NCBI RefSeq assembly: GCF_000027125.1
Contig: NC_017626.1
Origin: Escherichia coli 042
Lineage (GTDB): Bacteria > Pseudomonadota > Gammaproteobacteria > Enterobacterales > Enterobacteriaceae
Reading direction: 5' to 3' (one strand)
DNA length: 64,000 bases
Shown: one piece after another, positions 1 to 64,000 of the stretch
Layout of the letters: each line of letters begins with the position of its first letter
How positions within the stretch are numbered: the stretch's first letter is position 1
Position numbers and translations under genes: made by a program
The notes under the pieces: generated by a model
Told to the model about the DNA's origin: nothing
Seen by the model: only the letters and a program-made list of their open reading frames with translations
Database searches by the model: none

Positions 1-10
1 TTACTGCCTC

Positions 11-2320
11 ATGGAGTTATGGATATTTATAGTAGCTATTTATTTGATTTATATTCTTTTTTTCAAAAAGAAGAAAACTAAGTCCGCGGGCTCTTATACT
101 TCCGCTCCTGTGAAAGCACCACCTAAAGAATGGCTTGCTAACAACAAAAAAAATCAGTCTGTAATGCAAAACGAGGACAGCGAAGATGACAATCTGGCTA
201 CGTTTACACTAAGTGGCGGGCGGAATGTCGAATACAGCATAACAGCCACTCAACGCCAGAATTTCTCAAAAACTACCGGTGCTTTGGCTCGTTGGATTTT
301 TCCGGGAGAGATGATCACAGTCAGTGGGATAGAGGTTACCGGCGGTCACTTCTATCTTGGGCAGCGTATGAAACCTGCCGGGCATAACTCAGGCGGTTAT
401 TATGATGGCAATAACGAGGCATCGCTAGTTGACGACACGCTTAAAATATACCCCACACCTTACATTTACGAAGATAGTTCATTAGGGTATTGGCCCAGTT
501 TTTCCTCACTTTCACCTGAAGCTCGTGGTGCGTACCTGAGTTGGCTTGCCAGCGACAGATGCGACACTTCCTGCCCAATTGGTTACGTTTTCATTTATCT
601 GTATGGTCTGGAAAGAAGGGCGCTTGTTGACAGCAGGGACAACAATATATCCGACGATGAGTTCTATTCTCTTTTCAAAGAGATCTGCCGTCTCAGATCG
701 GTTTTCAATGAAAACCGATCTTTCCGGAATTACTCATCCCAGTTACTTGAAGCGATGTCCATTCTTCGTCCGAACGAAAATCTTGCAGCAGCTCTCAACG
801 ATGATTCGGAGTTCAGCAATAGCATGCAGTTCAGGTTAATCCTGGCAAAGACTGTTGATACAGGAGCCCCGGTTCCAGCGGATCTGGCTCTGACGTGGGT
901 GACAAACCATGCTGAATACTCATTACGAACCCCCGCCCGCCGCTGTGCGAAAGAATTTGCTGCACTATTTAAACGGCGTTACACCCTTAAATACGGTGAA
1001 GGGATGGTAGTGAAGCCGAATAAAGCGCGTCTGCGTTTAGATTACACGCCTGCAAGTCCCAGTTTGCGAGGTATTCGGCTTCCTGTTCCCGACTTGCCTG
1101 ATCCAGGTGCATTGAAAGGCCCTGTTCAGAAGCTTATGGCCATTGCCGATATATGCACAGGTGAACTGGATGCTTACAGTCGTTACCTTGGTAGAAAAGG
1201 TACTTCAGCAAATGATACCGCTGCAATTTTGTTGCTGCCTTCAGAAATCGTTAACGAAAGCGCAGAAAAAATATTAAGTACATTCAAACACTGGGCTGAT
1301 GACGCAATCCGCAGTAAGGGTGGGATAGTTTCAGTTGCTGACTACTGGTCACATATGAATGCCACCTGTCCGGCGAAGATCAATAAAAAAGAGGCCGACT
1401 TAATGCAAGCCTTTGCACAGAAAATGGGATACTGTCTGGCTCCTGACCCCTATCACCACCACGTAAAGGCAGATGTCGATGGTGTACTTGTTTTATTCCC
1501 TGCTGGTGAAAGAGGACGTTTCTCACCTTCTCCTGAATTTATCACAGCTGTATTGACGCTCCGATTAGGTTCGGTAGTCGCCTTGATTGACAATTCTCTC
1601 GATCAAGCCGAACAGAAAGTGCTTGAGAATGCCATCAACAACAATGCCAGCTTCAGCGATGATGAAAAGCGCTCTCTGCACGCATATTTAACGTGGCAGC
1701 TTCATACTCCGGCGAATATGACGGGAATGAAAAGCCGGATTGAATTACTCGGTGCAGCGGAAAAATCAGCTGTGGGTAAGGTTATCGTTAGTGTCGCTTG
1801 CTCTGACGGCAGAATTACGCCTGCCGAAATCAAACAGCTTGAGAAGATTTATACAAGCCTGGGACTGGATCCCTCATCCGTATCAAGCAATATCCATCAG
1901 CATTCCGCAACTGAAACTGCTCTCGTTTCATCTGTACCAGCTAATCAGTCGACGGCAGGGTTTACGCTGGATGCCAACGTACTTGCCCGCCACGAATCTG
2001 CCACTGATGATGTTCGTAAATTACTGAACTCAATTTTCACTGAAGAAGAACCAGAACAACCAGAAAGCGCTCCAGCCTCATTAACCGGGGAAGGGGGACT
2101 TGACTCCGCTCATAGCCAACTTTATCGCAGGTTGCTGGAGAAAGAACAATGGTCCAGAAAAGAGGCGACAGAGTTGTGTAGTAACTGGAACCTGATGCTC
2201 GGCGGTGCGCTTGAGGTGATTAACGATTGGTCCTATGCGGTGGTTGATGCACCAGTGCTGGAAGATGCTGATGATCACATTTGGATTGACCTGGAAATAG
2301 CCAAAGAATTAGAGGGTTAG
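11..2320 (+). CDS. Large protein with N-terminal hydrophobic helix; candidate SngA-like (TerB-N/TerB-C type) first gene of a Shango-like operon
   Basis: 769-aa ORF, ATG at position 11; stop is 4 bp before the next gene start. N-terminus MELWIFIVAIYLIYILFF is a predicted TM helix. TerB domain assignment is from recalled architecture, not a computed domain hit. Confidence 0.5.
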   Translation: MELWIFIVAIYLIYILFFKKKKTKSAGSYTSAPVKAPPKEWLANNKKNQSVMQNEDSEDDNLATFTLSGGRNVEYSITATQRQNFSKTTGALARWIFPGEMITVSGIEVTGGHFYLGQRMKPAGHNSGGYYDGNNEASLVDDTLKIYPTPYIYEDSSLGYWPSFSSLSPEARGAYLSWLASDRCDTSCPIGYVFIYLYGLERRALVDSRDNNISDDEFYSLFKEICRLRSVFNENRSFRNYSSQLLEAMSILRPNENLAAALNDDSEFSNSMQFRLILAKTVDTGAPVPADLALTWVTNHAEYSLRTPARRCAKEFAALFKRRYTLKYGEGMVVKPNKARLRLDYTPASPSLRGIRLPVPDLPDPGALKGPVQKLMAIADICTGELDAYSRYLGRKGTSANDTAAILLLPSEIVNESAEKILSTFKHWADDAIRSKGGIVSVADYWSHMNATCPAKINKKEADLMQAFAQKMGYCLAPDPYHHHVKADVDGVLVLFPAGERGRFSPSPEFITAVLTLRLGSVVALIDNSLDQAEQKVLENAINNNASFSDDEKRSLHAYLTWQLHTPANMTGMKSRIELLGAAEKSAVGKVIVSVACSDGRITPAEIKQLEKIYTSLGLDPSSVSSNIHQHSATETALVSSVPANQSTAGFTLDANVLARHESATDDVRKLLNSIFTEEEPEQPESAPASLTGEGGLDSAHSQLYRRLLEKEQWSRKEATELCSNWNLMLGGALEVINDWSYAVVDAPVLEDADDHIWIDLEIAKELEG

Positions 2321-2323
2321 TGA

Positions 2324-3640
2324 ATGTCTGTAACACGTATAAGAGTGAAAGAGCGCGACGCTATCATTCAGTCACTTAAGTCGGGAGTAACGCCAAGAAT
2401 AGGTATTCAGCATATCCAGGTTGGCCGCGTGAATGAGATAACCGCCCTCCATCAGGATATTGAACGGATTGCTGATGGCGGGGCAAGCTTCAGACTTATC
2501 ATTGGTGAGTACGGTTCCGGGAAAACATTCTTTTTAAGTGTTGTACGGTCTATTGCGTTAGAGAAGAAGCTGGTCACGGTCAGTGCAGACCTTTCTCCCG
2601 ACAGACGTATCCACTCATCGGGAGGTCAGGCTCGTAATCTCTACTCAGAGCTTATGAAAAATATGTCCACCAGAAACAAACCAGATGGCAATGCATTACT
2701 TAGCGTTGTGGAAAGGTTTGTTACTGAGGCAAGGAAGGAAGCTGATGCGAACGGCTCCCTGGTCTCATCCGTTATTCATAAACGCCTTGCTGCTTTGTCA
2801 GATATGGTGGGAGGATATGACTTTGCGAAGGTCATTGACGCATTCTGGCGCGGGCATGAGCAGGATAACGAAACCTTAAAATCCAATGCTATTCGCTGGT
2901 TGCGGGGCGAGTACACCACAAAAACTGATGCCCGTAATGATCTTGACGTCCGAACGATTATCTCAGACGCCTCGTTCTATGATTCTTTGAAGTTGATGAG
3001 CCTTTTTGTCCGTCAGGCAGGCTATGCCGGACTTTTAGTTAGCCTCGACGAGATGGTGAACCTCTTCAAGTTGAATAATACGCAAGCGAGAACGGCCAAC
3101 TACGAACAAATTTTGCGGATTCTGAATGACTGCCTGCAAGGCTCCGCCGAAAATATTGGTTTTATCCTCGGGGGGACGCCAGAATTTCTTTTCGATCCAC
3201 GTAAGGGGCTCTACAGCTATGAAGCGCTCCAGTCGCGTCTGGCAGAAAACCGATTCGCACAGAAAGCTGGCGTGATTGACTACTCGTCCCCCACGCTGCA
3301 TCTTGCCAGCCTCACTCCTGAGGAACTGTATATTTTACTGAAAAACCTTCGTCATGTTTATGCTGGTGGAGATCCCGTAAATTATCTGGTGCCAGATGAT
3401 GCTCTGACCGGGTTTCTGCATCACTGCAGCAAAACCATCGGAGATGCTTACTTTCGAACTCCCCGCAATACCATAAAAGGTTTTCTGGATATGCTGGCTG
3501 TGCTGGAACAAAACAGAACGATGAACTGGCAACCCCTCATTGAGGGGGTGGCGATTGAAGAAGACAAGCTCAGCGATATGGATGATGCCATTGTGGAGGA
3601 AAGTGATGACGATGATGGCCTGGCGAATTTCAGATTATGA
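2324..3640 (+). CDS. P-loop NTPase (Walker A GEYGSGKT, Walker B-like LLVSLDEM); candidate SngB-like ATPase
   Basis: 438-aa ORF with clear Walker A motif; stop overlaps the downstream helicase start (ATGA overlap at 3637-3640), implying translational coupling. Confidence 0.6.
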   Translation: MSVTRIRVKERDAIIQSLKSGVTPRIGIQHIQVGRVNEITALHQDIERIADGGASFRLIIGEYGSGKTFFLSVVRSIALEKKLVTVSADLSPDRRIHSSGGQARNLYSELMKNMSTRNKPDGNALLSVVERFVTEARKEADANGSLVSSVIHKRLAALSDMVGGYDFAKVIDAFWRGHEQDNETLKSNAIRWLRGEYTTKTDARNDLDVRTIISDASFYDSLKLMSLFVRQAGYAGLLVSLDEMVNLFKLNNTQARTANYEQILRILNDCLQGSAENIGFILGGTPEFLFDPRKGLYSYEALQSRLAENRFAQKAGVIDYSSPTLHLASLTPEELYILLKNLRHVYAGGDPVNYLVPDDALTGFLHHCSKTIGDAYFRTPRNTIKGFLDMLAVLEQNRTMNWQPLIEGVAIEEDKLSDMDDAIVEESDDDDGLANFRL

Positions 3641-5835
3641 GTAGTGCCTACAATAGTCTTGATCCCCGTGTCCGTAAGTGGGTTTATAAGCAGGGCTGGT
3701 CATCCTTAAGGCCCTTGCAGGAAAGCTCTATTCCGGCAATTTTAGCCCGTGATCGTGATGTACTAATTAGTGCAGGTACAGCTGCGGGTAAAACAGAGGC
3801 TTTCTTTCTTCCTGCCTGTTCAGCGATTGCAGATCTCACTGGTGGATTTGGCATTATCTATATCAGTCCATTGAAGGCATTAATTAACGATCAACACCGT
3901 CGTCTTGAGAGTCTTGGTGAAGCCCTGGAAATGCAAGTGACGCCCTGGCACGGGGATGTACCACAAAGCAAAAAGAAGAAAGCACGGACAACCCCTTCTG
4001 GCATCTTACTTATCACACCTGAATCACTTGAGTCTTTGCTCATAAACTCATTGGGTTGGCTCAAACAGGCGTTTTCTTCTGTGGCATACATTGTTATTGA
4101 TGAGTTCCATGCTTTTATTGGCTCAGAGCGTGGTATACAGCTGCTTTCTCTGCTTAACAGAATTGACCATGTGCTGGGACGCCAGTTGAATCCAGTTCCC
4201 CGTGTCGCGTTGAGTGCCACACTGGGAGAGCTGGAAAAAGTACCAGAACTATTGCGCCCGGATAAGAGATTACCTTGTGAAACGGTAACAGACAGTAATA
4301 GCAAAGCCACAATACAGGTTCAGGTTAAAGGTTATCTTGAGCGGGTGCCCGAAAAAGGAAAAGAGCTCCAGAGCTCTGCTGAACAGCTCGTCTGCGCGGA
4401 TATTTTCAGGCTCTGCCGTGGCGATTCCCACCTAGTCTTTGCTAACAGTCGAAAGCGTACTGAAAGCATAGCGGCAACACTGAGCGACATGTGTGAAGCA
4501 AATGTCGTTCCTAATGAATTCTTTCCTCATCATGGTTCCCTTGCAAGGGAGTTGCGTGAGGCGCTTGAAGCCCGACTGCAGAAAGGGAATTTGCCCACAA
4601 CCGCTGTTTGTACAATGACTCTGGAGCTGGGTATTGATATTGGTAAGGTGCAGTCTGTCATACAAGTGACACCTCCGCATTCTGTTTCCAGTCTGCGTCA
4701 ACGCATGGGACGTTCAGGGCGGCGCGATTCCCCATCGGTGCTGAGAATGTTAATTACTGAACCTGAACTTACCGCAACCAGCAGCATTGTGGATCATTTA
4801 CGGCTGCAGTTGGTTCAGGCGATGGCAATGATCAGGTTGATGATCTCTAAGCGCTGGTTCGAGCCTGCAGATATCCGGCAGAAACATTACTCCACACTAC
4901 TACACCAGATCTTGGCTATTACTGCGCAATGGGGAGGTGTTCGTGCCGATCAGCTCTGGTCACAACTTTGCCAGACAGGTCCGTTCCGGAATGTGGATAT
5001 AAATGACTTCAAAAGTCTGCTTAAACATATGGGGACATGTGGCCTGCTCACTCAACTAACCAGCGGTGAAATAGTTGTCGGGGCTGAGGGGGAGAAACTG
5101 ACTAATCACTACACGTTTTATACCGTATTCAATACACCTGAGGAGTTTCGCATTGTAACGGGAAACCGAACTCTTGGCACAGTGCCTGTAGACTCCCCAC
5201 TTTTGCCGGAGCAGCACATCATCTTCGGCGGACGGCGCTGGAAAGTGACAGAGATCGAGGTTGAAAAAAAGGTTATCTATGTTGAGACGACTAAAGGCGG
5301 TCAGCCGCCACTATTCAGTGGTAGCGGGATGTCTGTTCATGATGTTGTTCGCCAGGAAATGCTCACTATCTACAGGGAAAATGATTACCGTATCGCGGTA
5401 GGCAACAAGAGAGTCGATTATGCTGATGCCGCAGCCAGAAGCCTCTTCGCGGAAGGAAGTGACAACTTCCAACGCTACAATCTACAAAATGACTGTTTTA
5501 TTGCCAGTGGTCAGAACTGCTACGTGATCCCGTGGATGGGGGATAAAATTGTCAATACAATTACGTCCCTGCTTATACGTTGTGGCTTTAAAGCCAGTTC
5601 ATTTGCAGGTGTGATAGAGGTAGAGGACTCAGGCGTTGCCTCTGTCCAGCGTGCACTTAAGAAAATGCTATTGTCGGGGCTACCTTCAGAGTTTGAGCTT
5701 GCTGCAGTTGTTCCCGACAAGTATCTGGATAAATATGACGAGTATTTACCAGAGACTTTGCTTGCTAAAGGGTATGGGGCACAGGCGTATGATATAGAAG
5801 GAACGTGCATCTGGCTGCAGAAACACCTTCAGTAG
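3637..5835 (+). CDS. DExH-box superfamily 2 helicase with ~300-aa C-terminal extension; candidate SngC-like helicase
   Basis: 732-aa ORF with Q-motif/motif I (SAGTAAGKTEAF), motif II (VIDEFHAF), motif III (LSATLG) and helicase-C motif (QRMGRSGR). Confidence 0.7.
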   Translation: MSSAYNSLDPRVRKWVYKQGWSSLRPLQESSIPAILARDRDVLISAGTAAGKTEAFFLPACSAIADLTGGFGIIYISPLKALINDQHRRLESLGEALEMQVTPWHGDVPQSKKKKARTTPSGILLITPESLESLLINSLGWLKQAFSSVAYIVIDEFHAFIGSERGIQLLSLLNRIDHVLGRQLNPVPRVALSATLGELEKVPELLRPDKRLPCETVTDSNSKATIQVQVKGYLERVPEKGKELQSSAEQLVCADIFRLCRGDSHLVFANSRKRTESIAATLSDMCEANVVPNEFFPHHGSLARELREALEARLQKGNLPTTAVCTMTLELGIDIGKVQSVIQVTPPHSVSSLRQRMGRSGRRDSPSVLRMLITEPELTATSSIVDHLRLQLVQAMAMIRLMISKRWFEPADIRQKHYSTLLHQILAITAQWGGVRADQLWSQLCQTGPFRNVDINDFKSLLKHMGTCGLLTQLTSGEIVVGAEGEKLTNHYTFYTVFNTPEEFRIVTGNRTLGTVPVDSPLLPEQHIIFGGRRWKVTEIEVEKKVIYVETTKGGQPPLFSGSGMSVHDVVRQEMLTIYRENDYRIAVGNKRVDYADAAARSLFAEGSDNFQRYNLQNDCFIASGQNCYVIPWMGDKIVNTITSLLIRCGFKASSFAGVIEVEDSGVASVQRALKKMLLSGLPSEFELAAVVPDKYLDKYDEYLPETLLAKGYGAQAYDIEGTCIWLQKHLQ

Positions 5836-5851
5836 ACTGGATATGTAGTCA

Positions 5852-5884
5852 GGGTATAAATAAGTATTTATACCCTTATTTTTT
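5852..5884. terminator. Rho-independent terminator between the convergent helicase gene and the minus-strand cassette
   Basis: Perfect 11-bp inverted repeat gggtataaata / tatttataccc with a 2-nt loop, followed by ttatttttt. Confidence 0.5.
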
Positions 5885-6206
5885 ACTTACCTGTGGACTT
5901 ACTTGGCTTTAATCCCGGAGTATTGCCAGGAGTATCTTTATTATCGCGTCGGCGTTGATCCGGTTTTCCTGTTGACTTAGCAATTGGTTTTGGACCTGGT
6001 TTTAGACCCATGATAGTTATCCTTCGAGATGTAAGAGGAATGCCCTCAACATTGGTATATTCTATACTGAGAAATTTTTCAATGGGAATGTTCAACGGCC
6101 GAATGATTAACTCGATATTGTGAGCAATGTCTTTTTTTGGCACAGAGCGAACCGTTAGATTGCGCGTATTTTTATGGAAGGAGATCATCCAATAACGGTT
6201 ATTCAC
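5883..6206 (-). CDS. Hypothetical ORF (low-complexity, Pro/Lys-rich C-terminus); possibly a gene remnant
   Basis: 107-aa ORF; 5' end region (MISFHKNT) carries one copy of a 25-bp repeat also found at 10940-10964; 3' end overlaps the terminator T-tract. Confidence 0.25.
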   Translation of the reverse strand: MNNRYWMISFHKNTRNLTVRSVPKKDIAHNIELIIRPLNIPIEKFLSIEYTNVEGIPLTSRRITIMGLKPGPKPIAKSTGKPDQRRRDNKDTPGNTPGLKPSKSTGK

Positions 6207-6270
6207 CGATCTCCTTTATGGTAATACGAACCTGTTTTTTTAATATATAGAAAAATTACTCCGACATGTT

Positions 6271-6915
6271 TTATCTTTTTGAAATCAGGACATTTACCAA
6301 CTCACTTAAAACTCTCTTTTGTTCTTCATCCTGAAGATATTGAATCCGGAATTTAATCTCTTCTGCAACCCGCCTTGTATCGGACTCATTAAGTATTTTT
6401 GTTATTCGCTGTCTCTGATGTTCAGGCTGGTCTTCCATATTTCGTAAAACCAGATGAAATAATATATCATAAAGTGCGCAATGCCATGAATAACCATCAT
6501 TGGTTAGAATAAGCTCCCAAACCCGCTCCTGTTCGGCAATAAGCTGCAGAACAAAGGATTCAACCTGTTCTGATTGTCCGGGGACAACCCGGTATAGCGG
6601 CGCAATCACAGCAAAAAACAGTTCATTTAGCCAGGATTCCGCCTCTTTCTCGCTCCTGAAAGATGGACAGTTCTGTATTCTTCGTTCGTATTCACGGGTA
6701 ACCTGCTCCGGAATATCCTCCGGCGGTGTCAGCCACTTATTCCTGAGCAATATACTGGTTGACGGATGGCAGCAGGCTATTTCAGCAATAATTTCACGTA
6801 ATGCCTCCGGGCTGAATTTCTTCAGCTGATTGTAGTGCTCCCGGGTAAAACCATGATCATCGCATAAAAGTTGCCATGTCATTGATATACTGTTTGCCAT
6901 TCCTTTCTTCATCAT
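6271..6915 (-). CDS. Hypothetical protein, last gene of the ibrAB-containing cassette
   Basis: 214-aa ORF co-directional with and 20 bp downstream of the PerC-like ORF; no family recognised by eye. Confidence 0.45.
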   Translation of the reverse strand: MMKKGMANSISMTWQLLCDDHGFTREHYNQLKKFSPEALREIIAEIACCHPSTSILLRNKWLTPPEDIPEQVTREYERRIQNCPSFRSEKEAESWLNELFFAVIAPLYRVVPGQSEQVESFVLQLIAEQERVWELILTNDGYSWHCALYDILFHLVLRNMEDQPEHQRQRITKILNESDTRRVAEEIKFRIQYLQDEEQKRVLSELVNVLISKR

Positions 6916-6935
6916 TAATACCTGTTACCTGAATA

Positions 6936-7244
6936 TCAACAGACCGGTGTACCTTTTCTGAATACCTCCCCGGACGGACTGGCAATCCCCATTCGCCTCA
7001 GCGTGGCATCTGCAGCTTTCGCCACTTCGCTGATATCCAGCTTTTCAGGTAGCGGCGGGGACGATATCTGCGCCAGGCAATAATTCCTGCGCAACAACAA
7101 CCACTCCCGTTGTGCTTCTGTACATTCAACATTTCCCATAACAAAAAGCCAGCGGGCGGAAGCTCTGCGCCAGCAACCCGCAGCCTCCAGCTTCTGTGCA
7201 ACCATGTCTTCCACGACTTCCGGGGTACTCTTTTTCCTGCTCAA
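6936..7244 (-). CDS. Small PerC-like putative transcriptional regulator
   Basis: 102-aa ORF; segment LEAAGCWRRASARWLFVM resembles the PerC/Pch family core as recalled. 40 bp downstream of the ibrB-like gene. Confidence 0.4.
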   Translation of the reverse strand: MSRKKSTPEVVEDMVAQKLEAAGCWRRASARWLFVMGNVECTEAQREWLLLRRNYCLAQISSPPLPEKLDISEVAKAADATLRRMGIASPSGEVFRKGTPVC

Positions 7245-7283
7245 AACATTAACTCACTGAAATAATATACATATATGACGGTC

Positions 7284-7922
7284 TCAGCGAACCGTCCATG
7301 CCGGACTGAAATCCTCTTCCAGAAACAGCTCCGTCAGCCCGCTAATCTGTTTCAACCTGAGAACTTCATCCTGGTCCATACCCAGCTCCGTACCAATACG
7401 TTCATCCGTCCAGCCCAGCCGCGACAGGTCCCTGACAATATCAGACATTGAAGTTATCTGGTGCTTCCCCCTGGCCCGGTTATGTCTAATGGTTGCAGCA
7501 ATACGTGAGGCCTGTCCCTTTCTTTCCGGATTAATACAGGTCACTGGCAACCAGCCCTTCAGGCGTTTTCCCGTACCTGCTTCCCTGCCCAGTAATTGAC
7601 GATGAAAACCATCCACGACCAGATAATGCTCCTTCTCTTCCGAGACAACCACAGGCTGCGTGAACCCATCCTGCTCCAGTGAATGTTTCAGCAGTTTCTT
7701 CTCACCCGGCGCCATGACATTGGGGTTATAATCGTTGGCCACCACCTCATCTGCTTTCACCCACAGCACACAGTCCACAGGCTCCTGTGCAAATGGACTG
7801 ACCTCATGAAGCACCCTGCGCAGATGATTCAGGGCCTGTATGGCCTCTTCTTCTGGTCGTTCCTGGCTGAAGTACTGACGAATCATGTTGCTCAGTATCT
7901 CCGGTGTCACAGAATCCCCCAT
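7284..7922 (-). CDS. ibrB: ParB/Srx-fold (ParB-like nuclease domain) protein, IbrB-like
   Basis: 212-aa ORF with a ParB-like core (YLVVDGFHRQ); start overlaps the upstream ibrA-like stop by 16 bp. Confidence 0.7.
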   Translation of the reverse strand: MGDSVTPEILSNMIRQYFSQERPEEEAIQALNHLRRVLHEVSPFAQEPVDCVLWVKADEVVANDYNPNVMAPGEKKLLKHSLEQDGFTQPVVVSEEKEHYLVVDGFHRQLLGREAGTGKRLKGWLPVTCINPERKGQASRIAATIRHNRARGKHQITSMSDIVRDLSRLGWTDERIGTELGMDQDEVLRLKQISGLTELFLEEDFSPAWTVR

Positions 7923-9139
7923 TCCTTCCTCCTTTCTTTCATACGCTGCAGATAACGTTCATAGTGCCGGGGTTTGTTCGGACTGAAGGAGAGGGTACGG
8001 CACCAGAAATCATTCTTTATGAGAGTCTTACAGATACGTCGCCAGGACGGAATATCCCGGCTCCCCAAGTCATTCTCCTGTTCATCCGGGATGTCATCCG
8101 GGAAGCCCCGCGTCTGATACCAGCGCAGATAGACAGCTATCTTGTTGCGGTAATGTTCTGCCGTTCTTTCCGGCATCACATCCAGCAGAAACATCGCATA
8201 GCTGCGCCAGGTATGATGGGCTGGTTTTGATATGCGCTTACGCAGGGCAAAATAAGCCCCGCTTTCATTGGCATAAAGTGCCCCGCTGGCAGCCCCTGAC
8301 ACCCGCTCACACATCCTGGCCCAGGTTTCCGGCTCCAGAACATGGTAAAGCCACAGTCCCTTACGTTGTTCAGGACCAAAAGGTTCACAGACACGCATGT
8401 TGCGTAACGGTACGCCGGCACGGTACATCAGGTCATACAGGGGATTGTAGATGGCACGGGTTCTGGTGTGATATATCCAGATATCACGAGTTTTCCAGTC
8501 ATACAGCGGATACATGGTGTAGTAAAACCCTTCAGGCGATGCCGTGGTCCAGGGCTTATCATCGGCGTATCTCAGTTTGCGCTGGGATACCAGTCCCATG
8601 AACCGGTTAAGGGACTCATCCGCACGGACACCGGTCAGTACTGCCACACCACATTTATTGTCTGCAAACCAGGAAGAAAATGCCGGAACAAATTCTTCAA
8701 ACGTCATGGCATACCGGTAAAAGGGAAAATACGCCATATCTGTAATGGCCCCCTCCGGTGGCTGGCGAACCCACTTCACACCAGACTCCCAGCATATCCA
8801 CTCCGGCTGAAACTGAGAAACACCGTTTACCGTGGTCAGGGGAAGTGCCACCCAGTAAAAGGTTTCCGTCACATCATGGTACATTTCCCGCATCTTCTGA
8901 ATATGTTCAATGGTGCACTGGTACTGAGCCTCCCAGTCAATGAACAGTACAGAGAAACGACGTTTTTTCCTGCGGGCCACATCAGCCAAAAGATGGAAAA
9001 GCACGGTGGAATCTTTACCACCGGAAAAAGAGAGACAAACTGATGGAAATGTTTCAAAAATCCACTCAATACGAGCAATTGCTGCACGCAGAACATTCTC
9101 TCCAGTAAGGACTTTCTCCGTTAAAAAATTATCATTCAT
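7907..9139 (-). CDS. ibrA: PAPS reductase-family PP-loop ATP-pyrophosphatase-like protein, IbrA-like
   Basis: 410-aa ORF with PP-loop motif SFSGGKDST near the N-terminus; size and pairing with a ParB-like gene match the ibrA/ibrB pair. Confidence 0.75.
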   Translation of the reverse strand: MNDNFLTEKVLTGENVLRAAIARIEWIFETFPSVCLSFSGGKDSTVLFHLLADVARRKKRRFSVLFIDWEAQYQCTIEHIQKMREMYHDVTETFYWVALPLTTVNGVSQFQPEWICWESGVKWVRQPPEGAITDMAYFPFYRYAMTFEEFVPAFSSWFADNKCGVAVLTGVRADESLNRFMGLVSQRKLRYADDKPWTTASPEGFYYTMYPLYDWKTRDIWIYHTRTRAIYNPLYDLMYRAGVPLRNMRVCEPFGPEQRKGLWLYHVLEPETWARMCERVSGAASGALYANESGAYFALRKRISKPAHHTWRSYAMFLLDVMPERTAEHYRNKIAVYLRWYQTRGFPDDIPDEQENDLGSRDIPSWRRICKTLIKNDFWCRTLSFSPNKPRHYERYLQRMKERRKEWGIL

Positions 9140-9279
9140 TTATTTTTACTTTATGCAAAAGAAACCTGTTTATGCTTTCAACATATAGCAACAAACATTA
9201 AATGACGTTTAATTAGCCACTACTAAAATTGCTTACTTTCATCCTGATGAACATATAAAACATATTACAAACATATTTA

Positions 9280-9987
9280 TCAATAAAGAATCTTTATTGA
9301 TGATACTGGCACTGTAACAATCCCATTGAGAGAACGATTTATAACCACCCACTCATGTGGTTCAACCAACCAGGAGTTTACATGTTTTGAATCAATAAAA
9401 TCATGGCAATATAATATATCTGAAGCAGGTATATCCAACTCCAGTTTAACACGTCCGTGATATTCATCCGCATCATTAAAAGAATTCAATATATCCATCT
9501 CAAAAGAAATCACATCCTCCCCTCTTATCTCTGCTGTTTCTTTTAACTCAGCAATCGTATCTGCATACCTGCCATTAAGTTTCCTGCCTAACTGGATAGT
9601 TGTGATTTTCTTTTCGTTGCAGCATCGCTGAGTATGTTCATATATAGCCATCACTTCCTGGCAAATACAATCAACTTCTATATCACTCAAAGAATTATAT
9701 ATGTCCATAACTTTTCTCTCATAATGCAAAAAAAGATTAAATATACGATAATGAGAGAGCAAATCAGAATTTGTTACTTTCGTTAAGAATAAAGTTAATA
9801 AAACATAACCTACCTGTTTACTACCATTAAACCCAATAAAATCACTTCTCACATCTCCTTTCAATCTACCAGTTCCGATACAACGAGCTAACAATTCACT
9901 CCTGACATTATATTTACCATTCATATTCACCATACTATTCGAAACAACAGACGAACATCCAAAAGCGCTTAAACACTCCACAAACAA
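9280..9987 (-). CDS. Hypothetical protein (AT-rich gene upstream of ibrA)
   Basis: 235-aa ORF, markedly lower GC than ibrA; no recognisable motifs. Confidence 0.4.
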   Translation of the reverse strand: MFVECLSAFGCSSVVSNSMVNMNGKYNVRSELLARCIGTGRLKGDVRSDFIGFNGSKQVGYVLLTLFLTKVTNSDLLSHYRIFNLFLHYERKVMDIYNSLSDIEVDCICQEVMAIYEHTQRCCNEKKITTIQLGRKLNGRYADTIAELKETAEIRGEDVISFEMDILNSFNDADEYHGRVKLELDIPASDILYCHDFIDSKHVNSWLVEPHEWVVINRSLNGIVTVPVSSIKILY

Positions 9988-10040
9988 ACTATCTCACCGA
10001 ATAAATTGCAACACTCCCCTTACCCCACATCCTAAAGGCT

Positions 10041-10964
10041 TTATATAAAACAGTAAAAGTGAATCAGCTTAACAAATGCATCTTTCATTTGTTTTTGCTG
10101 CTGCTCGCTTCCATTCTGGTTGCGGACTTCACCATAGTGACACAACTGTTCTTCTGCCAGGATATGCCGGTTAAAAGCCTGCATGATGCCAGACACCTCC
10201 GTTTTCAGCTCACTGACCGTCATGTATTTTCCCCGCTGTTCATCCGGACGGTTCAGGCGCTCAGCCAACAGCTGTAAGCGGGTCATGCCTTCGTTCCAGC
10301 CAGTCATCGCCTCTTCCGGGAGCGCACGACTCCTTGCACTCTTCTGCCAGTTATCCACCATTTCCTGAACACGAGGATTGTCGGGGAAAAGTACCATCAG
10401 TTGCTGCAGCAATTGCACACTGCGTTGCAGGTTGTATGCCGGGGGGAATTCTGTCAGTCGCGTTATCTGCTGACCGGAAAGGGTTATCCACTCTGACGCA
10501 TGATTTAACAGTGTTCTGCTGAGCTGCATCATCTGGTCTGCTGAAAGCACATCCGGTGAGGGTGTCAGCAGCGCCCTGAGTTGCTGCTCCGCCGGTGATG
10601 GCTGTGTCAGAAACTGCCATCCCGGAATGGCCACGCAGACCGCCAGCAATGCCGTACAGACACCTGTAACAAACGTTTTCAGAAACGTGAGCGGGGATTT
10701 TTGAAGGAAGAGTGTGGGCTCTGTTTTTGTTTCAGAAACAACATACACCAGACGGGAGTGCGGCAGGGTCTGATGTTCCTGCACATCCGGAGCTTCAAGC
10801 CTGAGTGCCTGCGCCAGTAGCGTTACCGGAGACGATACTTCCCCCTGCACAGGCTGGTTCTCCAGGCGGGTGATATATCCCTTCACCATGGCTTCCGGTA
10901 AAGCCACTTTACTGCTCTGTTTAAGTTCGTGCCAAGCCTGCGTATTTTCATGGAAGGAGATCAC
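10041..10964 (-). CDS. Hypothetical membrane protein; possible C-terminal portion of a VasL-like (ImpA_N + TM) protein
   Basis: 307-aa ORF with one predicted TM segment (TFVTGVCTALLAVCVAIPGW); track start is GTG; overlaps the upstream ImpA_N-like ORF in another frame. Confidence 0.4.
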   Translation of the reverse strand: MISFHENTQAWHELKQSSKVALPEAMVKGYITRLENQPVQGEVSSPVTLLAQALRLEAPDVQEHQTLPHSRLVYVVSETKTEPTLFLQKSPLTFLKTFVTGVCTALLAVCVAIPGWQFLTQPSPAEQQLRALLTPSPDVLSADQMMQLSRTLLNHASEWITLSGQQITRLTEFPPAYNLQRSVQLLQQLMVLFPDNPRVQEMVDNWQKSARSRALPEEAMTGWNEGMTRLQLLAERLNRPDEQRGKYMTVSELKTEVSGIMQAFNRHILAEEQLCHYGEVRNQNGSEQQQKQMKDAFVKLIHFYCFI

Positions 10965-11388
10965 TCAGTGTCTTCAGGAATGTTTCGGTCTGATACAGCA
11001 GGGGCAGGTTGTCACGGTTATCCGGAGGCATGGCCCGGAGCGTTTTTTGCAGACGGTTGAACAGACCGGTAATAATTTCCAGCCGGGAGTGTGTATTCAG
11101 CGGCCACATCACTGACCAGTGATGCCGGGTCAGCGCAGCAATCAGAGCCAGCCCTTCATTCAGACCACTTAACCCTGTTGTATGCATCCGGGCAATGGTG
11201 TACCAGGATGCCGTCTGTAATTCCACGCCATTGTGTTCATACAGACGCAGGCAGAGCGTTTCCACGTAACGCCAGTCCACATCAGGGCGTGCCGGGTGGG
11301 TCAGTTTGCTGATTTCATCGCGCAGGGCAGCATAATCCGGTAATGACCGGGGGTCACCACCGGTTTTCAGTTTCACTTCAGAAGTCAT
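10948..11388 (-). CDS. ImpA_N-like domain protein (TssA/VasL N-terminal domain family); possibly the N-terminal portion of a frameshifted gene
   Basis: 146-aa ORF; pattern DYAALRDEI...DVDWRYVETLCLRL...GLSGLNEGLALIAAL resembles the ImpA N-terminal domain as recalled. Confidence 0.4.
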   Translation of the reverse strand: MTSEVKLKTGGDPRSLPDYAALRDEISKLTHPARPDVDWRYVETLCLRLYEHNGVELQTASWYTIARMHTTGLSGLNEGLALIAALTRHHWSVMWPLNTHSRLEIITGLFNRLQKTLRAMPPDNRDNLPLLYQTETFLKTLSDLLP

Positions 11389-11781
11389 CGGCAGATTCAG
11401 TGTTTAGGTATTAAACCATTGTTAATTATAGGGAGAGAGTCAGTGCGATACCGTTACCCAGGAAAGGTATTCCACTGCGCAGATGATTGCCGGTGTCACA
11501 TCCCACCGCCGTTTCAGAACCGGTAACAGCTCATTAAGGTTTCTGATATAACGCTCAGTGAAAACCGGACTGATTACAGGTAATGGTGATATGACAGGTA
11601 TCGTTGCCAATATACACGGCTTCCAGAGGTATGAATCTTACATTCCAGTACCAGGAGTACGGCGAGTGGTTCAGATGAAAAAGACGCATCTGAATATCGT
11701 TAAATAACGGGTTCATGGCGAATTAAATAAACCTGATAATAACAGTATGGGGAAAGTCCGGAATAAAGAAATGGTCCGGTA

Positions 11782-13569
<1,788 letters not shown>

Positions 13570-13627
13570 AAACGCACCTTAATCTGCGAACAAAAAAAAG
13601 AATCATCACCGACACCCACGACGTTAT

Positions 13628-14021
<394 letters not shown>

Positions 14022-14888
14022 TCAGCCCTCTCGTTCCTGCAACATAATTTTCCAGTCAAACGAAAAACCTTTTATTCATGTCATACCAACAATCACCAGC
14101 CTCCTGACGATACCTCCCACCATGTTTTGCGATGGCACGCTACCGCCCTTCCGGTATTTACCCGCATCAACTGGTACCAGAATGCTGAGCAATAAATCTG
14201 CCAATTTTTAGCTGACTTATTTTTGATCATTATAGAATAATGATCTGAACTACAGCAATATGACAGATTTATCGATCGATATAACACAAATGAACAGTTC
14301 TTTATTCTGTCATATATCGCAAAAACAGCACATTGCAAAATTTATAACCATAATTAATGGAAAAGTGCAGAAAATTATTCCACTGAATGCTCAGTTGGTT
14401 AGCTAAAAAAATAGCAATTTTTGATTTCAGTCATTGAAAATTGCAATGCATGACGATTCAACAGCATTTAAGTGAGTTTCAGGATATGGGAAGGACATGA
14501 AAGGAGGAGCGCAATAAAATATACAGGAAGAAGGGGAAAATGTTTCGTAAAAACAGAAAATTAACAGCGCACATCAGGAAACGCAGTCTCCTGATTCAGT
14601 GCTACCACATGAAAATTTAGTTAACTGTTACCGTACTAAAATTTATGTCAGAAGATGTTCCATTACCGAAAGTCAATCAGCGATACAAAGACGATCATGG
14701 TGCGCTTGTCACCGTGACCAGTGTTGAGGAAACCCGGGTGGTGTTTATGCGGGACGGCTATCCGCATCCCTGCATGCGACCGATGTACAACTTTCTGGGA
14801 AAATTCAAACCCGCCCCCCGGGAAGAAACAGAATAAAACGAAATCCCTGCCGGCAATCACACTGCCTGATGGCAGCATAATCCACTTA

Positions 14889-15197
14889 TTAATTCTCATC
14901 TCCGGAGACAAGCCCTGAAAACCACTCAGGGTGTTCACTGTATGCCGTGTTCAGCGCATCCCAGGAAACGTTTATATAAAAGCTGTCCTGCAATTTCCGG
15001 GTAACCACCTCTGCCAGGCGGTTCCGGTTATCCGCCAGTCCGGCATAACCTCTCTCTGTCAGCCACTCATTCAGTTCATGTTTCAGAGACAGATTAATAA
15101 TATCATAATCGGACCTTGCCATTCCCGTTTCCTTAGCACATATTTTCAGGCACGGGGATAAAGTATAAAGAATGTCGTACTGCTGCTGCCAGAGCAA
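14889..15197 (-). CDS. Hypothetical small protein
   Basis: 102-aa ORF; likely true start at internal Met (MARSDYDIINL...). Confidence 0.3.
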   Translation of the reverse strand: MLWQQQYDILYTLSPCLKICAKETGMARSDYDIINLSLKHELNEWLTERGYAGLADNRNRLAEVVTRKLQDSFYINVSWDALNTAYSEHPEWFSGLVSGDEN

Positions 15198-15217
15198 TAT
15201 TCCCCCTGATGGTTGTA

Positions 15218-15877
15218 TCAGAGATGGTATGCCGGTACTTTGCGGGTTGTTCCTGTCAGGTTATCGTGCACCTCCACGGTCGTGGTCACCACCGGCATTC
15301 CGGCCTTTCTCAGCCTCAGAACATCAGCCGCAATACGCTGACTGCCAAACCAGAACAGGCCGTCCAGTGCAGTCACCAGTAAACCCGCCTCCAGTGCATA
15401 CTTCAGCCGTTCACGGGGCGCTTTCACTTCCCGGGCAACCTGCTGATATGGCAATGATGTGTTTTCATTCCCAACCACGCGACGAATACGGTGAGACAGA
15501 TGATACCGGAATGTATCCGGCACACCAGAAAGGCTGGCCTTCAGGCTGTACACGCAACCAAACCGTTTATCGTTAAACACCACATTTTTCTGGCTGATGC
15601 CCCATTCTTCACGCAGCGCGGCAATCAGTTGTGGTGTCCGGGTAAGCAGCAAGCGAAAAGGCAGTTCAAAACTGGTGACGTAATCCACATTCAGCAGTGC
15701 AATACGCAGCCGTTCTTCTGGCCCGGCCTCTGTCTGCCGGCACTCCTCCAGAACATCCTGCCACTGCTGGCGAAGACGGGAAGACTCATTCAGCTCAGTA
15801 AAACTGTATTTATCCGCCAGATAGTCAATTCGTGTACGCATACTGAAGAGCATTCCGTATAAAGATTCAGCTGGCAA
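15218..15877 (-). CDS. Hypothetical protein, co-directional with the YfjJ-like gene next to the microcin island
   Basis: 219-aa ORF; no family recognised by eye. Confidence 0.4.
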   Translation of the reverse strand: MPAESLYGMLFSMRTRIDYLADKYSFTELNESSRLRQQWQDVLEECRQTEAGPEERLRIALLNVDYVTSFELPFRLLLTRTPQLIAALREEWGISQKNVVFNDKRFGCVYSLKASLSGVPDTFRYHLSHRIRRVVGNENTSLPYQQVAREVKAPRERLKYALEAGLLVTALDGLFWFGSQRIAADVLRLRKAGMPVVTTTVEVHDNLTGTTRKVPAYHL

Positions 15878-16108
15878 AACTTTATCAGTCCATAAAAATC
15901 AACGGAAGCGCAGATGGTTCACACGTCCATTACCAACTGATTGTTGTCACAACCGGTAACACAAAGGACTGAACGACTGTTTTTAACAGCGGTGTTGCGT
16001 CATCCACCACCGTGAAACAACGCTGTGCAGGGAATCGTCCGCATCCCCATAACGGTCAAACATCGTGGCGTTGACAGAATGACCGACGAAAAGCCAGAAA
16101 GCGCTGAT

Positions 16109-16657
16109 TCACTGAGCTGTAATCAATGTACAGCGCTGTACCGGACGATGGGTAATGGCGGTCACAACCGGTAACCCCAGAGACAATGCGACTGTTTTTA
16201 ACGCAACATACTGACCGGATGTATCACCCCGGGCAACCCGAAAACACCTTTCCACCCGGCATTGTCCGCCAGCACTTATCACCTGCCAGCTATGTTGCAG
16301 TAAATCCACCACTTGCGAACATTGTTCATCAACTGTGACACTGGCTCGCGGGTGACAAATACTCGTCTGGCTGAGCAGCAACAGGCATCGAATTGTTGCT
16401 CCTTCATGTTGTTCCCGCAACCAGCGTAATACCACCGGAGAGGATGGACTGGCAGTGTGATTACGCTCAGTAATACGTTCATGCAGTTGTCGATAAAAGG
16501 AAGTACAGAATGCCTGAATCTGTTGCCCGTTGATGTTTCCTTCAGCCGAATGGAGCGTGAAGTGGACTGCCAGCAGACGCGGCCAGTGGTCCACCGCCTG
16601 CTGAACAAAACGCCGGATGTCTCCCGGCTCTGAAATTAAGGCTTCGGTTATTTGCAC
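16109..16657 (-). CDS. YagK/YfjJ-family (inovirus Gp2-like) protein
   Basis: 182-aa ORF with GTG start lying inside the left island repeat; core (VVLRWLREQHEGATIRCLLLLSQ) parallels the other YfjJ-like ORFs in the window. Confidence 0.45.
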   Translation of the reverse strand: MQITEALISEPGDIRRFVQQAVDHWPRLLAVHFTLHSAEGNINGQQIQAFCTSFYRQLHERITERNHTASPSSPVVLRWLREQHEGATIRCLLLLSQTSICHPRASVTVDEQCSQVVDLLQHSWQVISAGGQCRVERCFRVARGDTSGQYVALKTVALSLGLPVVTAITHRPVQRCTLITAQ

Positions 16658-16730
16658 GAAATGTTCCTTTTCAAACCCTGTTGAATTTTGTTAAGCCAGT
16701 GCAGACACAGTAAAGCGCGCATCAACACCT
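16641..16730. repeat. Left copy of ~90-bp imperfect direct repeat flanking the microcin island
   Basis: Aligns to 29420..29512 at ~80% identity with a 1-nt indel; 29-bp core ttgaattttgttaagcc(a/g)gtgcagacaca differs only at the a/g position. Confidence 0.7.
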
Positions 16731-17087
16731 GAAATGATGGTTTTATTCAGAGTATATGACTTTCTTTTACCCGCTCAAGATACGTTCCCTAGCGATATCA
16801 TCAGAAGTTTATGTGTTGTGTATCCATCCATATTAATCTGGTTCCAGTTTTCGGTATATGTCATGAGGAAACATTACAAATATATTCTGGAGCGGAGAAA
16901 GGAAATTGAAACCGTTTCAGAAAGGTTGATACGTGAGGCTGATACGAGAGAATATGAACTATGGCGTCCTGCCCGTCGTTTTTTCTCCATTCTTTTTATT
17001 GTTCTATTAGTTTATATTCATTCACTGATAACAACTATAAAATAAAAATTATGGCTGTTCTGATACCGGAGAAGAAACGTTCATTCT

Positions 17088-17807
17088 ATGGTTACCTCTT
17101 CCTGTTATATAAAAATTTTAAATAACAAGCAAGGGAATATAAATGGAAATAACAAAAAATGCAACATAAAAACAGTCATCAGCGGCTGCTTTTTAATGTT
17201 TACTTTATCATTTTCTATTACCTTTATTCCTGCATTCCTTACAAACAGGCAGGAACTTATATCCAGGGGACTTCTTGTTCCAGCATTATTTCTTGCTGAA
17301 TTTCTAATTCTTGTTCCACTGTATTTTATTTTCTTCCGAAAAAGAGAAGGATTAGGAAGAGGTTCTTTTCGACCGGATGTTTTTTACTCTTTTCTCTTTA
17401 ATAATGATTATTCAGTTATTTGTCCCTTATCTGCTGGCAGTGAGGAAAACGGAAGAATGGATGATCTCGCAAATGTCTTTTTCTGAGGCCATTTTATGTT
17501 TCTTCTGTACTTCTATGTTCCTGTATATGAAGAGATTGTATTTCGAGGGTGTTTTTTTAATTCTTTATAATTCTGGTTTAATGACAATATTTACATCTCT
17601 GCCATTGTAACATCAGTCATATTCTCTGCATTGCATCTACAATATACTGACTTTCGTACATTTTTTATGCTCTTTTTAGTATCGTTAGTTCTTATTAGCG
17701 CACAAATAAAGTCGAATGGTCTGTTAATGCCCATATTACTTCACATGGCGATGAATGCAGTCATAGCAGGAATACAATATCTAGCTTATATCAGTTATTC
17801 CCATTAA
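17088..17807 (+). pseudogene. Degenerate CPBP (CAAX protease / Abi) family intramembrane protease-like gene, disrupted by frameshifts
   Basis: Frame ending at 17807 encodes a typical CPBP C-terminus (FSALHLQ ... NGLLMPILLHMAMNAV); upstream hydrophobic segments lie in two other overlapping frames (17088..17486, 17377..17610). Confidence 0.45.
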
Positions 17808-18002
17808 CAGAGCATTTTCTGTTACAATCTCATATGATAAAAATTAAACGGACTAGCATTGTTACTATGCGGTATGCATAAAATGATAAACGTTCGGAGG
17901 AGCCTAACTTAAACCATTACATAGGCATCATTAACAATATAAGGTTTAATTTCCACTCCCCGCAGACGAAGAAGCACTTGATGTACATCTGCCGGATCCA
18001 AA

Positions 18003-18224
18003 CTAGGATGATAATCCTATACCTGAGGGAGACATGGAGGGACTAACCGTCGCAGTCGTTGCCCATGAATGTACTTTATCACCTATATAAGCCCCTGCAA
18101 TAGAACCAAATCCCGGGCTAATAAACGTACCTGCAAGTGAACCAATAGCAATTAATTCTGCCTGCCCGTCATTCCCGTCACCTCCAGATATTTGTTTTAT
18201 TTCATTTTCAGATAGTTTTCTCAT
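18003..18224 (-). CDS. mcmA: Microcin M precursor (double-glycine leader, Ser-rich C-terminus)
   Basis: 73-aa product from internal ATG: MRKLSENEIKQISGG leader then DGNDGQAELIAIGSLAGTF...SPSGIGLSS, matching microcin M as recalled. The 133-aa track ORF is an upstream extension. Confidence 0.8.
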   Translation of the reverse strand: MRKLSENEIKQISGGDGNDGQAELIAIGSLAGTFISPGFGSIAGAYIGDKVHSWATTATVSPSMSPSGIGLSS

Positions 18225-18294
18225 TTCAACACCTTCGCTATAAAATTTGTGAAGAAGTAAAAATTCACGTTTAACCACAACGATAAAAATGTAA

Positions 18295-18441
18295 CTACAA
18301 GTGATAAAAAAACATATATAGATTAAAAAAATTATATCTATAGTAATAACTAAGATATAATGACACCGGAATATAAAAGAACAGATAATTGATAACAAAA
18401 GCAATCACTGTTATTTTTATATCCTTCTTAACCTCCCCCAT
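18295..18441 (-). CDS. Candidate small hydrophobic immunity protein (McmI-like), below the ORF-track size cutoff
   Basis: Hand translation: ATG 8 nt after aaggag gives a 48-aa ORF (MGEVKKDIKITVIAFVINYLFFYIPVSLYLSYYYRYNFFNLYMFFYHL) between the mchF stop and the mcmA start. Confidence 0.4.
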   Translation of the reverse strand: MGEVKKDIKITVIAFVINYLFFYIPVSLYLSYYYRYNFFNLYMFFYHL

Positions 18442-18476
18442 CGACAAAACTCCTTACAAAGTTACACCAGTGGATT

Positions 18477-20591
18477 TTAAATAGAAATAATCCTGTCAAC
18501 AGTTCTCAACGTAGTTTCTCTGTGTGCAATAATCACCCGGGTGATATTCATTTTTTTTATGGCAGCATTCACGAAACGTTCACTTTCTGTATCAAGAGAA
18601 CTTGTAGCCTCATCCATAAATAATATTCCAGGTTTCCGGTATAAAGCTCGGGCAATGAATATACGCTGTTTTTGACCGCCGGAAAGACCTTCCCCCAGTT
18701 CACCTATTAACGTTTCATACCCCATTGGCATTTTCATTATCACATCATGAATATGACTTGCTCTGGCACATTCTGTCATCCATTCGTCGTCTGTTTCTTC
18801 TGCAAACCCACAGATATTTTCACGAATTGATCCTGAAAATAGCCGGTCGTCCTGCATAACACAGGCTATCATACGGTGATAATTATTTATTCCAAGTTGA
18901 CGTATATCCGTGCCATTAACCAGTACTTTTCCACTATCTGGTTCAAACAGTCCACATAATACTTTCATTAATGTGGTTTTTCCGGCACCGGAGGCACCAG
19001 TTATAGCCACACTTTCTCCCGGAGCCACAGACAAATTCAGACCACTGAATACCTGTGCTGACTGGCTGTCATACCGGTAGCTTAAATCAGTGGTTTCCAG
19101 TGAAACCGGGCTCATGTCAGCAACGATTTCAATTTCCGGTTTCTTTTCTTCCTTTTCATGTAGTGCAATATCTGCAATGCGCTCATTATGCAGACTCATT
19201 ATTCTCAGTTGAAGAAGAAAACTGGTCAGCGAAGCAACCCGATCCGAAAACTGCCCACGAAAAGAACCAAATGCCACAAACATCCCTATTGTCATCTGAT
19301 TATCGATCACAAGGCTTGCACCCAGCCATAAAATCGCCACCTGATCACAGGCGGCAACAAAAGTATTTATCCCCCCGAAGAGCAAATCCATCTTGGTTAA
19401 CTTAATACCTGAATTGATCGCATCTATTTTCAGGTTAAGCCAGTGTGTTCCCCGGATCCCAGCCATACCTTGGATTTTTACCGTGGCAATACCATACAGG
19501 CTTTCCATAAAATAGGAGCTGGCCCGGGCCCCCCTGACAAGAGTTTCTTCCGATATTTGCCGGTAATAGCCGTATGTCACCAGACGAATAAGAACGTAAA
19601 CCATGGTAAAACCGAGCACTATCCAGGTAAGATATCCTCCATATAACAGCATCATCACAAAAACACCCACAACCATAATACTGTCCATGATTGCCCCAAC
19701 CACACAGGTGGTAAAGGTGGCCCTCAAAGTGTCAAGGGAGCCAAAACGCGACTGGATATCACCTAATTTACGGCGTTCAAAAAACGCCAGCGGCAGTCTG
19801 AGAAGATGGTTAAACAGACCCGACTGCCACTGTATATTGATGAGCGTGCTCATAACCAGTGAGGACCATGCACGCAGCATACTCACCGCGGCCCTGAGCA
19901 ATATAAAGAACATCAGGCCAGCAGAAATAAGCGTCAGCAGCCCTCTGTCCCCCGCCGGAATCGCATGATCCATAACCAGCTGAGTCCCCACCGGCATTAC
20001 CAGATTGATTGCTTCAATTACAACTGACAGACAGAAAATTTTCGCCAGTGTTCTTTTAATACCGTAAATACTGTTAATCAGTGAACGGAGACTTATGCGG
20101 ATCTGCTGGGTTTCCGCCAGGAATTCACTTCCAGGCCAGACCTCAAGTGCAATGCCCGTAAAATACCGGCTCATTTCCTCCCGACCGAGATATCTTCTGC
20201 CTCTGGCCGGATCATGCAGTACATAACGGTTACGCTTTACGCTGACCAGCACGACAAAGTGACTGAAATCCCAGTGGAGAATACACGGCATTTTGAGGGC
20301 ACCAAGTTCATCCAGCTCCAGTGAAAGAGCCCGGGTGACCATCCCCAGCTGCTCCGCTATTCCATTGATTCCTGCAAGGTTTGCTCCACGGGCCGAGAGA
20401 TTAAACTTCCGGCGAAGAGATATCAGGTCAATATTCTTACCAAAATGACCGCATATCATTGCCAGGCAGGCCAGTCCACATTCAGCGGTCTCCGTCTGAT
20501 GAATAACCGGAACACGACGTCGCCAGCGCATATCAAGCTGATTTATAATTTGTCTGAAACTCCCGTTAGTCATTGAGCGGTCCTGTTGCAC
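18477..20591 (-). CDS. mchF: Microcin ABC exporter with N-terminal C39 peptidase domain (CvaB-like)
   Basis: 704-aa ORF; C39 motif around [18 protein letters not shown], six-TM region, C-terminal ABC ATPase ([17 protein letters not shown]). Confidence 0.9.
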
Positions 20592-21840
20592 TGTGTTTCA
20601 TGTCATAGAAAGGAGAAAGCATCCACTGGTAAATACGCCTTTTTTCCAGAAATAGTGTACTTTCGGCTTTCATTCCATTTTCCAGAGGGAGGTATTTTTC
20701 GTCATATCTGATAATCTGCTTTTCAGGCATCGCAATGACTTTATACCAGGGAACAGAGGCGCCCGGCGTATTCTGTGGTGCACCCTTATAGGTCAACATT
20801 TCCTGTGTTGACGCAGGAGTCCTGGATATAGTTTTAACCGTAGCAGAGAACTGCCCAAATTTTTCTGCCGGAAAGGCTTCATAACGAATATTCACTTTGT
20901 CACCAGCCGAAATATAAGGAACAGCATCATTTGGGACCCAGAGAATAAGATAATAGTTTTCAATGTTCTCAGGAATAACCTGCAGAAGGCTGTCTCCGGT
21001 ATTGACCATTTGCCCGACAGTGACACTCAGGGAGTCAACTTTCCCGTCAGTCAACGCCCGGATAATAATTTCGCCCTCCACATCAGTGTTAACCAGTTCT
21101 TTCTGTAACTCGTACCGTTGCAGTTCCATCTGGTAGATACGGTTATCAAAATCTGCAGCCTGAGTCTGAATCTGACTCTCCAGAGTGGTTATCTGCAGGG
21201 CATTCTGTTCGTTCTGTCCGCTCAGGCTGAGAAGATTGTTTTGTTGCTGATAATATAATGCCACCTGGTTAGTTAACTGATCTTTATTAATCAGCCCTTT
21301 TGCCTGATAGTTTCTGTAATTCTCCATATTGTTTTTCATTATTTTTATCCCTTCCTCTGCACGCTGTATAATATCTGATGAGCGACGAAACGCATCTGTG
21401 TATTGCAGACGTTGTTTTTCCAGGGTATCTAACGTTATTTTTTTACTTTCTTCCAGACGGGAAATAATGTTGTCCACACGAACCAGCTGATTTTCTATAT
21501 CCCGCCGATGATTATCAGTGACAATACCACTACGTGTACTTTTACTGATGTCAATCAGATAAACAGGATCCCCTTTTTTTATCAACTGCCCTTCATGAAC
21601 AAATTGCCTGACAACAAATCCCTGTACACCTGAATATATATTGACAGCTCTTGGCCAGGTTGTGACCTCACCACTGACATTAACACGGCGGCTATAGGTA
21701 CCAACAATAATGAACATCAGAAATGCCGTAATAAACACAATGCTTCCCAGCATGATTAACCATAGTGGTATTCCGGGAAGTAATATTGCCCGTCCCTGCC
21801 ACTTCATTTTTCTGTTTTCTAAAGCATCCTGACGAAACAA
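20566..21840 (-). CDS. mchE: HlyD/CvaA-family membrane fusion protein for microcin export
   Basis: 424-aa ORF with N-terminal TM and coiled-coil-rich periplasmic region; overlaps mchF start. Confidence 0.85.
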
Positions 21841-21992
21841 AATAGCTCCTCTTACTCACACTTTTCCTGTAATACCTTCACTGATTAACCGAAACGCTAT
21901 AATCAAAGCCAGAAAATACAGAGTCCTGTCAAAATAGTATCAGCGATGCATTTACCCCGTAATTTACAATTATCTCTGTATCTTCAGAGGTA

Positions 21993-22445
21993 CTACGTTT
22001 TATGCAGCCGCTCAGGGATGTATGTCACAATTTTCTTTCGCCTGCTTAACCATCGTACTTCTCCTTCCCCCCATGGCTGAAGCTGTATGAGATAGTCAAT
22101 AACTTTTCGACCAAAGCCTGGTTTACAACAGAAATCCAGGATCCAGATCCTTCCATCTTCATTCCATTCAGACGGATGCAACCTGAATTCTGGATCCCTG
22201 AGCAGGCGCGCTTCCGTATCAGCCTCAAGATATGCCCAGGTTATATACGCCAGTGGAAAACCTCGTGAATCAAACAGGAATTTAATCTGATTATGCTGTA
22301 TCGCATATTCAGTCCAGTATTGAATGGTTAACACCGGATACAGACTGTAATTACGATTGTAGAGCATACAACTGACCGCAAAACCTATCTGTTCATAAAC
22401 AGTCCATTCATCTTTTCCTCTGATGGTTTCCCTTATATAAGACAT
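21993..22445 (-). CDS. mchD: HlyC-like acyltransferase-family protein (microcin maturation, MchD/MceI-like)
   Basis: 150-aa ORF at the position and size expected for mchD in the mchCDEF operon. Confidence 0.65.
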   Translation of the reverse strand: MSYIRETIRGKDEWTVYEQIGFAVSCMLYNRNYSLYPVLTIQYWTEYAIQHNQIKFLFDSRGFPLAYITWAYLEADTEARLLRDPEFRLHPSEWNEDGRIWILDFCCKPGFGRKVIDYLIQLQPWGEGEVRWLSRRKKIVTYIPERLHKT

Positions 22446-22470
22446 GATTACTATTTCCCTTATATATTTA

Positions 22471-24021
22471 TTACACTGTGTTTCTTATCGGTTCAAGATA
22501 TCCAAATGCATCTCTGGAAAACTTAAGCATAAAATTTTTCATATCAGAAATTGCTTCTTGTAAAAAAAGGGGATCATCGCCATGATTATCCAGCAGGATG
22601 GCAATTTTTTCGCACATATTCTCTTTCCTCAGCTCTTCCCTGGGTTGCAGCCTTTTCATGGTATGATGTTCAATTTCTTTCAGGAGTAATGAAGCATTTA
22701 TCTGACGTCTGGTACTGCCTTGCGTCAGCCAGTGGATAGTCTGGGAAAAACACTGTTGTGCAACGGTGAAATAAACATCATTCTTGATGCTACTATTCAG
22801 TGCCTGCTTTTGATTATGCCTATGATGGATTAGCGTCACAACCAACTTTTGCAATGGTGAACCATCCTGATTGACAATATCTTGGGCATGTGATTTCTCG
22901 CAGTATTTATTGAGTAATGCAACAAAACTGTTAACCAGTTGTTTCAATATATCAGGTATCTCTTTTTGTGTTATAAATTCTCCAGGAATACCCAACAGTT
23001 CTAGATAACAGTAATAACATGCTTCATGAAAAGTTTTCTGAAATATCTCCTCAACCTTCAAACGGGCTGCAAGAGTGAAGTCAGGGTCAAACATATATTT
23101 TCCGATATACAAGCAGAGATCAGACAGCCCTTGCATAAGTACCATCGGTTCTTTTGCCAGTTCAGCTAATCTTAGTTTATACCCAAAATCAGCTGGGGAA
23201 TCTCCCGGAAACAGACAACTGAGTCCGTTAAAATCCATTAATCTGCCATCCATTGCAATATTAGAAGGAGAAGTTGTCAATCTCAGGAAACGTGTTCGAC
23301 AAAATGCCATTTGCCAGGCCTCACGACGTGCCAGTTCACATAATCCCTCAATGCAATAAATCCGGGGATCAGTTCGTGCTTCAGCATCAATTTCTTCCGG
23401 TGGTACAGGTAGATATCCTGGCAGCTTGTGGATCACAGATCTAACCCGACAGGCATCGTGAATTAACTGACTGGAATACTCCGGTTTTACTTGGAAGTAT
23501 GGTGCCCGTTCAAAATGCGCCGGGCGAACAACAGGCTCACGTACCAACAGGGCTCTTCGTGATTTCATACCGGAGCGCTCAAATGCCTTTTCAGTATAGA
23601 GATCTGTAAGTAAAACCGCCCGAACCCGCACAGCACTATAAGGTAATATTTGAGCCAGTACTTCTCCCCACAAAGCCTCATATATTGCATGAACAGCGCC
23701 GAGTGCACCATTAGAATGACGTTCGTCAGTACCTTCACCAACCAACGGATTACTTCCTATTCCTTTAACCTGGTAGTTACCATCAAACCCACAACGTGCA
23801 CCACCTCCATTACGCTGAATACCACTGCCACCATAGCGCTCTGCATGGAACACTTTGGCAGAAGCCGTACTGTCAGGATCGATAATATAACTGCAGGCAT
23901 TTTGCAGCTCGCCTGGATTTCTGACATCCTCTGCACACCAGATTAATGAGGACTTGATCTGCCTGGCAGTGAAAGGCACCAGGTTTTCATTCAGTTCAGA
24001 AAGTGAACACTGATGACTCAT
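22471..24021 (-). CDS. mchC: Microcin maturation protein (MchC/MceJ-like)
   Basis: 516-aa ORF immediately upstream of mchD, matching the mchC size and position. Confidence 0.65.
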   Translation of the reverse strand: MSHQCSLSELNENLVPFTARQIKSSLIWCAEDVRNPGELQNACSYIIDPDSTASAKVFHAERYGGSGIQRNGGGARCGFDGNYQVKGIGSNPLVGEGTDERHSNGALGAVHAIYEALWGEVLAQILPYSAVRVRAVLLTDLYTEKAFERSGMKSRRALLVREPVVRPAHFERAPYFQVKPEYSSQLIHDACRVRSVIHKLPGYLPVPPEEIDAEARTDPRIYCIEGLCELARREAWQMAFCRTRFLRLTTSPSNIAMDGRLMDFNGLSCLFPGDSPADFGYKLRLAELAKEPMVLMQGLSDLCLYIGKYMFDPDFTLAARLKVEEIFQKTFHEACYYCYLELLGIPGEFITQKEIPDILKQLVNSFVALLNKYCEKSHAQDIVNQDGSPLQKLVVTLIHHRHNQKQALNSSIKNDVYFTVAQQCFSQTIHWLTQGSTRRQINASLLLKEIEHHTMKRLQPREELRKENMCEKIAILLDNHGDDPLFLQEAISDMKNFMLKFSRDAFGYLEPIRNTV

Positions 24022-24291
24022 CTGGCAGTATTCTCCGTTTTAATTTTCATAAAAGAGTGTTCATAAAAGAGCAAGTAAGTGTCCTGACAGCTTCTTCCTT
24101 ATTACAGTAAAACTCTATTAATTACACATAAATTAATAATTATTTATCAACGACTGTAAATCATATCTTCATCAGTAAAGTGTTGAACATAAAAACACAC
24201 TTATAAATGGATCTTCTATCTGCTTTAAACGAAAGGGATATATTTTACAGGCACTATCGAAAAAGTGCCTGTAAAATAAATAAAATTATAA

Positions 24292-24519
24292 TTAGCTACC
24301 GCCACCAGCAGAAGAACTGGCACTACCACTTCCCACGGTCGAGCCAATTGCTGTTGTCAAACCGGCAGATACGGCTCCAACTACAACCCCAAGTGGACCA
24401 CCAGGTATTCCGGCGAGAGCTCCAACAATAGCTGCAGCACCTGCGGCATTAGCTGAAGTCGCTGGCGCACCTCCCGCCCCGGAAATATATCTTAACTGTG
24501 ATTCTGTTATTTCTCGCAT
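24292..24519 (-). CDS. mchB: Microcin H47 precursor
   Basis: 75-aa product from internal ATG: MREITESQLRYISGAGG leader then Gly/Ala-rich core ending SGSASSSAGGGS, matching MccH47 as recalled. Confidence 0.85.
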   Translation of the reverse strand: MREITESQLRYISGAGGAPATSANAAGAAAIVGALAGIPGGPLGVVVGAVSAGLTTAIGSTVGSGSASSSAGGGS

Positions 24520-24535
24520 ATAAACTCCATCATAT

Positions 24536-24745
24536 TTAACTTCCGTTTTTCCAGCCTGACCAGACCAGAATCTTTCGAATCCCATGAATCAGCTCAATAA
24601 AACCAAGAAATATTATAAAGCTTAGAAAAACGTCAACATAAGAATTCCCTTCGCCAACAATCCGAAGGGATGAAAGTGAAACCAATAAGATAGTAAGAGG
24701 TAAACTAAATATAGCCGTCAATTGGTACAGTTTTTTATAACTCAT
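24536..24745 (-). CDS. mchI: Microcin H47 immunity protein (small two-TM membrane protein)
   Basis: 69-aa hydrophobic ORF 16 bp upstream of mchB; size matches MchI. Confidence 0.75.
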   Translation of the reverse strand: MSYKKLYQLTAIFSLPLTILLVSLSSLRIVGEGNSYVDVFLSFIIFLGFIELIHGIRKILVWSGWKNGS

Positions 24746-25156
24746 TAATACCTACCTGTTGCTTTATTTTCATTATGAAAAGTTACCAAATCTTAGCGCT
24801 TCAGTCAGGGGAGTCAGGTCATCGATAAAGAATATTCCAGTAGAGTGGCGCTCATGATCAAAGACAACAGCAAAGTTGATGACAGTGCTGACCGACTGTC
24901 ATTTACAGTAACCCTGTTTGTAGCAAATTCCATCTTACCAGACCTCACCCAGACAAAGACAAAAGAGAATGATTGTTATTTACTTTTCAAAAAAAGTGTC
25001 ATATTGTCCATATAAAGTCAAGAGGTATTTTACGTTATGTAACTGATGCAATTGTTAGTCAGGATCTCATGGTTGTCGCTCATGTATAACCTGAGACTTG
25101 AACGTACACTAATAGCACTGACGGTCATACATCGGGAAATGTGAGGAGGCATAAGA

Positions 25157-25402
25157 ATGAATTGTGATAATAATCACAGAAATGAAGAATTCATTGTTAC
25201 CTTTGATAAAGGCAACAAGCAAGACAATTCAAGACGAAAACACGATAATTTTCCTATAGAGGTAGAATCCTCCGTAGAGCTGGAGACACACTGTATCACA
25301 AATAATAAGTCGGCTTCCGGTATAGTAACACATGACTATGATGCCGATTATATTTGTGGTTGTGGTGAAATTATGTGTCCTGGTTGCGGTCATGACCTAT
25401 AA
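25157..25402 (+). CDS. Small Cys-rich hypothetical protein (C-terminal CGCGEIMCPGCGH motif); possibly the mchS4 equivalent
   Basis: 81-aa ORF with strong RBS (gaggagg 7 nt upstream of ATG); C-terminal CxC-x4-CPxC motif suggests metal binding. Confidence 0.35.
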   Translation: MNCDNNHRNEEFIVTFDKGNKQDNSRRKHDNFPIEVESSVELETHCITNNKSASGIVTHDYDADYICGCGEIMCPGCGHDL

Positions 25403-25556
25403 CAAACATATTTGCAAACTGATACCTGATCAGGTACAAGCCTGTTGATTATTATGCTGAATATTCCAGTTATCAATCCATCGATATGAACATTAACAAG
25501 AAAAAACATATATTGTTTATCTGAATATTTATCGATGGAAAACCAAAGGGGAAAGT

Positions 25557-25991
25557 ATGTATCTTACGAAAAAGATTATAATAAGTATGATGTTTATATT
25601 ACCATCTGCTGCATTTTCATCAGATCCACCTCCCCTTCAACAATCGTTAGAAAAAACAACCTATTTTTCTATAGGTATGAATGGGTTTATAGGCTATCAG
25701 AGCGAAGGGGAAAAATTATACACACACATTCTTACATTAGATAATCCCGAAGAGATATTTAAAAATATAATAAAAAATAGAAAGTCAACTAAGGAGTCTA
25801 AAATTTATGCTGCTTGTGGGCTATATTATTTAAACGTAGAAAATATAGAGTCATTGTTTAATGAAAATGATAAACAAGAATATGTGTCTGTCTTAAGAGG
25901 GGATATTTTAACAAAAATAAAACTGAATGATATTCTGAATTCTGTGATAATAAATGGTTGCAACACCAAATTAATATCTGAACATAAATGA
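25557..25991 (+). CDS. Signal-peptide protein immediately upstream of microcin I47; possibly its immunity/accessory protein (MchS3-like)
   Basis: 144-aa AT-rich ORF with N-terminal hydrophobic signal; ends 17 bp before the microcin I47 precursor gene. Confidence 0.35.
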   Translation: MYLTKKIIISMMFILPSAAFSSDPPPLQQSLEKTTYFSIGMNGFIGYQSEGEKLYTHILTLDNPEEIFKNIIKNRKSTKESKIYAACGLYYLNVENIESLFNENDKQEYVSVLRGDILTKIKLNDILNSVIINGCNTKLISEHK

Positions 25992-26007
25992 GCAGGAGGT
26001 TTTTAAA

Positions 26008-26241
26008 ATGAGAGAAATATCAGATAACATGCTTGATTCCGTGAAAGGAGGGATGAATCTTAATGGATTACCTGCTTCTACTAATGTAATAGATCTACGT
26101 GGAAAAGATATGGGAACATATATTGATGCTAATGGAGCATGCTGGGCTCCGGATACTCCATCCATCATCATGTATCCGGGGGGAAGTGGACCTTCTTATA
26201 GTATGAGTAGTTCCACATCCAGTGCAAACAGCGGCAGTTAA
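26008..26241 (+). CDS. mchS2: Microcin I47 precursor (double-glycine leader, Ser-rich C-terminus)
   Basis: 77-aa ORF: leader MREISDNMLDSVKGG, C-terminus SMSSSTSSANSGS typical of siderophore-microcins. Confidence 0.7.
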   Translation: MREISDNMLDSVKGGMNLNGLPASTNVIDLRGKDMGTYIDANGACWAPDTPSIIMYPGGSGPSYSMSSSTSSANSGS

Positions 26242-26529
26242 ATAAATACCATCCGGCTATGCCGGAGGGTATTTATGATGTGCCTGTAAGACTCTACTTC
26301 TGTCGTCTCTTTACAAAGGCATATGATCTGACATTTTGTACCAGACATCTTAACGAGAGCCTTTTCATATATTACTTACATACGTGAAATCTACAGTATA
26401 AAGCAAAAATTTTATTAAACCTGTTTTATATTTATCATCAATACAACAGATTTAATTCCGGAAAGTCACTCATCACCCCTTGAATGAACGTCATTTGATG
26501 TATTATTCTTACACTTGGATTAATTTAAG

Positions 26530-27804
26530 ATGATACCTATGAAAAACTATCTTTTCCAGACTCCCGAAGATATTTGTGTACAGTTAAAAAAAATGACACA
26601 TCCTGTCACAATAAGAACAACAGATATTGCTAATTTCTGGCACTATCTTGAGTCAGCAACTCTTCCGGTGATCACAAAAAGCACCACTACAGAAAATCGG
26701 GAGGTTACATTTCTGTGGCGCTCAGAGAAAGCAGTGCAAGGCGTATATCTTCGCCTGAATCGTGTTACAGATAAAAAAGATGTCAAAAAAGGACTAATGA
26801 CTCATATCCCTTCGACAGATATCTGGATGCTGACACTGGTGTTACCAGCTTCATATCGGGGCTCATACTCATTTATAGAAATTCCCACAGATATGACACA
26901 AAAAGACATATTTCAACTAGGAAGTCGCTTCTCTCCATTACCCGGTAAATCTGATCCATTTAACAAAACAGCAGAAATAAATATACGAGGATTCGGAGAA
27001 TCAGTCCTTTCTCTTGATATGGCTCCTGAACAAAAGGAATGGGATGATACTTCCCATAAATGTACAGGTATTCTTTCAACATTACATTCCTTTGTTGCAG
27101 GATATCAACGCCGGATTCGTTTATATTTTCCCCAGAATCCAACATCAGTACCTCTTGGATTACTTGTGTTACCTGATGCTGAAATATGGTTTGACCGGAT
27201 GGATATTACCCGGGCATTAGATATGGCCATTACCACTGGTCATATTGCGCCAATGGCAATTATGGGGATAGACAATATTAATGAATCTGATCGTATGAAT
27301 ATACTGGGAGGCAATAAAGAACTTATCTTTGATATAGCGGAAAATCTGATACCCCAGTTATACAGAGACTACCCGAATATCGTATGGGCTGGTCGTTCTA
27401 ATACTATACTGGCCGGTCAGAGCCTCGGTGGAGTGACAGCACTGATGGCAGCTATATATGCGTCGACAACATTTGGTACAATCATTAGCCACTCACCTTC
27501 AATGTGGTGGAACCCTGACCAGGGCAGCCCGATTTTGTTTACTGAGAATGATATCTCCTGGGTAAGTGAGCAGATACTTTCAGCGCCTCCGAAAGATGTA
27601 AATATCCAACTTGGAGTCGGTTCTTTAGAAGGTACAACCGTCTCACATGTTCAGCGGTTGCATCAGTCGTTAATCGCAGCAGGTTTGGAAAGTAACCTCA
27701 CTGTCTATGCCGGTGGTCATGATTATGCCTGGTGGCGCGGAGCAATTATTGATGCATTAGCAAATTATAATTGCAGGAAGATATCAGATAATAACTTTGT
27801 GTAA
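26530..27804 (+). CDS. mchS1: Enterochelin esterase-like hydrolase (IroD/MceD-like) for siderophore-microcin maturation
   Basis: 424-aa ORF with esterase nucleophile motif (LAGQSLGG) in an alpha/beta-hydrolase-like C-terminal half. Confidence 0.7.
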   Translation: MIPMKNYLFQTPEDICVQLKKMTHPVTIRTTDIANFWHYLESATLPVITKSTTTENREVTFLWRSEKAVQGVYLRLNRVTDKKDVKKGLMTHIPSTDIWMLTLVLPASYRGSYSFIEIPTDMTQKDIFQLGSRFSPLPGKSDPFNKTAEINIRGFGESVLSLDMAPEQKEWDDTSHKCTGILSTLHSFVAGYQRRIRLYFPQNPTSVPLGLLVLPDAEIWFDRMDITRALDMAITTGHIAPMAIMGIDNINESDRMNILGGNKELIFDIAENLIPQLYRDYPNIVWAGRSNTILAGQSLGGVTALMAAIYASTTFGTIISHSPSMWWNPDQGSPILFTENDISWVSEQILSAPPKDVNIQLGVGSLEGTTVSHVQRLHQSLIAAGLESNLTVYAGGHDYAWWRGAIIDALANYNCRKISDNNFV

Positions 27805-27952
27805 GCGATTATCTCATCGTACCGATAACGCTTTCTGCAACATTATAACGGGAGACATACTCATTTATTTAGTTATGTCCTTCATCATATAAGTGAAGGA
27901 CATTCTATTACTCATGACATTTTTCGTCGATAATATCAGCAATACTATACAA

Positions 27953-29071
27953 TTATTTCCCGTTGTTTTTTAATTTTCTCATCAAAACCTCTGCGATCTC
28001 TGCAGGACTGGGTTGTTCAGCCATTTCAGCGGCTACCTGATCTGAACAGAAGCGTAGTGAATCATCATAAAGCAGGCGATTTACCAAATCACTGGTCAGT
28101 CCATGCTTGTCCGGAATAATCCCACACCCACGCATCGCAACAATTTCTGCATTAACAGAGCGATCTGCACCTTCGCCAAACACAATCTGTGGTATCCCAC
28201 TATACAACGCTGTCAGGGTATTACCTGCGCCACCATGATGAATAAATCCATCAGCTCCATTAAGGAATACACCCATAGGTATCCAGTCAACCAGACGTAC
28301 ATTTGATGGTAGTTTTCGTAATCCAGTACGAGCATTTATTGCAAGTTGCAAAATGATATCAGCATCAACTTCATTTGCAGAATCCATAACCCATGAAATC
28401 AGCTCCAGACCATCAACCATTGGTTTTACAGTGCCAAGGCTGATGAGTAAACGTTTTCGATCAGAATCCCTGTCCCACCATGTTTCCTTTACAGCACCTC
28501 CGTTATAAGGAATATATCTCATTGAGATAACCGGTTCTTCAGCATTTTTAAGAATGCTCATACTTGGGGGAGCAACATCAATCCATGCTAAATCACATAG
28601 TGGACCGCTGACTCCATGCCGCCTGTAAGCATTGCTTAAAGAACGGTTTAACATCTGAATATGGGCAGATGTATGCGCGAATCCAACAGCCAGCATCACT
28701 GAAGGAATTCTATATTTAGCAGCAACCAATGGGCCTGCCGGACCAAGCGGGGGATAGACTATTAAATCTGGCCTCCATTTTCCTGCAAAATCGATGAGGT
28801 TATCTGCCATTTCATCGCTAAAAAAAGAGAAATGACCAATAATATTACTTTTTTTCCTCAACTCTTCCTGATGGCGATATCCAGCCTCTGAATCTAAACT
28901 TGGAACTGCATCAAAAACAACCAGTCCAGCTTCTGCTGCTTTATTCGCGAATTTGCCAGCACTACTAATTACTACATCATGTCCGATTACACGAAAGGCC
29001 TGAGCCAGAGAAATCAATGGGTATAACAAACCGTACAGCGGTGGGCCAATAAAAAGAATACGTTTTCGCAT
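27953..29071 (-). CDS. mchA: Family 1 glycosyltransferase (IroB/MceC-like) for siderophore-microcin modification
   Basis: 372-aa ORF with MGT-type N-terminus (RILFIGPPLYGLLYP) and C-terminal donor-binding region (HHGGAGNT). Confidence 0.75.
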   Translation of the reverse strand: MRKRILFIGPPLYGLLYPLISLAQAFRVIGHDVVISSAGKFANKAAEAGLVVFDAVPSLDSEAGYRHQEELRKKSNIIGHFSFFSDEMADNLIDFAGKWRPDLIVYPPLGPAGPLVAAKYRIPSVMLAVGFAHTSAHIQMLNRSLSNAYRRHGVSGPLCDLAWIDVAPPSMSILKNAEEPVISMRYIPYNGGAVKETWWDRDSDRKRLLISLGTVKPMVDGLELISWVMDSANEVDADIILQLAINARTGLRKLPSNVRLVDWIPMGVFLNGADGFIHHGGAGNTLTALYSGIPQIVFGEGADRSVNAEIVAMRGCGIIPDKHGLTSDLVNRLLYDDSLRFCSDQVAAEMAEQPSPAEIAEVLMRKLKNNGK

Positions 29072-29419
29072 TAAAAAAGTCCGTCTTCTGCTTACCTGTT
29101 TATTTTTCTATCGCTAAGAAAACATAATTAATATTATTTTTATGTGAGCTTATGCACAAAAATAACCAAGTATCTTATCTTCTGGTAGAGATACAGGATA
29201 CAGTTTGTAGGAGCTTTCTTTTTTGAACAATGAGTTACAGGACAGTTATGCCAACCTACCGGAATCAGTATCACACCAATAAATGACAGATCATACCTGA
29301 AATTTGAATTAACAGGCATCATGAATGTCAATAGTCTAAGCGGTTACTACTTACATCGCTTGCATAAATACTAAACACTGACTAGAAAAGTATTGGATAA
29401 CCCCGTCACTAAAAGTAAC

Positions 29420-29512
29420 GCTTCGGTTATTTGCACAGAATACGACTCCTTCAGACTCTGTTGAATTTTGTTAAGCCGGTGCAGACACACGGGAAGGTGC
29501 GCATCAACACCG
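29420..29512. repeat. Right copy of ~90-bp imperfect direct repeat flanking the microcin island
   Basis: Aligns to 16641..16730; on the minus strand it retains the first six codons (VQITEA) of the YfjJ-like gene found after the left copy, then diverges. Confidence 0.7.
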
Positions 29513-29705
29513 GTGTAATGCCAGTTATAAACAATGTGAATGGAATGACGAATCAGTCAGGAAAGAGCTACAACCTGCTGGCTGACCGGAGAGGGTCAGC
29601 AGGAAAATGAACGGTAATGTCGCCAGCACCAGGGACAGGGCTGATTTCCGCAATACCAGCGCCGGCATTTTGCACATTGCCAGCGTACCGGCATCACAAC
29701 ACGTT

Positions 29706-29942
29706 TCATGCTGCTGCTCCTCGTGATTCCTCAATTCGCTGCTGCATCCACTGCTCCACTTCACTTTTGTACCAGCGGCTGCTGCGGCCCAGCTTGATGG
29801 GTTTCGGGAAATGGCCTTCACTGATCAGCTTGTAAAACCATTTATCTGTCATACCGGTGAAACTGGTGATGTAGTTCATGTCGATCAGGGGATCGTCGGC
29901 ACGCAGCAACACGCAGTCGTGGCCTGTCATTGAGGTCAACAT
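29706..29942 (-). CDS. alpA: AlpA-family prophage regulatory / excisionase-like protein
   Basis: 78-aa ORF; C-terminal region (GHFPKPIKLGRSSRWYKSEVEQW) matches the AlpA family pattern. Confidence 0.7.
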   Translation of the reverse strand: MLTSMTGHDCVLLRADDPLIDMNYITSFTGMTDKWFYKLISEGHFPKPIKLGRSSRWYKSEVEQWMQQRIEESRGAAA

Positions 29943-30010
29943 GGTCAGAATATCCTCTGTGAGATTTATGAAGGTTGTGCGAATGCGGGGAAAGGTGCTG
30001 AGCCGTATTC

Positions 30011-30586
30011 TCAGAACGGTCCTGCAGATCCGGGATAGCCGGGATTACCGGCGAGGCAACGGGCTTCCGGATCGCACACACCACGACGATCGCGGGCGAA
30101 ATCACTGAACGCCCAGATCAAATCTTTGAGGATGTCTTCGCAGTCCGGTGAACGACTGTCCAGCACCACATCCCGGGTTATCTGTTTCTGGTACGGTGCC
30201 GCTTCCCCCGGTGACGCGAAGCCCAGTACGTTGCTCCAGGCATCCAGAATCAGCCGGTCCAGTTCGGGGCCGTCGAAATACTCCTGTCTGACGCACAGCA
30301 CCACGTGGTATTCCGGCTTTTCCGGATGACGGGTCAGGAGCCAGCAAAGGTCGCGTCCGGGTTTCGCATTCATCAGCGCACTGACGGTTTCGATAAAATC
30401 CATACCAAACCAGGTCTGTCTGCTGTTGAAGGCGTTGTCATGTTCCCACGGCAGACGAAGCAGGATCCGCCGTATCCGTGAGCCGGACTGCTCACGCAGC
30501 GCACGCTCAAGGACGCCGATGACTTTGTTCTGATAAGATGGCCAGAAGGGTGCCAGGCTATAGTCGAAATAAGGAATAGCATTCAT
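30011..30586 (-). CDS. YagK/YfjJ-family (inovirus Gp2-like) protein
   Basis: Track ORF starts at GTG 30718; likely true start is internal ATG (MNAIPYFDY...). Paralogous to 30833..31399 and 37556..38287. Confidence 0.5.
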   Translation of the reverse strand: MNAIPYFDYSLAPFWPSYQNKVIGVLERALREQSGSRIRRILLRLPWEHDNAFNSRQTWFGMDFIETVSALMNAKPGRDLCWLLTRHPEKPEYHVVLCVRQEYFDGPELDRLILDAWSNVLGFASPGEAAPYQKQITRDVVLDSRSPDCEDILKDLIWAFSDFARDRRGVCDPEARCLAGNPGYPGSAGPF

Positions 30587-30832
30587 AAGATATGTTCCGT
30601 TATGCGCAGCCCACAATGCGTCCTGCCCGTGAATGAGCTGACGTGTTATGGCTTGCGGATGAGATTGATGGAATAAGTGAAGAACTGAAGCAGAACGGGA
30701 AGATAAGGGACAGAACACCGGATTCAGGTTCAGGATGAATGATCTCCGTTGACTTCAGTTCACATCATTAATCAATGCGGTAAGTTTTTACCGACGGAGT
30801 GTTTCCAGGAGCGGAGGCTCAGGCCTTAAGCT

Positions 30833-31399
30833 TCAGAAGTGAGGCTTACGAGGACGCCCTGCAGCAGGACGTTCAGGAACTTCATTGCAGCCGTAGGCAC
30901 ACAGCCCGTCTTTTTGTTCTTCTTTCGCCAGATAATGCAGGGCACCGCGAATATTATCGATGCTTTCAGGATCGTTGTGGCGCACAGGAATGTTGATGTT
31001 GTATGCATAATGCGGCTGATATGTACAGCGGTGCGCCGAACCACAGTTATACGTAATTGCCTGCCAGCATTCCGCTATCCGCTCCGCAAAGGGATATATT
31101 TTTTTAACCCTCTGACGATCGATCCAGAAAACGACATGCGCATGAAAACCATGATCAGCCGTCCATTCAATCACCCAGAAGAAACCAACGATATTTTCAA
31201 ATTGTTCCACCTGCTCCAGCAGCATACGCAACTGCAATTCAAGCCAGCGATGATCAGGTTGTAAGAAATCAGGCGTATCTTTCCTGTAGAAGAAATCCAT
31301 GCGTAAGGCCCGCAGGCAGGAATAGCGTGCCATCATTTGATTGATGTGATTGTCAAGTAAAGCGGTAAAAAACCAGTTTGGTGTGTAAGATTTAGGCAT
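30833..31399 (-). CDS. YagK/YfjJ-family (inovirus Gp2-like) protein
   Basis: 188-aa ORF (HAHVVFWIDRQR core) in tandem with the previous paralog. Confidence 0.55.
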   Translation of the reverse strand: MPKSYTPNWFFTALLDNHINQMMARYSCLRALRMDFFYRKDTPDFLQPDHRWLELQLRMLLEQVEQFENIVGFFWVIEWTADHGFHAHVVFWIDRQRVKKIYPFAERIAECWQAITYNCGSAHRCTYQPHYAYNINIPVRHNDPESIDNIRGALHYLAKEEQKDGLCAYGCNEVPERPAAGRPRKPHF

Positions 31400-32826
31400 G
31401 TTGATGACTCCTGAAAGTTAATGATGTTTTAAGCTCTGTGAACGAATTAATGCTTTCGCTCATAATCAGATCTAAAACGGTAATAACTTACAGATGGTAT
31501 TTATCAGGCATGCTGTAGCAGAATGGATACGACGGGTTATTAACGATACGCAGCATTATGCAGAAAGAAATGGATTATCTGATGGTATTAGCTAAAGAGA
31601 TGAGATAAACGAGGAGTAAAGAAAATACAGACTCAATAAAACATCACGAAATACTGCAAAATACGCGATAAAACACCACGACCAGAAGGTTAAGAAACAT
31701 ATTGCGACCAATCATAAACTACAAACTTGCTCTCAGTGGTTGTAAAAACCGTGTACAAGGCCAATGCAATAAACTTATATGCGCTCATTCAATCTGTTCT
31801 TAAGGACATGAACATTCACGGCTCACGATAGCAGAATAAAAAATACCACTGACATGATTTTCATCCTGCATCTTAGATAATACAACCCAGAACAAACATA
31901 ATCAGGAATCTCTCCTGTCAATTCCATTGTTTATCCAGCTCTGTTAATCGTTACAGAATCATGGATACCTTATCAAAAAGTAAACATTCGGTTAATCAGT
32001 AATGACAAAAGAATTGATGTTCATCAGAATAGTTAAAACACTTCAGATAAACAATTATCGTTAAGTAAATACAGTTCATGATGGATAAGATTAAAATCAA
32101 TTACTGTTTCAGTGAAGACTGATAACAGATGAATATCATCAGTAGAATGGTAGAGGATAACTTATCTGAGTATCGTATGAATTACAGTAGTTATGCCTAA
32201 TGAAGAAGGAAGTGGATATTATGATAATGGTGACAATGAAGATTAGACAAAGAAGAGTGTGAGTAAAGACAGAGTGAATATAATTATAGTAATAAACCTA
32301 AATTAAAATTATCCATGTTTGATGTAAAATAATAATATACTGACAACCATGAAGATAAGAAAAAGAGAGTGCAGGTATCAGGAAGATCTCAGGATATGAA
32401 GATTCCCACAACACAGATTTAAAATCAGTCGAATATAATAAATTTAAAAACCTTAATTAAAATGTAATCTCATCCATGGTTAACATGCTCCTGAAAAGAA
32501 AATTTACAAATACCGTATGCTACCAACTAATTACAACAATGATATATGTACATTCAATAAGAATACAGATAAAATATTAATACCAACTTCCAGTATCAAG
32601 ATCGTATCGCGAACTTCAGATGCGCTATGAGGCAGTTCAATTTTTAACTTTCGTTTTCCTCTTCCTCCCTGGCTTCATATGCATAAGCGACTTGAAAGAC
32701 CCGATGATAGTTACAATTTCAGGTTGTGGCATGACGATCAATTTGTAACTGAAACAATGAACGGTAACGCTGCCATATAAACATCAAAATGCGAGCATTA
32801 CAGCGACATTGAACCGATTAGATGTA

Positions 32827-33573
32827 TCACTCATAATCAGAACAAGATGATGTATCCTGAGATATAAGAAAATCATCAAGAGAACCTCCGGCTTTTATTG
32901 CTTCTGCAATAACATTAGGCCGACGACCTTGTCCACTCCAGTACATTGTTTGACCGTTATACTCATACCTGTATTTATTAGACTCTCCTGAATCGTTTTT
33001 CCTGCCCGTCTGTAATTTTTTGCCAAATTCACGTTCGTCGATCATGGTAATGATATAGCGACGCATTTCACCCATTCTGAGCTCAATGGCGTCCATCCCA
33101 ATGAGCTCACCGGTCTTTACCGGACGGTAGTGCTTTGGCCGGCGGGGTTTGGCGGTTCGCTTTTTGACAAGCAGAGCCTTACCCCGCGAGCTCAGACGTA
33201 CTGGTATCATCCGCATTTTATCGTGTGCGGTGGCGATCATTCTGCCGATGGTGGAAACACTCGGGCAGGTCAGATGGCGCTGTGCGCACCAGGGCTTCAG
33301 GCGAACAAAAATCTGCTCTTTACCGAGGTTTGGCAGCTCTGTCCTGAGGCGTCGAATCTCTTTCAGCACATCGGGATGCCAGTGCTTTTTTCGTCGCACC
33401 AGAGGTGCCTTACTGTGCGGGATTAGCCCCTCAGGTCCTCCCTTGTTCAGTAACTGACGCCACCAGTAAAGCGTGCGGCAGGACACGCCAAAGGCTTCAG
33501 AAGCCGCAGAAATACCGTGTTTATCCCAGAAGTGCAGAGCCTTCATTCTCATTGTTGCTATATCAGCTGTCAC
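32827..33573 (-). pseudogene. Truncated IS481-family transposase-like gene (HTH plus start of DDE domain, then unrelated tail)
   Basis: N-terminus (LHFWDKHGISAASEAFGVSCRTLYWW) and GELIGMDAIELRMGEMRRYIITMID resemble IS481-family transposase up to the start of the catalytic core. Confidence 0.4.
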
Positions 33574-34102
33574 GAACGGTGCAATAGTGATCAGCCATCA
33601 CTGAAAGCCTCAACGCATAATCGGCCGTTTAGGATAGCCAACCATCAGATGCTGCATTTGCATAGTGCAATCTCCCCTTACTTATCCGGAGGCAATTGCA
33701 ATATCTCTGTGAACTTACACATAGGTGTAATCAATAAGGGCGTACGGAGATTGCCCGTTATTGCTGCAGGATCGGCAGACTGGTTTCCGTCCTTGCGCAT
33801 ATAACTGTACAACTACAGAGAAAAGCATCAATGCACGCTTTATGTTGCGTCAGGGCAGCGAACGACTCCTTTTGTTGACGACACATATCACCTTCTGTAC
33901 TGCTAATTATGGCATTCAGCGTCTCCCCGAGTTTTAAGCTCCTGCTCTTACGAACCAGCGACAAGCAATAAATAACTATGGCAATGAATCTAATAACAGC
34001 ATAAATATGAGACTCATCGATACTCATCGTGATTAGTATAATCGGGGCATAATTGGGGCAGAATTATATTCACTGTCTGATTTATTATTGGGTTAAATAT
34101 AA

Positions 34103-34555
34103 TTAAAGTGTTCTCAAAAGTCTGGCTGGATTACCGGCATACACGCCTTTTACCAGTACGGGCTTTGTAACCACACTACCAGCACCAATCACTGCTCCAC
34201 TGCAAATTTCTGTTGTTAAAATGGTCGCTCCGCTACCCACTGTTACAGTGTTACCTAATACGATGCGTATCCAGCTTTCTGCAGAGGCATCGGGACCACC
34301 ACACTTAAAAAGATCATTAGCAAAAGTTACGCCATGACCGATGAAACAGCCATCACCTAAAATGACGTTCTCACAGATGAAACTGTGGGACTGAATTCGG
34401 CTCCGGTTGCCAATGATACATCCCTTCTGTATTTCCACAAAGGGACCGATAAAAACATCATCCCCCAGTTCACATTCATAGAGGTTTACTGGCATGACGA
34501 CTTTCACATTTTCACCAAATTTCACATCACGAATGCGGCTGTCAATAACGTTCAT
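34103..34555 (-). CDS. Left-handed beta-helix (hexapeptide-repeat) acyl/acetyltransferase
   Basis: 150-aa ORF with repeated hexapeptide pattern (IGNRSRIQSHSFICENVILGDGCFIGHGVTFAND). Confidence 0.6.
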   Translation of the reverse strand: MNVIDSRIRDVKFGENVKVVMPVNLYECELGDDVFIGPFVEIQKGCIIGNRSRIQSHSFICENVILGDGCFIGHGVTFANDLFKCGGPDASAESWIRIVLGNTVTVGSGATILTTEICSGAVIGAGSVVTKPVLVKGVYAGNPARLLRTL

Positions 34556-34962
34556 ATCCGTTGTATCCTCCCTCAGGATGATTCTTATCAGAACATTTCA
34601 CCTGTCAGAATATTCCCGGTAATGTGATACAAGAGCCAGTCTCACCGGGTACCACGTGTTATTGCCCGTATCCTTTTACCCGTTACGAGTGTACAACCGG
34701 TTTTATATTTTGCAATCCAGGCCTGTTACACCAGAGCATCCTCTCACTGCCCCCTCACTGGTCAATCCGGGATTCAAATTCATCCTCCAGCACTAAACCC
34801 CATACCAGTCCTGAACCTTCCCTCGCCAGCAGCCAGACTCCTACTGTTCACCACAATCCTCTTCCGTGAATGGCCGTAAGTGCGCAGCACCAAAATAATG
34901 AGGTAGCCTGAGTTTAACGGACACTCCTTCCTGAAATAGAATGGCATCAGAAGGAGCTAATA

Positions 34963-35225
34963 ATGAGCAGAAAAACCCAACGTTACTCTAAAGAGTTCAA
35001 AGCCGAAGCTGTCAGAACGGTTCTTGAAAATCAACTTTCGATCAGTGAAGGCGCTTCCCGATTATCTCTTCCTGAAGGCACTTTAGGACAATGGGTTACC
35101 GCCGCCAGAAAAGGGCTCGGTACTCCTGGTTCCCGCATGGTGGCTGAACTGGAATCTGAAATTCTGCAACTGCGTAAGGCGTTAAATGAAGCTCGCCTTG
35201 AGCGAGATATATTAAAAAAAGCAAC
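34963..35225 (+). pseudogene. IS600-like orfA, interrupted near its 3' end by IS30
   Basis: HTH-type OrfA; reading frame runs into IS30 at 35226; original C-terminus (AYFAQESLKNSR) follows at 36447. Confidence 0.75.
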
Positions 35226-36446
35226 TGTAGATTCAATCTGTCAATGCAACACCCCTTTCAATTATCTCTTTCGGTGTTTTGAACTTCAGTGTCTTTCTCG
35301 GTCTGTTGTTTAGCTGAGCAGCAACCAGATCTAGTTCATGTTGAGTATATTGGGCAAGACATGTCTTTTTAGGAAAGTACTGCCGAATTAGCCCATTTGT
35401 ATTCTCATTTGTTCCCCGCTGCCAAGGACTCTGAGGATCGCAGAAGTAAACTTTAACGCCGGTGCTGACAGTAAATTCTAGATGTCTGGCCAGTTCCATT
35501 CCTCTGTCCCATGTCAGTGATTTTCTGAGTTCTGACGGTAAACTCAGGAATTTGTCGGTAAGAGCCTGATTTACTGAGACAGAATCTTTGCCCCTGAGTC
35601 TAAGGATGATCGTATAACGTGATTTTCGGTCTACAAGTGTGGCTATATGAGAGTTTTTTGTACCTGAGACTAAATCGCCCTCCCAATGCCCCAGAGAGCG
35701 TCTGTTATCGATATTTCGGGAACGTTCGTGAATTGGTGTTCCGTTCACTATGTTAATCGTACCTCTTTCGCCTTTGCGGGTATGACGCCTGCCATGGCGA
35801 AGGCTATGCGACCGTCGCAGATGCTGTATATTCAGGTGGTGTTGCGCTTCACGGCTACGAAAGTACAGCGTTTTATAAATTGTCTCAGGTGATATTCGCA
35901 GCGTTTTTTGACGTGGTTTTGTTCGCCTTAACCATCCTGATATTTGCTCTGGAGACCATTTCATCTCCAGCTTTTCCAGAACAAGCTTTCGCAATGGTAA
36001 ATTTTGATCCAGTAAGCACGGTTTTGGCCTTTTCGCCATTCTGTTGGCTCGGTTATTAGCATCAACAGCTTTGTAATAGCGTCTGCCCCGATTACGCTGA
36101 ACTTCACGTGAGATCGTCGAAGGACTGCGATTCAGCGCAGTAGCTATCGCACGAATGCTCATTTTGGCTGACAAACCAGCTCGTATCTCCTCGCGCTCAG
36201 ACAGTGTCAGGTGAGCTACAGCCCGCTTACGCTCATGGGGTTTTATGCCGCCAGTATCCCTTAACATAGTGAAGATCGTTCCGGGTTTTGAACCCAGGAT
36301 ATTCGCTATTTCACTGAAGCCTGTTCCGTTCTTCCATAGTTCAAAAACAGAGGCTTTTTCCTCTGCTGTAAATGTTCGTCTCATTCAAAAAACCTCCACA
36401 ACCCCATGTTTTCACATAACTGTTGCGTTGACCAATTGAATCTACA
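35226..36446 (-). mobile_element. IS30 (1221 bp) with 26-bp terminal inverted repeats and 2-bp AC target duplication
   Basis: Ends tgtagattcaat(c/t)... at 35226 (plus) and 36446 (minus); AC dinucleotide on both flanks; length matches canonical IS30. Confidence 0.9.
35233..36384 (-). CDS. insI: IS30 transposase
   Basis: 383-aa ORF (MRRTFTAEEKASVFELWKNGTGFSEIANILG...), the canonical IS30 transposase length and N-terminus. Confidence 0.9.
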   Translation of the reverse strand: MRRTFTAEEKASVFELWKNGTGFSEIANILGSKPGTIFTMLRDTGGIKPHERKRAVAHLTLSEREEIRAGLSAKMSIRAIATALNRSPSTISREVQRNRGRRYYKAVDANNRANRMAKRPKPCLLDQNLPLRKLVLEKLEMKWSPEQISGWLRRTKPRQKTLRISPETIYKTLYFRSREAQHHLNIQHLRRSHSLRHGRRHTRKGERGTINIVNGTPIHERSRNIDNRRSLGHWEGDLVSGTKNSHIATLVDRKSRYTIILRLRGKDSVSVNQALTDKFLSLPSELRKSLTWDRGMELARHLEFTVSTGVKVYFCDPQSPWQRGTNENTNGLIRQYFPKKTCLAQYTQHELDLVAAQLNNRPRKTLKFKTPKEIIERGVALTD

Positions 36447-36523
36447 ACAGCGTATTTTGCACAGGAGTCGCTGAAAAATTCGCGTTAATCGAACAATGGC
36501 GACAACAATTTCCCATTGAAGCG

Positions 36524-37342
36524 ATGTGTCAGGTATTTGGTGTATCCAGGAGCGGTTATTACAACTGGGTACAGCATGAACCCTCAGACAGAAAACAAAG
36601 TGATGAGCGGCTAAAACTGGAGATTAAGGTGGCACATATCCGCACTCGCGAAACATATGGAACCCGGCGGCTCCAGACGGAGCTGGCAGAGAATGGCATC
36701 ATCGTTGGTCGTGACCGACTGGCACGTCTTCGTAAGGAGCTAAGGCTACGCTGTAAGCAGAAACGCAAGTTCAGAGCGACTACGAACTCGAACCACAATC
36801 TGCCAGTTGCGCCAAATCTGCTGAACCAGACGTTCGCTCCTACAGCACCAAATCAGGTCTGGGTGGCGGACCTGACGTATGTTGCCACACAGGAGGGATG
36901 GTTGTACCTCGCTGGCATCAAAGATGTTTATACGTGCGAAATTGTCGGCTACGCCATGGGAGAGCGCATGACAAAAGAGCTGACAGGTAAAGCCCTGTTT
37001 ATGGCGCTCAGGAGCCAGCGCCCACCTGCCGGGCTAATCCACCACTCTGATCGAGGTTCACAGTACTGCGCATACGATTACCGGGTCATACAGGAGCAGT
37101 TTGGTCTGAAAACATCAATGTCGCGTAAAGGTAACTGTTACGACAACGCTCCGATGGAAAGCTTCTGGGGAACGCTGAAAAATGAGAGCCTGAGCCACTA
37201 TCGTTTTAATAACCGGGATGAAGCCATCTCAGTAATACGGGAATACATTGAGATTTTCTACAATCGTCAGCGTCGTCACTCTCGTCTGGGGAATATCTCC
37301 CCGGCAGCCTTCAGGGAAAAATATCATCAGATGGCTGCTTAA
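36524..37342 (+). CDS. IS3-family (IS600-like) OrfB transposase catalytic subunit
   Basis: 272-aa ORF with DDE integrase core (HHSDRGSQY, GNCYDNAPMESFWGTLK). Confidence 0.85.
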   Translation: MCQVFGVSRSGYYNWVQHEPSDRKQSDERLKLEIKVAHIRTRETYGTRRLQTELAENGIIVGRDRLARLRKELRLRCKQKRKFRATTNSNHNLPVAPNLLNQTFAPTAPNQVWVADLTYVATQEGWLYLAGIKDVYTCEIVGYAMGERMTKELTGKALFMALRSQRPPAGLIHHSDRGSQYCAYDYRVIQEQFGLKTSMSRKGNCYDNAPMESFWGTLKNESLSHYRFNNRDEAISVIREYIEIFYNRQRRHSRLGNISPAAFREKYHQMAA

Positions 37343-37555
37343 AAAAAGAACAAATGGTAGTGTCCGCTATTGCCAGTACACCTCATAAATCGGTACTTCC
37401 GATGACAGACAGTGAAAGCGTAAGGAGAAATATGAACATGAGAATGGAAGCAGATACATGACTTCAGGACGACTTTTTCAGAAAACGAGCTAAGGGCGTT
37501 GGCTGACGCCCTTACTGTGGCATAAGCTCAGGCACCGGATGCCGTTTTACAGGGT

Positions 37556-38287
37556 TCACCTGCCATCCAGTAGACGCCCCGGCCCACGACTGCAACCATA
37601 ATTACGTTGCCCGGAACCGTTATGCAGCTTCGTTTCATATTTCACGAGATAACTGGCTCTGTTCCGGGCTTTCTGCAGCGCTTCCACATCACCACGCTTG
37701 ATCCAGAGAACAGCGGCTTCACCCGGCTTTTTGTCTGAAGCCTTCCTGGTATCAGAACATCCACCCGACAAAGGCGTGTCATCGGAAGAAGGGCGAGCAT
37801 CAGACGATGCTGGTTTACGGGAAGGCGTCCACCTGGAAAAATGGACCTGGCCATCGCCTTGCCAGGGCTCAAGATGCAGGGCGCTGCACCATGCCTCTAG
37901 GATCATCGTCGCCAGCGAAGATGGTTCGCTGAAATCCCCGAGCGAGCACCAGGTATCTTTGTTGAGCAGTAATATCACGTGATAATGTTTCCTGCCATAC
38001 ATCTTGCCGAACTCCCGGCACCAGAAATAACGCAGGCTGGTTGCATGCACACGCTGATTGGCACATCTTTTTTTCCGCTGGTAAGCCTGAATTTTGGCTT
38101 TCAGGGATGCAAAAAAACGAGAAATCACCGCTGAATCCGGATCGGGATCCATGATGGTGACAGGCATATACTCAGGAAACCGTAAATCCACCCGGATTAA
38201 CGAGACGGCACGGTGTTGCACCAGGGCACTGTTGAGAATACTTTCAAAACGGGATAACCAGTAATCATTGTGTATTGGTTGATTCAT
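37556..38287 (-). CDS. YagK/YfjJ-family (inovirus Gp2-like) protein
   Basis: 243-aa ORF (RVDLRFPEYMP ... HYHVILLLNKD); third paralog in the window. Confidence 0.6.
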   Translation of the reverse strand: MNQPIHNDYWLSRFESILNSALVQHRAVSLIRVDLRFPEYMPVTIMDPDPDSAVISRFFASLKAKIQAYQRKKRCANQRVHATSLRYFWCREFGKMYGRKHYHVILLLNKDTWCSLGDFSEPSSLATMILEAWCSALHLEPWQGDGQVHFSRWTPSRKPASSDARPSSDDTPLSGGCSDTRKASDKKPGEAAVLWIKRGDVEALQKARNRASYLVKYETKLHNGSGQRNYGCSRGPGRLLDGR

Positions 38288-38956
38288 GATGAGAGATCTC
38301 CGTTGATTTGGATTGACTTCACATCATTAATCGCCGCGGTAAAACTTTACGGCATCCCACCAATGAGCAACGCCAATAGCTCCTGATTAAAACGGAATGA
38401 ATCGTCCCGTAACGAAAAGATAATCCTGCACACGACAGCAAAACGTAAAACAACGGCATGAATGAGCTAAATGTCTAAAGAAAAACTGCCTTTTCACATT
38501 ATTTTTCAGCGAGTGATCATACCAGCATCCCTAACATACGAAATCGCATCGTGATCGATCGCTGATTCGCCGAACAACTGATCGAATACACCTGAATCTG
38601 CACTAACATCCTGATGGGTAACGGAAGACTAAAAAACCAGTGTTCTATTGATTGCACGGAATGCCTGTGCGCTGGCCTGACCAGTAAGCACAATTCTACG
38701 AGTAGTAAGATATCTACTCCAAAACCATGCGCAGTAGCCACCATATGTTGCCAGGGTGAAAAATAAGCTCAGAACTATAGGGGAGTAATTCCCGTTAATG
38801 TCATCGCCGTACCTCAATCAGCTCACAAACTGGCTGAAACGTTAAGCTGAGGCCTTTATTCTTCAGATGTATTTTCCGGTTTACCTGTAAATTATCTTCT
38901 GATATTTATCACATTAGTAATTGTGCTGATTATCTACATACTTCAAGGTCTGAAAT

Positions 38957-39487
38957 ATGAAGCTAACAGAAGAAAGTCTGAATCTAGTCATTGACATCCT
39001 GAATGATTTGATCTGTGAAGGAAAAATGCTGAACGATGTGGAGCGCAGATCTCTGCTCAATGCAGTTATGGCAATTACAGCGGTAAAAGAACGTTCTGTC
39101 GTATCTGTATCATCCCGAAAAGAGCAAAGTAAGAAGGAGAAGAAGGAAAGAGAGATCGATCCTCGTTTCCCAAATGCTGGTGTGGCATGGAATGAGGCAG
39201 ACGAGAATTTATTGCGAGATGTTCTGGAGGATGTACCGGACGATGAAATTGGTAAACACCTTTTCTGGCTGGCAGAGAAACTAGGGCGAACCCCGTACAG
39301 TGTAGCCTGTAAAGTCAGACAAATTAAGAAATTACCTGCAGAATGGAAGGATCAATTTCGTAAAATCTCTGACAGGATCCGTAGTTCTGGAATGTCAGTC
39401 AGTGAATATCTACAACGCCAGGGACTGTTAAGCCCAGAGTCAGGGGAAGAAAACAATCCTGTCAGTCATAACAACAATGTAGCTTAA
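38957..39487 (+). CDS. Hypothetical protein
   Basis: 176-aa ORF, charged/Lys-Glu-rich middle; no family recognised by eye. Confidence 0.4.
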   Translation: MKLTEESLNLVIDILNDLICEGKMLNDVERRSLLNAVMAITAVKERSVVSVSSRKEQSKKEKKEREIDPRFPNAGVAWNEADENLLRDVLEDVPDDEIGKHLFWLAEKLGRTPYSVACKVRQIKKLPAEWKDQFRKISDRIRSSGMSVSEYLQRQGLLSPESGEENNPVSHNNNVA

Positions 39488-40649
39488 TCCTGAAGAAGAT
39501 GAACAGTTTATACTCTTTAAACTGTTCCCTTAATTTTAGAAAAACAGTTTGTGTAAGTGCATGCTCCAACATTCTGAAGGCATTATTTCTTACAATACAT
39601 CATAATCATTGGCAGATCCTCATCTGAATCAAAACACCACAACCAATCATCACACTTTTTCTGAAAAGAGCCTTATGATGAAGATAATCACCTTACGCTG
39701 AGAAAAAACACTAGGGCCAGTTAATCACCTTATCAATCTCGCCGTTACAAAATCATCCATAAGCCATTTAACAGTGTTATCGCAAACTCACAGTAAATCG
39801 CATCAGGTTACCTCAATCGGATTTGAGTTAATTCACTGGGCTTTACGTAAAGATACTTTTCTCAGGTTAACGACTAAAACACGAAAACTCAGAAAAGGTT
39901 AAACACAGGTTCAGTAAAATCGAATATCATCTTGATTGCTTAAACAGGACAGAGGGTTTTGTAGTGAGGTTAACTGATTTTAGCGATCGTAAAAAAAGGA
40001 CTAACAAATTTACTAAACTGGATGTGTATCAGACAAAGCAATGTGTGTAGCAATGCTTAATGAAAATACTTGTATGATTGTCTATGAAAGTACGTGTATA
40101 ACACTTACTGAAATGCTTAGTAAAAATACGTGTATATAGTATCATACCGACATTCTCAACTCTTCCAAACATCCATGCAGACTGAATGTTGGTTTCAGTT
40201 TTTCACGGCCAGCATGGATCTTTACTGGTCAAAAAACAGACATGTTTACTCTGGAATTATTTTTCTGATTCCGTCTTCAGAACAACAAAAACTCGTGATA
40301 ACTCTACAACAAACTATCGTAATTGGCTTCTGTAACCCCGTCACTTTTCCTAAGAAATGTGCCCCCATATAATGCGGGAGAGATAAGTCATCGTATACAG
40401 GAAACACTGCCAATCATAACATAACGTCATTCAATAATTTTTATCCATAATCAGATGAGCATATCATGATTATTGAATATTATGATATATAACTCATATG
40501 AATGTGTTATTATCTGTAAGCGTTAAGCATCACATTGCATAACCATACTAAGCTGGATAATCATCAACGTTTTTATATGTAACTCATTGAAATTAATTAT
40601 ATGTTTTTTGTGGATAATTAATATGTAATGTGAAATTAATATTTTCACA

Positions 40650-41873
40650 TCATGAACGCCATTTAAAATTACCATCCTGAATATCATATGACAATATATT
40701 TTCACTAAAGCATGAATTGTATATATCTATTAACTCTGGAAAATTATCAGGATTCACCTTCAAATTCACTTGAATGTTACGTTTAATTTCACCCAGCAGT
40801 TCTTCATGTGTGGATTTTATTATCCCTTTCTCATAATCGATAAATACACACATGTTCTTTATGAATTCAAAACCTTTTCCTGTATACAGTTTAATGAATG
40901 CCACCAGAGCAAACATTTCAAGATATAGCCATAATGCCACGTTAGTTTTTTGCAAAGTATAAAAAATTGAATTCGCCACTCTTTTACTTATTGCTCTTTT
41001 ATACTGTGATCGGGCAAGATTCAGTAGCGGAAGCTCTCGTTCAATAAATGAATGTGAAAAGACTGGATAAATTGATGTAGGAAACCTTTCAGGTCTTATG
41101 ATATTTTCTATTTCCACCATAAATCTATCCATAGAAAGAAAGTCACTTTCTTTTTTTATTCTGGTATAGAGACCGCCTTTATTCCTTTCTGAGGTTTGTT
41201 TTCGTGCTATCCCCCCCAACACTTTCTCTAATTGTTTATTTATCTTCGTATAATTAAATACAACCATTCTTCTTATCATCCTCGGAAGGATAATAATATC
41301 AGTGCTTGAATCACTTGAGCGGCAATTATTATTTATCCATGCAACTTCAAGTTGCAGTATCGGAACATTAACTTTTCTGGGGTGAATATCTCTCTGATAT
41401 CGTTTTTTGTATGCGTTTTCATTAAGATATTCTCTGCTGTAGAGAAACTTATAGCAATATAATCTGATAATATCTTTTATGTAAAATTTAAATAGTTCAC
41501 CTGTAACAGATATATGTTTTCTGCTCAGTAACTCCTGTGTATTAAGCCATTCCCGTGACCGAAGCACACCCTTGTGAAAACTTTTTCTTACTTGCTTTGA
41601 AGCACGCCATTGATGTAATATTTTTGCGTCCTCAATAATTCTCTTTCCCGTTTTATTTTTTGCAGCATCTCTTACTCTATAAAATATCTCCCAGTCCAGA
41701 CTTTTGTCATATCTACTAATTATACGACAAATATTCCTGACCCGACGATTCTCTTTATTTCGCTTCCATAGCTTATAATGATCATCGCATAACCTTAAGG
41801 CATTTGCCTCATCAAATTCTGAAACAGGATTACTGCATTTTTTATTCCGACAGATACCTTTGTTTTTAGCCAT
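40650..41873 (-). CDS. Orphan AT-rich hypothetical protein with N-terminal Cys cluster (CRNKKC...C..H)
   Basis: 407-aa basic ORF, much lower GC than its flanks, isolated between two ~1-kb non-coding stretches. Confidence 0.5.
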   Translation of the reverse strand: MAKNKGICRNKKCSNPVSEFDEANALRLCDDHYKLWKRNKENRRVRNICRIISRYDKSLDWEIFYRVRDAAKNKTGKRIIEDAKILHQWRASKQVRKSFHKGVLRSREWLNTQELLSRKHISVTGELFKFYIKDIIRLYCYKFLYSREYLNENAYKKRYQRDIHPRKVNVPILQLEVAWINNNCRSSDSSTDIIILPRMIRRMVVFNYTKINKQLEKVLGGIARKQTSERNKGGLYTRIKKESDFLSMDRFMVEIENIIRPERFPTSIYPVFSHSFIERELPLLNLARSQYKRAISKRVANSIFYTLQKTNVALWLYLEMFALVAFIKLYTGKGFEFIKNMCVFIDYEKGIIKSTHEELLGEIKRNIQVNLKVNPDNFPELIDIYNSCFSENILSYDIQDGNFKWRS

Positions 41874-41973
41874 ACTCTTCTTCCCGTCAATGGAAAAATT
41901 TTCACACCCATATTACCTGAATGATAAACCGGATTAGTGTGATCCGGTTCAGTGAAATCAACAGGATACCGGT

Positions 41974-42858
41974 ATGCCATTCAGCAATTCTTCCCTCTCC
42001 GCGCAAGTGAAATCATATCTGACGTTTCTTCCTGAAGAAATTCGCCAGAAAATCCTTGAACATCTCCACGGTGTTATTCATTACGAGCCCGTGATTGGCA
42101 TTATGGGTAAATCCGGCACCGGCAAAAGCAGTCTGTGTAATGCCATTTTTCAGTCCCGTATCTGCGCCACGCATCCCCTGAACGGCTGCACCCGCCAGGC
42201 TCATCGCCTCACCCTGCAGATTGGTGAACGCAGAATGACGCTGGTCGATCTGCCCGGCATTGGTGAGACACCGCAGCATGATCAGGAATACCGGGAGCTT
42301 TACCGTCAGTTACTGCCGGAACTGGATCTGATTATCTGGATCCTGCGGGCTGATGAACGTGCGTATGCTGCCGATATTGCCATGCATCAGTTTTTACTGA
42401 ATGAAGGTGCAGATCCCTCGCGTTTTCTGTTTGTTCTCAGCCATGCCGATCGCGTGTTTCCTGCTGAAGAATGGAATGCCACAGAAAAATGCCCATCCCG
42501 TCACCAGGAACTCTCACTGGCAACTGTTACAGCCTGGGTGGCAACCCTGTTCCCGTCATCATTTCCGGTACTCCCCGTTGCTGTGCCTGTCGGCTGGAAT
42601 CTTCCGGCGTTTGTGTCGCTGATGATCCACGCCCTGCCACCGCAGGCAACCAGTGCGGTTTATTCACATATCCGGGGGGAAAACCGCTCTGAACAGGCCC
42701 AGAAACACGCACAACAGACTTTTGGTGACGCCATCGGGAAAAGTTTTGACGACGCCGTTGCCCGGTTCACTTTTCCGGTCTGGATGTTACAGCTTCTGCG
42801 TAAAGCCCGGGACCGCATTATCCGCCTGCTGGAAACACTGTGGGATCGTCTGTTCTGA
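41974..42858 (+). CDS. YfjP/YkfA/YeeP-family GTPase (cryptic-prophage GTP-binding protein)
   Basis: 294-aa ORF with P-loop (GIMGKSGTGKSS) and G3-like (DLPGIGE) motifs. Confidence 0.75.
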   Translation: MPFSNSSLSAQVKSYLTFLPEEIRQKILEHLHGVIHYEPVIGIMGKSGTGKSSLCNAIFQSRICATHPLNGCTRQAHRLTLQIGERRMTLVDLPGIGETPQHDQEYRELYRQLLPELDLIIWILRADERAYAADIAMHQFLLNEGADPSRFLFVLSHADRVFPAEEWNATEKCPSRHQELSLATVTAWVATLFPSSFPVLPVAVPVGWNLPAFVSLMIHALPPQATSAVYSHIRGENRSEQAQKHAQQTFGDAIGKSFDDAVARFTFPVWMLQLLRKARDRIIRLLETLWDRLF

Positions 42859-43060
42859 CACACTCACGCCGACAGGATGTGTCGCTGGATTAACGAGTAT
42901 TCTTCTTTTTATGAAATCATCATTAAAAATCAGATAATTAAAGGAATATTTTTTCTGCTGCATTTTATTCCTGATTATTCAGATACGACACATCCTTTCA
43001 ACACCATGAGGCATAATAACATCATGAAATAAAAGATGTTTTCTTACGGAGTACACATCT

Positions 43061-43741
43061 ATGTCTGATGATCGTTCCCGGCATGATCGTCTGGCGGTTC
43101 GCTTATCACTCATTATCAGCCGACTGATGGCCGGAGAATCTCTGTCACTAAAGACACTGTCAGATGAATTTGGCGTTACAGAACGTACTTTACAGCGCGA
43201 TTTTCATCAGCGTCTGGTTCACCTGGATTTAGAGTACAGAAATGGCAGGTACAGCCTCAGACGACAGAGCAGCCCGTGTGCGATCCCTGAAATGCTTTCT
43301 TTTATACAGAATACCGGGATCGCACGGATACTTCCGCTCCGGAACGGACGACTGATAACCTTTCTTACCGACAACCAGGAGCCCTCTCCCTGCCTTATCT
43401 GGCTGCCGGCGCCGGATATCACTGCAACGTTCCCCGAGTGTTTCTCGCAACTCATCCTGGCAATAAGACAGTGTATCCACATCTCTCTGATGACTGAGCG
43501 ATGGTATCCGTCACTGGAGCCCTGCCGGCTCATTTATTACAGCGGTAGCTGGTATCTGATCGCGTTACAGAAGGGAAAACTGCAGGTCTTTCCTCTGGCA
43601 GATATCAAATCAGTCAGCCTGACATCAGAACGGTTTGAACGGAGAGGCCACATCCACAGTCTGGTCGCTGAAGAGCGTTTTATCTCCGCCCTGCCACATT
43701 TCTCTTTCATCCATAAACTTATCAACACCTTTAACCTGTGA
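43061..43741 (+). CDS. HTH transcriptional regulator, YfjR-like (DeoR-type HTH)
   Basis: 226-aa ORF with N-terminal HTH (LKTLSDEFGVTERTLQRDF). Confidence 0.5.
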   Translation: MSDDRSRHDRLAVRLSLIISRLMAGESLSLKTLSDEFGVTERTLQRDFHQRLVHLDLEYRNGRYSLRRQSSPCAIPEMLSFIQNTGIARILPLRNGRLITFLTDNQEPSPCLIWLPAPDITATFPECFSQLILAIRQCIHISLMTERWYPSLEPCRLIYYSGSWYLIALQKGKLQVFPLADIKSVSLTSERFERRGHIHSLVAEERFISALPHFSFIHKLINTFNL

Positions 43742-43888
43742 TCGCCGGCCTGCCAAAGCCGTCCCGACAGGTATGGAGACAATATGTTGAACAGAAAACT
43801 AAATATACGGCTACGTCATTCCCTGAACAGTCACTGCATACCTTCCATCATTATCAATAACACCGTACGTTCATTTCAGAGGTCAGTC

Positions 43889-53114: not shown

Positions 53115-54794
53115 GTGATGAAATTATTTAAATCAATTTTACTGATTGCCGCCTGTCACGCGGCGCAGGCCAGCGCGGCCATTGATATTAACGCTGACCC
53201 AAACCTTACAGGAGCCGCGCCGCTTACCGGTATTCTGAACGGGCAACAGTCGGATACGCAAAACATGAGCGGCTTCGACAATACCCCGCCGCCCGCACCG
53301 CCGGTGGTAATGAGCCGTATGTTTGGTGCTCAACTTTTCAACGGCACCAGCGCGGATAGCGGTGCGACGGTAGGATTCAACCCTGACTATATTCTGAATC
53401 CGGGTGATAGCATTCAGGTTCGCTTGTGGGGTGCGTTCACCTTTGATGGTGCATTACAGATTGATCCCAAAGGTAATATTTTTCTGCCAAACGTTGGTCC
53501 GGTGAAAGTTGCCGGGGTTAGCAATAGTCAGTTGAACACTCTGGTTACATCAAAAGTGAAGGAAGTGTACCAGTCCAACGTCAACGTCTACGCCTCCTTA
53601 TTACAGGCGCAGCCAGTAAAAGTGTACGTGACCGGATTTGTGCGTAATCCTGGTCTGTATGGCGGTGTGACGTCTGATTCGTTACTCAATTATCTGATCA
53701 AGGCTGGCGGCGTTGATCCAGAGCGCGGAAGTTACGTTGATATTGTGGTCAAGCGCGGTAACCGCGTGCGCTCCAACGTCAACCTGTACGACTTCCTGCT
53801 GAACGGCAAACTGGGGCTTTCGCAGTTCGCCGATGGTGACACCATCATCGTCGGGCCGCGTCAGCATACTTTCAGCGTTCAGGGCGATGTCTTTAACAGC
53901 TACGACTTTGAGTTCCGCGAAAGCAGCATTCCCGTAACGGAAGCGTTGAGCTGGGCGCGCCCTAAGCCTGGCGCGACTCACATTACGATTATGCGTAAAC
54001 AGGGGCTGCAAAAACGCAGCGAATACTATCCGATCAGTTCTGCGCCAGGCCGTATGTTGCAAAATGGCGATACCTTAATCGTGAGCACTGACCGCTATGC
54101 CGGCACCATTCAGGTGCGGGTTGAAGGCGCACACTCCGGTGAACATGCCATGGTACTGCCTTATGGTTCCACTATGCGTGCGGTTCTGGAAAAAGTCCGT
54201 CCGAACAGCATGTCGCAGATGAACGCGGTTCAGCTTTATCGCCCATCAGTGGCTCAGCGTCAGAAAGAGATGCTGAATCTCTCGCTGCAAAAGCTGGAGG
54301 AAGCATCACTTTCTGCCCAGTCATCCACCAAAGAAGAAGCCAGCCTGCGAATGCAGGAAGCACAACTGATCAGCCGCTTTGTGGCGAAAGCACGCACCGT
54401 GGTTCCGAAAGGTGAAGTGATCCTCAACGAATCCAATATTGATTCTGTTCTGCTTGAAGATGGCGACGTCATCAATATTCCGGAGAAAACATCGCTGGTT
54501 ATGGTTCATGGCGAAGTGCTGTTCCCGAACGCGGTGAGCTGGCAGAAGGGTATGACCACCGAGGATTACATCGAGAAATGTGGTGGCCTGACGCAAAAAT
54601 CGGGTAACGCCAGAATTATCGTCATTCGTCAGAACGGTGCAGCCGTCAACGCAGAAGATGTGGATTCACTCAAACCGGGCGATGAGATTATGGTTCTGCC
54701 GAAATATGAATCGAAAAATATTGAAGTTACCCGTGGTATTTCCACCATCCTCTATCAGCTGGCGGTGGGTGCAAAAGTGATTCTGTCTTTGTAA
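53115..54794 (+). CDS. kpsD: Capsule polysaccharide export outer-membrane/periplasmic protein (OPX family)
   Basis: 559-aa ORF with N-terminal signal peptide; synteny kpsE-kpsD-kpsU. Confidence 0.9.
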   Translation: MMKLFKSILLIAACHAAQASAAIDINADPNLTGAAPLTGILNGQQSDTQNMSGFDNTPPPAPPVVMSRMFGAQLFNGTSADSGATVGFNPDYILNPGDSIQVRLWGAFTFDGALQIDPKGNIFLPNVGPVKVAGVSNSQLNTLVTSKVKEVYQSNVNVYASLLQAQPVKVYVTGFVRNPGLYGGVTSDSLLNYLIKAGGVDPERGSYVDIVVKRGNRVRSNVNLYDFLLNGKLGLSQFADGDTIIVGPRQHTFSVQGDVFNSYDFEFRESSIPVTEALSWARPKPGATHITIMRKQGLQKRSEYYPISSAPGRMLQNGDTLIVSTDRYAGTIQVRVEGAHSGEHAMVLPYGSTMRAVLEKVRPNSMSQMNAVQLYRPSVAQRQKEMLNLSLQKLEEASLSAQSSTKEEASLRMQEAQLISRFVAKARTVVPKGEVILNESNIDSVLLEDGDVINIPEKTSLVMVHGEVLFPNAVSWQKGMTTEDYIEKCGGLTQKSGNARIIVIRQNGAAVNAEDVDSLKPGDEIMVLPKYESKNIEVTRGISTILYQLAVGAKVILSL

Positions 54795-54803
54795 GGAGTT
54801 GAG

Positions 54804-55544
54804 ATGAGCAAAGCAGTTATTGTCATTCCGGCTCGCTATGGCTCCTCGCGCCTGCCGGGTAAGCCACTGCTCGATATTGTTGGTAAACCGATGATCCAGC
54901 ATGTTTACGAGCGTGCGTTACAGGTGGCGGGCGTCGCAGAAGTTTGGGTGGCAACAGACGATCAGCGTGTTGAAAAGGCCGTGCAGGCATTTGGCGGGAA
55001 AGCCATCATGACGCGCAACGATCATGAATCCGGCACCGATCGGCTGGTCGAGGTGATGCATAAAGTCGAGGCAGATATCTACATTAACCTGCAGGGCGAC
55101 GAACCAATGATTCGCCCGCGGGATGTAGAAACGCTGCTACAAGGAATGCGTGATGATCCCGCGTTGCCAGTGGCAACGCTATGCCACGCGATTTCTGCCG
55201 AAGAAGCGACCGAGCCAAGCACGGTAAAAGTAGTGGTAAATACCCGCCAGGATGCGCTTTATTTCAGCCGTTCGCCGATTCCGTATCCGCGTAATGCTGA
55301 AAAAGCGCGCTACCTGAAACACGTTGGTATTTACGCTTATCGTCGCGATGTGCTGCAAAACTACAGTCAGTTACCAAGGACGGCATTAAGTCAAATCGAG
55401 GAACTGGAGCAGCTACGGTTAATGAACGCGGGGATCAACATTCGCACATTTGAGGTTGCCGCAACCGGTCCGGGCGTCGACACCCCGGCATGCCTTGAAA
55501 AGGTGCGTGCCCTGATGGCGCAAGAACTGGCTGAAAACGCATGA
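54804..55544 (+). CDS. kpsU: CMP-Kdo synthetase (3-deoxy-manno-octulosonate cytidylyltransferase), capsule-specific
   Basis: 246-aa ORF with KdsB-like N-terminus ([19 protein letters not shown]). Confidence 0.9.
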
Positions 55545-57568
55545 TTGGCATTTACTCGCCTGGCATCTGGCGTATTCCGCATCTGGAGAAATTTCTGGCA
55601 CAACCGTGCCAGAAACTTTCTCTGCTGCGTCCTGTTCCGCAAAACGTCGATGCTATCGCCGTGTGGGGACATCGTCCCAGCGCGGCGAAACCAGTCGCCA
55701 TCGCCAAAGCAGCGGGAAAACCCGTCATTCGTCTGGAAGATGGATTTGTGCGTTCGCTGGATCTTGGCGTCAATGGCGAGCCGCCGCTTTCTCTGGTGGT
55801 GGATGATTGTGGCATTTACTACGATGCCAGCAAGCCTTCAGCACTGGAGAAACTGGTACAGGATAAAGCCGGAAATACAGCTCTGATAAGCCAGGCCAGA
55901 GAAGCGATGCACACCATCGTGACCGGGGATTTGTCGAAATATAACCTGGCACCTGCGTTTGTGGCTGATGAGTCAGAACGTTCAGACATCGTTCTGGTTG
56001 TCGATCAGACATTTAATGATATGTCAGTGACGTATGGCAATGCTGGCCCGCATGAGTTTGCTGCCATGCTGGAAGCCGCGATGGCGGAAAATCCTCAAGC
56101 CGAAATTTGGGTGAAGGTGCACCCAGATGTACTGGAAGGAAAGAAAACAGGTTATTTCGCCGATCTGCGCGCCACGCAACGAGTACGTTTAATTGCCGAG
56201 AATGTCAGCCCGCAGTCGCTGTTGCGACACGTTTCCCGGGTTTACGTCGTGACCTCCCAGTACGGCTTTGAAGCCTTGCTGGCAGGAAAACCGGTGACAT
56301 GCTTCGGCCAGCCCTGGTATGCAGGCTGGGGCTTAACCGACGATCGCCATCCGCAGTCCGCTTTGTTATCTGCCCGACGCGGTTCTGCCACGCTGGAGGA
56401 ACTTTTTGCCGCTGCATACCTGCGTTACTGTCGCTATATCGATCCGCAAACGGGAGAAGTAAGCGATCTATTTACCGTGCTGCAATGGCTGCAATTACAA
56501 CGTCGACATCTGCAACAGCGTAATGGTTATTTATGGGCGCCAGGCTTAACGCTGTGGAAGTCGGCAATCCTGAAACCTTTCTTGCGTACCGCAACAAACA
56601 GACTGAGTTATTCACGCCGTTGTACTGCGGCGACGGCTTGCGTGGTATGGGGTGTAAAGGGAGAACAGCAATGGCGAGCCGAAGCGCAACAAAAATCACT
56701 GCCGTTATGGCGAATGGAAGATGGTTTTCTGCGTTCATCCGGACTTGGCTCTGACCTGCTGCCGCCGCTATCGTTGGTACTGGATAAACGCGGGATCTAC
56801 TATGACGCCACGCGCCCCAGCGACCTGGAAGTCCTGCTTAATCACAGCCAGTTAACGCTGGCGCAGCAGATGCGAGCTGAAAAATTACGCCAGCGACTGG
56901 TTGAAAGCAAACTGAGCAAATACAACCTAGGGGCCGATTTTTCTCTGCCTGCCGAGGCCAAAGATAAAAAAGTTATCCTGGTGCCGGGTCAGGTAGAAGA
57001 CGATGCCTCGATTAAAACCGGCACAGTCTCGATTAAGAGCAACCTTGAGTTATTACGCACAGTACGCGAGCGTAATCCGCACGCTTACATTATTTATAAA
57101 CCGCACCCGGATGTACTGGTGGGGAATCGCAAGGGCGATATTTCGGCAGAATTGACTGCTGAACTTGCTGACTATCAGGCACTGGACGCAGATATTATTC
57201 AATGCATTCAGCGCGCAGATGAAGTGCACACCATGACATCATTGTCCGGGTTTGAAGCGTTATTACATGGCAAGCAAGTTCATTGTTACGGCCTGCCCTT
57301 CTATGCCGGTTGGGGTTTAACCGTCGATGAACATCACTGCCCGCGCCGCGAACAAAAATTAACGTTAGCAGATTTGATCTATCAGGCGTTGATTGTTTAT
57401 CCAACCTATATCCACCCAACACGGCTACAACCTATTACGGTTGAAGAGGCGGCGGAATATTTGATCCAGACGCCGCGCAAGCCGATGTTTATTACCCGAA
57501 AAAAAGCGGGGCGAGTAATACGCTATTACCGCAAATTAATTATGTTCTGCAAGGTCAGATTTGGCTAA
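55541..57568 (+). CDS. kpsC: Capsule Kdo-linker transferase
   Basis: 675-aa ORF with internal duplication (two similar halves, each with a YAGWGLT motif); start overlaps the kpsU stop. Confidence 0.9.
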
Positions 57569-57602
57569 ACAATTTCATAGTTGACTATTACGCAAATTAT
57601 TT

Positions 57603-58850
57603 ATGCAAGACAACGCACTAACCATTTTATTATCGGGTAAAAAATATCTGCTATTGCAGGGGCCAATGGGACCCTTTTTCAATGACGTCGCCGAATGGTT
57701 AGAGTCATTAGGCCGTAACGCTGTGAATGTTGTCTTCAACGGCGGGGATCGTTTTTACTGCCGCCATCGACAATACCTGGCTTACTACCAAACGCCGAAA
57801 GAGTTTCCCGGTTGGCTGCGAGATCTCCACCGACAATATGACTTTGATACCATCCTCTGCTTTGGTGACTGCCGCCCATTGCACAAAGAAGCAAAACGCT
57901 GGGCAAAGTCGAAAGGGATCCGCTTTCTGGCATTTGAAGAAGGATATTTACGCCCGCAATTTATAACCGTTGAAGAAGGCGGAGTGAACGCATATTCATC
58001 GCTACCGCGCGACCCGGATTTTTATCGTAAGTTGCCAGATATGCCTGCGCCGCACGTTGAGAACTTAAAACCTTCAACGATGAAACGTATAGGTCATGCG
58101 ATGTGGTATTACCTGATGGGTTGGCATTACCGTCATGAGTTCCCTCGCTACCGCCACCACAAATCATTTTCCCCGTGGTATGAAGCTCGTTGCTGGGTTC
58201 GTGCATACTGGCGCAAGCAACTTTACAAGGTAACACAGCGTAAGGTATTGCCGAGGTTAATGAATGAGCTGGATCAGCGTTATTATCTTGCCGTTTTGCA
58301 GGTGTATAACGATAGCCAGATTCGTAACCACAGCAATTATAACGATGTGCGTGACTATATTAATGAAGTCATGTACTCATTTTCGCGTAAAGCGCCAAAA
58401 GAAAGTTATTTGGTGATCAAACATCATCCGATGGATCGTGGTCACAGACTCTATCGACCATTAATTAAGCGGTTGAGTAAGGAATATGGCTTAGGTGAGC
58501 GCGTCATTTATGTGCACGATCTCCCGATGCCGGAATTATTACGCCACGCAAAAGCGGTGGTGACGATTAACAGTACGGCGGGGATCTCTGCGTTGATTCA
58601 TAATAAACCACTTAAAGTGATGGGCAATGCCCTGTACGACATCAAAGGCTTAACGTATCAAGGGCATTTGCACCAGTTCTGGCAGGCCGATTTTAAACCG
58701 GATATGAAACTGTTTAAGAAGTTTCGGGGGTATTTATTGATGAAGACGCAGGTTAATGCGGTTTATTATGGGGGAGTAAGCATTGGAGAAAAAAATAGGT
58801 ATGAAAGTGATTACTCCTATTATTCAAAGAAACCGCATCATAATGACTAA
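57603..58850 (+). CDS. kpsS: Capsule Kdo transferase
   Basis: 415-aa ORF, last region 1 gene, convergent with region 2. Confidence 0.85.
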   Translation: MQDNALTILLSGKKYLLLQGPMGPFFNDVAEWLESLGRNAVNVVFNGGDRFYCRHRQYLAYYQTPKEFPGWLRDLHRQYDFDTILCFGDCRPLHKEAKRWAKSKGIRFLAFEEGYLRPQFITVEEGGVNAYSSLPRDPDFYRKLPDMPAPHVENLKPSTMKRIGHAMWYYLMGWHYRHEFPRYRHHKSFSPWYEARCWVRAYWRKQLYKVTQRKVLPRLMNELDQRYYLAVLQVYNDSQIRNHSNYNDVRDYINEVMYSFSRKAPKESYLVIKHHPMDRGHRLYRPLIKRLSKEYGLGERVIYVHDLPMPELLRHAKAVVTINSTAGISALIHNKPLKVMGNALYDIKGLTYQGHLHQFWQADFKPDMKLFKKFRGYLLMKTQVNAVYYGGVSIGEKNRYESDYSYYSKKPHHND

Positions 58851-58958
58851 TAATTAGATAATCTACTAATTTTAATCAAAAAAATAATTATGTAAAACTA
58901 ACTATATGGATTAATGTGTTCATTATCTTTAGTTGCTAAAAATTAGCAAGTTATATAT

Positions 58959-60551
58959 TTATTTACACCTATAATTTTCGGGTGATGACATTGCCCAGGT
59001 TACTCCAGAAGATATGATGTTTGCCGGTGCCCCGGATATAATCTGATTAGATGTAAAAAATTTATTTTCCACAATACAACCGGCAGACACATAACATTCA
59101 TCAGAAATATGTGTTCCTTTTAGCAACATCACACGTGACCCAATCCAAACCCTATCCCCTATATTTATAGGCTGGCCCGGATTTAATAAGTAGCCATTGC
59201 TATCAAGAAGGGAATGCTCGTCCTGACAACAAATCTTAACATCGCTACCTATAACGCAACCATCTCCTATTTTACAACAATTATCGCCATTCAAATAAAT
59301 ATCTAGCTGCTTATCAATAATGCATGAGTTTCCAATACATACTTTTCCACCGATATTATTATTCAATATTGATAAGTTATTATATTTTGAATTTCCTAAA
59401 TGAACATAACCTCCACTATTTAATAAAATTGTAGAATCCTTAAAAGTGGCTCCATCTTCAATTACCACCATATTATTAACACCACTGAATTTCAACATTA
59501 AACCAGAAACAGATTGATATGTACCATCTGATACATACTCTATTTTATTTCCATATATAATTGTATTCTTATTAACTTTAAAATCTTTATACTTATGAAA
59601 TAATGAATATAATTCTTTAATTTTAGATTCAGATTTTGAACATTGCAAAAGTTTAATATCACCTGTAGAAATCTTGTTTATTTTTTCAATCCCAATGGAA
59701 TCTTTCCCATAAATATCATATCCAGTTGCATGATCTATATATCGTTTTACGTACTCTTCAAAGTTTATAGACTCATTATAAAATGAATAACAATGATCGG
59801 TTTTGATAAAGTTAAGGTTCAAATGTTTTATTACACTAGGGTATAAGGGAACGTGAATATGATTTTTAGAAAAAGGATATATATCGATATTTCTTTTTTT
59901 ATTAATTCCCAAACAATCAAGAATGCTATTTGTTAACCATAAAAAATAATCGTTTGTTGGGTGATTTACTGTCACCGACATATAATTACTGTAAATAGCA
60001 TTTTTTAAATATGGTACTGAAGGTATATCAACTTTATTTAATTTTTCACGTTGGTTTAGATCATTAAATGTTTTTGTTAAATTGTCCGTTATTGTTTTTT
60101 CATCATAAAAGTCAGGATCAGAAACGATTTTTATAATGTTTTCTGTGCGAATATTTGCTAACAGCAAAGAATTTATATTTTTATCGCCGTATGGAAATAT
60201 TCCTGAAGGAGATATCGAGTATTTCCTATTTGGCCTAATTACAGGATTTTGTGAGTGCTGGGGGAAATAAGCAGAAAGCCAAAAATTAGGAATGGATATT
60301 CGAATGCAATCCGAACGTAACTTACTACAAATATGATCTGTGCAAAAAAAAGGATCAAAGGTTGACGATACATGTTGATATATAAAAAGATCAATTTTGG
60401 ATAATGTATCATCATCCAAATAAGACTTATCTTTTAGATACACATCTTTAACTTTAACTAGATTGAAATAATTTATAAAATCAGTTTGTTCAAGAAAATT
60501 TTGTAGATGTGTATGCTGGCAATTCCCATAAATCATACATAGTTTTTTCAT
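58959..60551 (-). CDS. Capsule region 2 protein with C-terminal hexapeptide-repeat (acyltransferase-like) domain
   Basis: 530-aa very AT-rich ORF; C-terminal ~180 aa show a left-handed beta-helix repeat pattern. Confidence 0.5.
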   Translation of the reverse strand: MKKLCMIYGNCQHTHLQNFLEQTDFINYFNLVKVKDVYLKDKSYLDDDTLSKIDLFIYQHVSSTFDPFFCTDHICSKLRSDCIRISIPNFWLSAYFPQHSQNPVIRPNRKYSISPSGIFPYGDKNINSLLLANIRTENIIKIVSDPDFYDEKTITDNLTKTFNDLNQREKLNKVDIPSVPYLKNAIYSNYMSVTVNHPTNDYFLWLTNSILDCLGINKKRNIDIYPFSKNHIHVPLYPSVIKHLNLNFIKTDHCYSFYNESINFEEYVKRYIDHATGYDIYGKDSIGIEKINKISTGDIKLLQCSKSESKIKELYSLFHKYKDFKVNKNTIIYGNKIEYVSDGTYQSVSGLMLKFSGVNNMVVIEDGATFKDSTILLNSGGYVHLGNSKYNNLSILNNNIGGKVCIGNSCIIDKQLDIYLNGDNCCKIGDGCVIGSDVKICCQDEHSLLDSNGYLLNPGQPINIGDRVWIGSRVMLLKGTHISDECYVSAGCIVENKFFTSNQIISGAPANIISSGVTWAMSSPENYRCK

Positions 60552-60779
60552 AATGCACTACCAAAACATATGACTTTAATATTAGCGAAGCATCGAATAT
60601 AATAAAAATTACTCAAGCCATTAAGAGTTGATATTAATTAATAACGATTGCATTTCGCTATGTAATTTATCTTATATTAATAGGAGGCATCGTTTATTGT
60701 AGATGCCTCCCATTAATGGGATTATATCACTTTATATTTCATGAAGGCTTTAGCATTTCATACAAAAACAACATTAGAA

Positions 60780-63700
60780 TTAATTTAGATATTTCACATA
60801 CATTTCACGCCCCTTATCCCAAATGATTTTTGTAATTTCACTTTTATAAAACTTGCGTTTGAAATATATAAAGGTATTCCTCTTCAAATTGGCTTCTTTT
60901 GGAACTGACTCCGGGACAGGACTAGGTTGCGTTTTGCTCTGTTCTTTATTTGGAATGATCTTTTTTACTGGTTTCGTAGCGGTAGTTGACTTCTTAAGTG
61001 GTGGATAAATTACAGGGAAATGTTTATCCTCATATAGAGGGTCGTCAGCGACATACTGATTTAATAACAATTGGTCTGTAGTATTACTGCAAAGATAAGA
61101 CAATGGGTAAACGAATGCATCCCGTGTTTGAGAGTTAATATACTCCCATTTGCCTTTAAATAAAGAAACGTAATCTTTACAGAACTCCTTCATATATACT
61201 TGTGATTTTAAAGTTAAAAGAGATGTTGCTGTAATTTCAGACGGAAAAATAATTGGTTTTACTGCTGATTCTGATTTCTCATAACCGTAACAGGTAGATG
61301 TTAAAGCATCTGATAATAGTAATTCATAAAATGATGGGAGAAATACTCGAAGCCCACGTCTAAAAGGATTAAATGTATCAACTAAGTAACTATTTATGTC
61401 ATTTACACATTTATGTTTCCTTTCACGGAACATAAATAAAGGTATATCAATCCCCATAAGATCAGCTAATATATCACGACTGGTTCCTCTTGCGCCCAAG
61501 TCGAATACAGCGAATTTTTTATTTTCGGTAATGCTAGTAATATATTCAATCAAATACTTATTTTTTTTATTTACTTCATTACTACATGAAGCAAAATCAT
61601 AGTATTTATGTATAAACTGTGAAATTTCATGTTTATTTTTACTACTGTCAGCAGACAAGTTCAGCTTCAACTCTTGCACTAACTTTTTAGCTATTCTATC
61701 ATTTGAAACGTCTATATCAAATACGTAATCTAAAAACTTTTTAACATTTAACTTTGAATTATAAAGAGACAGCAGCGTGCCTTTTAATGCTTTATTGTTA
61801 TATGCAGACAAGGTAGCTGTTCTGGATATATAAAAGTATACACTTTTAGGTAACTGATGATTATACAGTGTATCATTTATATAATTGTAAACATCAAAAA
61901 CGACTCTGGAATCTCTTGAAGAAAAAAGTATTTTCTCATAATTGCTATTTTTTGTATTTTGTATAAGCCAGTGAGTGAGACTTAAAACTAATGGTCCAAA
62001 AATATAATAACCAAGAAGCGCACTTGAATTATTGATAGAAGTTTTATGATCAAATGGAACGAATGGATTATCAAATAGCTTATTAGCGATCATTCCAAGA
62101 TAAAATGAAAAGTTTTCTTTATAGACAAAACCTAATACATCAGGCTTAAACAGATTAGTTTTTCTAAATTCATCTATTGCCTTAGGATAATGCTCTGCCA
62201 GTAATCCATTATCGGTAGCTCTCTGAACATCAGATTTTAAATTATCCCCGATGAATAGAGTTTTAGAAGCATCAAAACCTTCTTTCAATAATATAAGCTT
62301 GAATAAGGAACCATTATATTTTACTTTATTGTACTCACATGAGATATAAACTGGTATCTGATTAATTTCATATCCATTACTTATTAAAATATCTTTTAAT
62401 AAGTCTTCCGGTAAGTACATATCAGAAGCAACAAATAAATTTTTATGATGGATTTTAGCCAGTGTAAAATATTCTAACATTGTTTCTCTTGGAGTGAGTA
62501 ACTGGCGTTCCATTTCACATTCTATGTTTTTTATTTTACTTATTGTATCATCTGTAAATCCAGTACTTTCTTGTAATTTATTATATATCTCATCTAGCGT
62601 TACTTCTATTTTACCTTGTCTAGCCAAGCTTTCTGCATGAATTCTTGTTGTTGAAAAATTAAAACTCCTTAATTTTGTTACTTTATATATATCTTCTTCT
62701 ATTAGATTAAATAGATCTGTTGGCTTGACCAACGGACGGCATAACAAAGTATCAAAAATATCAAAACCAATATTTCTTATATTATCATTAATTAAATAAC
62801 CAAGTAATTTTTCAAATTTAGTTTGCTCATAGTTTATATGTACATTATTCTGTAAAAGAAGCTGCTGAGAAAGTCTCGCTTTATATCCACGCAATGTTCC
62901 CAATTGCGGAAGATACTTAATATATTCGTTATTTTCAATGTTTTTTATTATTTGTTTTAAATATAAGAAACTATTTTTTTCATTACGTAAAAAACGAGTG
63001 TTAACTTTATGTGTTAATACGTACTTAATTATTTTATTACTTATATCAATATAATCAGATGAAAGAGTTGCATTGGTTGATAAGTAATTATACACATGTT
63101 CAACAGTACCAATTGAAAATTTGCTATTAGGGCTATTTCCATAGCTAAAAATTGGCTTCCCTAAAAGCATGGCTGGCATAAATATATTTGAGTAAATATT
63201 TATAACAGCATCAACATGAGGAAGTACTCTTATAGAAATATCATTATCAATAGATGACACTTTATCGAGATTAATTATCCTTTCATTATTATCAATATAA
63301 TGATCGTTTTCTGTTCTATCTAACGAGTGTTTTGAATAAACTATTGCGCAATCATTTGGAATTTGTTCTAAAAGAAACTGTAAAAAAGCTGCATTAGATG
63401 AAAATCCAGAATATTTTTTAAATCGTAATGAAGGAAAATTTCCCGGATAGAATATCAAATATTTAAATTTACTGTCAGGATCGAGAGTTTTTCTATTTAT
63501 TTGTGTTTCAAATATAATGTTATCTTGATAATATTTTTTTAAATTTTGTATATCGATAACATCCTCTGGTACTATTTCAACTTTTTTTATAGCTTCAAAA
63601 AAGGCATCATCATATTTTTTGTCTTTTGTTGAAACATTAAATAACACATCGGGGTTGTTATTTTCCAATCGCCAGAAACCAGTATGAGAGCCCTCAAGCA

Positions 63701-63917
63701 AGACACTATCTTTAAAAACCTCTGCAAAAATTTCAGAACAAAATTCCCAGTAAATAACAATATCAGGATTTAAATTACCCAGCTTATTCCTAAAATAATC
63801 AACCAGATGTTCTTTTAGCTTTTTTGAAATGTCATTGCTAATAACCATCTCAACTGTCGAATCATAATAATCCAATATATTTCTTATTTCTGAGTCTGGT
63901 ATATTAATCACTGTCAC
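60780..63917 (-). CDS. Large capsule region 2 protein; putative polymer-synthesising transferase with HAD-like motif
   Basis: 1045-aa AT-rich ORF with DxDxT-like motif (FDIFDTLLCRP); function inferred only from position in kps region 2. Confidence 0.45.
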   Translation of the reverse strand: MTVINIPDSEIRNILDYYDSTVEMVISNDISKKLKEHLVDYFRNKLGNLNPDIVIYWEFCSEIFAEVFKDSVLLEGSHTGFWRLENNNPDVLFNVSTKDKKYDDAFFEAIKKVEIVPEDVIDIQNLKKYYQDNIIFETQINRKTLDPDSKFKYLIFYPGNFPSLRFKKYSGFSSNAAFLQFLLEQIPNDCAIVYSKHSLDRTENDHYIDNNERIINLDKVSSIDNDISIRVLPHVDAVINIYSNIFMPAMLLGKPIFSYGNSPNSKFSIGTVEHVYNYLSTNATLSSDYIDISNKIIKYVLTHKVNTRFLRNEKNSFLYLKQIIKNIENNEYIKYLPQLGTLRGYKARLSQQLLLQNNVHINYEQTKFEKLLGYLINDNIRNIGFDIFDTLLCRPLVKPTDLFNLIEEDIYKVTKLRSFNFSTTRIHAESLARQGKIEVTLDEIYNKLQESTGFTDDTISKIKNIECEMERQLLTPRETMLEYFTLAKIHHKNLFVASDMYLPEDLLKDILISNGYEINQIPVYISCEYNKVKYNGSLFKLILLKEGFDASKTLFIGDNLKSDVQRATDNGLLAEHYPKAIDEFRKTNLFKPDVLGFVYKENFSFYLGMIANKLFDNPFVPFDHKTSINNSSALLGYYIFGPLVLSLTHWLIQNTKNSNYEKILFSSRDSRVVFDVYNYINDTLYNHQLPKSVYFYISRTATLSAYNNKALKGTLLSLYNSKLNVKKFLDYVFDIDVSNDRIAKKLVQELKLNLSADSSKNKHEISQFIHKYYDFASCSNEVNKKNKYLIEYITSITENKKFAVFDLGARGTSRDILADLMGIDIPLFMFRERKHKCVNDINSYLVDTFNPFRRGLRVFLPSFYELLLSDALTSTCYGYEKSESAVKPIIFPSEITATSLLTLKSQVYMKEFCKDYVSLFKGKWEYINSQTRDAFVYPLSYLCSNTTDQLLLNQYVADDPLYEDKHFPVIYPPLKKSTTATKPVKKIIPNKEQSKTQPSPVPESVPKEANLKRNTFIYFKRKFYKSEITKIIWDKGREMYVKYLN

Positions 63918-64000
63918 ATTATTCTTTATTAAATTCTGTTTTATTTCTCTTTTTTCCAGAACGGAATCCAGGGCTAAATAGGTGACTTTTAGATCTTTTT

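Follow-up and report, generated by a model that had tools for sequence, protein, structure and literature searches.

[quoted passage not shown] Millman et al. (2022) validated the Shango of Escherichia coli KTE113 (construct SG206) as anti-phage and found that its three genes with their native flanks sufficed, and Johnson et al. (2023) showed anti-phage activity for the Shango of Pseudomonas aeruginosa PA14 (PA14_RS11735-11745), which likewise combines a TerB-like protein with an ATPase and a DEAD/DEAH helicase. The protection reported for Shango in E. coli is modest, at about 10-fold against two phages, and in some strains the islands that carry it also carry the antiplasmid system ApsAB. Our search of the literature to mid-2026 for the mechanism or structure of Shango yielded only catalogue and survey papers; the mechanism is still unpublished, in agreement with a first-pass annotation of this locus.

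Components related to those of Shango occur in other defence systems. Type 2 BREX (Pgl) contains BrxD and BrxHI, which a 2026 comparative study found to be tightly linked and for which it proposed that BrxD serves as loader or activator of the helicase. A TerB domain is present in Bunzi (BnzA) and Dionysus (DinB), and a role in membrane surveillance has been proposed for it there.

Assignment of the locus to Shango

The window (the whole stretch of 64,000 nucleotides of E. coli 042 DNA that was analysed) begins 10 bp upstream of sngA, as had been noted earlier, and sngA, sngB and sngC follow one another in that order, adjacent and on one strand (Table 1). The PADLOC SngA profile matched SngA at E = 8.6e-100, the SngB profile matched SngB at E = 3.8e-186 over profile positions 1-439 of 439, and the SngC profile matched SngC at E = 1.2e-277 over profile positions 3-719 of 720. 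For each protein the best PADLOC family was the corresponding Shango component with other families far behind, and placement of the operon in a different family, an outcome that the first-pass annotation had allowed for, is refuted.

KTE113 Shango comes from the same species and has the same gene order and the same protein lengths (Table 1). Compared across residues 1-399 of each protein, the portion given in the supplement of Millman et al., SngA was 92.0%, SngB 98.7% and SngC 97.2% identical to its KTE113 counterpart; KTE113 Shango is nonetheless a different allele, and the differences fall mostly in SngA, especially in residues 94-165. The locus is almost certainly a complete E. coli anti-phage operon, sngA-sngB-sngC, borne on a genomic island that was gained by horizontal transfer, and the assignment to Shango that had been made from protein sizes and gene order is borne out by the PADLOC matches and by near-identity with the validated allele. 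As a near-identical allele of KTE113 Shango, the window allele is itself predicted to be active against phage. Its setting differs from that of PA14 Shango, which lies in the core chromosomal defence hotspot cDHS1, whereas the locus described here is on an integrase-bearing island. As a finding the locus adds little, since the system has a name and catalogue entries, a near-identical allele has been tested, and ~8% of complete E. coli genomes carry it.

Table 1. Coordinates of the sngABC operon, of the domains encoded by sngA, and of the downstream flank (positions in the window).
Feature	Position	Strand	Description and evidence
sngA	11-2320	+	769 aa, ATG start; ORF, PADLOC SngA, Pfam, AlphaFold
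Predicted single transmembrane helix (codons)	14-64	+	SngA residues 2-18, then KKKK
TerB_N domain (codons)	302-937	+	SngA residues 98-309; Pfam 5e-48
Central TerB domain (codons)	1565-1882	+	SngA residues 519-624; Pfam 9.9e-06
TerB_C domain (codons)	1940-2314	+	SngA residues 644-768; Pfam 3.3e-27
sngB	2324-3640	+	438 aa, ATG start; BrxD-like ORC/Cdc6-type AAA+ ATPase; PADLOC, Pfam, motifs
sngC	3637-5835	+	732 aa, ATG start; DExH superfamily-2 helicase, Lhr-core architecture
Intrinsic-terminator-like hairpin and T-run	5851-5885	+	Closes the sngABC operon
ORF convergent with sngC	5883-6206	-	Hairpin/T-run sits between this ORF and sngC

Kinship of SngB and SngC with BrxD, BrxHI and Lhr

The Walker A/B ATPase and the DExH helicase that had been read from the second and third genes were both recovered, and all catalytic motifs of the two proteins are intact as judged from their sequences. 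SngB carries Walker A GEYGSGKT (residues 61-68, coded at 2504-2527) and Walker B LLVSLDE (residues 237-243, coded at 3032-3052) and has an acidic C-terminal tail, and SngC carries motif I GTAAGKT (residues 47-53, coded at 3775-3795), motif II DEFH (residues 155-158, coded at 4099-4110), motif III SAT (residues 193-195) and motif VI QRMGRSGR (residues 355-362). In Pfam, SngB matched BrxC_BrxD at 5.9e-150 and AAA_16 at 8.4e-06; in PADLOC, SngB matched BrxD at 1.5e-44 and SngC matched BrxHI at 3.1e-115, each over its full length. These matches make SngB and SngC homologous along their whole length to BrxD and BrxHI of type 2 BREX, a pair that likewise consists of an ORC/Cdc6-type AAA+ ATPase and an SF2 helicase encoded by linked genes, the BrxHI-type helicase having winged-helix, beta-barrel and Lhr-like C-terminal domains as SngC does. 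Shango differs from type 2 BREX in combining its pair with a TerB-type protein and in lacking PglZ, PglX, BrxC and PglW.

The C-terminal half of SngC (coded at about 4786-5832) corresponds to an Lhr-like winged-helix region plus domain 4, and the entire SngC model superimposes on Lhr. SngC shows similarity to two repair helicases, Lhr and MrfA, and its predicted fold is that of an Lhr-core enzyme, an analogy drawn through modelled structure at 22% sequence identity (to Mycobacterium smegmatis Lhr, PDB 5v9x, and MrfA/YprA, PDB 6znp). Unlike SngC, however, Lhr and MrfA function in repair and have neither a TerB nor a BrxD partner. The Pfam content of the three Shango proteins was confined to TerB-type, BrxC_BrxD/AAA and helicase domains. 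Pfam searches of SngA, SngB and SngC and the structural comparison of SngC revealed no nuclease, NADase, toxin or other killing domain, and the invariant residues of the C-terminal half of SngC contained no recognisable nuclease motif; the absence of an effector domain is negative evidence only.

Domains, anchor and variability of SngA

A search for TerB-N and TerB-C in the first protein had been set beforehand as a test by which the Shango reading could be refuted, and TerB_N, TerB and TerB_C were all found (Table 1). SngA runs from a predicted N-terminal membrane helix through a disordered tether to TerB_N, a middle region, TerB and TerB_C, and its AlphaFold model has a mean pLDDT of 87. The TerB domain is what SngA has in common with BnzA and DinB, but Bunzi and Dionysus lack the TerB_N/TerB_C frame, and their partners are membrane or pore-forming proteins whereas those of Shango are an ATPase and a helicase. 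Nor does the locus qualify as a ter operon, in which TerB is a standalone protein of ~150 aa accompanied by ter neighbours, whereas here it is embedded in the 769-aa SngA. A profile built from 93 SngA relatives matched the TerB-like structures 2h5n (8.1e-06) and 2jxu (0.12) in the PDB and nothing else notable, and the PDB yielded no solved relatives of SngA or SngB by sequence search at E <= 0.1.

The first protein had been described as membrane-anchored; its 769-aa length and its hydrophobic N-terminal helix hold, while the anchor itself is a prediction. No other 19-residue stretch of SngA is as hydrophobic as residues 1-19 (Kyte-Doolittle 2.07), KKKK comes directly after them, and in the AlphaFold model residues 2-18 are helical and residues 20-61 and 70-79 fall below pLDDT 50. 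SngA is predicted to be anchored in the membrane by this one helix on a disordered tether of ~70 residues, and the bulk of the protein would be cytoplasmic, because the KKKK after the predicted helix invokes the positive-inside rule. An N-terminal hydrophobic segment is present in 61 of 93 diverse SngA relatives and missing from about a third, one E. coli allele has a frameshift at sngA codon 3 and is without the membrane anchor, and among 20 long relatives a DNA-binding module takes the place of the membrane helix in a few (HHH_5 in 3/20, HARE-HTH in 1/20).

SngA is the fast-evolving partner of the three Shango proteins. Its most variable folded region is residues 94-165, the beta-rich first part of TerB_N, for which identity among 103 enterobacterial SngA homologues was 0.605 as against 0.72-0.78 for the other folded parts, and dN was 0.08 as against 0.006-0.03 elsewhere. 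Positive selection on this region was considered and rejected, the maximum pairwise dN/dS of 0.38 indicating variability and not diversifying selection; dS was uneven along sngA, which suggests recombination.

Distribution, selection and genomic setting

Several complete RefSeq E. coli genomes contain DNA 100% identical to the locus, and 442 of 5426 genomes (~8% of complete E. coli genomes) carry 80% or more of it. For sngA, sngB and sngC, dN/dS was 0.05-0.20 in two allele comparisons, and all three genes are under purifying selection. Other alleles adjoin GIY-YIG, NACHT and HsdR genes, a defence-island context. In one relative, although its SngA shares only 34% identity, the genes still run sngA, brxD-like gene, helicase and their stop and start codons overlap, and SngB aligned over its full length with the SngB of that distant relative, most positions being identical or similar.

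Proposed mechanism and alternatives

Our best inference is that anchored SngA directs an SngB-loaded 3'-5' translocase onto phage DNA. SngA would be held at the inner membrane by its N-terminal helix and a flexible linker of ~70 residues, and its TerB_N/TerB/TerB_C body would act as sensor and scaffold and, as the fast-evolving partner, would bear the specificity. SngB, as a BrxD-type ORC/Cdc6 AAA+ ATPase, would spend ATP on loading or activating SngC; the latter, a DExH enzyme with an Lhr core, may translocate 3'-5' on single-stranded DNA as Lhr does. The target of SngC would be entering or replicating phage DNA, whose replication and recombination intermediates would be unwound or stripped, and the outcome would be blunted phage replication with no host suicide; since none of the components has a recognisable nuclease or toxin, any destruction of DNA would proceed via host nucleases. 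The most specific form of this proposal, in which SngA serves as an adaptor tethered to the inner membrane and keeps an Lhr-like 3'-5' DNA translocase, loaded in BrxD fashion, at this site of phage DNA entry, residues 94-165 set the phage range, and interference is by a nuclease-free motor in Shango and BrxD-BrxHI alike, is tentative and of low probability. Because Shango and type 2 BREX share the ATPase-helicase pair, solving one system would probably explain the other, and the intact window allele lends itself to clean tests through three features, namely the single predicted membrane helix with its disordered tether, a variable SngA subdomain and a BrxD/BrxHI-type pair.

Shango could also act by abortive infection, with SngA as the sensor and SngB/SngC hitting host DNA or draining ATP, or with SngA damaging the membrane, such that the cell dies or arrests before phage release. 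The membrane surveillance proposed for TerB-type systems, the predicted membrane helix of SngA and the lack of a self/non-self marker such as a methyltransferase are consistent with this, but the hydrophobic helix of SngA is its only one, the protein lacks a pore-forming or toxin domain, and a search of all components for killing domains such as nucleases or NADases found none; we consider abortive infection rather unlikely. That Shango is directed in nature chiefly at plasmids or other mobile elements, serving competition between elements more than defence against lytic phages, seems improbable given its documented anti-phage activity, although its location on mobile islands, which in some strains also hold ApsAB, the weakness of the phage protection reported in E. 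coli, and the 14 places matching the locus that are on plasmids all point that way.

Two further readings draw on the names and relatives of the proteins. SngA is called 'tellurite resistance TerB family protein' in RefSeq, SngC is similar to repair helicases, and Anantharaman et al. (2012) are cited as having tied Ter domains to DNA processing, all of which would suit a module devoted mainly to housekeeping stress responses or DNA repair, either a 'DNA-processing' complex of the Ter type or a repair helicase akin to Lhr, with only incidental phage defence. We regard such a module as very improbable: the locus is confined to a small minority of complete E. coli genomes, Shango islands vary in context and have other defence genes adjacent, no terZACDEF genes are annotated nearby in an identical genome, SngC scored 238.8 bits against a cutoff of 850 and 194.1 bits against a cutoff of 849 for the Lhr/ligase-associated DExH helicase equivalogs TIGR04121 and NF010338, respectively, and direct tests in two species have shown that Shango protects against phage. 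The full-length matches of SngB to BrxD and of SngC to BrxHI, and the Pfam placement of SngB in BrxC_BrxD, might alternatively mark the locus as a remnant or accessory piece of type 2 BREX that is not autonomous. This we hold to be scarcely credible, as the annotation of an identical genome has no PglZ, PglX, BrxC or PglW in the counterpart of the 64-kb window or in the preceding 12 kb, SngB scored 146.7 bits against a cutoff of 350 for the BrxD equivalog NF033438, the three genes alone with their native flanks conferred defence, and the three-gene order recurs in distant taxa. The BREX-remnant and ter-operon readings were both rejected because of gene content.

Junctions and ends of the operon

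The sngA stop codon (TAG, 2318-2320) is followed by TGA and then by the sngB ATG at 2324, and therefore the sngA/sngB gap is 3 bp and not the 4 bp first given, whereas the ATGA overlap described for sngB and sngC is present at 3637-3640. Downstream, an 11-bp stem at 5851-5876 is followed by TATTTTTT; the hairpin and T-run of the terminator are thus where they had been placed, but their stability is moderate and not strong (just 3 of the 11 stem pairs are G-C; -15 kcal/mol for the 60-nt fold, z = -2.2). An identical genome has an in-frame TAA 5 codons before the sngA ATG, so that the ATG at position 11 is the first possible start, and the RefSeq annotation uses the same start codon. No sigma-70 site emerged from a consensus scan of the 228-bp upstream region in that genome, where the one match lies inside sngA. 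A block of ~50 bp, ~100 bp upstream of sngA, is common to this locus and the KTE113 clone.

Identity and layout of the Shango operon

The first-pass annotation had likened the three genes at the start of the window to the Shango anti-phage system. PADLOC placed the Shango families first for each protein (E-values of 8.6e-100 for SngA, 3.8e-186 for SngB and 1.2e-277 for SngC), with the next family far behind in every case, and Pfam found both TerB_N and TerB_C in SngA. Protein sizes and gene order also bore out the comparison: the experimentally validated allele of E. coli KTE113 (construct SG206; Millman et al., bioRxiv 10.1101/2022.05.11.491447) encodes proteins of 769, 438 and 732 aa, exactly the lengths seen here, and over the first 399 residues of each, the portion compared, SngA, SngB and SngC were 92.0%, 98.7% and 97.2% identical to it. 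The same system was found independently in P. aeruginosa PA14, where it protects against phage (Johnson et al., PMC10250203). Because of these profile matches, the likeness to KTE113 and the PA14 report, we take the earlier finding to have identified a known system correctly, and there is very little doubt that the locus is a Shango operon; judged by sequence, its allele is almost identical to the validated one.

The genes lie in one direction, as described (Table). Since the sngA stop codon TAG and then TGA directly precede the sngB ATG, the gap between these genes is 3 bp rather than the 4 bp reported, the one exception to an otherwise right observation and interpretation; the ATGA overlap of sngB and sngC was present. 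The window does begin 10 bp 5' of sngA; a genome with 100% identity has a TAA in frame five codons 5' of the start, and the RefSeq annotation uses this same ATG. The supposedly strong terminator proved to be a terminator-like, AT-rich hairpin of only moderate stability (-15 kcal/mol in a 60-nt fold, z = -2.2). A convergent 107-aa hypothetical ORF stops just beyond it and had no PADLOC match.

Table. Features of the window (positions in nucleotides unless marked as residues)
Feature	Position	Strand	Description
sngA	11-2320	+	769 aa, ATG start
TerB_N	SngA residues 98-309		Pfam
TerB	SngA residues 519-624		Pfam
TerB_C	SngA residues 644-768		Pfam
sngB	2324-3640	+	438 aa, ATG start
SngB tail	3590-3637 (residues 423-438)		EESDDDDGLANFRL
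sngA stop	2318-2320	+	TAG
sngC	3637-5835	+	732 aa, ATG start
Terminator hairpin	5851-5876	+	11-bp stem, then TATTTTTT; operon 3' end
Hypothetical ORF	5883-6206	-	107 aa
Hypothetical ORF	6271-6915	-	214 aa
PerC-family regulator	6936-7244	-
IbrB-like	7284-7922	-	ParB-like
IbrA-like	7907-9139	-	PAPS reductase
Gene fragments	~9280-10964	-	Type VI secretion (VasL domain, ImpA N-terminal), ShlB/FhaC remnant
NERD + UvrD-type helicase	11782-13569	-	595 aa; RefSeq "3'-5' exonuclease"
Microcin H47/colicin V-type cluster	~18000-28000		mchB, mchI, mchS3, HlyD-family, mchF exporter
IS30 and IS600 copies	~35200-37400, 44900-49700
CP4-57-type island end	after IS30/IS600		YfjP GTPase, DUF932, antirestriction protein, RadC, YeeU/CbtA toxin-antitoxin, DUF4942
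Group 2 capsule (kps) locus	~49710-64000
kpsF/E/D/U/C/S-type genes	50855-58850
WcbI-family acetyltransferase	58959-60551
Hypothetical ORF	60780-63917		>1045 aa

SngB and SngC

The motifs of the Walker A/B ATPase and DExH helicase recognized earlier are intact in SngB (GEYGSGKT, 61-68; LLVSLDE, 237-243) and SngC (GTAAGKT, 47-53; DEFH, 155-158; SAT, 193-195; QRMGRSGR, 355-362). Pfam assigned BrxC_BrxD (5.9e-150) and AAA_16 to SngB and DEAD and Helicase_C to SngC; a PDB sequence search with SngB gave no match. The C-terminus of SngB is an acidic tail whose last residues are hydrophobic and whose DD-x-L-x-x-F-x-L pattern is retained in one distant homologue; the tail, which we take to resemble the C-terminal docking peptide of SSB, could bind a partner.

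SngB aligned over its full length with BrxD of type 2 BREX (Pgl), yet scored 146.7 bits against an equivalog cutoff of 350, and the alignment of SngC with BrxHI (3.1e-115) was likewise full-length. BrxD is an ORC/Cdc6 AAA+ ATPase, and BrxHI belongs to the SF2 helicases and has winged-helix, beta-barrel and Lhr-like C-terminal domains; their genes form a tightly linked pair, in which BrxD has been suggested to load or activate BrxHI (2026 comparative analysis, PMC12839542). Because of this full-length homology to a linked pair, Shango can be read as a BrxD-BrxHI-type pair joined to a TerB-type protein.

SngA and selection on the operon

The prediction of a membrane anchor in SngA agrees with its most hydrophobic stretch (residues 1-19, followed by KKKK) and with a structure model built from 93 diverse relatives (mean pLDDT 87, pTM 0.71), which has a helix at 2-18, is disordered at 20-61 and 70-79 and shows a large confident fold from ~94 to 769. 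By the positive-inside rule, which places the body on the cytoplasmic side, the body of SngA would be cytoplasmic. Since the hydrophobic segment occurs in 61 of the 93 relatives, and among 20 long relatives this region instead carries HHH_5 in three, HARE-HTH in one and SH3_3 in one, the N-terminus looks like an exchangeable module for localisation to membrane or DNA. Most of the 1767 cluster representatives in the family (E <= 1e-30) match residues ~93 to 767.

Pairwise dN/dS values of 0.19-0.20 for sngA, 0.05-0.11 for sngB and 0.12 for sngC show purifying selection on each of the three genes. Across Enterobacterales SngA is about 75-81% identical versus 85-89% for SngC, and by these identities SngA is the variable partner. 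In a relative with a 34% identical SngA, a brxD-like gene and then the helicase gene still follow sngA, with stop and start codons that overlap, and its SngB is alignable end to end with that of the window, most positions being identical or similar. The least conserved folded part of SngA is residues 94-165 (identity 0.605 vs 0.72-0.78 elsewhere); because dN/dS there never exceeded 0.38, we do not claim positive selection.

Proposed mechanism

The mechanism was described earlier as still unknown, and we likewise found none published for Shango in the literature covered, which ran to mid-2026; how TerB proteins protect was still unclear in a September 2025 preprint. Membrane-anchored SngA may sense or scaffold, and SngB would load or activate SngC. 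By analogy with Lhr, for which the 3'-5' direction is established, SngC would be a 3'-5' DNA translocase, and the motor would disrupt phage DNA intermediates. This specific four-step scheme is tentative, with somewhat less than an even chance of holding; direct interference is favoured over abortive infection, and the mechanism is probably common to Shango and to BrxD and BrxHI of type 2 BREX. The remaining value of the locus is as an entry point to this mechanism.

Distribution and genomic context

The operon DNA was 100% identical over 6 kb to E. coli JE86-ST05, JE86-ST02 and BEC1-S17-ESBL-09. Of 5426 complete genomes, 442 contained at least 80% of the query and 823 matched some of it; full-length alleles fell into classes of about 99.7-100%, 97% and 95% identity. 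Some strains carry an IS1-disrupted sngA and many only a 3' sngC remnant (the last 800-900 bp or so) adjoining IS3-family elements, so Shango is often lost or decayed in E. coli. The operon of the identical genome is part of an island and sits 3' of an integrase remnant; other E. coli alleles have as neighbours either GIY-YIG nuclease and NACHT genes or an HsdR-type restriction gene. Neither BREX core genes nor ter genes were found near the operon.

A probable second defence gene is the NERD/UvrD-type one, which lies 6 kb from Shango (PADLOC candidate family C3a187, 4.5e-140; several GajB models weaker). The IbrB-like and IbrA-like genes overlap, with the PerC-family regulator and the 214-aa ORF downstream; the PAPS reductase weakly matched BrxP (2.6e-07) and DndC (2.4e-04). 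The type VI secretion and ShlB/FhaC fragments appear in the annotation of the matching genome as partial genes or pseudogenes, and the microcin cluster was read from the annotation of a 99.75% identical JE86-ST05 region. The window diverges from JE86-ST05 at ~49710 and carries the capsule locus from that point on; the kps genes are followed by a low-GC (28-35%) serotype-specific region holding the acetyltransferase and the long hypothetical ORF, and at least 80% of the 49710-64000 stretch is held by only 13 complete E. coli genomes.

Follow-up and report, generated by a model that had tools for sequence, protein, structure and literature searches.

The overlapping gene pair in a six-gene run of Escherichia coli 042 is the already named ibrA-ibrB pair of E. 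coli, not a new object, and forms the sole conserved unit of that run. The pair is genuine and ancient, and it is widespread in phages, plasmids and islands. By its domains, its overlapping partner gene and its sequence identity, it is assigned to the IbrA/IbrB (YbdN/YbdM) family. As a tentative reading, held with somewhat less than even confidence, we propose that IbrAB could be a DNA-directed, NTP-gated adenylylating complex, which mobile elements would use for marking or remodeling DNA. A first-pass annotation had described five of the genes as a cassette with a possible role in defense and a parallel to DNA phosphorothioation systems. The observation itself was confirmed; its interpretation as a whole is partly supported.

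Locus and Surroundings

The window, i.e. the whole stretch of 64,000 nucleotides that was analyzed (contig NC_017626.1), contains six co-directional genes on the minus strand at 5883-9987, as read from the sequence and the list of open reading frames (Table 1). All five ORFs named in the first-pass annotation are present on that strand at their expected positions, while the sixth, of 107 aa, had been overlooked. Since long ORFs give strong profile matches and the same 3.8 kb recur at 99% identity in further E. coli genomes, the locus is no chance pattern.

Table 1. Features of the ibrAB locus and its flanks (positions in the window).
Feature	Position	Strand	Remarks
ibrA	7907-9139	-	410 aa; PAPS_reduct + DUF3440, SGGKDS PP-loop
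ibrB	7284-7922	-	212 aa; ParB/Srx domain, then HTH
PerC-family gene	6936-7244 (RefSeq start: 6936-7205)	-	Pfam PerC; small transcriptional activator (predicted), 3' of ibrB
Orphan ORF, 214 aa	6271-6915	-	20 nt downstream of PerC gene
Orphan ORF, 107 aa	5883-6206	-	final gene of co-directional run
Orphan AT-rich ORF	9280-9987 (235 aa, longest ORF); RefSeq 9280-9924 (214 aa)	-	
Hairpin, 11-bp stem	5851-5876		terminator-like site, consensus scan only
Shango sngA/sngB/sngC	11-5835	+	PADLOC; convergent with ibrAB run
NERD+UvrD helicase	11782-13569		C3a187, E 4.5e-140

The surroundings rich in defense genes that had been claimed were also found. The run is bracketed by Shango on one side (PADLOC E values of 8.6e-100, 3.8e-186 and 1.2e-277 for SngA, SngB and SngC, respectively) and by the NERD/UvrD helicase on the other, and this ibrAB copy sits together with its PerC gene beside Shango in a pheV-type island. 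The hairpin, which separates the Shango helicase gene from the 107-aa ORF where the two converge, is likely a bidirectional terminator, as predicted from its sequence. A marginal PADLOC match of SspC to the Shango ATPase SngB was the sole Ssp match in the region.

A Self-Contained Two-Gene Module

Among 79 genome loci, which span at least six phyla, 76 have an IbrB homologue adjoining IbrA. The ibrB gene follows ibrA on the same strand at 75 of the 79 and either overlaps it or is at most 30 nt away at 72. Among viral IbrA loci, IbrB is present in approximately 70 of 78, and the pair extends to Gram-positive bacteria, lytic phages and an Asgard MAG. Almost all genomes and phages with one of the genes have the other next to it, mostly with an overlap. 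In contrast, the PerC gene and the orphan ORFs keep company with ibrAB only in E. coli. The five-gene cassette thus had to be given up as a functional unit: ibrA-ibrB is a self-contained two-gene module, and the remainder is local baggage.

The sole recurrent third gene encodes an SNF2-like helicase/translocase of roughly 410 aa, which directly precedes ibrAB in 12 of the 79 genome loci and 14 of 80 viral loci; in the viral set, 19 loci contain it. Beside ibrAB, neither the genome nor the viral loci show a recurrent gene for a nuclease, toxin, methylase or sulfur donor.

Predicted Properties of IbrA and IbrB

The earlier assignments of a PP-loop and a ParB-like protein are upheld by Pfam, PHROG and PDB profile matches and by key residues conserved in homologues. 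In IbrA, the Pfam match to PAPS_reduct is split in two (E 5e-7 and 7e-7) and is accompanied by matches to the PP-loop model ATP_bind_3 (8.5e-5) and to DUF3440 (1.5e-24). PF01507 precedes PF11922, and both domains are precomputed for all 120 homologues among the matches listed. The SGGKDS motif (residues 39-44) and the PAPS_reduct core residues are kept across 78 diverse homologues, among which there is no invariant or near-invariant cysteine; the commonest one, at position 98 in 66 of the 78, is replaced by alanine in 042. IbrA is accordingly annotated here as a predicted PP-loop ATP pyrophosphatase, intact and of PAPS-reductase fold, that carries an additional helical DUF3440 domain at its C-terminus. 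Its identity to the most frequent IbrA cluster of E. coli is ~97%, and the phage PhiR5_2 genes that are annotated as 'IbrA' and 'IbrB' are 91% identical to the pair, in agreement with the names proposed initially.

RefSeq calls the ibrA product 'phosphoadenosine phosphosulfate reductase', and its fold is near those of APS/PAPS reductases and CysD, as would suit a sulfur-assimilation enzyme, either a genuine PAPS/APS reductase or a subunit of ATP sulfurylase. The probability of this reading is nevertheless close to negligible. IbrA reaches only 29.2 bits with cysH (cut-off 165), 34.6 with PAPS_reductase (254) and 25-31 with CysD (195-413), and it has no conserved catalytic C-terminal cysteine; CysH/PAPS reductase and CysD identities were rejected on these grounds. 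Moreover, its obligate partner is a ParB/Srx-HTH protein rather than thioredoxin or CysN, the translational-type GTPase that accompanies CysD in the GTP-regulated ATP sulfurylase heterodimer, and no link of IbrA to sulfate was found. BrxP, the PAPS-reductase/DUF4007 protein of BREX type 4, was likewise rejected: the PADLOC match (E 2.6e-7) is confined to the PP-loop (residues 20-98) against a model of 779 positions, and the BREX partners PglZ and BrxC were not found near ibrAB.

The ibrB ATG lies 16 nt upstream of the ibrA end, which creates a 16-nt overlap. Its product, labeled 'IbrB-like domain-containing protein' in RefSeq, matches Pfam ParB_N weakly (E 0.013) and phrog_2159 ('ParB-like partition protein') with E 1.4e-81, while the IbrB family profile finds Noc/ParB N-domains in the PDB (E 2.4e-7). 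The closest folds are those of KorB, PadC, sulfiredoxin, SerK and Spo0J. Equivalents of ParB boxes I, II and III and an invariant HTH can be recognized, and IbrB is more strongly conserved than IbrA. From these features, IbrB is predicted to combine a ParB/Srx nucleotide-binding domain with an HTH. The N-terminal fold, boxes I-III and adjacent HTH are common to the CTP switches ParB/Spo0J, Noc, KorB, VirB and PadC. Unlike these, IbrB carries DGFHR instead of GERR as box II, stops after the HTH without a C-terminal dimerization domain, and has neither a ParA nor a nearby parS-like site: no ParA gene was found near ibrAB and no conserved DNA site upstream of the operon. There is no match of IbrB to TIGR00180, and the Noc model gives a side-match of 19.5 bits (cut-off 315). 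A partition ParB (ParABS) was rejected for want of a parB_part match, GERR, the dimerization domain and ParA.

Relation to Named Systems

The 042 pair belongs to the same family as the co-activators of eib prophage genes from E. coli ECOR-9 (IbrA/IbrB), shares their architecture and does not differ from them in structure. Database names for the genes include 'Co-activator of prophage gene expression IbrA/IbrB' and 'Immunoglobulin-binding regulator', and a 2002 paper on ECOR-9 is reportedly the origin of the IbrA/IbrB names. In the K-12 core paralogue ybdN-ybdM, the A gene likewise comes first and overlaps the B gene, and amino-acid identity to IbrA and IbrB is 58% and 56%, respectively. The ybdNM operon is inherited vertically and keeps one site in Enterobacteriaceae (ybdL ... 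citR-dsbG-ahpCF), whereas ibrAB travels with islands, prophages and plasmids. CitR/YbdO represses ybdNM (PMC9068703), and YbdM was described as 'completely uncharacterized' in 2022 (PMC8764527). The literature searched contains no paper settling the mechanism of IbrA/IbrB, consistent with the first-pass statement that the biochemistry of the pair is unresolved.

The first-pass annotation had also pointed to DndC, SspD and SspB, which would cast IbrA as DndC/SspD and IbrB as DndB in a phosphorothioation module. Indeed, DndC/DndB and SspD resemble ibrAB in pairing a PAPS-reductase-family PP-loop enzyme with a ParB/Srx protein, presumably acting on DNA, and IbrA shows weak local DndC matches (PADLOC E 2.4e-4 over a partial stretch; equivalog TIGR03183 E 0.009). 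Beyond these common superfamilies the parallel fails. The TIGR03183 score is 14.9 bits versus a cut-off of 290.4, and no PADLOC Ssp model matches IbrA or IbrB at E up to 0.01. By definition, DndC holds a 4Fe-4S center on three cysteines and has a cysteine dyad (PMC10853773); IbrA has neither, while DndC in turn lacks DUF3440. The DGQHR motif of DndB reads DGFHR in IbrB, which matches no DndB, SspB or DpdB model of NCBIfam or PADLOC. Finally, neither cysteine desulfurase/DndA nor DndD or DndE is found among the ORFs of the window or the recurrent neighbors of 159 homologous loci. Given the missing conserved cysteines and the failed DndC, DndB and SspB models, the likeness reflects a common domain and not family membership; with the partner genes also absent, a Dnd/Ssp module was rejected and appears highly improbable.

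A further analogy is offered by DpdA/DpdB of the system that modifies DNA with 7-deazaguanine, in which a ParB-like ATPase aids a DNA-modifying enzyme and SNF2-type helicases occur in the wider system (PMC12839542). The catalytic partner is a transglycosylase there and a PP-loop enzyme in ibrAB, and neither IbrA nor IbrB matches the PADLOC Dpd models.

Possible Function and Competing Readings

In the adenylylation proposal, IbrA and IbrB would form a complex, in which the IbrB HTH binds DNA under NTP gating as in ParB, Noc and KorB, and IbrB positions or activates IbrA. By analogy with its family members CysD, FMN adenylyltransferase and DndC, IbrA may then transfer the AMP of ATP to an oxygen of DNA (phosphate or base carbonyl) or of a DNA-bound substrate with release of PPi. 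The activated group could resolve into a non-sulfur covalent mark or an altered DNA state. Conceivably, mobile elements apply IbrAB to their own or to host DNA and thereby change gene expression or protect DNA, which would explain the sole reported phenotype, the switching on of prophage eib genes.

The SNF2-like helicase upstream and the terminase/portal or replication genes beside phage copies count in favor of DNA as the target. Together with the conserved IbrB HTH, the recurrent helicase also lends indirect support to the earlier suggestion of DNA or nucleotides as the target of the pair. Carriage by mobile elements likewise agrees with the proposal: ibrAB is found on 869 plasmid records, in the nin region of a lambdoid prophage and in prophage moron slots, which lie between lysin gene and attachment site. 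The lack of a recurrent effector gene beside ibrAB also counts in its favor. Alternatively, IbrA may act on RNA, on a protein or on a small molecule. To our knowledge, no unexplained modification signals have been reported in PacBio methylomes of ibrAB-carrying E. coli strains, in which the genes may be silent. The higher conservation of IbrB than of IbrA is odd for a mere targeting subunit and speaks against the proposal.

The position of several copies suits other readings. In E. coli and Klebsiella, ibrAB adjoins F4 fimbriae, another fimbrial operon, iroBCDN and TonB receptor genes, and for the E. coli copies beside adhesin and siderophore operons a plain regulator fits as well as adenylylation. 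IbrB might resemble VirB and KorB and, after NTP-dependent loading, displace H-NS from AT-rich horizontally acquired genes and leave the DNA chemically unchanged, while IbrA would only provide, sense or control the nucleotide ligand, or else modify IbrB itself. This agrees with eib activation as the sole phenotype tied to ibrAB by database names, with the PerC-family activator gene that follows ibrB here, and with control of ybdNM by CitR and H-NS. Yet in all phyla the obligate partner of IbrB is a fully conserved catalytic enzyme of the PP-loop type, and lytic phages, Gram-positives and the Asgard MAG carry the pair where H-NS-type silencing does not apply. The missing dimerization domain (present in ParB, KorB and VirB), the DGFHR box II and the lack of a conserved site upstream of the operon likewise disfavor such anti-silencing, which we regard as rather unlikely.

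The position in 042 between Shango and the NERD/UvrD helicase suggests instead that IbrAB, in some versions with SNF2, could reduce phage yield by sensing or modifying invading DNA or by depleting nucleotides. In O157:H7 86-24, the cassette has a Mokosh-like helicase as its neighbor, and in strain N68 an Old-family nuclease. In Firmicutes prophages, the SNF2-IbrA-IbrB triad lies in the slot from lysin gene to attachment site, where prophage defense genes are common. Moreover, SNF2 helicases and ParB/Srx NTPases are known from defense systems (NCBIfam DrmD and ZorD side-matches; PMC10853773). However, the neighborhood case consists of three hand-sampled loci among about 11 E. coli contexts, with no enrichment statistic; most sampled E. 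coli and plasmid copies are not next to defense genes but at the fimbrial, siderophore and receptor loci or inside phages. Phage copies, that of phage FCL-2 among them, lie inside packaging or replication modules. K-12 and its relatives carry the pair as an operon of the core chromosome. No effector of the nuclease or toxin type recurs, and neither protein is covered by any model of PADLOC v2 (5027 models including candidate systems) or NCBIfam release 20: PADLOC-DB v2.0.0 gave only the weak BrxP and DndC PP-loop side-matches for IbrA, and nothing for IbrB, PerC or the 214-aa and 235-aa ORFs. We therefore consider a role in anti-phage defense unlikely.

PerC Gene and Orphan Open Reading Frames

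The PerC gene matches PF06069 over its full length (E 6e-36, model positions 2-89 of 90) as well as phrog_994 (E 2.7e-16), and its product is placed by these profiles in the PerC/Pch activator family. It is absent from all 79 non-E. coli ibrA loci and is hence an E. coli-specific passenger of ibrAB. The 214-aa ORF accompanies ibrAB-perC in E. coli O157:H7, N68 and E118 and is found elsewhere in E. coli records only; it has no Pfam, PHROG, NCBIfam or PADLOC match, and the 107-aa ORF has no family match. The AT-rich ORF 140 nt upstream of ibrA differs from ibrAB in GC content (34% versus 52%) and matches no model of the same four collections. Its relatives, at ~30% identity, reside on Agrobacterium, Pseudomonas and Aliarcobacter plasmids, without adjoining ibrAB in the two neighborhoods that were read (Agrobacterium and Aliarcobacter), and it is probably an independent gene.

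The ibrAB Gene Run and Its Island

Reading of the window for ORFs reveals an uninterrupted run of six co-directional genes on the minus strand, within which the genes for the 410-aa and 212-aa proteins share a 16-nt overlap, while the gaps beyond this pair measure, in order, approximately 40-80, 20 and 64 nt. No convincing terminator was found between the genes of the run, which ends in a strong hairpin (5851-5876) that faces a convergent plus-strand gene. Rfam returned no RNA family match for positions 5700-10200 at E values up to 0.1. The GC content is mosaic, with about 52% for ibrA-ibrB, about 34% in a 1-kb window over the upstream ORF and about 42% in a 1-kb window covering most of the two downstream orphan ORFs. 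The 102-aa ORF encodes a full-length PerC-family protein (E 6e-36); the three orphan ORFs gave zero matches in Pfam, PHROGs, NCBIfam and PADLOC. Several complete E. coli genomes carry the 3.8-kb stretch at 99% identity, with its products named 'phosphoadenosine phosphosulfate reductase', 'IbrB-like domain-containing protein', 'PerC family transcriptional regulator' and hypothetical proteins in RefSeq. In RefSeq-annotated E. coli genomes, this stretch is located in an island adjoining tRNA-Phe and an integrase gene, and the full arrangement was found in 423 complete E. coli genomes. The pair ibrA-ibrB is already known, textbook-annotated and ordinary for an E. coli island, and both the observation and the name given in the first-pass annotation are confirmed by the PP-loop and DUF3440 matches, the phrog_2159 match and the RefSeq 'IbrB-like' annotation.

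Table. Genes of the ibrAB run and of the surrounding island
Feature	Position	Strand	Description
Shango, complete three genes	11-5835	+	SngA with TerB domain, SngB ATPase, SngC helicase; PADLOC E 9e-100, 4e-186, 1e-277
Orphan ORF, last of run	5883-6206	-	107 aa
Orphan ORF h214	6271-6915	-	214 aa
PerC-family gene	6936-7244	-	102 aa; RefSeq 89 aa
ibrB	7284-7922	-	212 aa
ibrA	7907-9139	-	410 aa
Upstream ORF h235	9280-9987	-	235 aa as longest ORF; RefSeq start 9924 gives 214 aa
Type VI secretion remnants	10041-11388	-	TssA/ImpA and VasL fragments, between ibrAB and the NERD helicase
NERD and UvrD-type helicase	11782-13569	-	595 aa; PADLOC C3a187, E 4.5e-140; RefSeq '3'-5' exonuclease'
Microcin locus	18003-20591	-	Class IIb microcin precursor and MchF peptidase/ABC exporter

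The ibrAB run is convergent with the anti-phage system Shango, and the NERD/UvrD-type helicase on the other side of the run may be a single-gene defence candidate. Of the intervening type VI secretion remnants, one is a 146-aa N-terminal fragment of TssA/ImpA (TIGR03362, E 6e-23) and the other a piece with a VasL domain; an older island seems to have decayed here. The microcin precursor, annotated as 'colicin V family bacteriocin', has a double-glycine leader (MRKLSENEIKQISGG...).

Delimitation of the Functional Unit

The arrangement was compared across 79 loci from one-genome-per-species contigs, comprising Enterobacterales, other Proteobacteria, Bacteroidota, Firmicutes, Opitutales, Lentisphaeria and an Asgard MAG. 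An IbrB homologue was found in 76 of these, with two of the three exceptions being contig ends; in 75 of the 79 loci it is encoded downstream of IbrA in the same orientation, and in 72 it overlaps IbrA or is no more than 30 nt away. Among the viral contigs (80 collected, 78 scored for the partner), approximately 70 encode IbrB, and both gene orders are about equally frequent. The PerC gene and the three orphan ORFs were seen only in the E. coli locus among the 79 genome loci. Relatives of the AT-rich h235 at about 30% identity occur on plasmids of Agrobacterium, Pseudomonas and Aliarcobacter (one at 4890-5870 of locus L182), and ibrAB was absent from both neighbourhoods read, those from Agrobacterium and Aliarcobacter. 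Given the near-universal IbrB partner and the restriction of PerC and the orphan ORFs to the E. coli locus, the functional unit consists of exactly ibrA and ibrB, and h214 and h235 were dropped from it as E. coli-restricted or unlinked to ibrAB elsewhere. The five-gene cassette that had been proposed as a unit therefore did not hold up and is an E. coli-specific assemblage. Searches for IbrA-IbrB fusions yielded two short chimeric fragments only (proteins P0230 and P0232) that matched both profiles and were unconvincing.

IbrA, a Predicted Adenylylating Enzyme

IbrA carries the SGGKDS PP-loop at residues 39-44 and matches PAPS_reduct, ATP_bind_3 and DUF3440 (E 1.5e-24) in Pfam; its family comprises 1850 clusters at 50% identity (matches at E up to 1e-3). 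Alignment of 78 diverse full-length members revealed little or no variation in the PP-loop and the PAPS_reduct core residues, namely D68, E70, G170, R172, E175, S176, R179, P211, D214 and W215 as well as D219, W221, Y231, N232, Y235, D236 and R249, which bears out the initial recognition of a PP-loop enzyme. The same alignment contains no conserved cysteine: the commonest one, at position 98 (66 of 78 homologues), is replaced by alanine in the protein of the window. The AlphaFold model is confident (pLDDT 92, pTM 0.90); a search with the C-terminal helical DUF3440 domain returned no match, and no solved structure was found to be a close homologue by sequence of either IbrA or IbrB. Some longer homologues (P0122, P0167, P0186, P0211, P0233 and P0242) have heterogeneous extensions that were uninformative, one of which resembles a UvrA fragment chimera.

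Judged by its sequence, IbrA is an active-looking ATP pyrophosphatase or adenylyl transferase with the PAPS-reductase fold. It scores far under every curated cut-off, that is, those for CysH, PAPS reductase, CysD and DndC (14.9 versus 290 bits for the last). Since these cut-offs are missed and a conserved cysteine is lacking, IbrA cannot act as a thiol-dependent reductase, nor as a Fe-S sulfur transferase of the DndC type, whose hallmarks are three Fe-S cysteines plus a cysteine dyad (PMC10853773). A role in sulfur assimilation, as the RefSeq product name would suggest, is scarcely credible, since the defining features are missing.

IbrB, a ParB/Srx-Type Partner

IbrB matches Pfam ParB_N only weakly (E 0.013) and phrog_2159, 'ParB-like partition protein', strongly (1.4e-81). 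It is more conserved than IbrA, with 40-50% identity across phyla and 32 invariant columns. The motifs N63, N66-P-N68, D104-G-F-H107-R108 and T144-x-R146-H-N-R-A-R-G-x-H154 are followed by a helix-turn-helix (HTH) with the sequence GMDxDExLRLKQ, and the first two align in the family profile with box I (NxFQPR) and box II (GERR) of Noc/ParB. In the predicted model (pLDDT 84), the N-domain is nearest to KorB, SbnI/SerK, PadC, sulfiredoxin and Spo0J, and the C-terminal part to the DNA-binding domains of KorB, sigma-factor region 4 and VirB. IbrB has neither a dimerisation domain at its C-terminus nor a ParA partner, and the DndB, SspB and DpdB models gave no match. Sequence and model together predict that a nucleotide-binding domain of the ParB/Srx type is joined in IbrB to a DNA-binding HTH, and that the protein belongs to a distinct subfamily. 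A search for inverted repeats as a cis-acting IbrB site retrieved short, weak pairs only and no parS-like site, and no alignment was obtained for the sequences preceding ibrA in seven copies from E. coli, Klebsiella and phages.

Recurrent Neighbours and DNA as the Likely Substrate

Clustering of all flanking ORFs identified a SNF2-family helicase core of about 410 aa as the sole widely recurring third gene. It is located directly upstream of IbrA in 12 of the 79 genome loci and occurs in 19 of the 80 viral loci, in 14 of them directly upstream. The assignment is based on phrog_62 and on Pfam SNF2-rel_dom and Helicase_C, and the genome and viral sets match each other with an hhalign probability of 100%. 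Examples of the resulting SNF2-IbrA-IbrB variant, whose typical place is the prophage slot from the lysin gene to the attachment site, are the homologous loci L092 (6772-8019), L084 (552-1781) and L163 (4776-6014). In addition, 14 Bacteroidota loci have a small ORF ahead of IbrA, for which Pfam, PHROG and NCBIfam gave no match, and a few phage loci have an acetyltransferase-like ORF after the pair. No recurring nuclease, toxin, methyltransferase, cysteine desulfurase or DndD/E-like gene was present among the clustered flanking ORFs.

The recurrent SNF2 helicase points to DNA as the likely substrate. The first-pass annotation had envisaged action on DNA or nucleotides based on a domain pairing shared with Dnd and Ssp systems, and of this the action on DNA is plausible, whereas the pair is not a member of these systems. 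A phosphorothioation pathway of the Dnd/Ssp type would account for the pairing itself but is very improbable, as the pair falls short of the DndC cut-off, the Fe-S cysteines and the DndB/SspB models alike.

Distribution Across Genomes, Plasmids and Phages

A mobile ibrAB match is present in 2165 of 5426 complete E. coli genomes (about 40%). IbrA-like sequences also occur in hundreds of phage or viral contigs and on 869 plasmid records, 704 of which cover at least 80% of the protein and among which are Klebsiella virulence plasmids. In (pro)phages of Firmicutes, the SNF2-IbrA-IbrB triad is bounded by the lysis genes on one side and by the attachment site or lysogeny module on the other, the usual place of accessory 'moron' genes. 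The pair is placed between terminase and portal or among head genes in Flavobacterium phage FCL-2 and a metagenomic phage; it forms part of the replication module in phage Gaia and directly precedes the large terminase gene in Mycobacterium phage Obutu. In Obutu (L096 1-2717, genes 1-5), the ParB-like gp1 and gp5 surround the IbrA-like gp4, and these genes occupy the place immediately upstream of the large terminase where the small terminase would be expected.

Approximately eleven contexts were sampled in E. coli and Klebsiella. Three have defence-type neighbours: besides Shango, ibrAB-perC-h214 is flanked by a Mokosh-like helicase (MkoA, 5.5e-44) in E. coli O157:H7 86-24 (L098 4332-6500) and by an Old-family nuclease (2.5e-47) in E. 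coli N68 (L100 4579-6027), where an h235 homologue comes after the nuclease gene and so may be part of another two-gene unit. As the defence-type flanking genes differ between strains, the flank behaves as a defence-gene swap site. Five contexts adjoin fitness or virulence loci, including iroBCDN on a Klebsiella virulence plasmid, F4 fimbriae, another fimbrial operon and TonB-dependent receptors, and two are accessory positions in coliphages or prophages.

Anti-phage defence by the pair itself would agree with the neighbours in these three islands and with the prophage accessory slot. However, PADLOC v2 and NCBIfam hold no model for the pair, an effector is lacking, a core chromosomal paralogue exists, and the pair also resides inside phage packaging and replication modules. 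'Defence' is thus weakly supported, and we consider it unlikely. Alternatively, a VirB/KorB-like IbrB could act purely by anti-silencing with IbrA as an accessory, in line with the reported activation of eib genes, the neighbouring PerC gene and the adhesin and siderophore surroundings. Yet, this leaves unexplained why the catalytic partner is universally conserved, lytic phages, Gram-positive bacteria and archaea included, and neither the dimerisation domain of IbrB nor a conserved DNA site is present, which renders pure anti-silencing possible but doubtful.

Proposed Mechanism

Our tentative model, held with somewhat less than even confidence, is that an NTP-gated IbrB brings an adenylylating IbrA to DNA, resulting in a non-sulfur mark or an altered DNA state. 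It builds on an adenylylating-type enzyme that looks intact, a partner of the nucleotide- and DNA-binding type, the obligate coupling of the two genes and an optional SNF2 translocase; sulfur machinery and an effector are absent from the surveyed recurrent neighbours. Within the enzyme family, CysD targets sulfate, FMN adenylyltransferase a phosphate and DndC presumably the backbone. IbrA and IbrB would form a complex, in which NTP-gated IbrB carries IbrA to DNA; in line with this chemistry, the target adenylylated by IbrA would be an oxygen of the DNA itself or of a substrate bound to it. The activated group could then give rise to a mark that lacks sulfur or to a change in the state of the DNA. 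The database names of homologues carry the phenotype that ibrAB switches on prophage eib genes, reportedly shown in a 2002 study of ECOR-9; this activation would be a downstream consequence of the proposed action on DNA. Useful analogies are CysD-CysN (PDB 1zun), a heterodimer whose adenylyl transferase is driven by its NTPase partner, for IbrA-IbrB, and DpdB, a ParB-like ATPase assisting a DNA-modifying enzyme (PMC12839542), for IbrB.

Conceivably, though this more specific proposal is rather speculative and on balance improbable, the pair represents an undescribed sulfur-independent nucleic-acid modification machine. In this case, the ParB/Srx-HTH NTPase would guide the PP-loop adenylyl transferase to DNA, optionally with the SNF2 translocase or, in a few phage loci, the adjacent acetyltransferase-like ORF as extra components, and the resulting new backbone or base mark would serve phages, plasmids and islands in anti-silencing or anti-restriction. 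If a new DNA mark or an NTP-gated anti-silencer were indeed involved, this would bear on virulence-gene regulation (Eib, fimbriae, siderophore loci) and on phage-host conflict.

The literature searched yielded mostly unrelated papers or genome-annotation mentions, and no mechanistic study of IbrA/IbrB, DUF3440 or YbdN/YbdM was found in it. In a 2026 preprint, operons in which a nucleoid-associated protein is joined by PAPS reductase and ParBc proteins are listed, but not characterised, among defence-linked clusters. What makes this very widespread pair interesting is the chemistry behind its name, which the present analysis makes directly testable: it rules out sulfate reduction and phosphorothioation, reduces the unit to two genes with IbrB as the more constrained partner, and points to DNA as the likely substrate.

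The Core Paralogue ybdN-ybdM

E. coli K-12 MG1655 encodes a paralogous pair, ybdN-ybdM (L181 4748-6570), with 58% and 56% identity, respectively, and the same overlapping layout. Its site is syntenic across the Enterobacteriaceae, with the pair carried by K-12 and related members of this family. The K-12 operon is repressed by CitR/YbdO, whose own gene is under control of H-NS (PMC9068703). YbdM, labelled 'completely uncharacterized', lowers the growth rate by about 10% when over-expressed (PMC8764527). The pair adjoins citR(ybdO), dsbG and ahpCF, which places a gene of the ParB/sulfiredoxin fold next to those for a peroxiredoxin and a sulfenic-acid reductase; as this linkage is limited to the Enterobacteriaceae, the vicinity may be a coincidence.

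What the first reader, a model, noticed from the sequence alone, without database searches (positions are those of the whole stretch)
10041..11388. Split ImpA_N/VasL-like gene outside any type VI secretion cluster
The 146-aa ORF has an ImpA_N-like pattern and overlaps a 307-aa ORF with a single TM helix in a different frame. Together they resemble a VasL/TssA-like membrane protein split by a frameshift, and the frame junction coincides with one copy of the 25-bp repeat. No other T6SS genes are in the window.
Basis: partly seen in the sequence, partly recalled or inferred. Interest (0 to 1): 0.4.

Follow-up and report, generated by a model that had tools for sequence, protein, structure and literature searches.

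The report
Broken leftover T6SS tagA gene
This is an ordinary dead gene: the last gene (tagA) of an E. coli type VI secretion cluster, stranded in a genomic island after the rest of the cluster was lost and then split in two by the 22-base scar of an insertion sequence.

Summary
On the minus strand, a 146-aa ORF (10948-11388) holds a complete ImpA_N domain. A 307-aa ORF (10041-10964) holds one hydrophobic helix and a complete VasL domain. They overlap by 17 nt in different frames. Together they are tagA, the accessory "sheath stopper" gene of the E. coli T6SS-1 (Sci-1) cluster.

Single 443-465-aa ORFs exist in other strains, including one allele 99.6% identical in the same context. Relatives with 84-87% protein identity are the last gene of intact-looking T6SS clusters.

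The window lies in the pheV island and keeps only the 3' end of such a cluster: a NERD/UvrD helicase, a small ORF and tagA. No other T6SS gene is present.

The frameshift is not a sequencing error. Six native bases are replaced by 22 bases (net +16) that match the outer end of an IS21-family element (ISEc12-like), joined through a 7-nt microhomology. The identical scar is in 355 of 5426 complete E. coli genomes.

The second copy (6164-6187) belongs to a 68-bp mini-element made of two abutted IS ends.

Verdict: a known kind of pseudogene, of low interest.

The parts
10948..11388 (-). 5' fragment of the tagA pseudogene (146 aa). It holds the complete ImpA_N domain (residues 8-109, about 11062-11367). 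Its stop codon (TGA, 10948-10950) lies inside the IS-derived scar.
   Evidence: RefSeq annotates it as WP_001403216.1, 'type VI secretion system ImpA family N-terminal domain-containing protein'.
10041..10964 (-). 3' fragment of the tagA pseudogene (a 307-aa ORF if read from GTG 10962-10964). It holds the linker, one hydrophobic/TM helix (about 10614-10685) and the complete VasL domain (residues 164-302, about 10059-10475).
   Evidence: RefSeq annotates only 10041-10532 as a 'VasL domain-containing protein'.
10939..10960 (-). 22 nt derived from the outer end of an IS21-family (ISEc12-like) element (gene strand: TCTCCTTCCATGAAAATACGCA). They replace the native CACACT, for a net +16 nt, and cause the frameshift.
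   Evidence: Alignment with the intact alleles L005/L006/L002/L003. Comparison with the ISEc12 ends in L014-L016 and the IS-end remnants in L017/L018.
10961..10967 (-). 7-nt microhomology TGAGTGA, shared by native tagA and by the IS left end. This is the inferred deletion junction that removed the rest of the IS.
   Evidence: Read directly from the sequences: native ...ACTGAGTGACACACT..., ISEc12 IRL ...TTATTGAGTGATCTCC.... The mechanism is an inference.
10932..10938 (-). Native flank directly after the IS end (GGCTTGG on the gene strand). It differs from every other allele (GGCCCGG) by a tandem CC>TT change. Unexplained.
11440..11716 (-). Small ORF (101 aa in relatives where it is unbroken, e.g. 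L011, L021/L022) that precedes tagA in T6SS clusters. Here it is broken by a 29-nt deletion at about 11563, a deletion also present in the allele whose tagA is intact (L005).
11782..13569 (-). NERD + UvrD-type helicase gene. In Salmonella and some E. coli it sits between tssE and tagA. Here it marks the upstream end of what is left of the cluster (homology ends at 13661).
   Evidence: (PADLOC C3a187, E=4.5e-140).
6163..6230 (-). 68-bp mini-element made of an IS21-family right end and left end abutted (IRR-type at 6198-6230, IRL-type at 6162-6194).
   Evidence: The IRL-type motif occurs at the corresponding place in L003, L004 and L006.

Best explanation
The two ORFs are the halves of tagA. TagA is the membrane-anchored, TssA-like accessory protein of the E. 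coli T6SS-1/Sci-1 machine. Its ImpA_N domain binds the TssA cap, and its hydrophobic helix plus VasL domain hold it at the inner membrane. This lets it stop sheath growth and hold the sheath at the far side of the cell.

In this pheV island the T6SS core genes upstream have been lost. Only the cluster's 3' end survives: a NERD/UvrD helicase, a small ORF and tagA.

An IS21-family element (ISEc12-like) then inserted into the linker between the ImpA_N domain and the TM helix. Almost all of it was later deleted between a TGAGTGA in tagA and the same heptamer inside the IS left end. That left a 22-nt IS end in place of 6 native bases (net +16 nt). The reading frame shifts and a stop codon inside the scar ends the first ORF.

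The TssA-binding module is therefore uncoupled from its membrane anchor, and no T6SS is encoded in the window for it to act on. The locus is best read as a non-functional relic.

Shown: domain content, intact alleles, position in the cluster, the exact lesion, its identity with an IS end, and its spread across genomes. Inferred: the order insertion-then-deletion and the loss of function.
For: Domains. Intact single-ORF alleles: 443 aa at 99.6% nt identity in the same NERD-to-IbrA context (L005). Other intact alleles are L006, L002 and L003.

Proteins with 84-87% identity (P0044, P0023) are the last gene after tssA-tssF-tssG-tssJ-vgrG-tssE. The whole block at window 13661-10090 is 91-92% identical to NERD-smallORF-tagA placed directly after tssA-tssF-tssG-tssJ-tssE, both in Salmonella and in E. 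coli P0301867.4.

Lesion: native GAGTGA-CACACT-GGCCCGG versus window GAGTGA-TCTCCTTCCATGAAAATACGCA-GGCTTGG. The IS21-like ISEc12 copies (2581 bp, ends TGCGTATT...AATACGCA, 5-7-bp target duplications) end in ...TTGAGTGATCTCCTTTCATGAAAATACGCA. The exact 23-mer of the scar occurs at IS-end remnants in L017 and L018.

The identical scar is in 355 of 5426 complete genomes. About 274 genomes have the uninterrupted junction.

No other T6SS genes in the window. Scar-bearing genomes listed mostly have only one tagA-like place.

TagA function: PMC6745524, PMC6450956, PMC7545191.
Against: No intermediate allele with a full IS at this site was found; I did not search for one specifically.

The tandem CC>TT change next to the scar is not explained by the model.

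I did not check whether scar-bearing strains carry another T6SS (for example T6SS-2) elsewhere. I also did not test expression, so 'non-functional' is an inference.

I could not retrieve the EAEC 042 TagA sequence (EC042_4550) to confirm orthology directly. Orthology rests on domain architecture and position in the cluster.
Confidence: 0.85

Rival explanations
1. The frameshift is a sequencing or assembly error and the gene is really intact.
For: Single-base homopolymer errors are common in assemblies.
Against: The lesion is a 22-for-6-nt replacement, not a homopolymer slip. The identical 75-nt junction is present in 355 independent complete genomes.
Confidence: 0.01
2. The 22-nt tract was copied into tagA from the mini-element 4.8 kb away (6163-6230). 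This would be a short-patch ectopic conversion or template switch rather than a local IS insertion followed by deletion.
For: The two copies share 23 of 24 nt and lie in the same orientation in the same island.
Against: The scar matches canonical IS ends better than it matches the mini-element. The scar has ATGAAAAT and the terminal ...ACGCA, as do ISEc12 and the IS-end remnant in L018. The mini-element has ATAAAAAT and ...ACGCG. The similarity stops exactly at the IS terminus, and the left junction is a 7-nt microhomology with the ISEc12-type IRL (TTGAGTGA) that the mini-element lacks (TTGGATGA).
Confidence: 0.08
3. The split is functional. The two halves are made as separate polypeptides (restart at the GTG that overlaps the stop), or are joined by ribosomal frameshifting, and still act on a T6SS encoded elsewhere in the genome.
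For: The ORFs overlap by 17 nt, and the downstream frame has a GTG inside the overlap. Both domains are complete. The scar lies in an inter-domain linker, and the allele is common.
Against: All copies of the split form are at least 99% identical, so it is a recent lesion. There is no Shine-Dalgarno sequence before the GTG and no slippery site next to the stop (sequence). RefSeq calls the 3' part from a different, internal ATG. The small ORF upstream is also broken, and there are no T6SS genes in the window. TagA's described role needs the TssA-binding domain tethered to the membrane (PMC6450956).
Confidence: 0.05

Closest known systems
TagA of enteroaggregative E. coli Sci-1/T6SS-1 (the ImpA_N-TM-VasL class of TssA-like proteins; called VasL/TagA in Vibrio cholerae)
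   Same: [quoted passage not shown] Homologues with 84-87% protein identity occupy the last position of T6SS-1 clusters, after tssE. The architecture and role are as described in PMC6745524 and PMC6450956.
   Different: Here the gene is split by a +16-nt IS scar, and the cluster it belonged to is gone. Direct sequence comparison with EC042_4550 was not possible with the tools.
TssA (ImpA_N + VasJ), the core cap protein of the T6SS
   Same: It shares the ImpA_N domain. There are weak matches to solved TssA N-terminal domains (6hs5 at E=6.9e-5; 6rju and 6g7b weaker).
   Different: It has no VasJ C-terminal domain. NCBIfam TssA equivalog scores (81.7 and 43.6 bits) are far below the cut-offs (230 and 161). 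It carries a TM helix and a VasL domain instead.
IS21-family insertion sequence ISEc12 (istA/istB) and its solo-end or MITE-like remnants
   Same: The scar and the second repeat copy match the outer part of the 33-nt ISEc12 terminal repeat tested: the scar copy with 3 mismatches over 33 nt, the 6162-6194 copy with 6. The scar ends with the canonical ...CA terminus.
   Different: Only 22-29 nt of one end remain in tagA. No transposase gene or second end is present. One base differs from ISEc12 itself (CTTCC versus CTTTC), so the parent was a close relative rather than ISEc12 proper.

Membership tests
TagA / VasL-class TssA-like proteins | N-terminal ImpA_N domain (PF06812) | tested here: met
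   E=1.1e-18, 67.9 bits against a cut-off of 26.9, model positions 9-117 of 119, on the 146-aa ORF.
TagA / VasL-class TssA-like proteins | Hydrophobic / transmembrane segment after the ImpA_N domain | tested here: met
   One stretch only, ORF2 residues about 91-120 (FLKTFVTGVCTALLAVCVAIPGW), Kyte-Doolittle 19-residue mean up to 2.08. No dedicated TM predictor was available.
TagA / VasL-class TssA-like proteins | C-terminal VasL domain (PF12486) | tested here: met
   E=5.2e-29, 101.6 bits against a cut-off of 27.3, model positions 2-141 of 147, on the 307-aa ORF.
TagA / VasL-class TssA-like proteins | All three parts on one polypeptide | tested here: not met
   The parts are split into two frames by the +16-nt scar. 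The feature is met in the intact alleles L005, L006, L002 and L003.
TagA / VasL-class TssA-like proteins | Encoded within a T6SS gene cluster | tested here: not met
   There are no T6SS core genes in the 64-kb window. The feature is met for 84-87%-identical homologues and for the 91-92%-identical NERD-tagA block in L021-L024.
TagA / VasL-class TssA-like proteins | Binds TssA and stops/holds the extended sheath | not testable with these tools
   Known only from experiments on EAEC and V. cholerae (PMC6450956, PMC6745524, PMC7545191).
TssA (core T6SS cap protein) | ImpA_N domain plus a VasJ-type C-terminal oligomerisation domain; passes the TIGR03362/TIGR03363 cut-offs | tested here: not met
   Only the N-terminal 110 residues match. 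Scores of 81.7 and 43.6 bits compare with cut-offs of 230.1 and 160.85. There is no VasJ hit.
IS21-family insertion sequence | Two terminal inverted repeats (TG...CA) flanking istA and istB, with target-site duplication | tested here: not met
   Only one partial end (22-29 nt) is present at 10939-10967. There are no ist genes, no second end and no duplication. It is a remnant, not an element.

The most novel reading that the evidence does not exclude
TagA-like proteins stranded next to defence genes might have a role that does not depend on the T6SS. In this island those genes are the NERD/UvrD helicase, IbrAB and Shango. One such role would be a membrane anchor co-opted by the neighbouring NERD/UvrD helicase. 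On this reading the scarred allele, with its separate ImpA_N and TM-VasL products, would be a functional variant rather than a corpse. The evidence that does not exclude this: tagA stays intact in several contexts where its neighbours are degraded (L005, L006, L002), and dN/dS is 0.14-0.32. The evidence that weakens it: the same NERD-tagA block also exists attached to T6SS core genes, so that selection can be explained by ordinary T6SS service.
Probability: 0.03. Interest if true: 0.55.

Novelty: already known. Interest (0 to 1): 0.12.

Why it matters
It matters little biologically. It is one more example of T6SS decay in E. coli genomic islands and of IS elements leaving short scars that inactivate genes.

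It has modest practical value:
- It explains a recurrent pair of 'ImpA_N domain' and 'VasL domain' CDSs in RefSeq E. coli genomes as one pseudogene.
- It shows that the 24-nt repeat is an IS21-family end.
- It flags that automatic annotation also fragments alleles that are in fact intact.

Tried and rejected
1. Sequencing error: rejected.

2. Chance repeat: rejected, with 0 of 100 shuffles matching.

3. Orphan tagA under its own purifying selection. Pairwise dN/dS is 0.14-0.32 for tagA and 0.13-0.18 for the adjacent NERD helicase, with similar dS. This at first suggested long-term maintenance outside a T6SS. I dropped it as evidence once the same NERD-tagA block was found directly downstream of tssA-tssF-tssG-tssJ-tssE in Salmonella and E. 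coli.

4. PGAP calls in strains WS4437A-1 and DLI.5a suggested independent pseudogenisation. Translation shows uninterrupted 454- and 455-aa frames, so those calls are annotation artefacts.

5. Fetching the EAEC 042 genome (NC_017626.1) to compare with EC042_4550 failed because the record is not in the collection. The Santin et al. 2018 paper is not held.

6. PADLOC has no model matching TagA.

7. The apparent extension of the IS match into the flank in hit H47 was another ISEc12 copy with a chance flank match.

Full report
**What is there.** The minus strand carries two overlapping ORFs exactly as reported: 10948-11388 (146 aa) and 10041-10964 (307 aa, GTG start). The overlap is 17 nt, in different frames. 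Pfam assigns a complete ImpA_N domain to the first (E=1.1e-18) and a complete VasL domain to the second (E=5.2e-29). The NCBIfam TssA equivalogs match only the N-terminal 110 residues, far below cut-off. The second ORF has one strongly hydrophobic stretch, FLKTFVTGVCTALLAVCVAIPGW. ImpA_N, then a TM segment, then VasL is the architecture that the literature calls TagA. TagA is the accessory TssA-like protein that recruits the TssA cap to the membrane and terminates and holds the extended sheath in EAEC T6SS-1 (PMC6745524; PMC6450956; PMC7545191).

**Where the window comes from.** The window is an E. coli pheV genomic island. It is 99.9% identical to strain H3 over window 1-49747, apart from one IS1414 copy that H3 has and the window lacks. 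The annotation of that stretch and of the remaining capsule region shows no other T6SS gene. The neighbours are defence-type genes:
- Shango SngABC at 11-5835.
- IbrB/IbrA at 7284-9139.
- A NERD+UvrD helicase at 11782-13569.

**Is it one gene split in two?** Yes. A search with the joined protein finds many single proteins of 443-465 aa carrying both domains, and the alignment is collinear across the junction. One metagenomic E. coli contig (L005) has a 443-aa ORF that is 99.6% identical at the DNA level, in the same NERD-to-IbrA context. L006 is a second intact allele in a similar context, where only a remnant of the NERD helicase is left. Two complete genomes whose RefSeq annotation shows only pseudogene fragments (WS4437A-1 and DLI.5a) in fact have uninterrupted 454- and 455-aa frames. 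The split form occurs only in copies at least 99% identical to the window. It is therefore a recent derived lesion and not a conserved two-gene arrangement.

**Where the gene belongs.** The common homologues with 84-87% protein identity (P0044, P0023) are the last gene of T6SS-1-type clusters: tssA-tssF-tssG-tssJ-vgrG-(effector/immunity)-tssE-small ORF-tagA. Variable cargo follows. Window 11716-10090 is 88% identical to that segment. In Salmonella (L021/L022) and in E. coli P0301867.4 (L023/L024), a block 91-92% identical to window 13661-10090 lies directly after tssA-tssF-tssG-tssJ-tssE. That block consists of the NERD/UvrD helicase, the small ORF and tagA. In strain DLI.5a the same block is flanked by tssB and by truncated tssC, hcp and clpV. 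The window therefore retains the vestigial 3' end of a T6SS-1 cluster whose core genes have been lost. Upstream homology ends at 13661, next to an IS fragment. The small ORF in front of tagA is broken by a 29-nt deletion, which is already present in the allele with intact tagA.

**The lesion.** Intact alleles read ...CTGAGTGA CACACT GGCCCGGCACG.... The window reads ...CTGAGTGA TCTCCTTCCATGAAAATACGCA GGCTTGGCACG.... That is 22 nt in place of 6, a net gain of 16 nt. The stop codon of the first ORF lies inside the new tract.

A search with 75 nt across the junction gave two kinds of hit. One was 355 genomes with the identical junction. The other was thousands of partial matches scattered over chromosomes and plasmids. 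Three of the partial matches that I inspected lie at the boundary of IS21-like ISEc12 copies that interrupt tssM, traI and a DUF3592 gene. ISEc12 is 2581 bp long, begins TGCGTATT..., ends ...TTGAGTGATCTCCTTTCATGAAAATACGCA, and makes 5-7-bp target duplications. The exact 23-mer of the scar occurs at IS-end remnants elsewhere (L017, L018).

The inserted tract is thus the outermost 22 nt of an IS21-family left end. The heptamer TGAGTGA is shared by the gene and by the IS repeat. The simplest history is an IS insertion in the linker between ImpA_N and the TM helix, followed by a microhomology-mediated deletion that removed nearly the whole element. This order of events is inferred; I did not find or look for an allele with a full IS at the site. 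A tandem CC>TT change beside the scar remains unexplained.

The second copy (6164-6187) is part of a 68-bp mini-element at 6163-6230. That element consists of an IS21-type right end abutted to a left end. The left-end motif occurs at the corresponding position in L003, L004 and L006. It differs from the scar at two diagnostic positions, including the terminal CA. The scar is therefore more likely an independent IS event than a copy of this element.

**Rivals.**
- Sequencing error is excluded.
- A functional split or programmed frameshift is unlikely. I saw no Shine-Dalgarno sequence or slippery site in the overlap. The lesion is recent, the neighbouring small ORF is also broken, and TagA's known role needs the TssA-binding domain tethered to the membrane.
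- I also asked whether stranded tagA is kept by selection. dN/dS is 0.14-0.32, against 0.13-0.18 for the NERD helicase, with similar dS. Because the NERD-tagA block also exists attached to T6SS core genes, this constraint does not need any T6SS-independent function.

**Frequency.** Of 5426 complete E. coli genomes, 355 carry the identical scar. About 274 have an uninterrupted junction, and 471 have at least 80% of the NERD-smallORF-tagA block.

**Verdict.** The feature is a relic pseudogene of a known T6SS accessory gene, inactivated by an IS21-family scar. It is already annotated in RefSeq as two domain-named CDSs. It is not novel and is of low interest.

Noticed in passing
window 6163-6230: A 68-bp MITE-like mini-element made of an IS21-family right end abutted to a left end. 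It supplies the SD-like AAGGAG and the GTG start of the annotated 107-aa hypothetical ORF 5883-6206, so the 5' end of that ORF may be an artefact of the IS ends.
   Followed up: partly
L002 9900-11320 and L003 9900-11330 (strains WS4437A-1 and DLI.5a); also 'none' annotated under the uninterrupted junctions: RefSeq/PGAP annotates intact tagA alleles of about 450 aa as two or three partial pseudogene fragments (ImpA_N, hypothetical or 'POTRA domain-containing', VasL), although the frame is uninterrupted. The 'POTRA' label on the TM region (window about 10584-10712) matches no POTRA signal in Pfam and looks like a propagated mis-annotation.
   Followed up: partly
window 11-5835 (+): A three-gene Shango anti-phage system: SngA (TerB_N), SngB (BrxD-like ATPase) and SngC (DEAD helicase). 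PADLOC E-values are 8.6e-100, 3.8e-186 and 1.2e-277.
   Followed up: yes
window 11782-13569 (-); L021 5830-7575; L023 4654-6399: A NERD+UvrD helicase (PADLOC candidate C3a187) sits between tssE and tagA inside apparently intact T6SS clusters of Salmonella and E. coli. It is accompanied there by YdcA and GIY-YIG/T5orf172 genes. Downstream of tagA the cargo varies: OLD-family nucleases, Qat, IbrAB. The 3' end of this T6SS cluster looks like a hotspot for defence cargo.
   Followed up: partly
window 10041-10090 (-): The last 15 or so codons of tagA belong to a divergent 3' module (…KDAFVKLIHFYCFI). This module differs between alleles, and DNA homology to the T6SS-linked alleles ends at 10078-10090. 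This suggests a recombination junction inside the 3' end of the gene.
   Followed up: partly
window 11440-11716 (-): The small ORF preceding tagA carries a 29-nt deletion here and in L005. It carries premature stops at different places in L008, L006 and L002, including in a T6SS-linked copy (L008). It may not be a real or essential gene.
   Followed up: partly
window 10934-10935: A tandem CC>TT change (gene strand) lies immediately next to the IS-end scar and is absent from all other alleles examined. No explanation.
   Followed up: no
window 7284-9139 (-): An IbrB-like (ParB-type) and IbrA-like (PAPS-reductase + DUF3440) gene pair, with a PerC-family regulator at about 6936-7205. The IbrA/IbrB genes recur downstream of tagA in L003, L006, L022 and L023, and the PerC gene in L003, L006 and L023.
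   Followed up: no
window about 32475-32483: Strain H3 has an IS1414 insertion here that the window lacks. After 49747 the window carries capsule (kps-type) genes where H3 has yghD/pitB. The window's strain is therefore not H3 itself.
   Followed up: partly

Follow-up and report, generated by a model that had tools for sequence, protein, structure and literature searches.

The H47 microcin island of Escherichia coli 042: a repeat-bounded block with a predicted dead microcin M module in a composite-island backbone

The H47 genomic island was described in E. coli H47 (AJ009631) and in EAEC 042 (Azpiroz, Bascuas & Lavina, 2011, PMC3191183; Azpiroz & Lavina, 2017, PMC5426353). Its published repeats of ~145 bp and ~76% identity share four perfect blocks of 13, 11, 20, and 17 bp, and the microcin M genes that it carries were described as "truncated" (PMC3191183, PMC5426353). 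The island measures 12,635 bp and the published out amplicon 316 bp (PMC3191183). The archetypal MccM/H47/I47 cluster is that of E. coli CA46 (Patzer, 2003; Poey, 2006; reviewed in PMC7472721). We take EC31 as the equivalent of CA46, and together with STEC313 it represents a long form of the cluster. Nissle 1917, CFT073, and ABU83972 have, in their genomic island I (serX), a truncated MccH47/MccM islet that has mchI/B/C/D/E/F and mcmA in common with the present locus and for which the term "islet inside an island" has also been used (PMC7472721). By published description it is without mchA/mcmL, mchS1/mcmK, the I47 genes, and the attL-side repeat (PMC3191183, PMC7472721). The microcin E492 cluster of Klebsiella pneumoniae RYC492 (mceA-J) follows the same logic, with IroB- and IroD-like enzymes, MceI/J as counterparts of MchD/C, and a C39-ABC exporter with its membrane fusion partner (PMC7472721), but its description sets it apart by a different precursor/immunity pair and host species. 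Finally, the prophage-like element phiSE14 of S. Enteritidis is likewise recombinase-less and excises independently of RecA, with several crossover regions in long repeats (PMC3191183, PMC5426353). Its repeats exceed those of the H47 island in length and similarity (308 bp, 98%), and cured clones have been isolated, unlike for the H47 island (PMC5426353).

The window, which is the whole 64,000-nucleotide stretch of E. coli 042 (NC_017626.1) that was analyzed, contains a 12.8-kb copy of the H47 genomic island as published, a class IIb (siderophore) microcin cluster (Table 1). A preliminary description of this DNA had stated that the microcin H47 system forms a small island between imperfect direct repeats; this is indeed the published picture (PMC3191183, PMC5426353), and the 12.8-kb block is that island. 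All four published primers match without a mismatch and in the published geometry: out2 at 16519-16541(+), out1 at 29593-29614(-), in1 at 29203-29225(+), and in2 at 17162-17184(-). The out1/out2 product predicted after repeat-to-repeat recombination is 316 bp. The repeats are spaced 12,780 bp from start to start, which is the length of the published island plus one ~145-bp repeat, so that the sizes agree. Gene content and order agree as well, including the truncated microcin M-related genes. Judged from primer sites, perfect blocks, size, and gene set, nothing substantive differs between the published island and the block; the window has the opposite orientation to AJ009631. This kind of island was already known, and no new type of system comes from the survey. 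The long form (EC31, STEC313) has the same gene order and the same two junctions, with an interior from 20 to 29.4 kb that is 99.6-99.9% identical, but it has 526 bp more after the left repeat, and its repeats extend to about 178 bp. In contrast to the Nissle-type islet, the window has both island ends and its own glycosyltransferase and esterase.

Table 1. Features of the H47 island and its flanks in E. coli 042 (window coordinates).
Feature	Position	Strand	Evidence or remark
182-aa backbone ORF, family unassigned	16109..16657	-	GTG start and first codons inside left repeat block IV
Left direct repeat (published attR)	16623..16736	.	local alignment
Left-repeat perfect blocks	IV 16641-16657, III 16678-16697, II 16699-16709, I 16717-16729		
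3' remnant of 152/156-aa membrane-protein ORF	16734..17045	+	5' end lost to 526-bp deletion
CPBP-family intramembrane protease gene adjoining mcmA	17196..17807	+	frameshifted, internal stop; intact 228 aa in EC31
mcmA (microcin M precursor) pseudogene	18003..18224	-	double-glycine leader MRKLSENEIKQISGG; TAG at codon 74
Microcin M immunity-position ORF	18295..18447	-	1-nt deletion frameshift; 50 aa vs 75 aa in EC31
mchF, C39-peptidase ABC exporter	18477..20573	-	Peptidase_C39 1.5e-39, ABC_membrane, ABC_tran
mchE, HlyD-family membrane fusion partner	20566..21840	-	HlyD-family match 1.3e-29
mchD, HlyC-family acyltransferase-like maturation protein	21993..22445	-	Pfam HlyC 3.3e-11
mchC, maturation protein	22471..24021	-	RefSeq name "MchC protein" only; no Pfam family
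mchB, microcin H47 precursor, 75 aa, intact, end ...SASSSAGGGS	24292..24519	-	RefSeq name, translation
mchI, microcin H47 immunity protein, 69 aa	24536..24745	-	RefSeq name
Small ORFs between mchI and mchS3	24814..25402	24814-24948(-), 25157-25402(+)	ORF translations
mchS3, microcin I47 immunity	25557..25991	+	NCBIfam MchS3-family match above curated cutoff; RefSeq name
mchS2, microcin I47 precursor, 77 aa, intact, leader ...VKGG, tail ...SSSTSSANSGS	26008..26241	+	
mchS1, IroD/Fes-like enterobactin esterase	26530..27804	+	enterochelin esterase model
mchA, IroB-like glycosyltransferase	27953..29071	-	glycosyltransferase family matches
Right direct repeat (published attL)	29402..29520	.	local alignment
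Right-repeat perfect blocks	IV 29420-29436, III 29458-29477, II 29479-29489, I 29499-29511		
AlpA-family (excisionase-like HTH) backbone gene	29706..29942	-	just outside right repeat

The cargo contains what defines a class IIb microcin cluster: a glycosyltransferase, an esterase, the MchC/MchD (MceJ/MceI-type) pair, and a C39 exporter with its HlyD-type partner. Domain matches and RefSeq names confirm that the exporter, its partner, the maturation genes, and the two siderophore-modifying enzymes are present, as first described. The match of MchS1 to the enterochelin esterase model (2.3e-58, 198 bits) stays below the equivalog cutoff of 222. In this family, MchA glucosylates enterobactin, which MchS1 linearises and MchC and MchD join to the C-terminal Ser-rich tail of the precursor. 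The peptide is exported by MchE, MchF, and TolC, with the C39 domain removing the double-glycine leader, and self-immunity is conferred by MchI and MchS3. The two small ORFs between mchI and mchS3 are presumably mchX and mchS4. Their position is that of regulatory genes on the published map (PMC3191183), and the homology of the glycosyltransferase and the esterase to IroB and IroD has been stated before (PMC7472721).

The microcin M module, by contrast with that of the long form, is predicted to be inactivated in mcmA, the immunity-position ORF, the CPBP gene, and the 152-aa ORF. Three precursors with Ser-rich tails had been proposed for this block. MchB and MchS2 do combine a double-glycine leader with such a tail, but McmA does not: a CAG->TAG change at codon 74 removes the tail, and the product ends in ...GIGLSS* at 73 aa rather than 92 aa, while the dead Ser-rich tail runs on in frame to about 17946. 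In the long form, McmA has its canonical 92 aa and ends in GSGS, and the 152/156-aa ORF, the CPBP gene, and the 75-aa immunity-position ORF are intact; the 152/156-aa ORF is intact in EC31, STEC313, and Sakai (ECs1374). Read from the genes, the predicted output of this copy is restricted to MccH47 and MccI47.

A large CP4/P4-like composite island surrounds the H47 block, which sits in its conserved backbone with an AlpA-family gene on one side and the 182-aa ORF on the other. At empty sites the AlpA-family gene lies directly upstream of this ORF, which is intact at empty and occupied sites alike. The insertion site consists of intergenic DNA and an ORF start within the backbone of another island, and the block is without the features of a classical integrase-encoding island or integrative mobilisable element, namely its own recombinase, a short att core, and a tRNA or conserved-gene site. 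The window contains no tRNA genes, and annotation and ORF list bear out that no integrase or recombinase is encoded between the repeats (16737-29401). The AlpA-family protein matches Pfam Phage_AlpA (2.6e-10) and, weakly, an "excise" domain; its gene is located 186 bp from the right repeat. The right repeat carries, as initially reported, a duplicate of the first codons of a gene that starts in the left repeat (GTG CAA ATA ACC GAA GC., VQITEA). The preliminary description was wrong in letting this gene follow the left repeat, since the 182-aa ORF is on the minus strand, overlaps the repeat, and extends leftward. Its label "YfjJ-like" was not reproducible: searches against Pfam, NCBIfam, and PHROG gave no match, and BLASTP against the two Gp2/YagK-YfjJ proteins of the window gave E values of at least 0.86, which does not place the ORF in the YagK/YfjJ family. 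Some homologues at the same position in RefSeq (83-97% DNA identity) are named "YagK/YfjJ domain-containing protein".

The best local alignment of the two repeats (114 and 119 bp) has 98 identities in 121 columns (81%) with five small indels; the published repeat limits are wider. Its perfect blocks of 17, 20, 11, and 13 bp are the published blocks I-IV in reverse orientation, and the repeats first delimited at 16641-16730 and 29420-29512 are the core of this alignment, from the first through the last perfect block. The left repeat is backbone-type to the left of block III and island-borne to its right, and the right repeat is island-borne to the left of block III and backbone-type to its right. 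The left repeat is cut at about 16734 by the 526-bp deletion relative to the long form. This comparison of sequences shows that insertion was one crossover, with the two imperfect direct repeats as its products. The crossover partners were a backbone attC, made up of the AlpA-ORF182 intergenic DNA and the first ORF182 codons, and an island-borne attI of ~75-80% similarity; in the lineage of the window the crossover fell within perfect block III (20 bp). Among complete genomes, none has an attI sequence, whether free-standing or as a circular junction.

In a survey of 5,426 complete E. coli genomes, 155 carried the full island. Repeat-to-repeat junctions, on whose occurrence in related genomes the initial proposal had been made to depend, were found as empty sites with both flanks contiguous in 1,517 of the 5,426 genomes. 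One-junction remnants occurred in 652-871 genomes (871 for the mcmA-side junction, 652 for the mchA-side junction). The backbone module is multi-copy, with up to eight places per genome. Three empty sites that were checked are exact block-III chimeras: they follow the left repeat as far as block III and the right repeat from there on. Sanji and W2-5 contain an exact copy of the predicted 261-nt chimera, and none of the corresponding chimeras at blocks I, II, and IV was found at the checked empty loci. A pair with and without the island is formed by O26 97-3250 (carrier) and ETEC4085 (empty site), which have 6 kb of left flank (98.6% identity) and 3 kb of right flank in common, and in which both repeats map to one 109-bp stretch of the empty site. 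Carriers have the island in four chromosomal contexts. A 49.7-kb composite island lies beside kps in the window and, at 99.9% identity, at pheU in NZ_AP022298.1; other carriers have the H47 island beside setC/yicL (the selC site) or in SpLE1 of O157:H7. The H47 island was found on none of the PLSDB plasmids.

Six carriers plus Sakai were compared, a small set that is not phylogenetically independent; a single right-flank type is common to EC31, STEC313, and A12. The island interior (20001-29401) of five other carriers is 99.6-99.9% identical to the window, against 90.6-98.1% for the left flank and 87.3-93.5% for the first kb of the right flank. On each side, the break in identity lies inside the repeat in three of the five comparisons. 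In two comparisons (O26 and CFIA) the window-like flank extends beyond the repeats and the identity breaks off 120-400 bp outside them, as ordinary homologous recombination in the flanks would produce. The derived short form, recognized by its identical 526-bp deletion junction, occurs with two right-flank variants, which switch just after block II.

How a recombinase-less island is gained and lost may be explained by recombination that the host supplies and that homology guides to the short perfect blocks of the repeats. We give an even chance to movement by such exchange, combined with passive travel between tRNA sites as part of the composite island. A RecA-independent process acting on short homology was also the mechanism favored in 2017 (PMC5426353). 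The account as a whole (the published H47 island, insertion by crossover at the repeats, homology-guided movement, passenger transport, and a dead microcin M) is very probably the best explanation of the locus.

Alternatively, the island might not be mobile by itself. The repeats would then have been left by a single ancient event, either an insertion or a rearrangement of the backbone, the published excision products would be PCR template-switching chimeras, and all later spread would be vertical, as passenger of a larger island, or by ordinary homologous recombination in conserved flanks. Excision and integration are known from PCR only, with no deleted replicon or circle recovered in vivo (PMC3191183, PMC5426353), and the PCR signal was the same in every recombination mutant tested. 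The authors conceded that chimeras between the repeats are possible (PMC5426353). The presence of the whole composite island at two sites, the shared flank of O26 and CFIA beyond the repeats, and the highly recombinogenic, multi-copy backbone module would also fit an immobile island. However, identity drops inside the ~115-bp repeats in most comparisons instead of being spread along the flanks, the short form of single origin is joined to two right-flank variants with the switch inside the repeat, and at the empty sites the two repeats are joined exactly at a perfect block. Even if the island were immobile, the flank-swapping events ended inside the repeat, and real recombination thus occurred there. 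We regard an immobile island as rather unlikely.

A less probable alternative is that the repeats are true att sites for a recombinase acting in trans, for example a P4-type tyrosine integrase of the composite island together with the adjacent AlpA-family protein. This corresponds to the "parasitic island" model of 2011, when RecA-independent excision and integration were reported (PMC3191183). The proximity of the AlpA/excisionase-family gene to the right repeat and the P4-type integrases on the host islands, among them an intact one at pheU in NZ_AP022298.1, would be in line with it, and a strain-specific recombinase was left possible by the authors (PMC5426353). However, neither single mutation of any of the 16 K-12 site-specific recombinases nor combined double or multiple mutation changed the excision PCR signal, and site-specific recombination was discarded in 2017 (PMC5426353). 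Flanks of 71 and 95 bp, too short to include the AlpA-like gene, also sufficed for the signal (PMC3191183, PMC5426353), and crossovers in four different perfect blocks are atypical for a single core site (PMC3191183). Moreover, no inverted-repeat core was found in either repeat, and on inspection neither resembles a tRNA 3' end. A recombinase in trans therefore appears improbable. Finally, a chance resemblance of two ~115-bp stretches unrelated to the island ends, to which the modest identity with indels might point, is refuted by the alignment score of 118, where ~290 random window segments averaged 18 and did not exceed 32, by the block-III chimeras, and by the O26 97-3250/ETEC4085 pair. In genome pairs with and without the island, the boundary lies exactly at the repeats, which also coincide with the published att sites.

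Work on siderophore microcins such as MccH47, MccM, and MccI47 treats them as narrow-spectrum weapons in the colonisation of the gut, with Nissle 1917 acting against Salmonella and the niche dominance of UPEC as examples. The intact modules of an island copy predict which of them a strain can make, which in the present case would be H47 and I47, not M. For the island itself, a natural with/without polymorphism exactly at the repeats offers PCR-independent support for real recombination there. We tentatively consider it possible that the AlpA-ORF182 intergenic site of CP4/P4-like backbones is a natural recombination hot spot, at which the cassette would be repeatedly inserted, lost, and swapped between the pheV/kps, pheU, selC, and serW (SpLE1) islands by an undescribed mechanism. 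This would be RecA-independent exchange at short homologies, or an integrase/AlpA pair that is specific to certain strains and missing from K-12. If so, PCR-free mapping of the crossover blocks would be possible in the set of 5,426 genomes and could settle the question of PCR artefacts from 2017.

The 12.8-kb siderophore-microcin cluster of E. coli 042 is the published H47 genomic island. The microcin H47 system has been described as a 12,635-bp 'H47 genomic island' that lacks a recombinase gene and is bracketed by two imperfect direct repeats, 148 and 144 bp long and 76% identical; four primers (out1, out2, in1, and in2) were published with it (Azpiroz et al. 2011, PMC3191183). All four primer sites occur in the window with 0 mismatches and in the geometry expected from the published island, and the out1/out2 product predicted after recombination of the repeats is 316 bp long, which is the published size. 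The repeats are spaced 12,780 bp apart, corresponding to 12,635 bp plus one repeat. Both contain four blocks of perfect identity (17, 20, 11, and 13 bp), which a follow-up study of 2017 listed as 13, 11, 20, and 17 bp (PMC5426353). The order is reversed because the window has the opposite orientation to AJ009631; the right repeat of the window is the published attL and the left repeat the published attR. The preliminary description had likened the block to this published island, and primers, product size, block lengths, and spacing all agree with it. The finding was correct and its interpretation is supported, but the system is one already described in detail.

The gene content also fits. Window positions 1-49,699 are 99.9% identical to NZ_AP022298.1, and most gene names were taken from the RefSeq annotation of that record. 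Leftward from the right repeat the order is mchA, mchS1, mchS2 with the immunity gene mchS3, mchI and mchB, mchC, mchD, mchE, and mchF. Domain and model matches agree with the annotation on the C39-ABC exporter, HlyD partner, maturation gene mchD, glycosyltransferase, and esterase, all of which had been proposed from the sequence; the second maturation gene, mchC, is named from RefSeq. NCBIfam returned almost nothing for the small microcin and immunity peptides, and their names therefore rest on the RefSeq annotation and on lengths and sequences fitting a review (PMC7472721), with which the two precursors, at 75 and 77 aa, agree in length. As the preliminary description had stated, the annotation contains no integrase or recombinase between the repeats, and the window contains no tRNA gene. 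Microcin production is expected to follow the established class IIb scheme, in which IroB- and IroD-like enzymes make an enterobactin-derived moiety, MchC and MchD are responsible for joining it to the precursor, and MchE, MchF, and TolC export the product (PMC7472721).

Positions of features in the window, in order from left to right
Feature	Position	Strand	Description
Three co-oriented genes	11-5835		TerB-N-domain protein, ATP-binding protein, DEAD/DEAH helicase
Regulator and ibr-type genes	6936-9139	-	PerC-family regulator gene, then IbrB-like and PAPS-reductase-like (IbrA-type) gene pair
Type VI secretion gene fragments	10041-11388		VasL domain, ImpA N-terminal domain, POTRA pseudogene
182-aa ORF	16109-16657	-	
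Primer site out2	16519-16541	+	
Left repeat	16623-16736		Core 16641-16730
Primer site in2	17162-17184	-	
mcmA and immunity-position region	17946-18447		
mcmA stop codon	18003-18005		TAG
mchF			Peptidase_C39, ABC_membrane, and ABC_tran
mchE			HlyD family
mchD			Pfam HlyC
mchC			
mchB			MccH47 precursor, 75 aa
mchS3			MccI47 immunity gene, NCBIfam MchS3 above cutoff
mchS2	26008-26241	+	MccI47 precursor, 77 aa
mchS1	26530-27804	+	Esterase, enterochelin esterase model 2.3e-58
mchA	27953-29071	-	Glycosyltransferase
Primer site in1	29203-29225	+	
Right repeat	29402-29520		Core 29420-29512
Primer site out1	29593-29614	-	
CP4-like island 'right arm'	29706-49700		AlpA-like gene, two YagK/YfjJ/Gp2 genes, H-NS-like gene, IS600 fragment, YfjP GTPase, DUF905 and DUF932 genes, antirestriction gene, RadC/JAB gene
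IS30 (in the arm)	35233-36384		
CbeA/CbtA (in the arm)	47145-47800		

Of the three precursors with Ser-rich tails reported initially, one has lost its tail. Alignment with other carriers of the island revealed a CAG to TAG change at codon 74 of mcmA, so that the product reads MRKLSENEIKQISGG...SPSGIGLSS before the stop, and the 19-residue Ser-rich tail of the 92-aa McmA (PMC7472721) persists only as untranslated sequence. Directly upstream, in the position of the immunity gene, a 75-aa membrane-type ORF is shortened to 50 aa by a 1-nt deletion. A CPBP-family gene is frameshifted, and the 5' end of a 152/156-aa ORF is missing because 526 bp have been deleted immediately behind the left repeat. 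In EC31 and STEC313, which carry the long form of the island without this deletion, all four genes are intact and McmA has the canonical end GSGS. Judging from these lesions, microcin M is dead in the window copy, a minor new point. In short-form relatives with a full 92-aa McmA, the protein ends in ...GRCTSSASSSAGSGN instead of the canonical ...GRGTSSASSSAGSGS, so that the terminal Ser is replaced by Asn. The terminal Ser is the attachment residue in the siderophore-microcin family. A counterpart of window positions 17959-24039 with 83% identity is found on large plasmids of Salmonella enterica (e.g. NZ_CP045058.1, 136350-142443); this module comprises an mcmA-like 'colicin V family bacteriocin' gene, mchF, mchE, mchD, and mchC, and lacks the repeats and the rest of the island.

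The direct repeats bracketing the island are real. Repeat search and pairwise alignment yielded 98 identities in 121 columns (81%) with five small indels; the span proposed initially is the core bounded by the outermost perfect blocks. Their local alignment score of 118 far exceeds that of approximately 290 random segments of the same window (mean 18, maximum 32) and thus is not due to chance. G+C content is 40% between the repeats versus 45-48% in the neighbouring 10 kb. The left repeat holds the GTG start and first codons of the 182-aa ORF plus approximately 80 bp upstream, and the right repeat contains the same first codons (VQITEA) followed by a short dead frame. The six-codon duplication noticed in the preliminary description is therefore confirmed, but the gene does not follow the left repeat: it lies on the minus strand, overlaps this repeat, and extends to its left. 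Nor was the label 'YfjJ-like' reproduced, as the ORF matched no family in Pfam, NCBIfam, or PHROGs and shows no BLASTP similarity to the YagK/YfjJ/Gp2 proteins of the window; close homologues are named YagK/YfjJ in some RefSeq records. An AlpA-family gene (Pfam Phage_AlpA, 2.6e-10) lies immediately beyond the right repeat. In the long form of EC31 the repeats (8224-8397 and 21594-21771) extend over approximately 178 bp with 74% identity. Homology stops there, and tblastn of the long form and the right interior found no significant remnant of alpA or the 182-aa ORF inside the island ends. A search for a recombinase-type core detected no inverted repeats in the left repeat and one weak pair in the right repeat. 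Rfam gave no match at gathering thresholds at the repeats or across the whole window, and promoter and terminator scans of both junctions gave nothing above chance level.

Because the literature evidence for mobility comes from PCR only, natural variation was surveyed. A query in which the left flank, ending with block III, was fused to what follows block III in the right repeat found contiguous flanks, i.e. an empty site, in 1,517 of 5,426 complete E. coli genomes. The backbone of ETEC4085, Sanji, and W2-5 consists of a ProQ/FinO gene, the 182-aa ORF, the att region, the AlpA-like gene, a 190-aa ORF, and a YagK/YfjJ gene. Their att region follows the left repeat as far as the 20-bp block III and the right repeat from there on; the predicted 261-nt block-III chimera is exact in Sanji and W2-5, and chimeras for blocks I, II, and IV are absent from the three loci. 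This empty site is the published 'attC-III', and Sanji is among the strains listed in 2017 (PMC5426353). Thus, the repeat-to-repeat junctions on which the preliminary description had made its reading depend do occur in related genomes. Since the empty sites are block-III chimeras, the interior-facing parts of the repeats (to the left of block III in the right repeat, to its right in the left repeat) are island-borne, and taken together they make up a diverged version of this stretch of backbone. A synthetic 281-nt attI junction, representing this copy in one piece, was covered to at least 80% by no record among all complete E. coli genomes; hence neither a tandem or circular junction nor a donor backbone variant is present in them. 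The carrier O26 97-3250 and the empty ETEC4085 share 6 kb of left flank at 98.6% identity, and both repeats of the former map onto one 109-bp stretch of the empty site. These comparisons place the crossover for the window lineage in block III and reveal a presence/absence polymorphism in nature exactly at the repeats. The island-borne repeat copy of EC31 is closer to the EC31/A12-type right flank (with a GATACGATACAAACAC insert) than to the window-type flank, a hint that the island may first have been associated with the EC31/A12-type backbone variant.

The small island is an islet within larger islands. NZ_AP022298.1 carries the 49.7-kb composite island of the window at tRNA-Phe between dicD and cadC (pheU), together with an intact P4-type integrase. 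This location is ruled out for the window, where collinearity does not extend beyond 49,699 and gives way to the kps capsule locus (kpsF, E, D, U, C, S). This locus occupies approximately 50-64 kb, its best match in the collection is T-HYM1 (98%), and its part at 59-64 kb has a very low GC content (0.28-0.30) and presumably is serotype-specific region 2. In T-HYM1 the kps locus is followed by kpsT/M-type transporter and gsp genes, an arrangement that we take, from the standard E. coli map, to be the pheV side of the chromosome. The departure of the window from collinearity thus means that the composite island of approximately 50 kb occupies two chromosomal sites in close relatives. The island of O26 97-3250 adjoins setC/yicL, the selC site. 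Plasmids are no apparent vehicle: none of 72,556 PLSDB plasmids carried at least 80% of the island, and only related mchCDEF modules (83% identity) were found on Salmonella plasmids. SpLE1 of O157:H7 Sakai contains a 3.7-kb remnant (at 7100-11960 of the locus NC_002695.2 1414364-1437320) with a 152-aa membrane protein (ECs1374), IS1F, and a 'glucosyl-transferase' (ECs1370, 97.5% to mchA); both junctions are recognisable, the right repeat being divergent after window position 29441. Counted by junctions alone, the mchA side is present in 652 genomes and the mcmA side in 871, and this remnant accounts for most of the 652-871 genomes with a junction and no island. In UPEC A1.S1.65 (NZ_CP146591.1, locus 6200-7820), all that is left is the last approximately 245 bp of the interior, the right repeat, and the AlpA-like gene, which directly adjoin a pap (P fimbriae) operon; here the site marks the edge of a deletion or rearrangement within a pathogenicity island. 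At the window's left end, the three co-oriented genes, named after a near-identical record, look like a candidate anti-phage defence set, and an intact tssB/C/K/L cluster occupies the place of the type VI secretion fragments left of the island in CFIAFB20180511 and STEC313.

The full island, counted at 80% or more of 13.4 kb, is present in 155 genomes. Across five other carriers, identity to the window is 99.6-99.9% in the interior (20001-29401), compared to 90.6-98.1% for the 522 bp left of the left repeat and 87.3-93.5% for the first kb right of the right repeat. The flanks are so variable because the CP4-like backbone is multi-copy and mosaic. In 50-nt bins, identity breaks inside the right repeat in A12, EC31, and STEC313, inside the left repeat in CFIAFB20180511, EC31, and STEC313, and 120-400 bp beyond the repeats in O26 97-3250 and partly in others. 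The deletion junction of the short form is identical among its carriers, which presumably reflects a single origin, and yet the short form is joined to two right-flank variants, the change between them coming immediately behind block II (window, O26 97-3250, and CFIAFB20180511 versus A12). Going by these breaks and this switch, some genuine recombination events, at least, had their end point inside the repeats. With few carriers, which are not phylogenetically independent, this supports natural turnover at the repeats without proving it.

How the island moves can be stated less firmly than its anatomy and its lack of a recombinase. In earlier work, the PCR signal for excision did not change when any one of the 16 K-12 site-specific recombinases was mutated or when such mutations were combined in double and multiple mutants, and recA, recET, and approximately 20 other recombination mutants gave the same signal (PMC5426353). 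With roughly even confidence, we propose that the island is gained and lost through homology-guided recombination that the host supplies and that takes place in the short perfect blocks, to which passive transport inside larger, integrase-bearing islands may add; this is the RecA-independent route via short homologies that was favoured in 2017 (PMC5426353). Alternatively, the repeats could be the scar of a mere passenger and the reported 'excision' a PCR artefact. A deleted plasmid or circle was never seen, and the authors concede that PCR chimeras are not fully excludable (PMC5426353), but the breakpoints inside the repeats make this explanation rather unlikely. Mobility driven in trans by an integrase/AlpA pair absent from K-12 is more doubtful still in view of the K-12 recombinase knock-outs, the multiple crossover blocks, and repeats without a core-type inverted repeat. 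Recombination within the short blocks thus remains our preferred reading. The new points are minor: a mislabelled flanking gene, several documented chromosomal contexts, empty and remnant sites much wider in distribution than surveyed earlier, and PCR-independent genomic evidence showing natural recombination events with end points inside the repeats.

What the first reader, a model, noticed from the sequence alone, without database searches (positions are those of the whole stretch)
17088..17807. Frameshifted CPBP (CAAX protease / Abi) family gene next to the microcin M gene
A clear CPBP C-terminal signature (FSALHLQ ... LLMPILLHMAMNAV) is present, but the N-terminal hydrophobic parts are spread over two other frames. 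CPBP proteins are often bacteriocin immunity or self-protection factors, so this may be a decayed second immunity or maturation gene.
Basis: partly seen in the sequence, partly recalled or inferred. Interest (0 to 1): 0.35.

Follow-up and report, generated by a model that had tools for sequence, protein, structure and literature searches.

The report
Dead copy of microcin gene mcmM
This is a broken, non-functional copy of mcmM, a known membrane-protease gene that sits beside the microcin M toxin gene in E. coli; it is already flagged as a pseudogene in public annotation, so the finding is real but ordinary.

Summary
Window 17143-17807 (+) is a multi-lesion pseudogene of mcmM, the 228-aa, 7-TM CPBP (Rce1-like, PF02517) gene next to mcmA. 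Against the intact Nissle 1917 orthologue it has an early TAA, four deletions (9, 1, 2 and 11 bp), one 1-bp insertion and a second TAA. The reading frame runs 2→1→2→3→1. All three CPBP motifs are still legible.

The same allele occurs in about 25 of 5426 complete E. coli genomes, where PGAP annotates it "frameshifted; internal stop". It is therefore not a sequencing error, and it is not new.

The rest of the MccM module is also dead here:
- mcmT is 5'-truncated.
- mcmI has a -1 frameshift.
- mcmA has a Q74* nonsense codon.

The MccH47 genes (mchB, I, C, D, E, F, plus esterase and glycosyltransferase) look intact. Two STEC genomes carry the same dead mcmM with intact mcmA and mcmI, so mcmM decayed first.

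McmM-like CPBPs sit next to class II microcin exporters in Klebsiella, Salmonella and Hafnia. That supports a link to microcins, but their role (immunity, export or maturation) remains unproven.

The parts
17143..17807 (+). mcmM pseudogene, from the ancestral ATG to the native stop; 665 bp against 687 bp in Nissle 1917
   Evidence: Alignments to Nissle L002:6249-6935. Pfam PF02517 at E=7.4e-16. PGAP pseudogene call on identical DNA.
17161..17169 (+). N-terminal lesion: 9 bp missing plus substitutions, creating a premature TAA at 17167-17169 (MEITKNAT*)
17182..17183 (+). 1-bp deletion (C), shifting frame 2 to frame 1
17379..17380 (+). 2-bp deletion in a T-run (T8 to T6), shifting frame 1 to frame 2
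17498..17515 (+). 11-bp deletion (GATTAATATAT) after 17498 and 1-bp insertion (A) at 17515; the stretch between them reads in frame 3
17568..17570 (+). In-frame nonsense codon TAA (Nissle codon K150)
17529..17546 (+). CPBP motif 1, EEIVFR (EExxxR), still legible in frame 1
   Evidence: invariant in the family alignment A5
17622..17636 (+). CPBP motif 2, FSALH (FxxxH)
17742..17756 (+). CPBP motif 3, HMAMN (HxxxN)
16734..17045 (+). mcmT remnant. A deletion of about 524 bp relative to Nissle removes the promoter region and about 51 N-terminal codons.
   Evidence: Alignment. PGAP: 'incomplete; missing N-terminus'. mcmT identity from PMC6795089.
17927..17928 (.). Junction of a 36-bp deletion, relative to Nissle, that removes an inverted repeat (AGCACCTGT..ACAGGTGCT) between the convergent mcmA and mcmM
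18003..18224 (-). mcmA with CAG to TAG (Q74*). The product is 73 aa instead of 92 and lacks the Ser-rich C-terminal tail.
   Evidence: PGAP calls it only 'colicin V family bacteriocin'
18295..18441 (-). mcmI with a 1-bp deletion in a homopolymer (A7 on the + strand at 18306-18312; T8 in Nissle). The ORF is about 48-50 aa instead of 75.
18477..20591 (-). mchF (C39 peptidase/ABC exporter), intact; 99% identical to Nissle with no indels. It serves as the comparison for the decay of mcmM.

Best explanation
Window 17143-17807 is an old, non-functional pseudogene of mcmM. This accessory gene lies convergent to mcmA in the E. coli microcin H47/M island.

The intact protein (228 aa, 7 TM helices) is a CPBP/Rce1-like intramembrane glutamic endopeptidase. 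Here two premature stops and five indels prevent any full-length product. The gene is one of four inactivated genes of the MccM module (mcmT, mcmM, mcmA, mcmI). The MccH47 production, export and modification genes beside it remain open. mcmM and mcmT were lost first; mcmA and mcmI were lost later, in the window's own sub-lineage.

Inferred, not shown: the intact McmM is an inner-membrane protease that works alongside the class II microcin exporter. It probably cleaves a small membrane-embedded peptide of the system, either the microcin or its immunity peptide, and so tunes self-protection or export quality. It is accessory rather than essential, which would explain why it is lost so often. In this window it does nothing.
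For: Identity and breakage:
- Pfam PF02517 at E=7.4e-16.
- 92-93% DNA identity to the intact Nissle gene WP_000426105.1, which sits next to mcmA.
- Lesions mapped.
- PGAP annotates identical DNA as 'frameshifted; internal stop'.

Not an artefact: the same lesions occur in 97-3250 and STEC434, and about 25 complete genomes match at 98.6% identity or more.

Gene name and description (mcmM, 228 aa, 7 TM, homologue of mceF): PMC6795089.

Fold and catalytic residues:
- AF2 model with pLDDT 88 and pTM 0.85.
- E137, E138, F141, R142, H172, H208 and N212 are invariant across 34 sequences down to 27% identity.

Decay of the module: mcmT deletion; mcmI frameshift, mcmA Q74* and loss of the hairpin.

Order of loss: 97-3250 and STEC434 have intact mcmA and mcmI but the same dead mcmM.

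Relaxed constraint: 30 substitutions in 665 bp plus 5 indel events in mcmM, against about 1% divergence and no indels in mchF.

Link to microcin exporters:
- Klebsiella: the homologue lies 108 bp after a C39-ABC gene.
- Salmonella: it is convergent with a 96-aa class IIb microcin beside mchCDEF-like genes.
- Hafnia: it lies 4 bp after an MFP plus C39-ABC pair, near a Gly-rich microcin-like ORF.

Dispensability:
- The standard MccE492 producer plasmid pJAM229 carries a truncated mceF (PMC6071977).
- Other E. coli copies are broken in other ways: IS1 in EDL933 and a frameshift in GmF046.
- Many truncated E. coli protein clusters exist.
Against: Nothing contradicts the pseudogene call.

For the inferred mechanism of the intact protein:
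- No experiment supporting it was found in the searched papers.
- A thesis cited in PMC6795089 found no immunity role for mcmM.
- Homologues in Serratia and Pantoea sit in chromosomal contexts with no microcin genes nearby, so the family is not strictly tied to microcins.
- The best structural match, SpdC, acts as a non-catalytic partner of another enzyme, so a scaffold role is possible despite the conserved catalytic residues.
Confidence: 0.93

Rival explanations
1. The frameshifts are sequencing or assembly errors, and the gene is really intact.
For: Two of the indels lie in or beside homopolymer runs (the T-run at 17379 and an A-run near 17167), which are typical error sites.
Against: There are seven independent lesions, including an 11-bp deletion, a 9-bp deficit and two point-mutation stops, none of which is a homopolymer error. 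The same lesions are present in independently assembled complete genomes from Japan, the USA and China. Neighbouring genes such as mchF have no indels.
Confidence: 0.01
2. The locus is still functional as a split or recoded gene. This would work through programmed frameshifting, or through separate N- and C-terminal fragments such as the 132-aa ORF 17088-17486 and the 58-aa ORF 17631-17807.
For: ORFs of 132, 77 and 58 aa exist, and the catalytic motifs are still legible.
Against: Restoring the protein would need four frame changes and read-through of two stops. The 132-aa ORF is not conserved: the sister allele in 97-3250 has a stop at codon 15 and a different frame afterwards, and STEC434 carries an extra 5-bp deletion and a mutated start region. 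The three catalytic motifs would end up on different fragments separated by a stop. Substitutions are about threefold denser than in mchF.
Confidence: 0.02
3. One reading: the intact gene was a second immunity gene, in the manner of Abi/CPBP bacteriocin immunity proteins of Gram-positive bacteria, and it decayed because the MccM toxin gene decayed.
For: From my own knowledge, CPBP/Abi proteins confer bacteriocin immunity in lactic acid bacteria (Kjos et al. 2010, J Bacteriol); I did not check this here. The gene sits beside microcin genes in four genera. The whole MccM module is dead in the window.
Against: The order of decay is the reverse of what this predicts. In 97-3250 and STEC434, mcmM is already dead while mcmA and mcmI are intact. 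A thesis cited in PMC6795089 found no evidence that mcmM is needed for immunity, and reports MceF as a negative regulator of immunity. The dedicated immunity gene is mcmI.
Confidence: 0.2
4. The intact gene is an export or maturation factor that works with MchEF, and it became redundant in H47-type islands.
For: PMC6776366 and PMC7472721 class mcmM with the export genes. In Hafnia it lies 4 bp downstream of the MFP/ABC genes, and in Klebsiella directly after the ABC gene.
Against: The passages I read give no experimental basis for this classification. pJAM229, with a truncated mceF, is the standard MccE492 producer. In this system leader cleavage is done by the C39 domain of MchF (established knowledge).
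Confidence: 0.2

Closest known systems
mcmM of E. coli Nissle 1917 / CA46 / CA58 (WP_000426105.1, 228 aa)
   Same: Same locus, convergent with mcmA and downstream of mcmT. DNA identity is 92-93% over the whole gene. The three CPBP motifs are the same.
   Different: The window copy carries two premature stops and five indels and cannot make the protein. It belongs to a distinct allele found in about 25 complete genomes.
mceF of the Klebsiella pneumoniae microcin E492 cluster
   Same: Described as similar to mcmM (PMC6795089). A 228-aa K. pneumoniae homologue (P0034, 55% identity) lies directly after a C39-ABC exporter gene.
   Different: Different genus and different microcin. I did not confirm that P0034 is MceF of strain RYC492 itself.
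CPBP / type II CAAX prenyl endopeptidase family (Pfam PF02517; MmRce1 4CAD, S. aureus SpdC/LyrA 6U0O, MroQ)
   Different: Sequence identity to the solved structures is only 15-17%. No NCBIfam equivalog reaches its cut-off; the best are MrtJ at 49 bits against 75 and MroQ at 31.8 against 270. The substrate is unknown.
Abi/CPBP bacteriocin immunity proteins of Gram-positive bacteria (e.g. SkkI, PlnI)
   Same: Same superfamily, and the same habit of sitting in bacteriocin loci (from my own knowledge, not tested here).
   Different: No immunity activity has been shown for McmM; a thesis reports none. No direct sequence comparison was made here.

Membership tests
CPBP / Rce1-like (Pfam PF02517) | Profile match above the curated gathering score | tested here: met
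   The stitched window translation scores 58.7 bits against a cut-off of 22.4, E=7.4e-16. The fragments score 22.6 and 35.0 bits.
CPBP / Rce1-like (Pfam PF02517) | Motif 1, EExxxR | tested here: met
   EEIVFR at 17529-17546. E137, E138 and R142 are invariant in 34 family members.
CPBP / Rce1-like (Pfam PF02517) | Motif 2 (FxxxH) and motif 3 (HxxxN) | tested here: met
   FSALH at 17622-17636 and HMAMN at 17742-17756. H172, H208 and N212 are invariant.
CPBP / Rce1-like (Pfam PF02517) | Multi-pass helical membrane fold like Rce1 | tested here: met
CPBP / Rce1-like (Pfam PF02517) | An uninterrupted ORF able to yield an active enzyme | tested here: not met
   Two premature stops and five indels. 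PGAP: 'frameshifted; internal stop'. The window holds a pseudogene of a family member, not a functional member.
CPBP / Rce1-like (Pfam PF02517) | Proteolytic activity | not testable with these tools
   This needs biochemistry on the intact orthologue.
mcmM orthologue (microcin H47/M island) | Position: convergent with mcmA, downstream of mcmT, next to mchF/mchE | tested here: met
   The gene order in the window matches Nissle 1917.
mcmM orthologue (microcin H47/M island) | Full-length nucleotide homology to the named gene | tested here: met
   92.7% identity over 731 bp to Nissle 1917, CFT073 and ABU 83972. Alignments A1 and A3.
Bacteriocin immunity protein (Abi type) | Confers protection against the cognate bacteriocin | not testable with these tools
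   The literature reports no evidence for mcmM (PMC6795089). The comparative order of decay argues against an essential immunity role.

The most novel reading that the evidence does not exclude
McmM-type CPBP proteases may be a conserved but uncharacterised accessory of class II microcin export operons across Enterobacterales (Escherichia, Klebsiella, Salmonella, Hafnia). Natural alleles like this one could serve as ready-made knock-outs to find out what the protease does. It is dead in the window, and dead alongside intact mcmA and mcmI in STEC 97-3250 and STEC434. One possibility is cleavage of the immunity peptide or of mis-inserted microcin. The pseudogene itself has no new function under this reading.
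Probability: 0.15. Interest if true: 0.4.

Novelty: already known. Interest (0 to 1): 0.1.

Why it matters
It matters little in itself. The gene (mcmM), its family (CPBP) and its pseudogene state in this allele are all on record already.

The modest value lies in context:
- This island is an H47-type cluster in which the whole MccM module has decayed.
- mcmM was lost before the toxin and immunity genes, which argues that it is dispensable and not the primary immunity factor.
- The function of McmM/MceF is still unknown, even though the gene is conserved next to microcin exporters in several genera.

Strain typing or microcin prediction that scores 'mcmA/mcmM present' by PCR or BLAST would wrongly count this strain as an MccM producer.

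Tried and rejected
- A sequence search of PDB chains with McmM found nothing at E<=1.
- The NCBIfam scan gave only sub-threshold hits for McmM and none for McmT. Pfam gave nothing meaningful for McmT or for the 182-aa neighbour at 16109-16657.
- The paper search 'CPBP + microcin' returned four irrelevant papers. The whole-word search 'McmM' returned mostly unrelated acronyms. The mceF papers gave plasmid descriptions but no functional data.
- The consensus promoter and terminator scan around the locus gave promoter-like sites at background level (9 found against 7.1 expected), so I drew no expression inference from it.
- I considered the 17088 ATG as a new start and rejected it, because the ORF is not conserved in sister alleles or in Nissle.
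- I considered sequencing error and rejected it, because many independent assemblies share the lesions.
- One Python call failed because some fetched loci were not yet on disk. I worked around this with the stored alignments.

Full report
**What is at the coordinates.** Translating window 17088-17810 in three frames shows one protein-like sequence that hops between frames. The C-terminal part in frame 1 carries VYEEIVFRG, FSALHLQ and HMAMNAV. A stitched translation hits Pfam PF02517 (Rce1-like, type II CAAX prenyl endopeptidase / CPBP) at E=7.4e-16, 58.7 bits against a gathering score of 22.4. The two frame-1 fragments hit the same model separately. The CPBP signature is therefore real and far beyond chance.

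**Identification.** The DNA matches E. coli chromosomes only.
- It is 100% identical to strain BEC1-S17-ESBL-09, where PGAP annotates a pseudogene: [quoted passage not shown].
- In Nissle 1917 the orthologous position holds an intact 687-bp gene (WP_000426105.1, 228 aa). It is convergent with mcmA and lies downstream of a 156-aa hypothetical gene.
- The review PMC6795089 names these genes. mcmM encodes a 228-aa protein with 7 transmembrane domains, is similar to mceF of the Klebsiella MccE492 cluster, and is present in CA46, CA58 and Nissle 1917. mcmT encodes a 156-aa protein with 3 TM domains.

**Lesions.** Alignment with Nissle was parsed.
- The ancestral ATG at 17143 is retained.
- Nine bp are missing around 17161-17167, and a TAA arises at 17167-17169 (MEITKNAT*).
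- One bp is deleted after 17182.
- Two bp are deleted from a T8 run after 17379.
- Eleven bp (GATTAATATAT) are deleted after 17498.
- One A is inserted at 17515.
- TTT AAA has become TTA TAA, giving a stop at 17568-17570.
- The native stop is at 17805-17807.

The 132-aa ORF beginning there is interrupted in Nissle and in the sister allele of strain 97-3250.

**Not an artefact.** About 25 of 5426 complete E. coli genomes carry this allele at 98.6% identity or more. They come from humans, cattle, sheep, food and a fly, and from different laboratories. Strains 97-3250 and STEC434 share the 2-bp, 11-bp and 1-bp lesions and the nonsense codon, and each adds private changes (a 5-bp deletion and a changed start region in STEC434). 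This is an old, inherited pseudogene.

Substitutions against Nissle number 30 in 665 bp, split 7/7/16 by codon position. The adjacent mchF is about 99% identical with no indels.

**Context in the window.** The whole MccM module is inactivated.
- mcmT has lost about 524 bp, including its 5' region and about 51 codons (PGAP "missing N-terminus").
- mcmI has a 1-bp deletion in a homopolymer (A7 at 18306-18312 on the + strand, T8 in Nissle), which gives a roughly 50-aa ORF instead of 75 aa.
- mcmA has CAG to TAG at codon 74 (stop at 18003-18005). This removes the Ser-rich C-terminal tail that class IIb microcins need for attachment of the siderophore (the role of the tail is established knowledge).
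- A 36-bp segment holding an inverted repeat between mcmA and mcmM is deleted.

By contrast the following are annotated as intact on the identical record, with matching ORFs in the window: mchF, mchE, mchD, mchC, mchB, mchI, mchS3, the esterase and the glycosyltransferase. This resembles the island of strain H47, in which mcmI is reported truncated (PMC6795089).

**Order of decay.** In 97-3250 and STEC434, mcmA (279 bp, "microcin McmA") and mcmI (T8 run) are intact, while mcmM carries the same lesions and mcmT is truncated. mcmM and mcmT were therefore lost before the toxin and its dedicated immunity gene. This is the opposite of what is expected if McmM were essential for producer immunity.

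mcmM is also broken independently elsewhere: by IS1 in O157:H7 EDL933 and by a frameshift in GmF046, both with mcmT intact. The protein database holds many truncated E. coli forms of 136-184 aa beside the 228-aa cluster.

**What the intact protein is.**
- Homologues found were all from Enterobacterales where a source names the organism (Salmonella, Klebsiella, Citrobacter, Raoultella, Serratia, Rahnella, Hafnia, Pantoea, Mixta, Tatumella).
- In a 34-sequence alignment reaching down to 27% identity, E137, E138, F141, R142, G143, H172, H208 and N212 are invariant. These make up the three CPBP motifs, which argues for a catalytically active enzyme family.
- An AlphaFold2 model of Nissle McmM is confident (pLDDT 88, pTM 0.85).
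- No NCBIfam equivalog reaches its cut-off, and no PDB sequence hit exists.

**Genomic association.**
- In K. pneumoniae a 55%-identical homologue follows a C39-peptidase ABC exporter gene.
- In Salmonella enterica a 53% homologue is convergent with a 96-aa gene. That gene has a double-glycine leader and a Ser-rich C-terminus, which marks it as a class IIb microcin, and it sits beside mchC/D/E/F-like genes.
- In Hafnia paralvei a 40% homologue starts 4 bp after an MFP plus C39-ABC pair, downstream of a Gly-rich microcin-like ORF.
- In Serratia marcescens and Pantoea agglomerans the homologues sit among housekeeping genes, with no microcin genes within 8 kb.

The family is thus repeatedly, but not always, attached to class II microcin export genes.

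**Function.** No experiment on McmM was found in the searchable literature.
- PMC6795089 relays thesis results: no evidence that mcmM is needed for immunity to MccM or MccH47, negative regulation of MccE492 immunity by MceF, and resistance conferred by mcmT.
- PMC6776366 and PMC7472721 list mcmM with the export genes.
- The standard MccE492 producer plasmid pJAM229 has a truncated mceF (PMC6071977).

My best inference is that McmM is an accessory inner-membrane protease acting on a small membrane peptide of the system. It would modulate self-protection or export quality and would be dispensable under most conditions. That is inference only. In this window the gene is inert.

**Verdict.** The feature is a known gene in a known, already annotated pseudogene state, so its interest is low.

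Noticed in passing
window 18003-18224 (-): mcmA carries a CAG to TAG nonsense mutation at codon 74. The predicted product is 73 aa and lacks the Ser-rich C-terminal tail. PGAP labels it only 'colicin V family bacteriocin'. Sister strains 97-3250 and STEC434 have the full 92-codon gene.
   Followed up: yes
window 18295-18441 (-), homopolymer at 18306-18312: mcmI, the MccM immunity gene, has a 1-bp deletion in a T8 run, which truncates it to about 50 aa. PGAP does not annotate mcmI in either this genome or Nissle.
   Followed up: yes
window 16734-17045 (+): mcmT, reported in a thesis to give resistance to MccH47 and MccM, is 5'-truncated by a deletion of about 524 bp. mcmT is intact in EDL933 and GmF046, where mcmM is broken, so the two neighbours decay independently.
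   Followed up: partly
window 17927/17928: A 36-bp segment present in Nissle is missing here. It contains a perfect inverted repeat (AGCACCTGT-TAC-ACAGGTGCT), probably a bidirectional terminator between the convergent mcmA and mcmM.
   Followed up: partly
window 17940-18002 (-), and L006/L007: Beyond the premature stop, the mcmA tail of this allele reads ...GSGRCTSSASSSAGSGN. Nissle has ...GSGRGTSSASSSAGSGS. The last residue, the expected siderophore attachment site, is Asn instead of Ser. The same holds in the intact mcmA of 97-3250 and STEC434. Whether such a MccM can be modified is unknown.
   Followed up: no
L004 (E. coli O157:H7 EDL933, NZ_CP120944.1 3206245-3216573): O157:H7 and many other STEC carry a remnant of the microcin island. 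It consists of an intact mcmT, an mcmM cut by IS1 after about 83 bp, a fragment of the esterase gene and an intact glycosyltransferase gene, with no microcin or export genes. About 1077 of 5426 genomes match the mcmT-mcmM 5' region.
   Followed up: partly
L014 3777-4338 and 4622-8657 (Hafnia paralvei contig): A compact putative class II microcin locus: a 109-aa Gly/Ser-rich peptide with a leader-like N-terminus, a 61-aa hydrophobic ORF (possible immunity gene), then MFP, C39-ABC and an McmM-like CPBP in one apparent operon, flanked by integrase genes.
   Followed up: no
window 16109-16657 (-): A 182-aa hypothetical protein with no Pfam family is conserved next to mcmT in every E. coli locus examined (Nissle, EDL933, 97-3250, STEC434). 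Its function is unknown.
   Followed up: no

Follow-up and report, generated by a model that had tools for sequence, protein, structure and literature searches.

A 48-codon ORF between mchF and mcmA in Escherichia coli as a probable frameshifted allele of the microcin M immunity gene mcmI

The closest described counterpart of the locus analyzed here is mcmI, which encodes the microcin M immunity protein. McmI of strains CA58, CA46, Nissle 1917, and CFT073 is a 73-aa protein (UniProt Q83TS3), and the Nissle sequence is named 'Microcin M imunity protein McmI' in that entry. In the reannotation of CFT073, McmI occupies 1182901–1183122 and McmA occupies 1183119–1183397 (PMC2785843), and plasmid-borne mcmI shields the sensitive strain LF82 from the microcin M of Nissle (PMC6776366). 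The intact Nissle frame has 73 codons (MGEVKKDIKITVIAFVINYLFFYIPVSLYLSYYYGYNFFNLYMFFLSLVVTFLSLWLNVNFYFFTNLIAKVLK), and its TGA overlaps the ATG of mcmA as ATGA. The class IIb immunity proteins MchI (H47), MceB (E492), and MchS3 (I47) are, like McmI, small membrane proteins encoded beside the toxin gene (PMC7472721, PMC6795089), and class IIb immunity proteins are said to contain either two transmembrane helices or three (PMC7472721). We detected no sequence family that MchI, MceB, and MchS3 have in common with McmI. The precursor of microcin M normally has 92 aa, with a Ser/Gly-rich C-terminal tail that is the site of siderophore attachment (PMC7472721); MchCD joins to this tail the glycosylated enterobactin on which uptake through catecholate receptors depends (PMC7472721, PMC6795089). 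The truncated mcmI of E. coli H47 is reported to be non-functional (PMC6795089).

In an intact cluster, mcmI, encoding 73 aa with two hydrophobic segments, lies 3' of mchF behind its own AAGGAG ribosome binding site, and its TGA overlaps the mcmA ATG, so that immunity and toxin come from one message. McmI is a small inner-membrane protein that guards microcin M producers against their own toxin.

We analyzed a 64,000-nucleotide stretch of E. coli DNA, hereafter called the window. A first-pass annotation had drawn attention to a 48-aa, strongly hydrophobic ORF on the minus strand at 18295–18441, with an aaggag motif 8 nt ahead of its ATG, in a place where the ORF track was empty between the exporter gene mchF and the microcin M precursor gene mcmA. 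Re-translation reproduced that hand translation and its coordinates exactly: the ORF runs on the minus strand from ATG at 18441–18439 to TAG at 18297–18295 and encodes the 48 aa MGEVKKDIKITVIAFVINYLFFYIPVSLYLSYYYRYNFFNLYMFFYHL, within the minus-strand context ...TAAGGAGTTTTGTCGATGGGGGAGG.... The Shine–Dalgarno sequence AAGGAG was likewise found on the minus strand at 18455–18450, separated from the ATG by the 8-nt spacer TTTTGTCG, and it is unchanged across all aligned alleles. The empty track was also borne out, as RefSeq has no feature under the mcmI stretch, intact or broken, in the genomes listed. An ORF finder proposed a 50-aa version that starts at TTG 18447; however, this codon sits just 2 nt from the Shine–Dalgarno sequence, and we therefore take ATG 18441 as the real start. 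The same ORF finder listed a 133-aa ORF at 18003–18404 (minus strand), which runs through the T-rich mcmI sequence. We rejected it as a separate gene, as it is the mcmA frame, in which no stop occurs for 60 codons ahead of the true mcmA ATG at 18224.

The ORF has the gene order of an mcmI locus on one strand. Directly upstream lies mchF, the microcin export peptidase/ABC transporter gene, an intact ORF at 18477–20573 (minus strand) named from the annotation of a near-identical genome. Its stop codon (18477–18479) is 35 nt from the ORF, which begins at ATG 18441 and ends 70 nt before the ATG of mcmA at 18224. No terminator was found between mchF and mcmA, and promoter-like matches in this interval were at chance level (5 versus 3.7 ± 1.7 expected). 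Nothing in these signals argues against co-transcription.

A 48-codon ORF by itself could arise by chance. We nevertheless judged this ORF to be real because the 221-nt stretch at 18221–18441 is conserved across about 255 E. coli chromosomes, at 98.4–98.8% DNA identity, and because its ATG coincides with the published start of McmI in CFT073: position 18470 of the window aligns to CFT073 1182872, which places ATG 18441 exactly at 1182901. A wider stretch of 571 bases around the ORF matches about 255 E. coli chromosomes at 96–100% identity, and a 245-base stretch containing the 221-nt gene footprint has 98.4% identity to both Nissle and CFT073. Compared with Nissle 1917, the ORF lacks one T and carries three substitutions. 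The first-pass annotation had regarded the ORF as a candidate microcin M immunity gene, possibly a truncated or variant McmI, and had proposed alignment to known McmI sequences as a check. The alignment to Q83TS3 gave 44 identical residues among the first 45. Judged by this match and by its position between mchF and mcmA, the ORF is mcmI by descent, and both suggestions stand: it consists of the N-terminal 45 codons of mcmI followed by three out-of-frame codons. The window has the locus, ribosome binding site, and start codon in common with mcmI of CA58, CA46, Nissle 1917, and CFT073.

The lesion is a single-base difference in a homopolymer. In intact alleles, a run of eight T (T8) follows an ATG (ATG TTT TTT TTA TCA ...), and Nissle 1917 reads ATG TTTTTTTT ATC; in the window, the run at 18306–18312 (minus strand) has seven (T7). 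This is the sole length difference in all alignments. The native frame is thereby lost after codon 45: codons 1–45 are those of native McmI with the substitution G35R, codons 46–48 are read out of frame as YHL, and TAG follows. With one T restored, the window sequence encodes a 73-aa protein, with R35 and F67, that is present in a public collection (P0002). The 28 remaining native codons of mcmI persist in the −1 frame at 18305–18221 (minus strand; LSLVVTFLSLWLNVNFYFFTNFIAKVLK), with a TGA at 18223–18221 that overlaps the mcmA ATG as ATGA. The window allele itself, unlike intact mcmI, stops after 48 codons rather than 73 and does not reach the ATGA overlap with mcmA. Another T7 run, the first in mcmI, at 18325–18331 (minus strand), has its normal length in the window. 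It is a second frameshift site elsewhere, as it is T8 in SBF22, with products of 38/39 aa.

We compared the hydropathy of the two products. Intact McmI has two hydrophobic peaks, of 2.13 and 2.18 for scan windows that begin at residues 10 and 41, respectively, in a simple Kyte–Doolittle calculation over 17-residue scan windows and not from a dedicated topology predictor. The 48-aa product (GRAVY 0.64) has a single clear hydrophobic segment, at approximately residues 8–30; it keeps the first peak only, and values are about 0 for scan windows starting beyond residue 24. The second peak, which is lost, spans scan windows starting at residues 37–45, approximately residues 37–61. One segment thus remains where intact McmI has two. 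The second hydrophobic segment may be required for McmI immunity. One T lost from the T8 run takes translation out of the native frame after codon 45, with a stop three codons on, and the product, if made, would be a 48-aa peptide with the first segment only; immunity is most likely lost in this allele.

Allele counts were obtained with 94–95-nt queries with non-repetitive flanks against 255 complete E. coli records. The exact T8 form was present in 195 of the 255 and the exact T7 form in 9; a T7 allele with the extra substitution F39L accounted for 7 more, giving at least 16 of 255 records with the T7 frameshift. The T7 run occurs on several single nucleotide polymorphism (SNP) backgrounds, namely the window type, CS6L, and TL-14/L015. 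The 245-base sequence of the window is identical in four complete genomes from Japan and Mexico: JE86-ST05, JE86-ST02, BEC1-S17-ESBL-09, and H3 (the last from Mexico). The exact 48-aa product (P0016) is found on 697 public contigs from several sources, under names that include 'putative microcin M imunity protein McmI' and 'McmI (Microcin M immunity protein) truncated protein'. Residue for residue, the window product is the same as truncated McmI in the databases (e.g., BBU15766.1 and the UniRef entry bearing the latter name). The ending '...MFFYHL' recurs on other backgrounds, in a version with G35 (150 contigs) and one with G35/L39 (592 contigs), and further truncated forms have 43 and 56 aa. 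On these distributions, the T7 lesion is both inherited and recurrent, and the frameshifted form of mcmI is already known, catalogued, and common in E. coli. A keyword search of the literature on frameshifted or truncated mcmI returned unrelated papers only. The homopolymer frameshift, the nonsense codon in mcmA described below, and the presence of the truncated allele under its own name in public databases go beyond what the first-pass annotation had seen.

The lesion in mcmI does not stand alone. The microcin M precursor gene mcmA (18003–18224, minus strand; Pfam MccV, E 4.5e-13) is cut to 73 aa by a CAG-to-TAG change at 18005–18003 (Q74*), located by alignment. The ancestral frame would reach 17946, and Q74* removes the 19-aa Ser/Gly-rich tail. 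The NCBI Prokaryotic Genome Annotation Pipeline (PGAP) names the truncated mcmA 'colicin V family bacteriocin', not mcmA. The TAG allele is found in 4 of 233 complete E. coli genomes, which are only the four that carry the mcmI allele of the window. Adjoining mcmA in divergent orientation, at approximately 17143–17804 (plus strand), is an mcmM-like pseudogene for a CPBP/Rce1-family membrane protease; tblastn matches with the 228-aa Nissle protein are divided over two frames and contain in-frame stops, and in all four genomes of the window haplotype PGAP marks the gene 'frameshifted; internal stop'. The genes for microcins H47 and I47 next door have intact reading frames. The cluster of the window is, as in strain H47, of the H47 type, with mchA-like, mchS1-like, mchS3, and mchS2 genes.

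Three longer contigs have the window haplotype, including the mcmA TAG, yet carry T8 and an intact 73-aa mcmI. Because such contigs exist within the same haplotype, the lesion in the toxin gene probably preceded the frameshift in mcmI, although contigs that combine T8 with the mcmA TAG are few, from four places, and reversion or homopolymer miscalls are possible among them. One genome, L010 (GCA_041331255.1, locus 868–2965), has the window haplotype with an intact T8 mcmI, and its mchF is broken into two ORFs (379 and 304 aa), a further, independent decay of the export gene in the lineage.

Lesions accompany T7 on the other backgrounds as well. TL-14 and L015 are without mchE and without an intact mchF. 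In CS6L (T7) and SBF22 (frameshifted at the first T-run), the mcmA product is shortened to 77 aa, and 42 nt beyond comes a transposase gene of the IS3 family, suggestive of an IS insertion. AGR6137 has the same arrangement of a 77-aa mcmA and an IS3-family gene with an intact mcmI. As judged from these lesions, the other T7 lineages are also unable to make or export microcin M.

Our preferred reading, which we hold with high confidence, is that the ORF is a frameshifted mcmI allele, effectively a pseudogene, in a decayed microcin M module. Its loss would have been tolerated in a lineage without active microcin M, in which the tail of mcmA is gone and the mcmM-like gene is broken. Selection on the immunity gene may have been relaxed after loss of the toxin, and the T-runs would have been its most mutable sites.

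It could be argued that the 48-aa, single-helix peptide is a short functional variant, still produced and retaining part of the immunity to microcin M or another membrane function. The lesion spares the start codon, the ribosome binding site, and 45 native codons; the peptide could thus still be made, and it might keep some activity. Products ending in '...MFFYHL' are very common, on 697, 592, and 150 contigs in three protein backgrounds, and immunity to the microcin M of neighbors could stay useful after a strain has lost its own toxin. However, the second hydrophobic segment is gone, whereas class IIb immunity proteins are credited with two or three helices (PMC7472721), and strain H47 has a truncated mcmI that is reported to be non-functional (PMC6795089). 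The truncation points, moreover, vary (38, 39, 43, and 56 aa), as would be expected of random decay and not of a selected short form, and in each T7 lineage examined a further lesion blocks production or export of microcin M. We therefore consider a functional short variant unlikely.

The T-run could also be viewed as a switch, acting either through slipped-strand phase variation between T7 and T8 or through slippage of RNA polymerase or the ribosome that restores some full-length McmI. The change from T8 to T7 recurs on several SNP backgrounds, and both forms occur on the haplotype of the window. In addition, as read from the sequence, a −1 slip of the P-site tRNA-Phe on U7 would recreate the native sequence, and the intact allele contains an in-phase U UUU UUA heptamer. 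However, no stable structure lies downstream (z = −0.46), and on this ground we discarded the idea that the intact allele undergoes programmed −1 frameshifting at its heptamer. Efficient transcriptional slippage and classical contingency loci generally call for longer runs than 7–8 T. The exact T8 form prevails in 195 of 255 records, and the T7 loci carry other inactivating lesions, a pattern of one-way decay; we regard a switch as highly improbable. That the T8 run is a reversible slippage site that switches microcin M immunity, or else that the 48-aa form has a membrane function of its own, is, as a joint proposal, very unlikely. A −1 slip at U UUU UUA in the intact allele would enter the 18003–18404 frame and give an McmI–McmA fusion, for which no downstream structure provides support.

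Finally, a sequencing or assembly error in the homopolymer, which would leave the gene intact, is extremely improbable: indel errors in long reads are typical of runs of 7–8 bases, and T8 is seen in a few contigs of this haplotype, but we rejected an artefact because of the T7 allele counts, with an identical T7 in four independently assembled complete genomes of the haplotype and in at least 12 further complete genomes of other backgrounds, the exact product on 697 contigs from several sources, and an allele that tracks lineage-specific SNPs, as an inherited mutation does.

On the reading of a frameshifted mcmI in a decayed module, the microcin M module of this strain appears dead, with lesions in the immunity gene, the toxin gene, and the accessory gene, and the strain should thus be counted neither among microcin M producers nor among immune strains. 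The matter also bears on how such loci are counted. Intact McmI matched no NCBIfam or Pfam model, and RefSeq leaves mcmI unannotated in the genomes listed because no such model exists; the empty ORF track is therefore a general annotation gap and is not specific to the window. Annotation-based surveys of microcin immunity will overlook mcmI, and presence/absence scoring by BLAST will count the frameshifted mcmI as present. In some NCBI records, the intact 73-aa McmI is called 'TetR family transcriptional regulator', an evident misannotation.

An 18.6-kb comparison of the window with JE86-ST05 shows 11 mismatches. Collinearity of the whole window with JE86-ST05, including its frameshifted cadA, was considered and rejected, as the match stops at about 49700 (99.7–99.9% identity; 97.5% over 45859–49699). 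From about 49700 to 64000, there is no match to the JE86-ST05 flank (cadCBA side); therefore, the island or its neighborhood differs in the source strain.

A further small gene lies just past mchS3. An intact 77-aa ORF at 26008–26241 (plus strand) has a double-glycine leader and a Ser-rich tail and is an exact match to UniProt Q712Q0, 'MchS2 protein'; mchS2 is the microcin I47 precursor gene according to the literature. RefSeq has no annotation at the matching position of JE86-ST05, and the ORF is a second small microcin gene overlooked by annotation.
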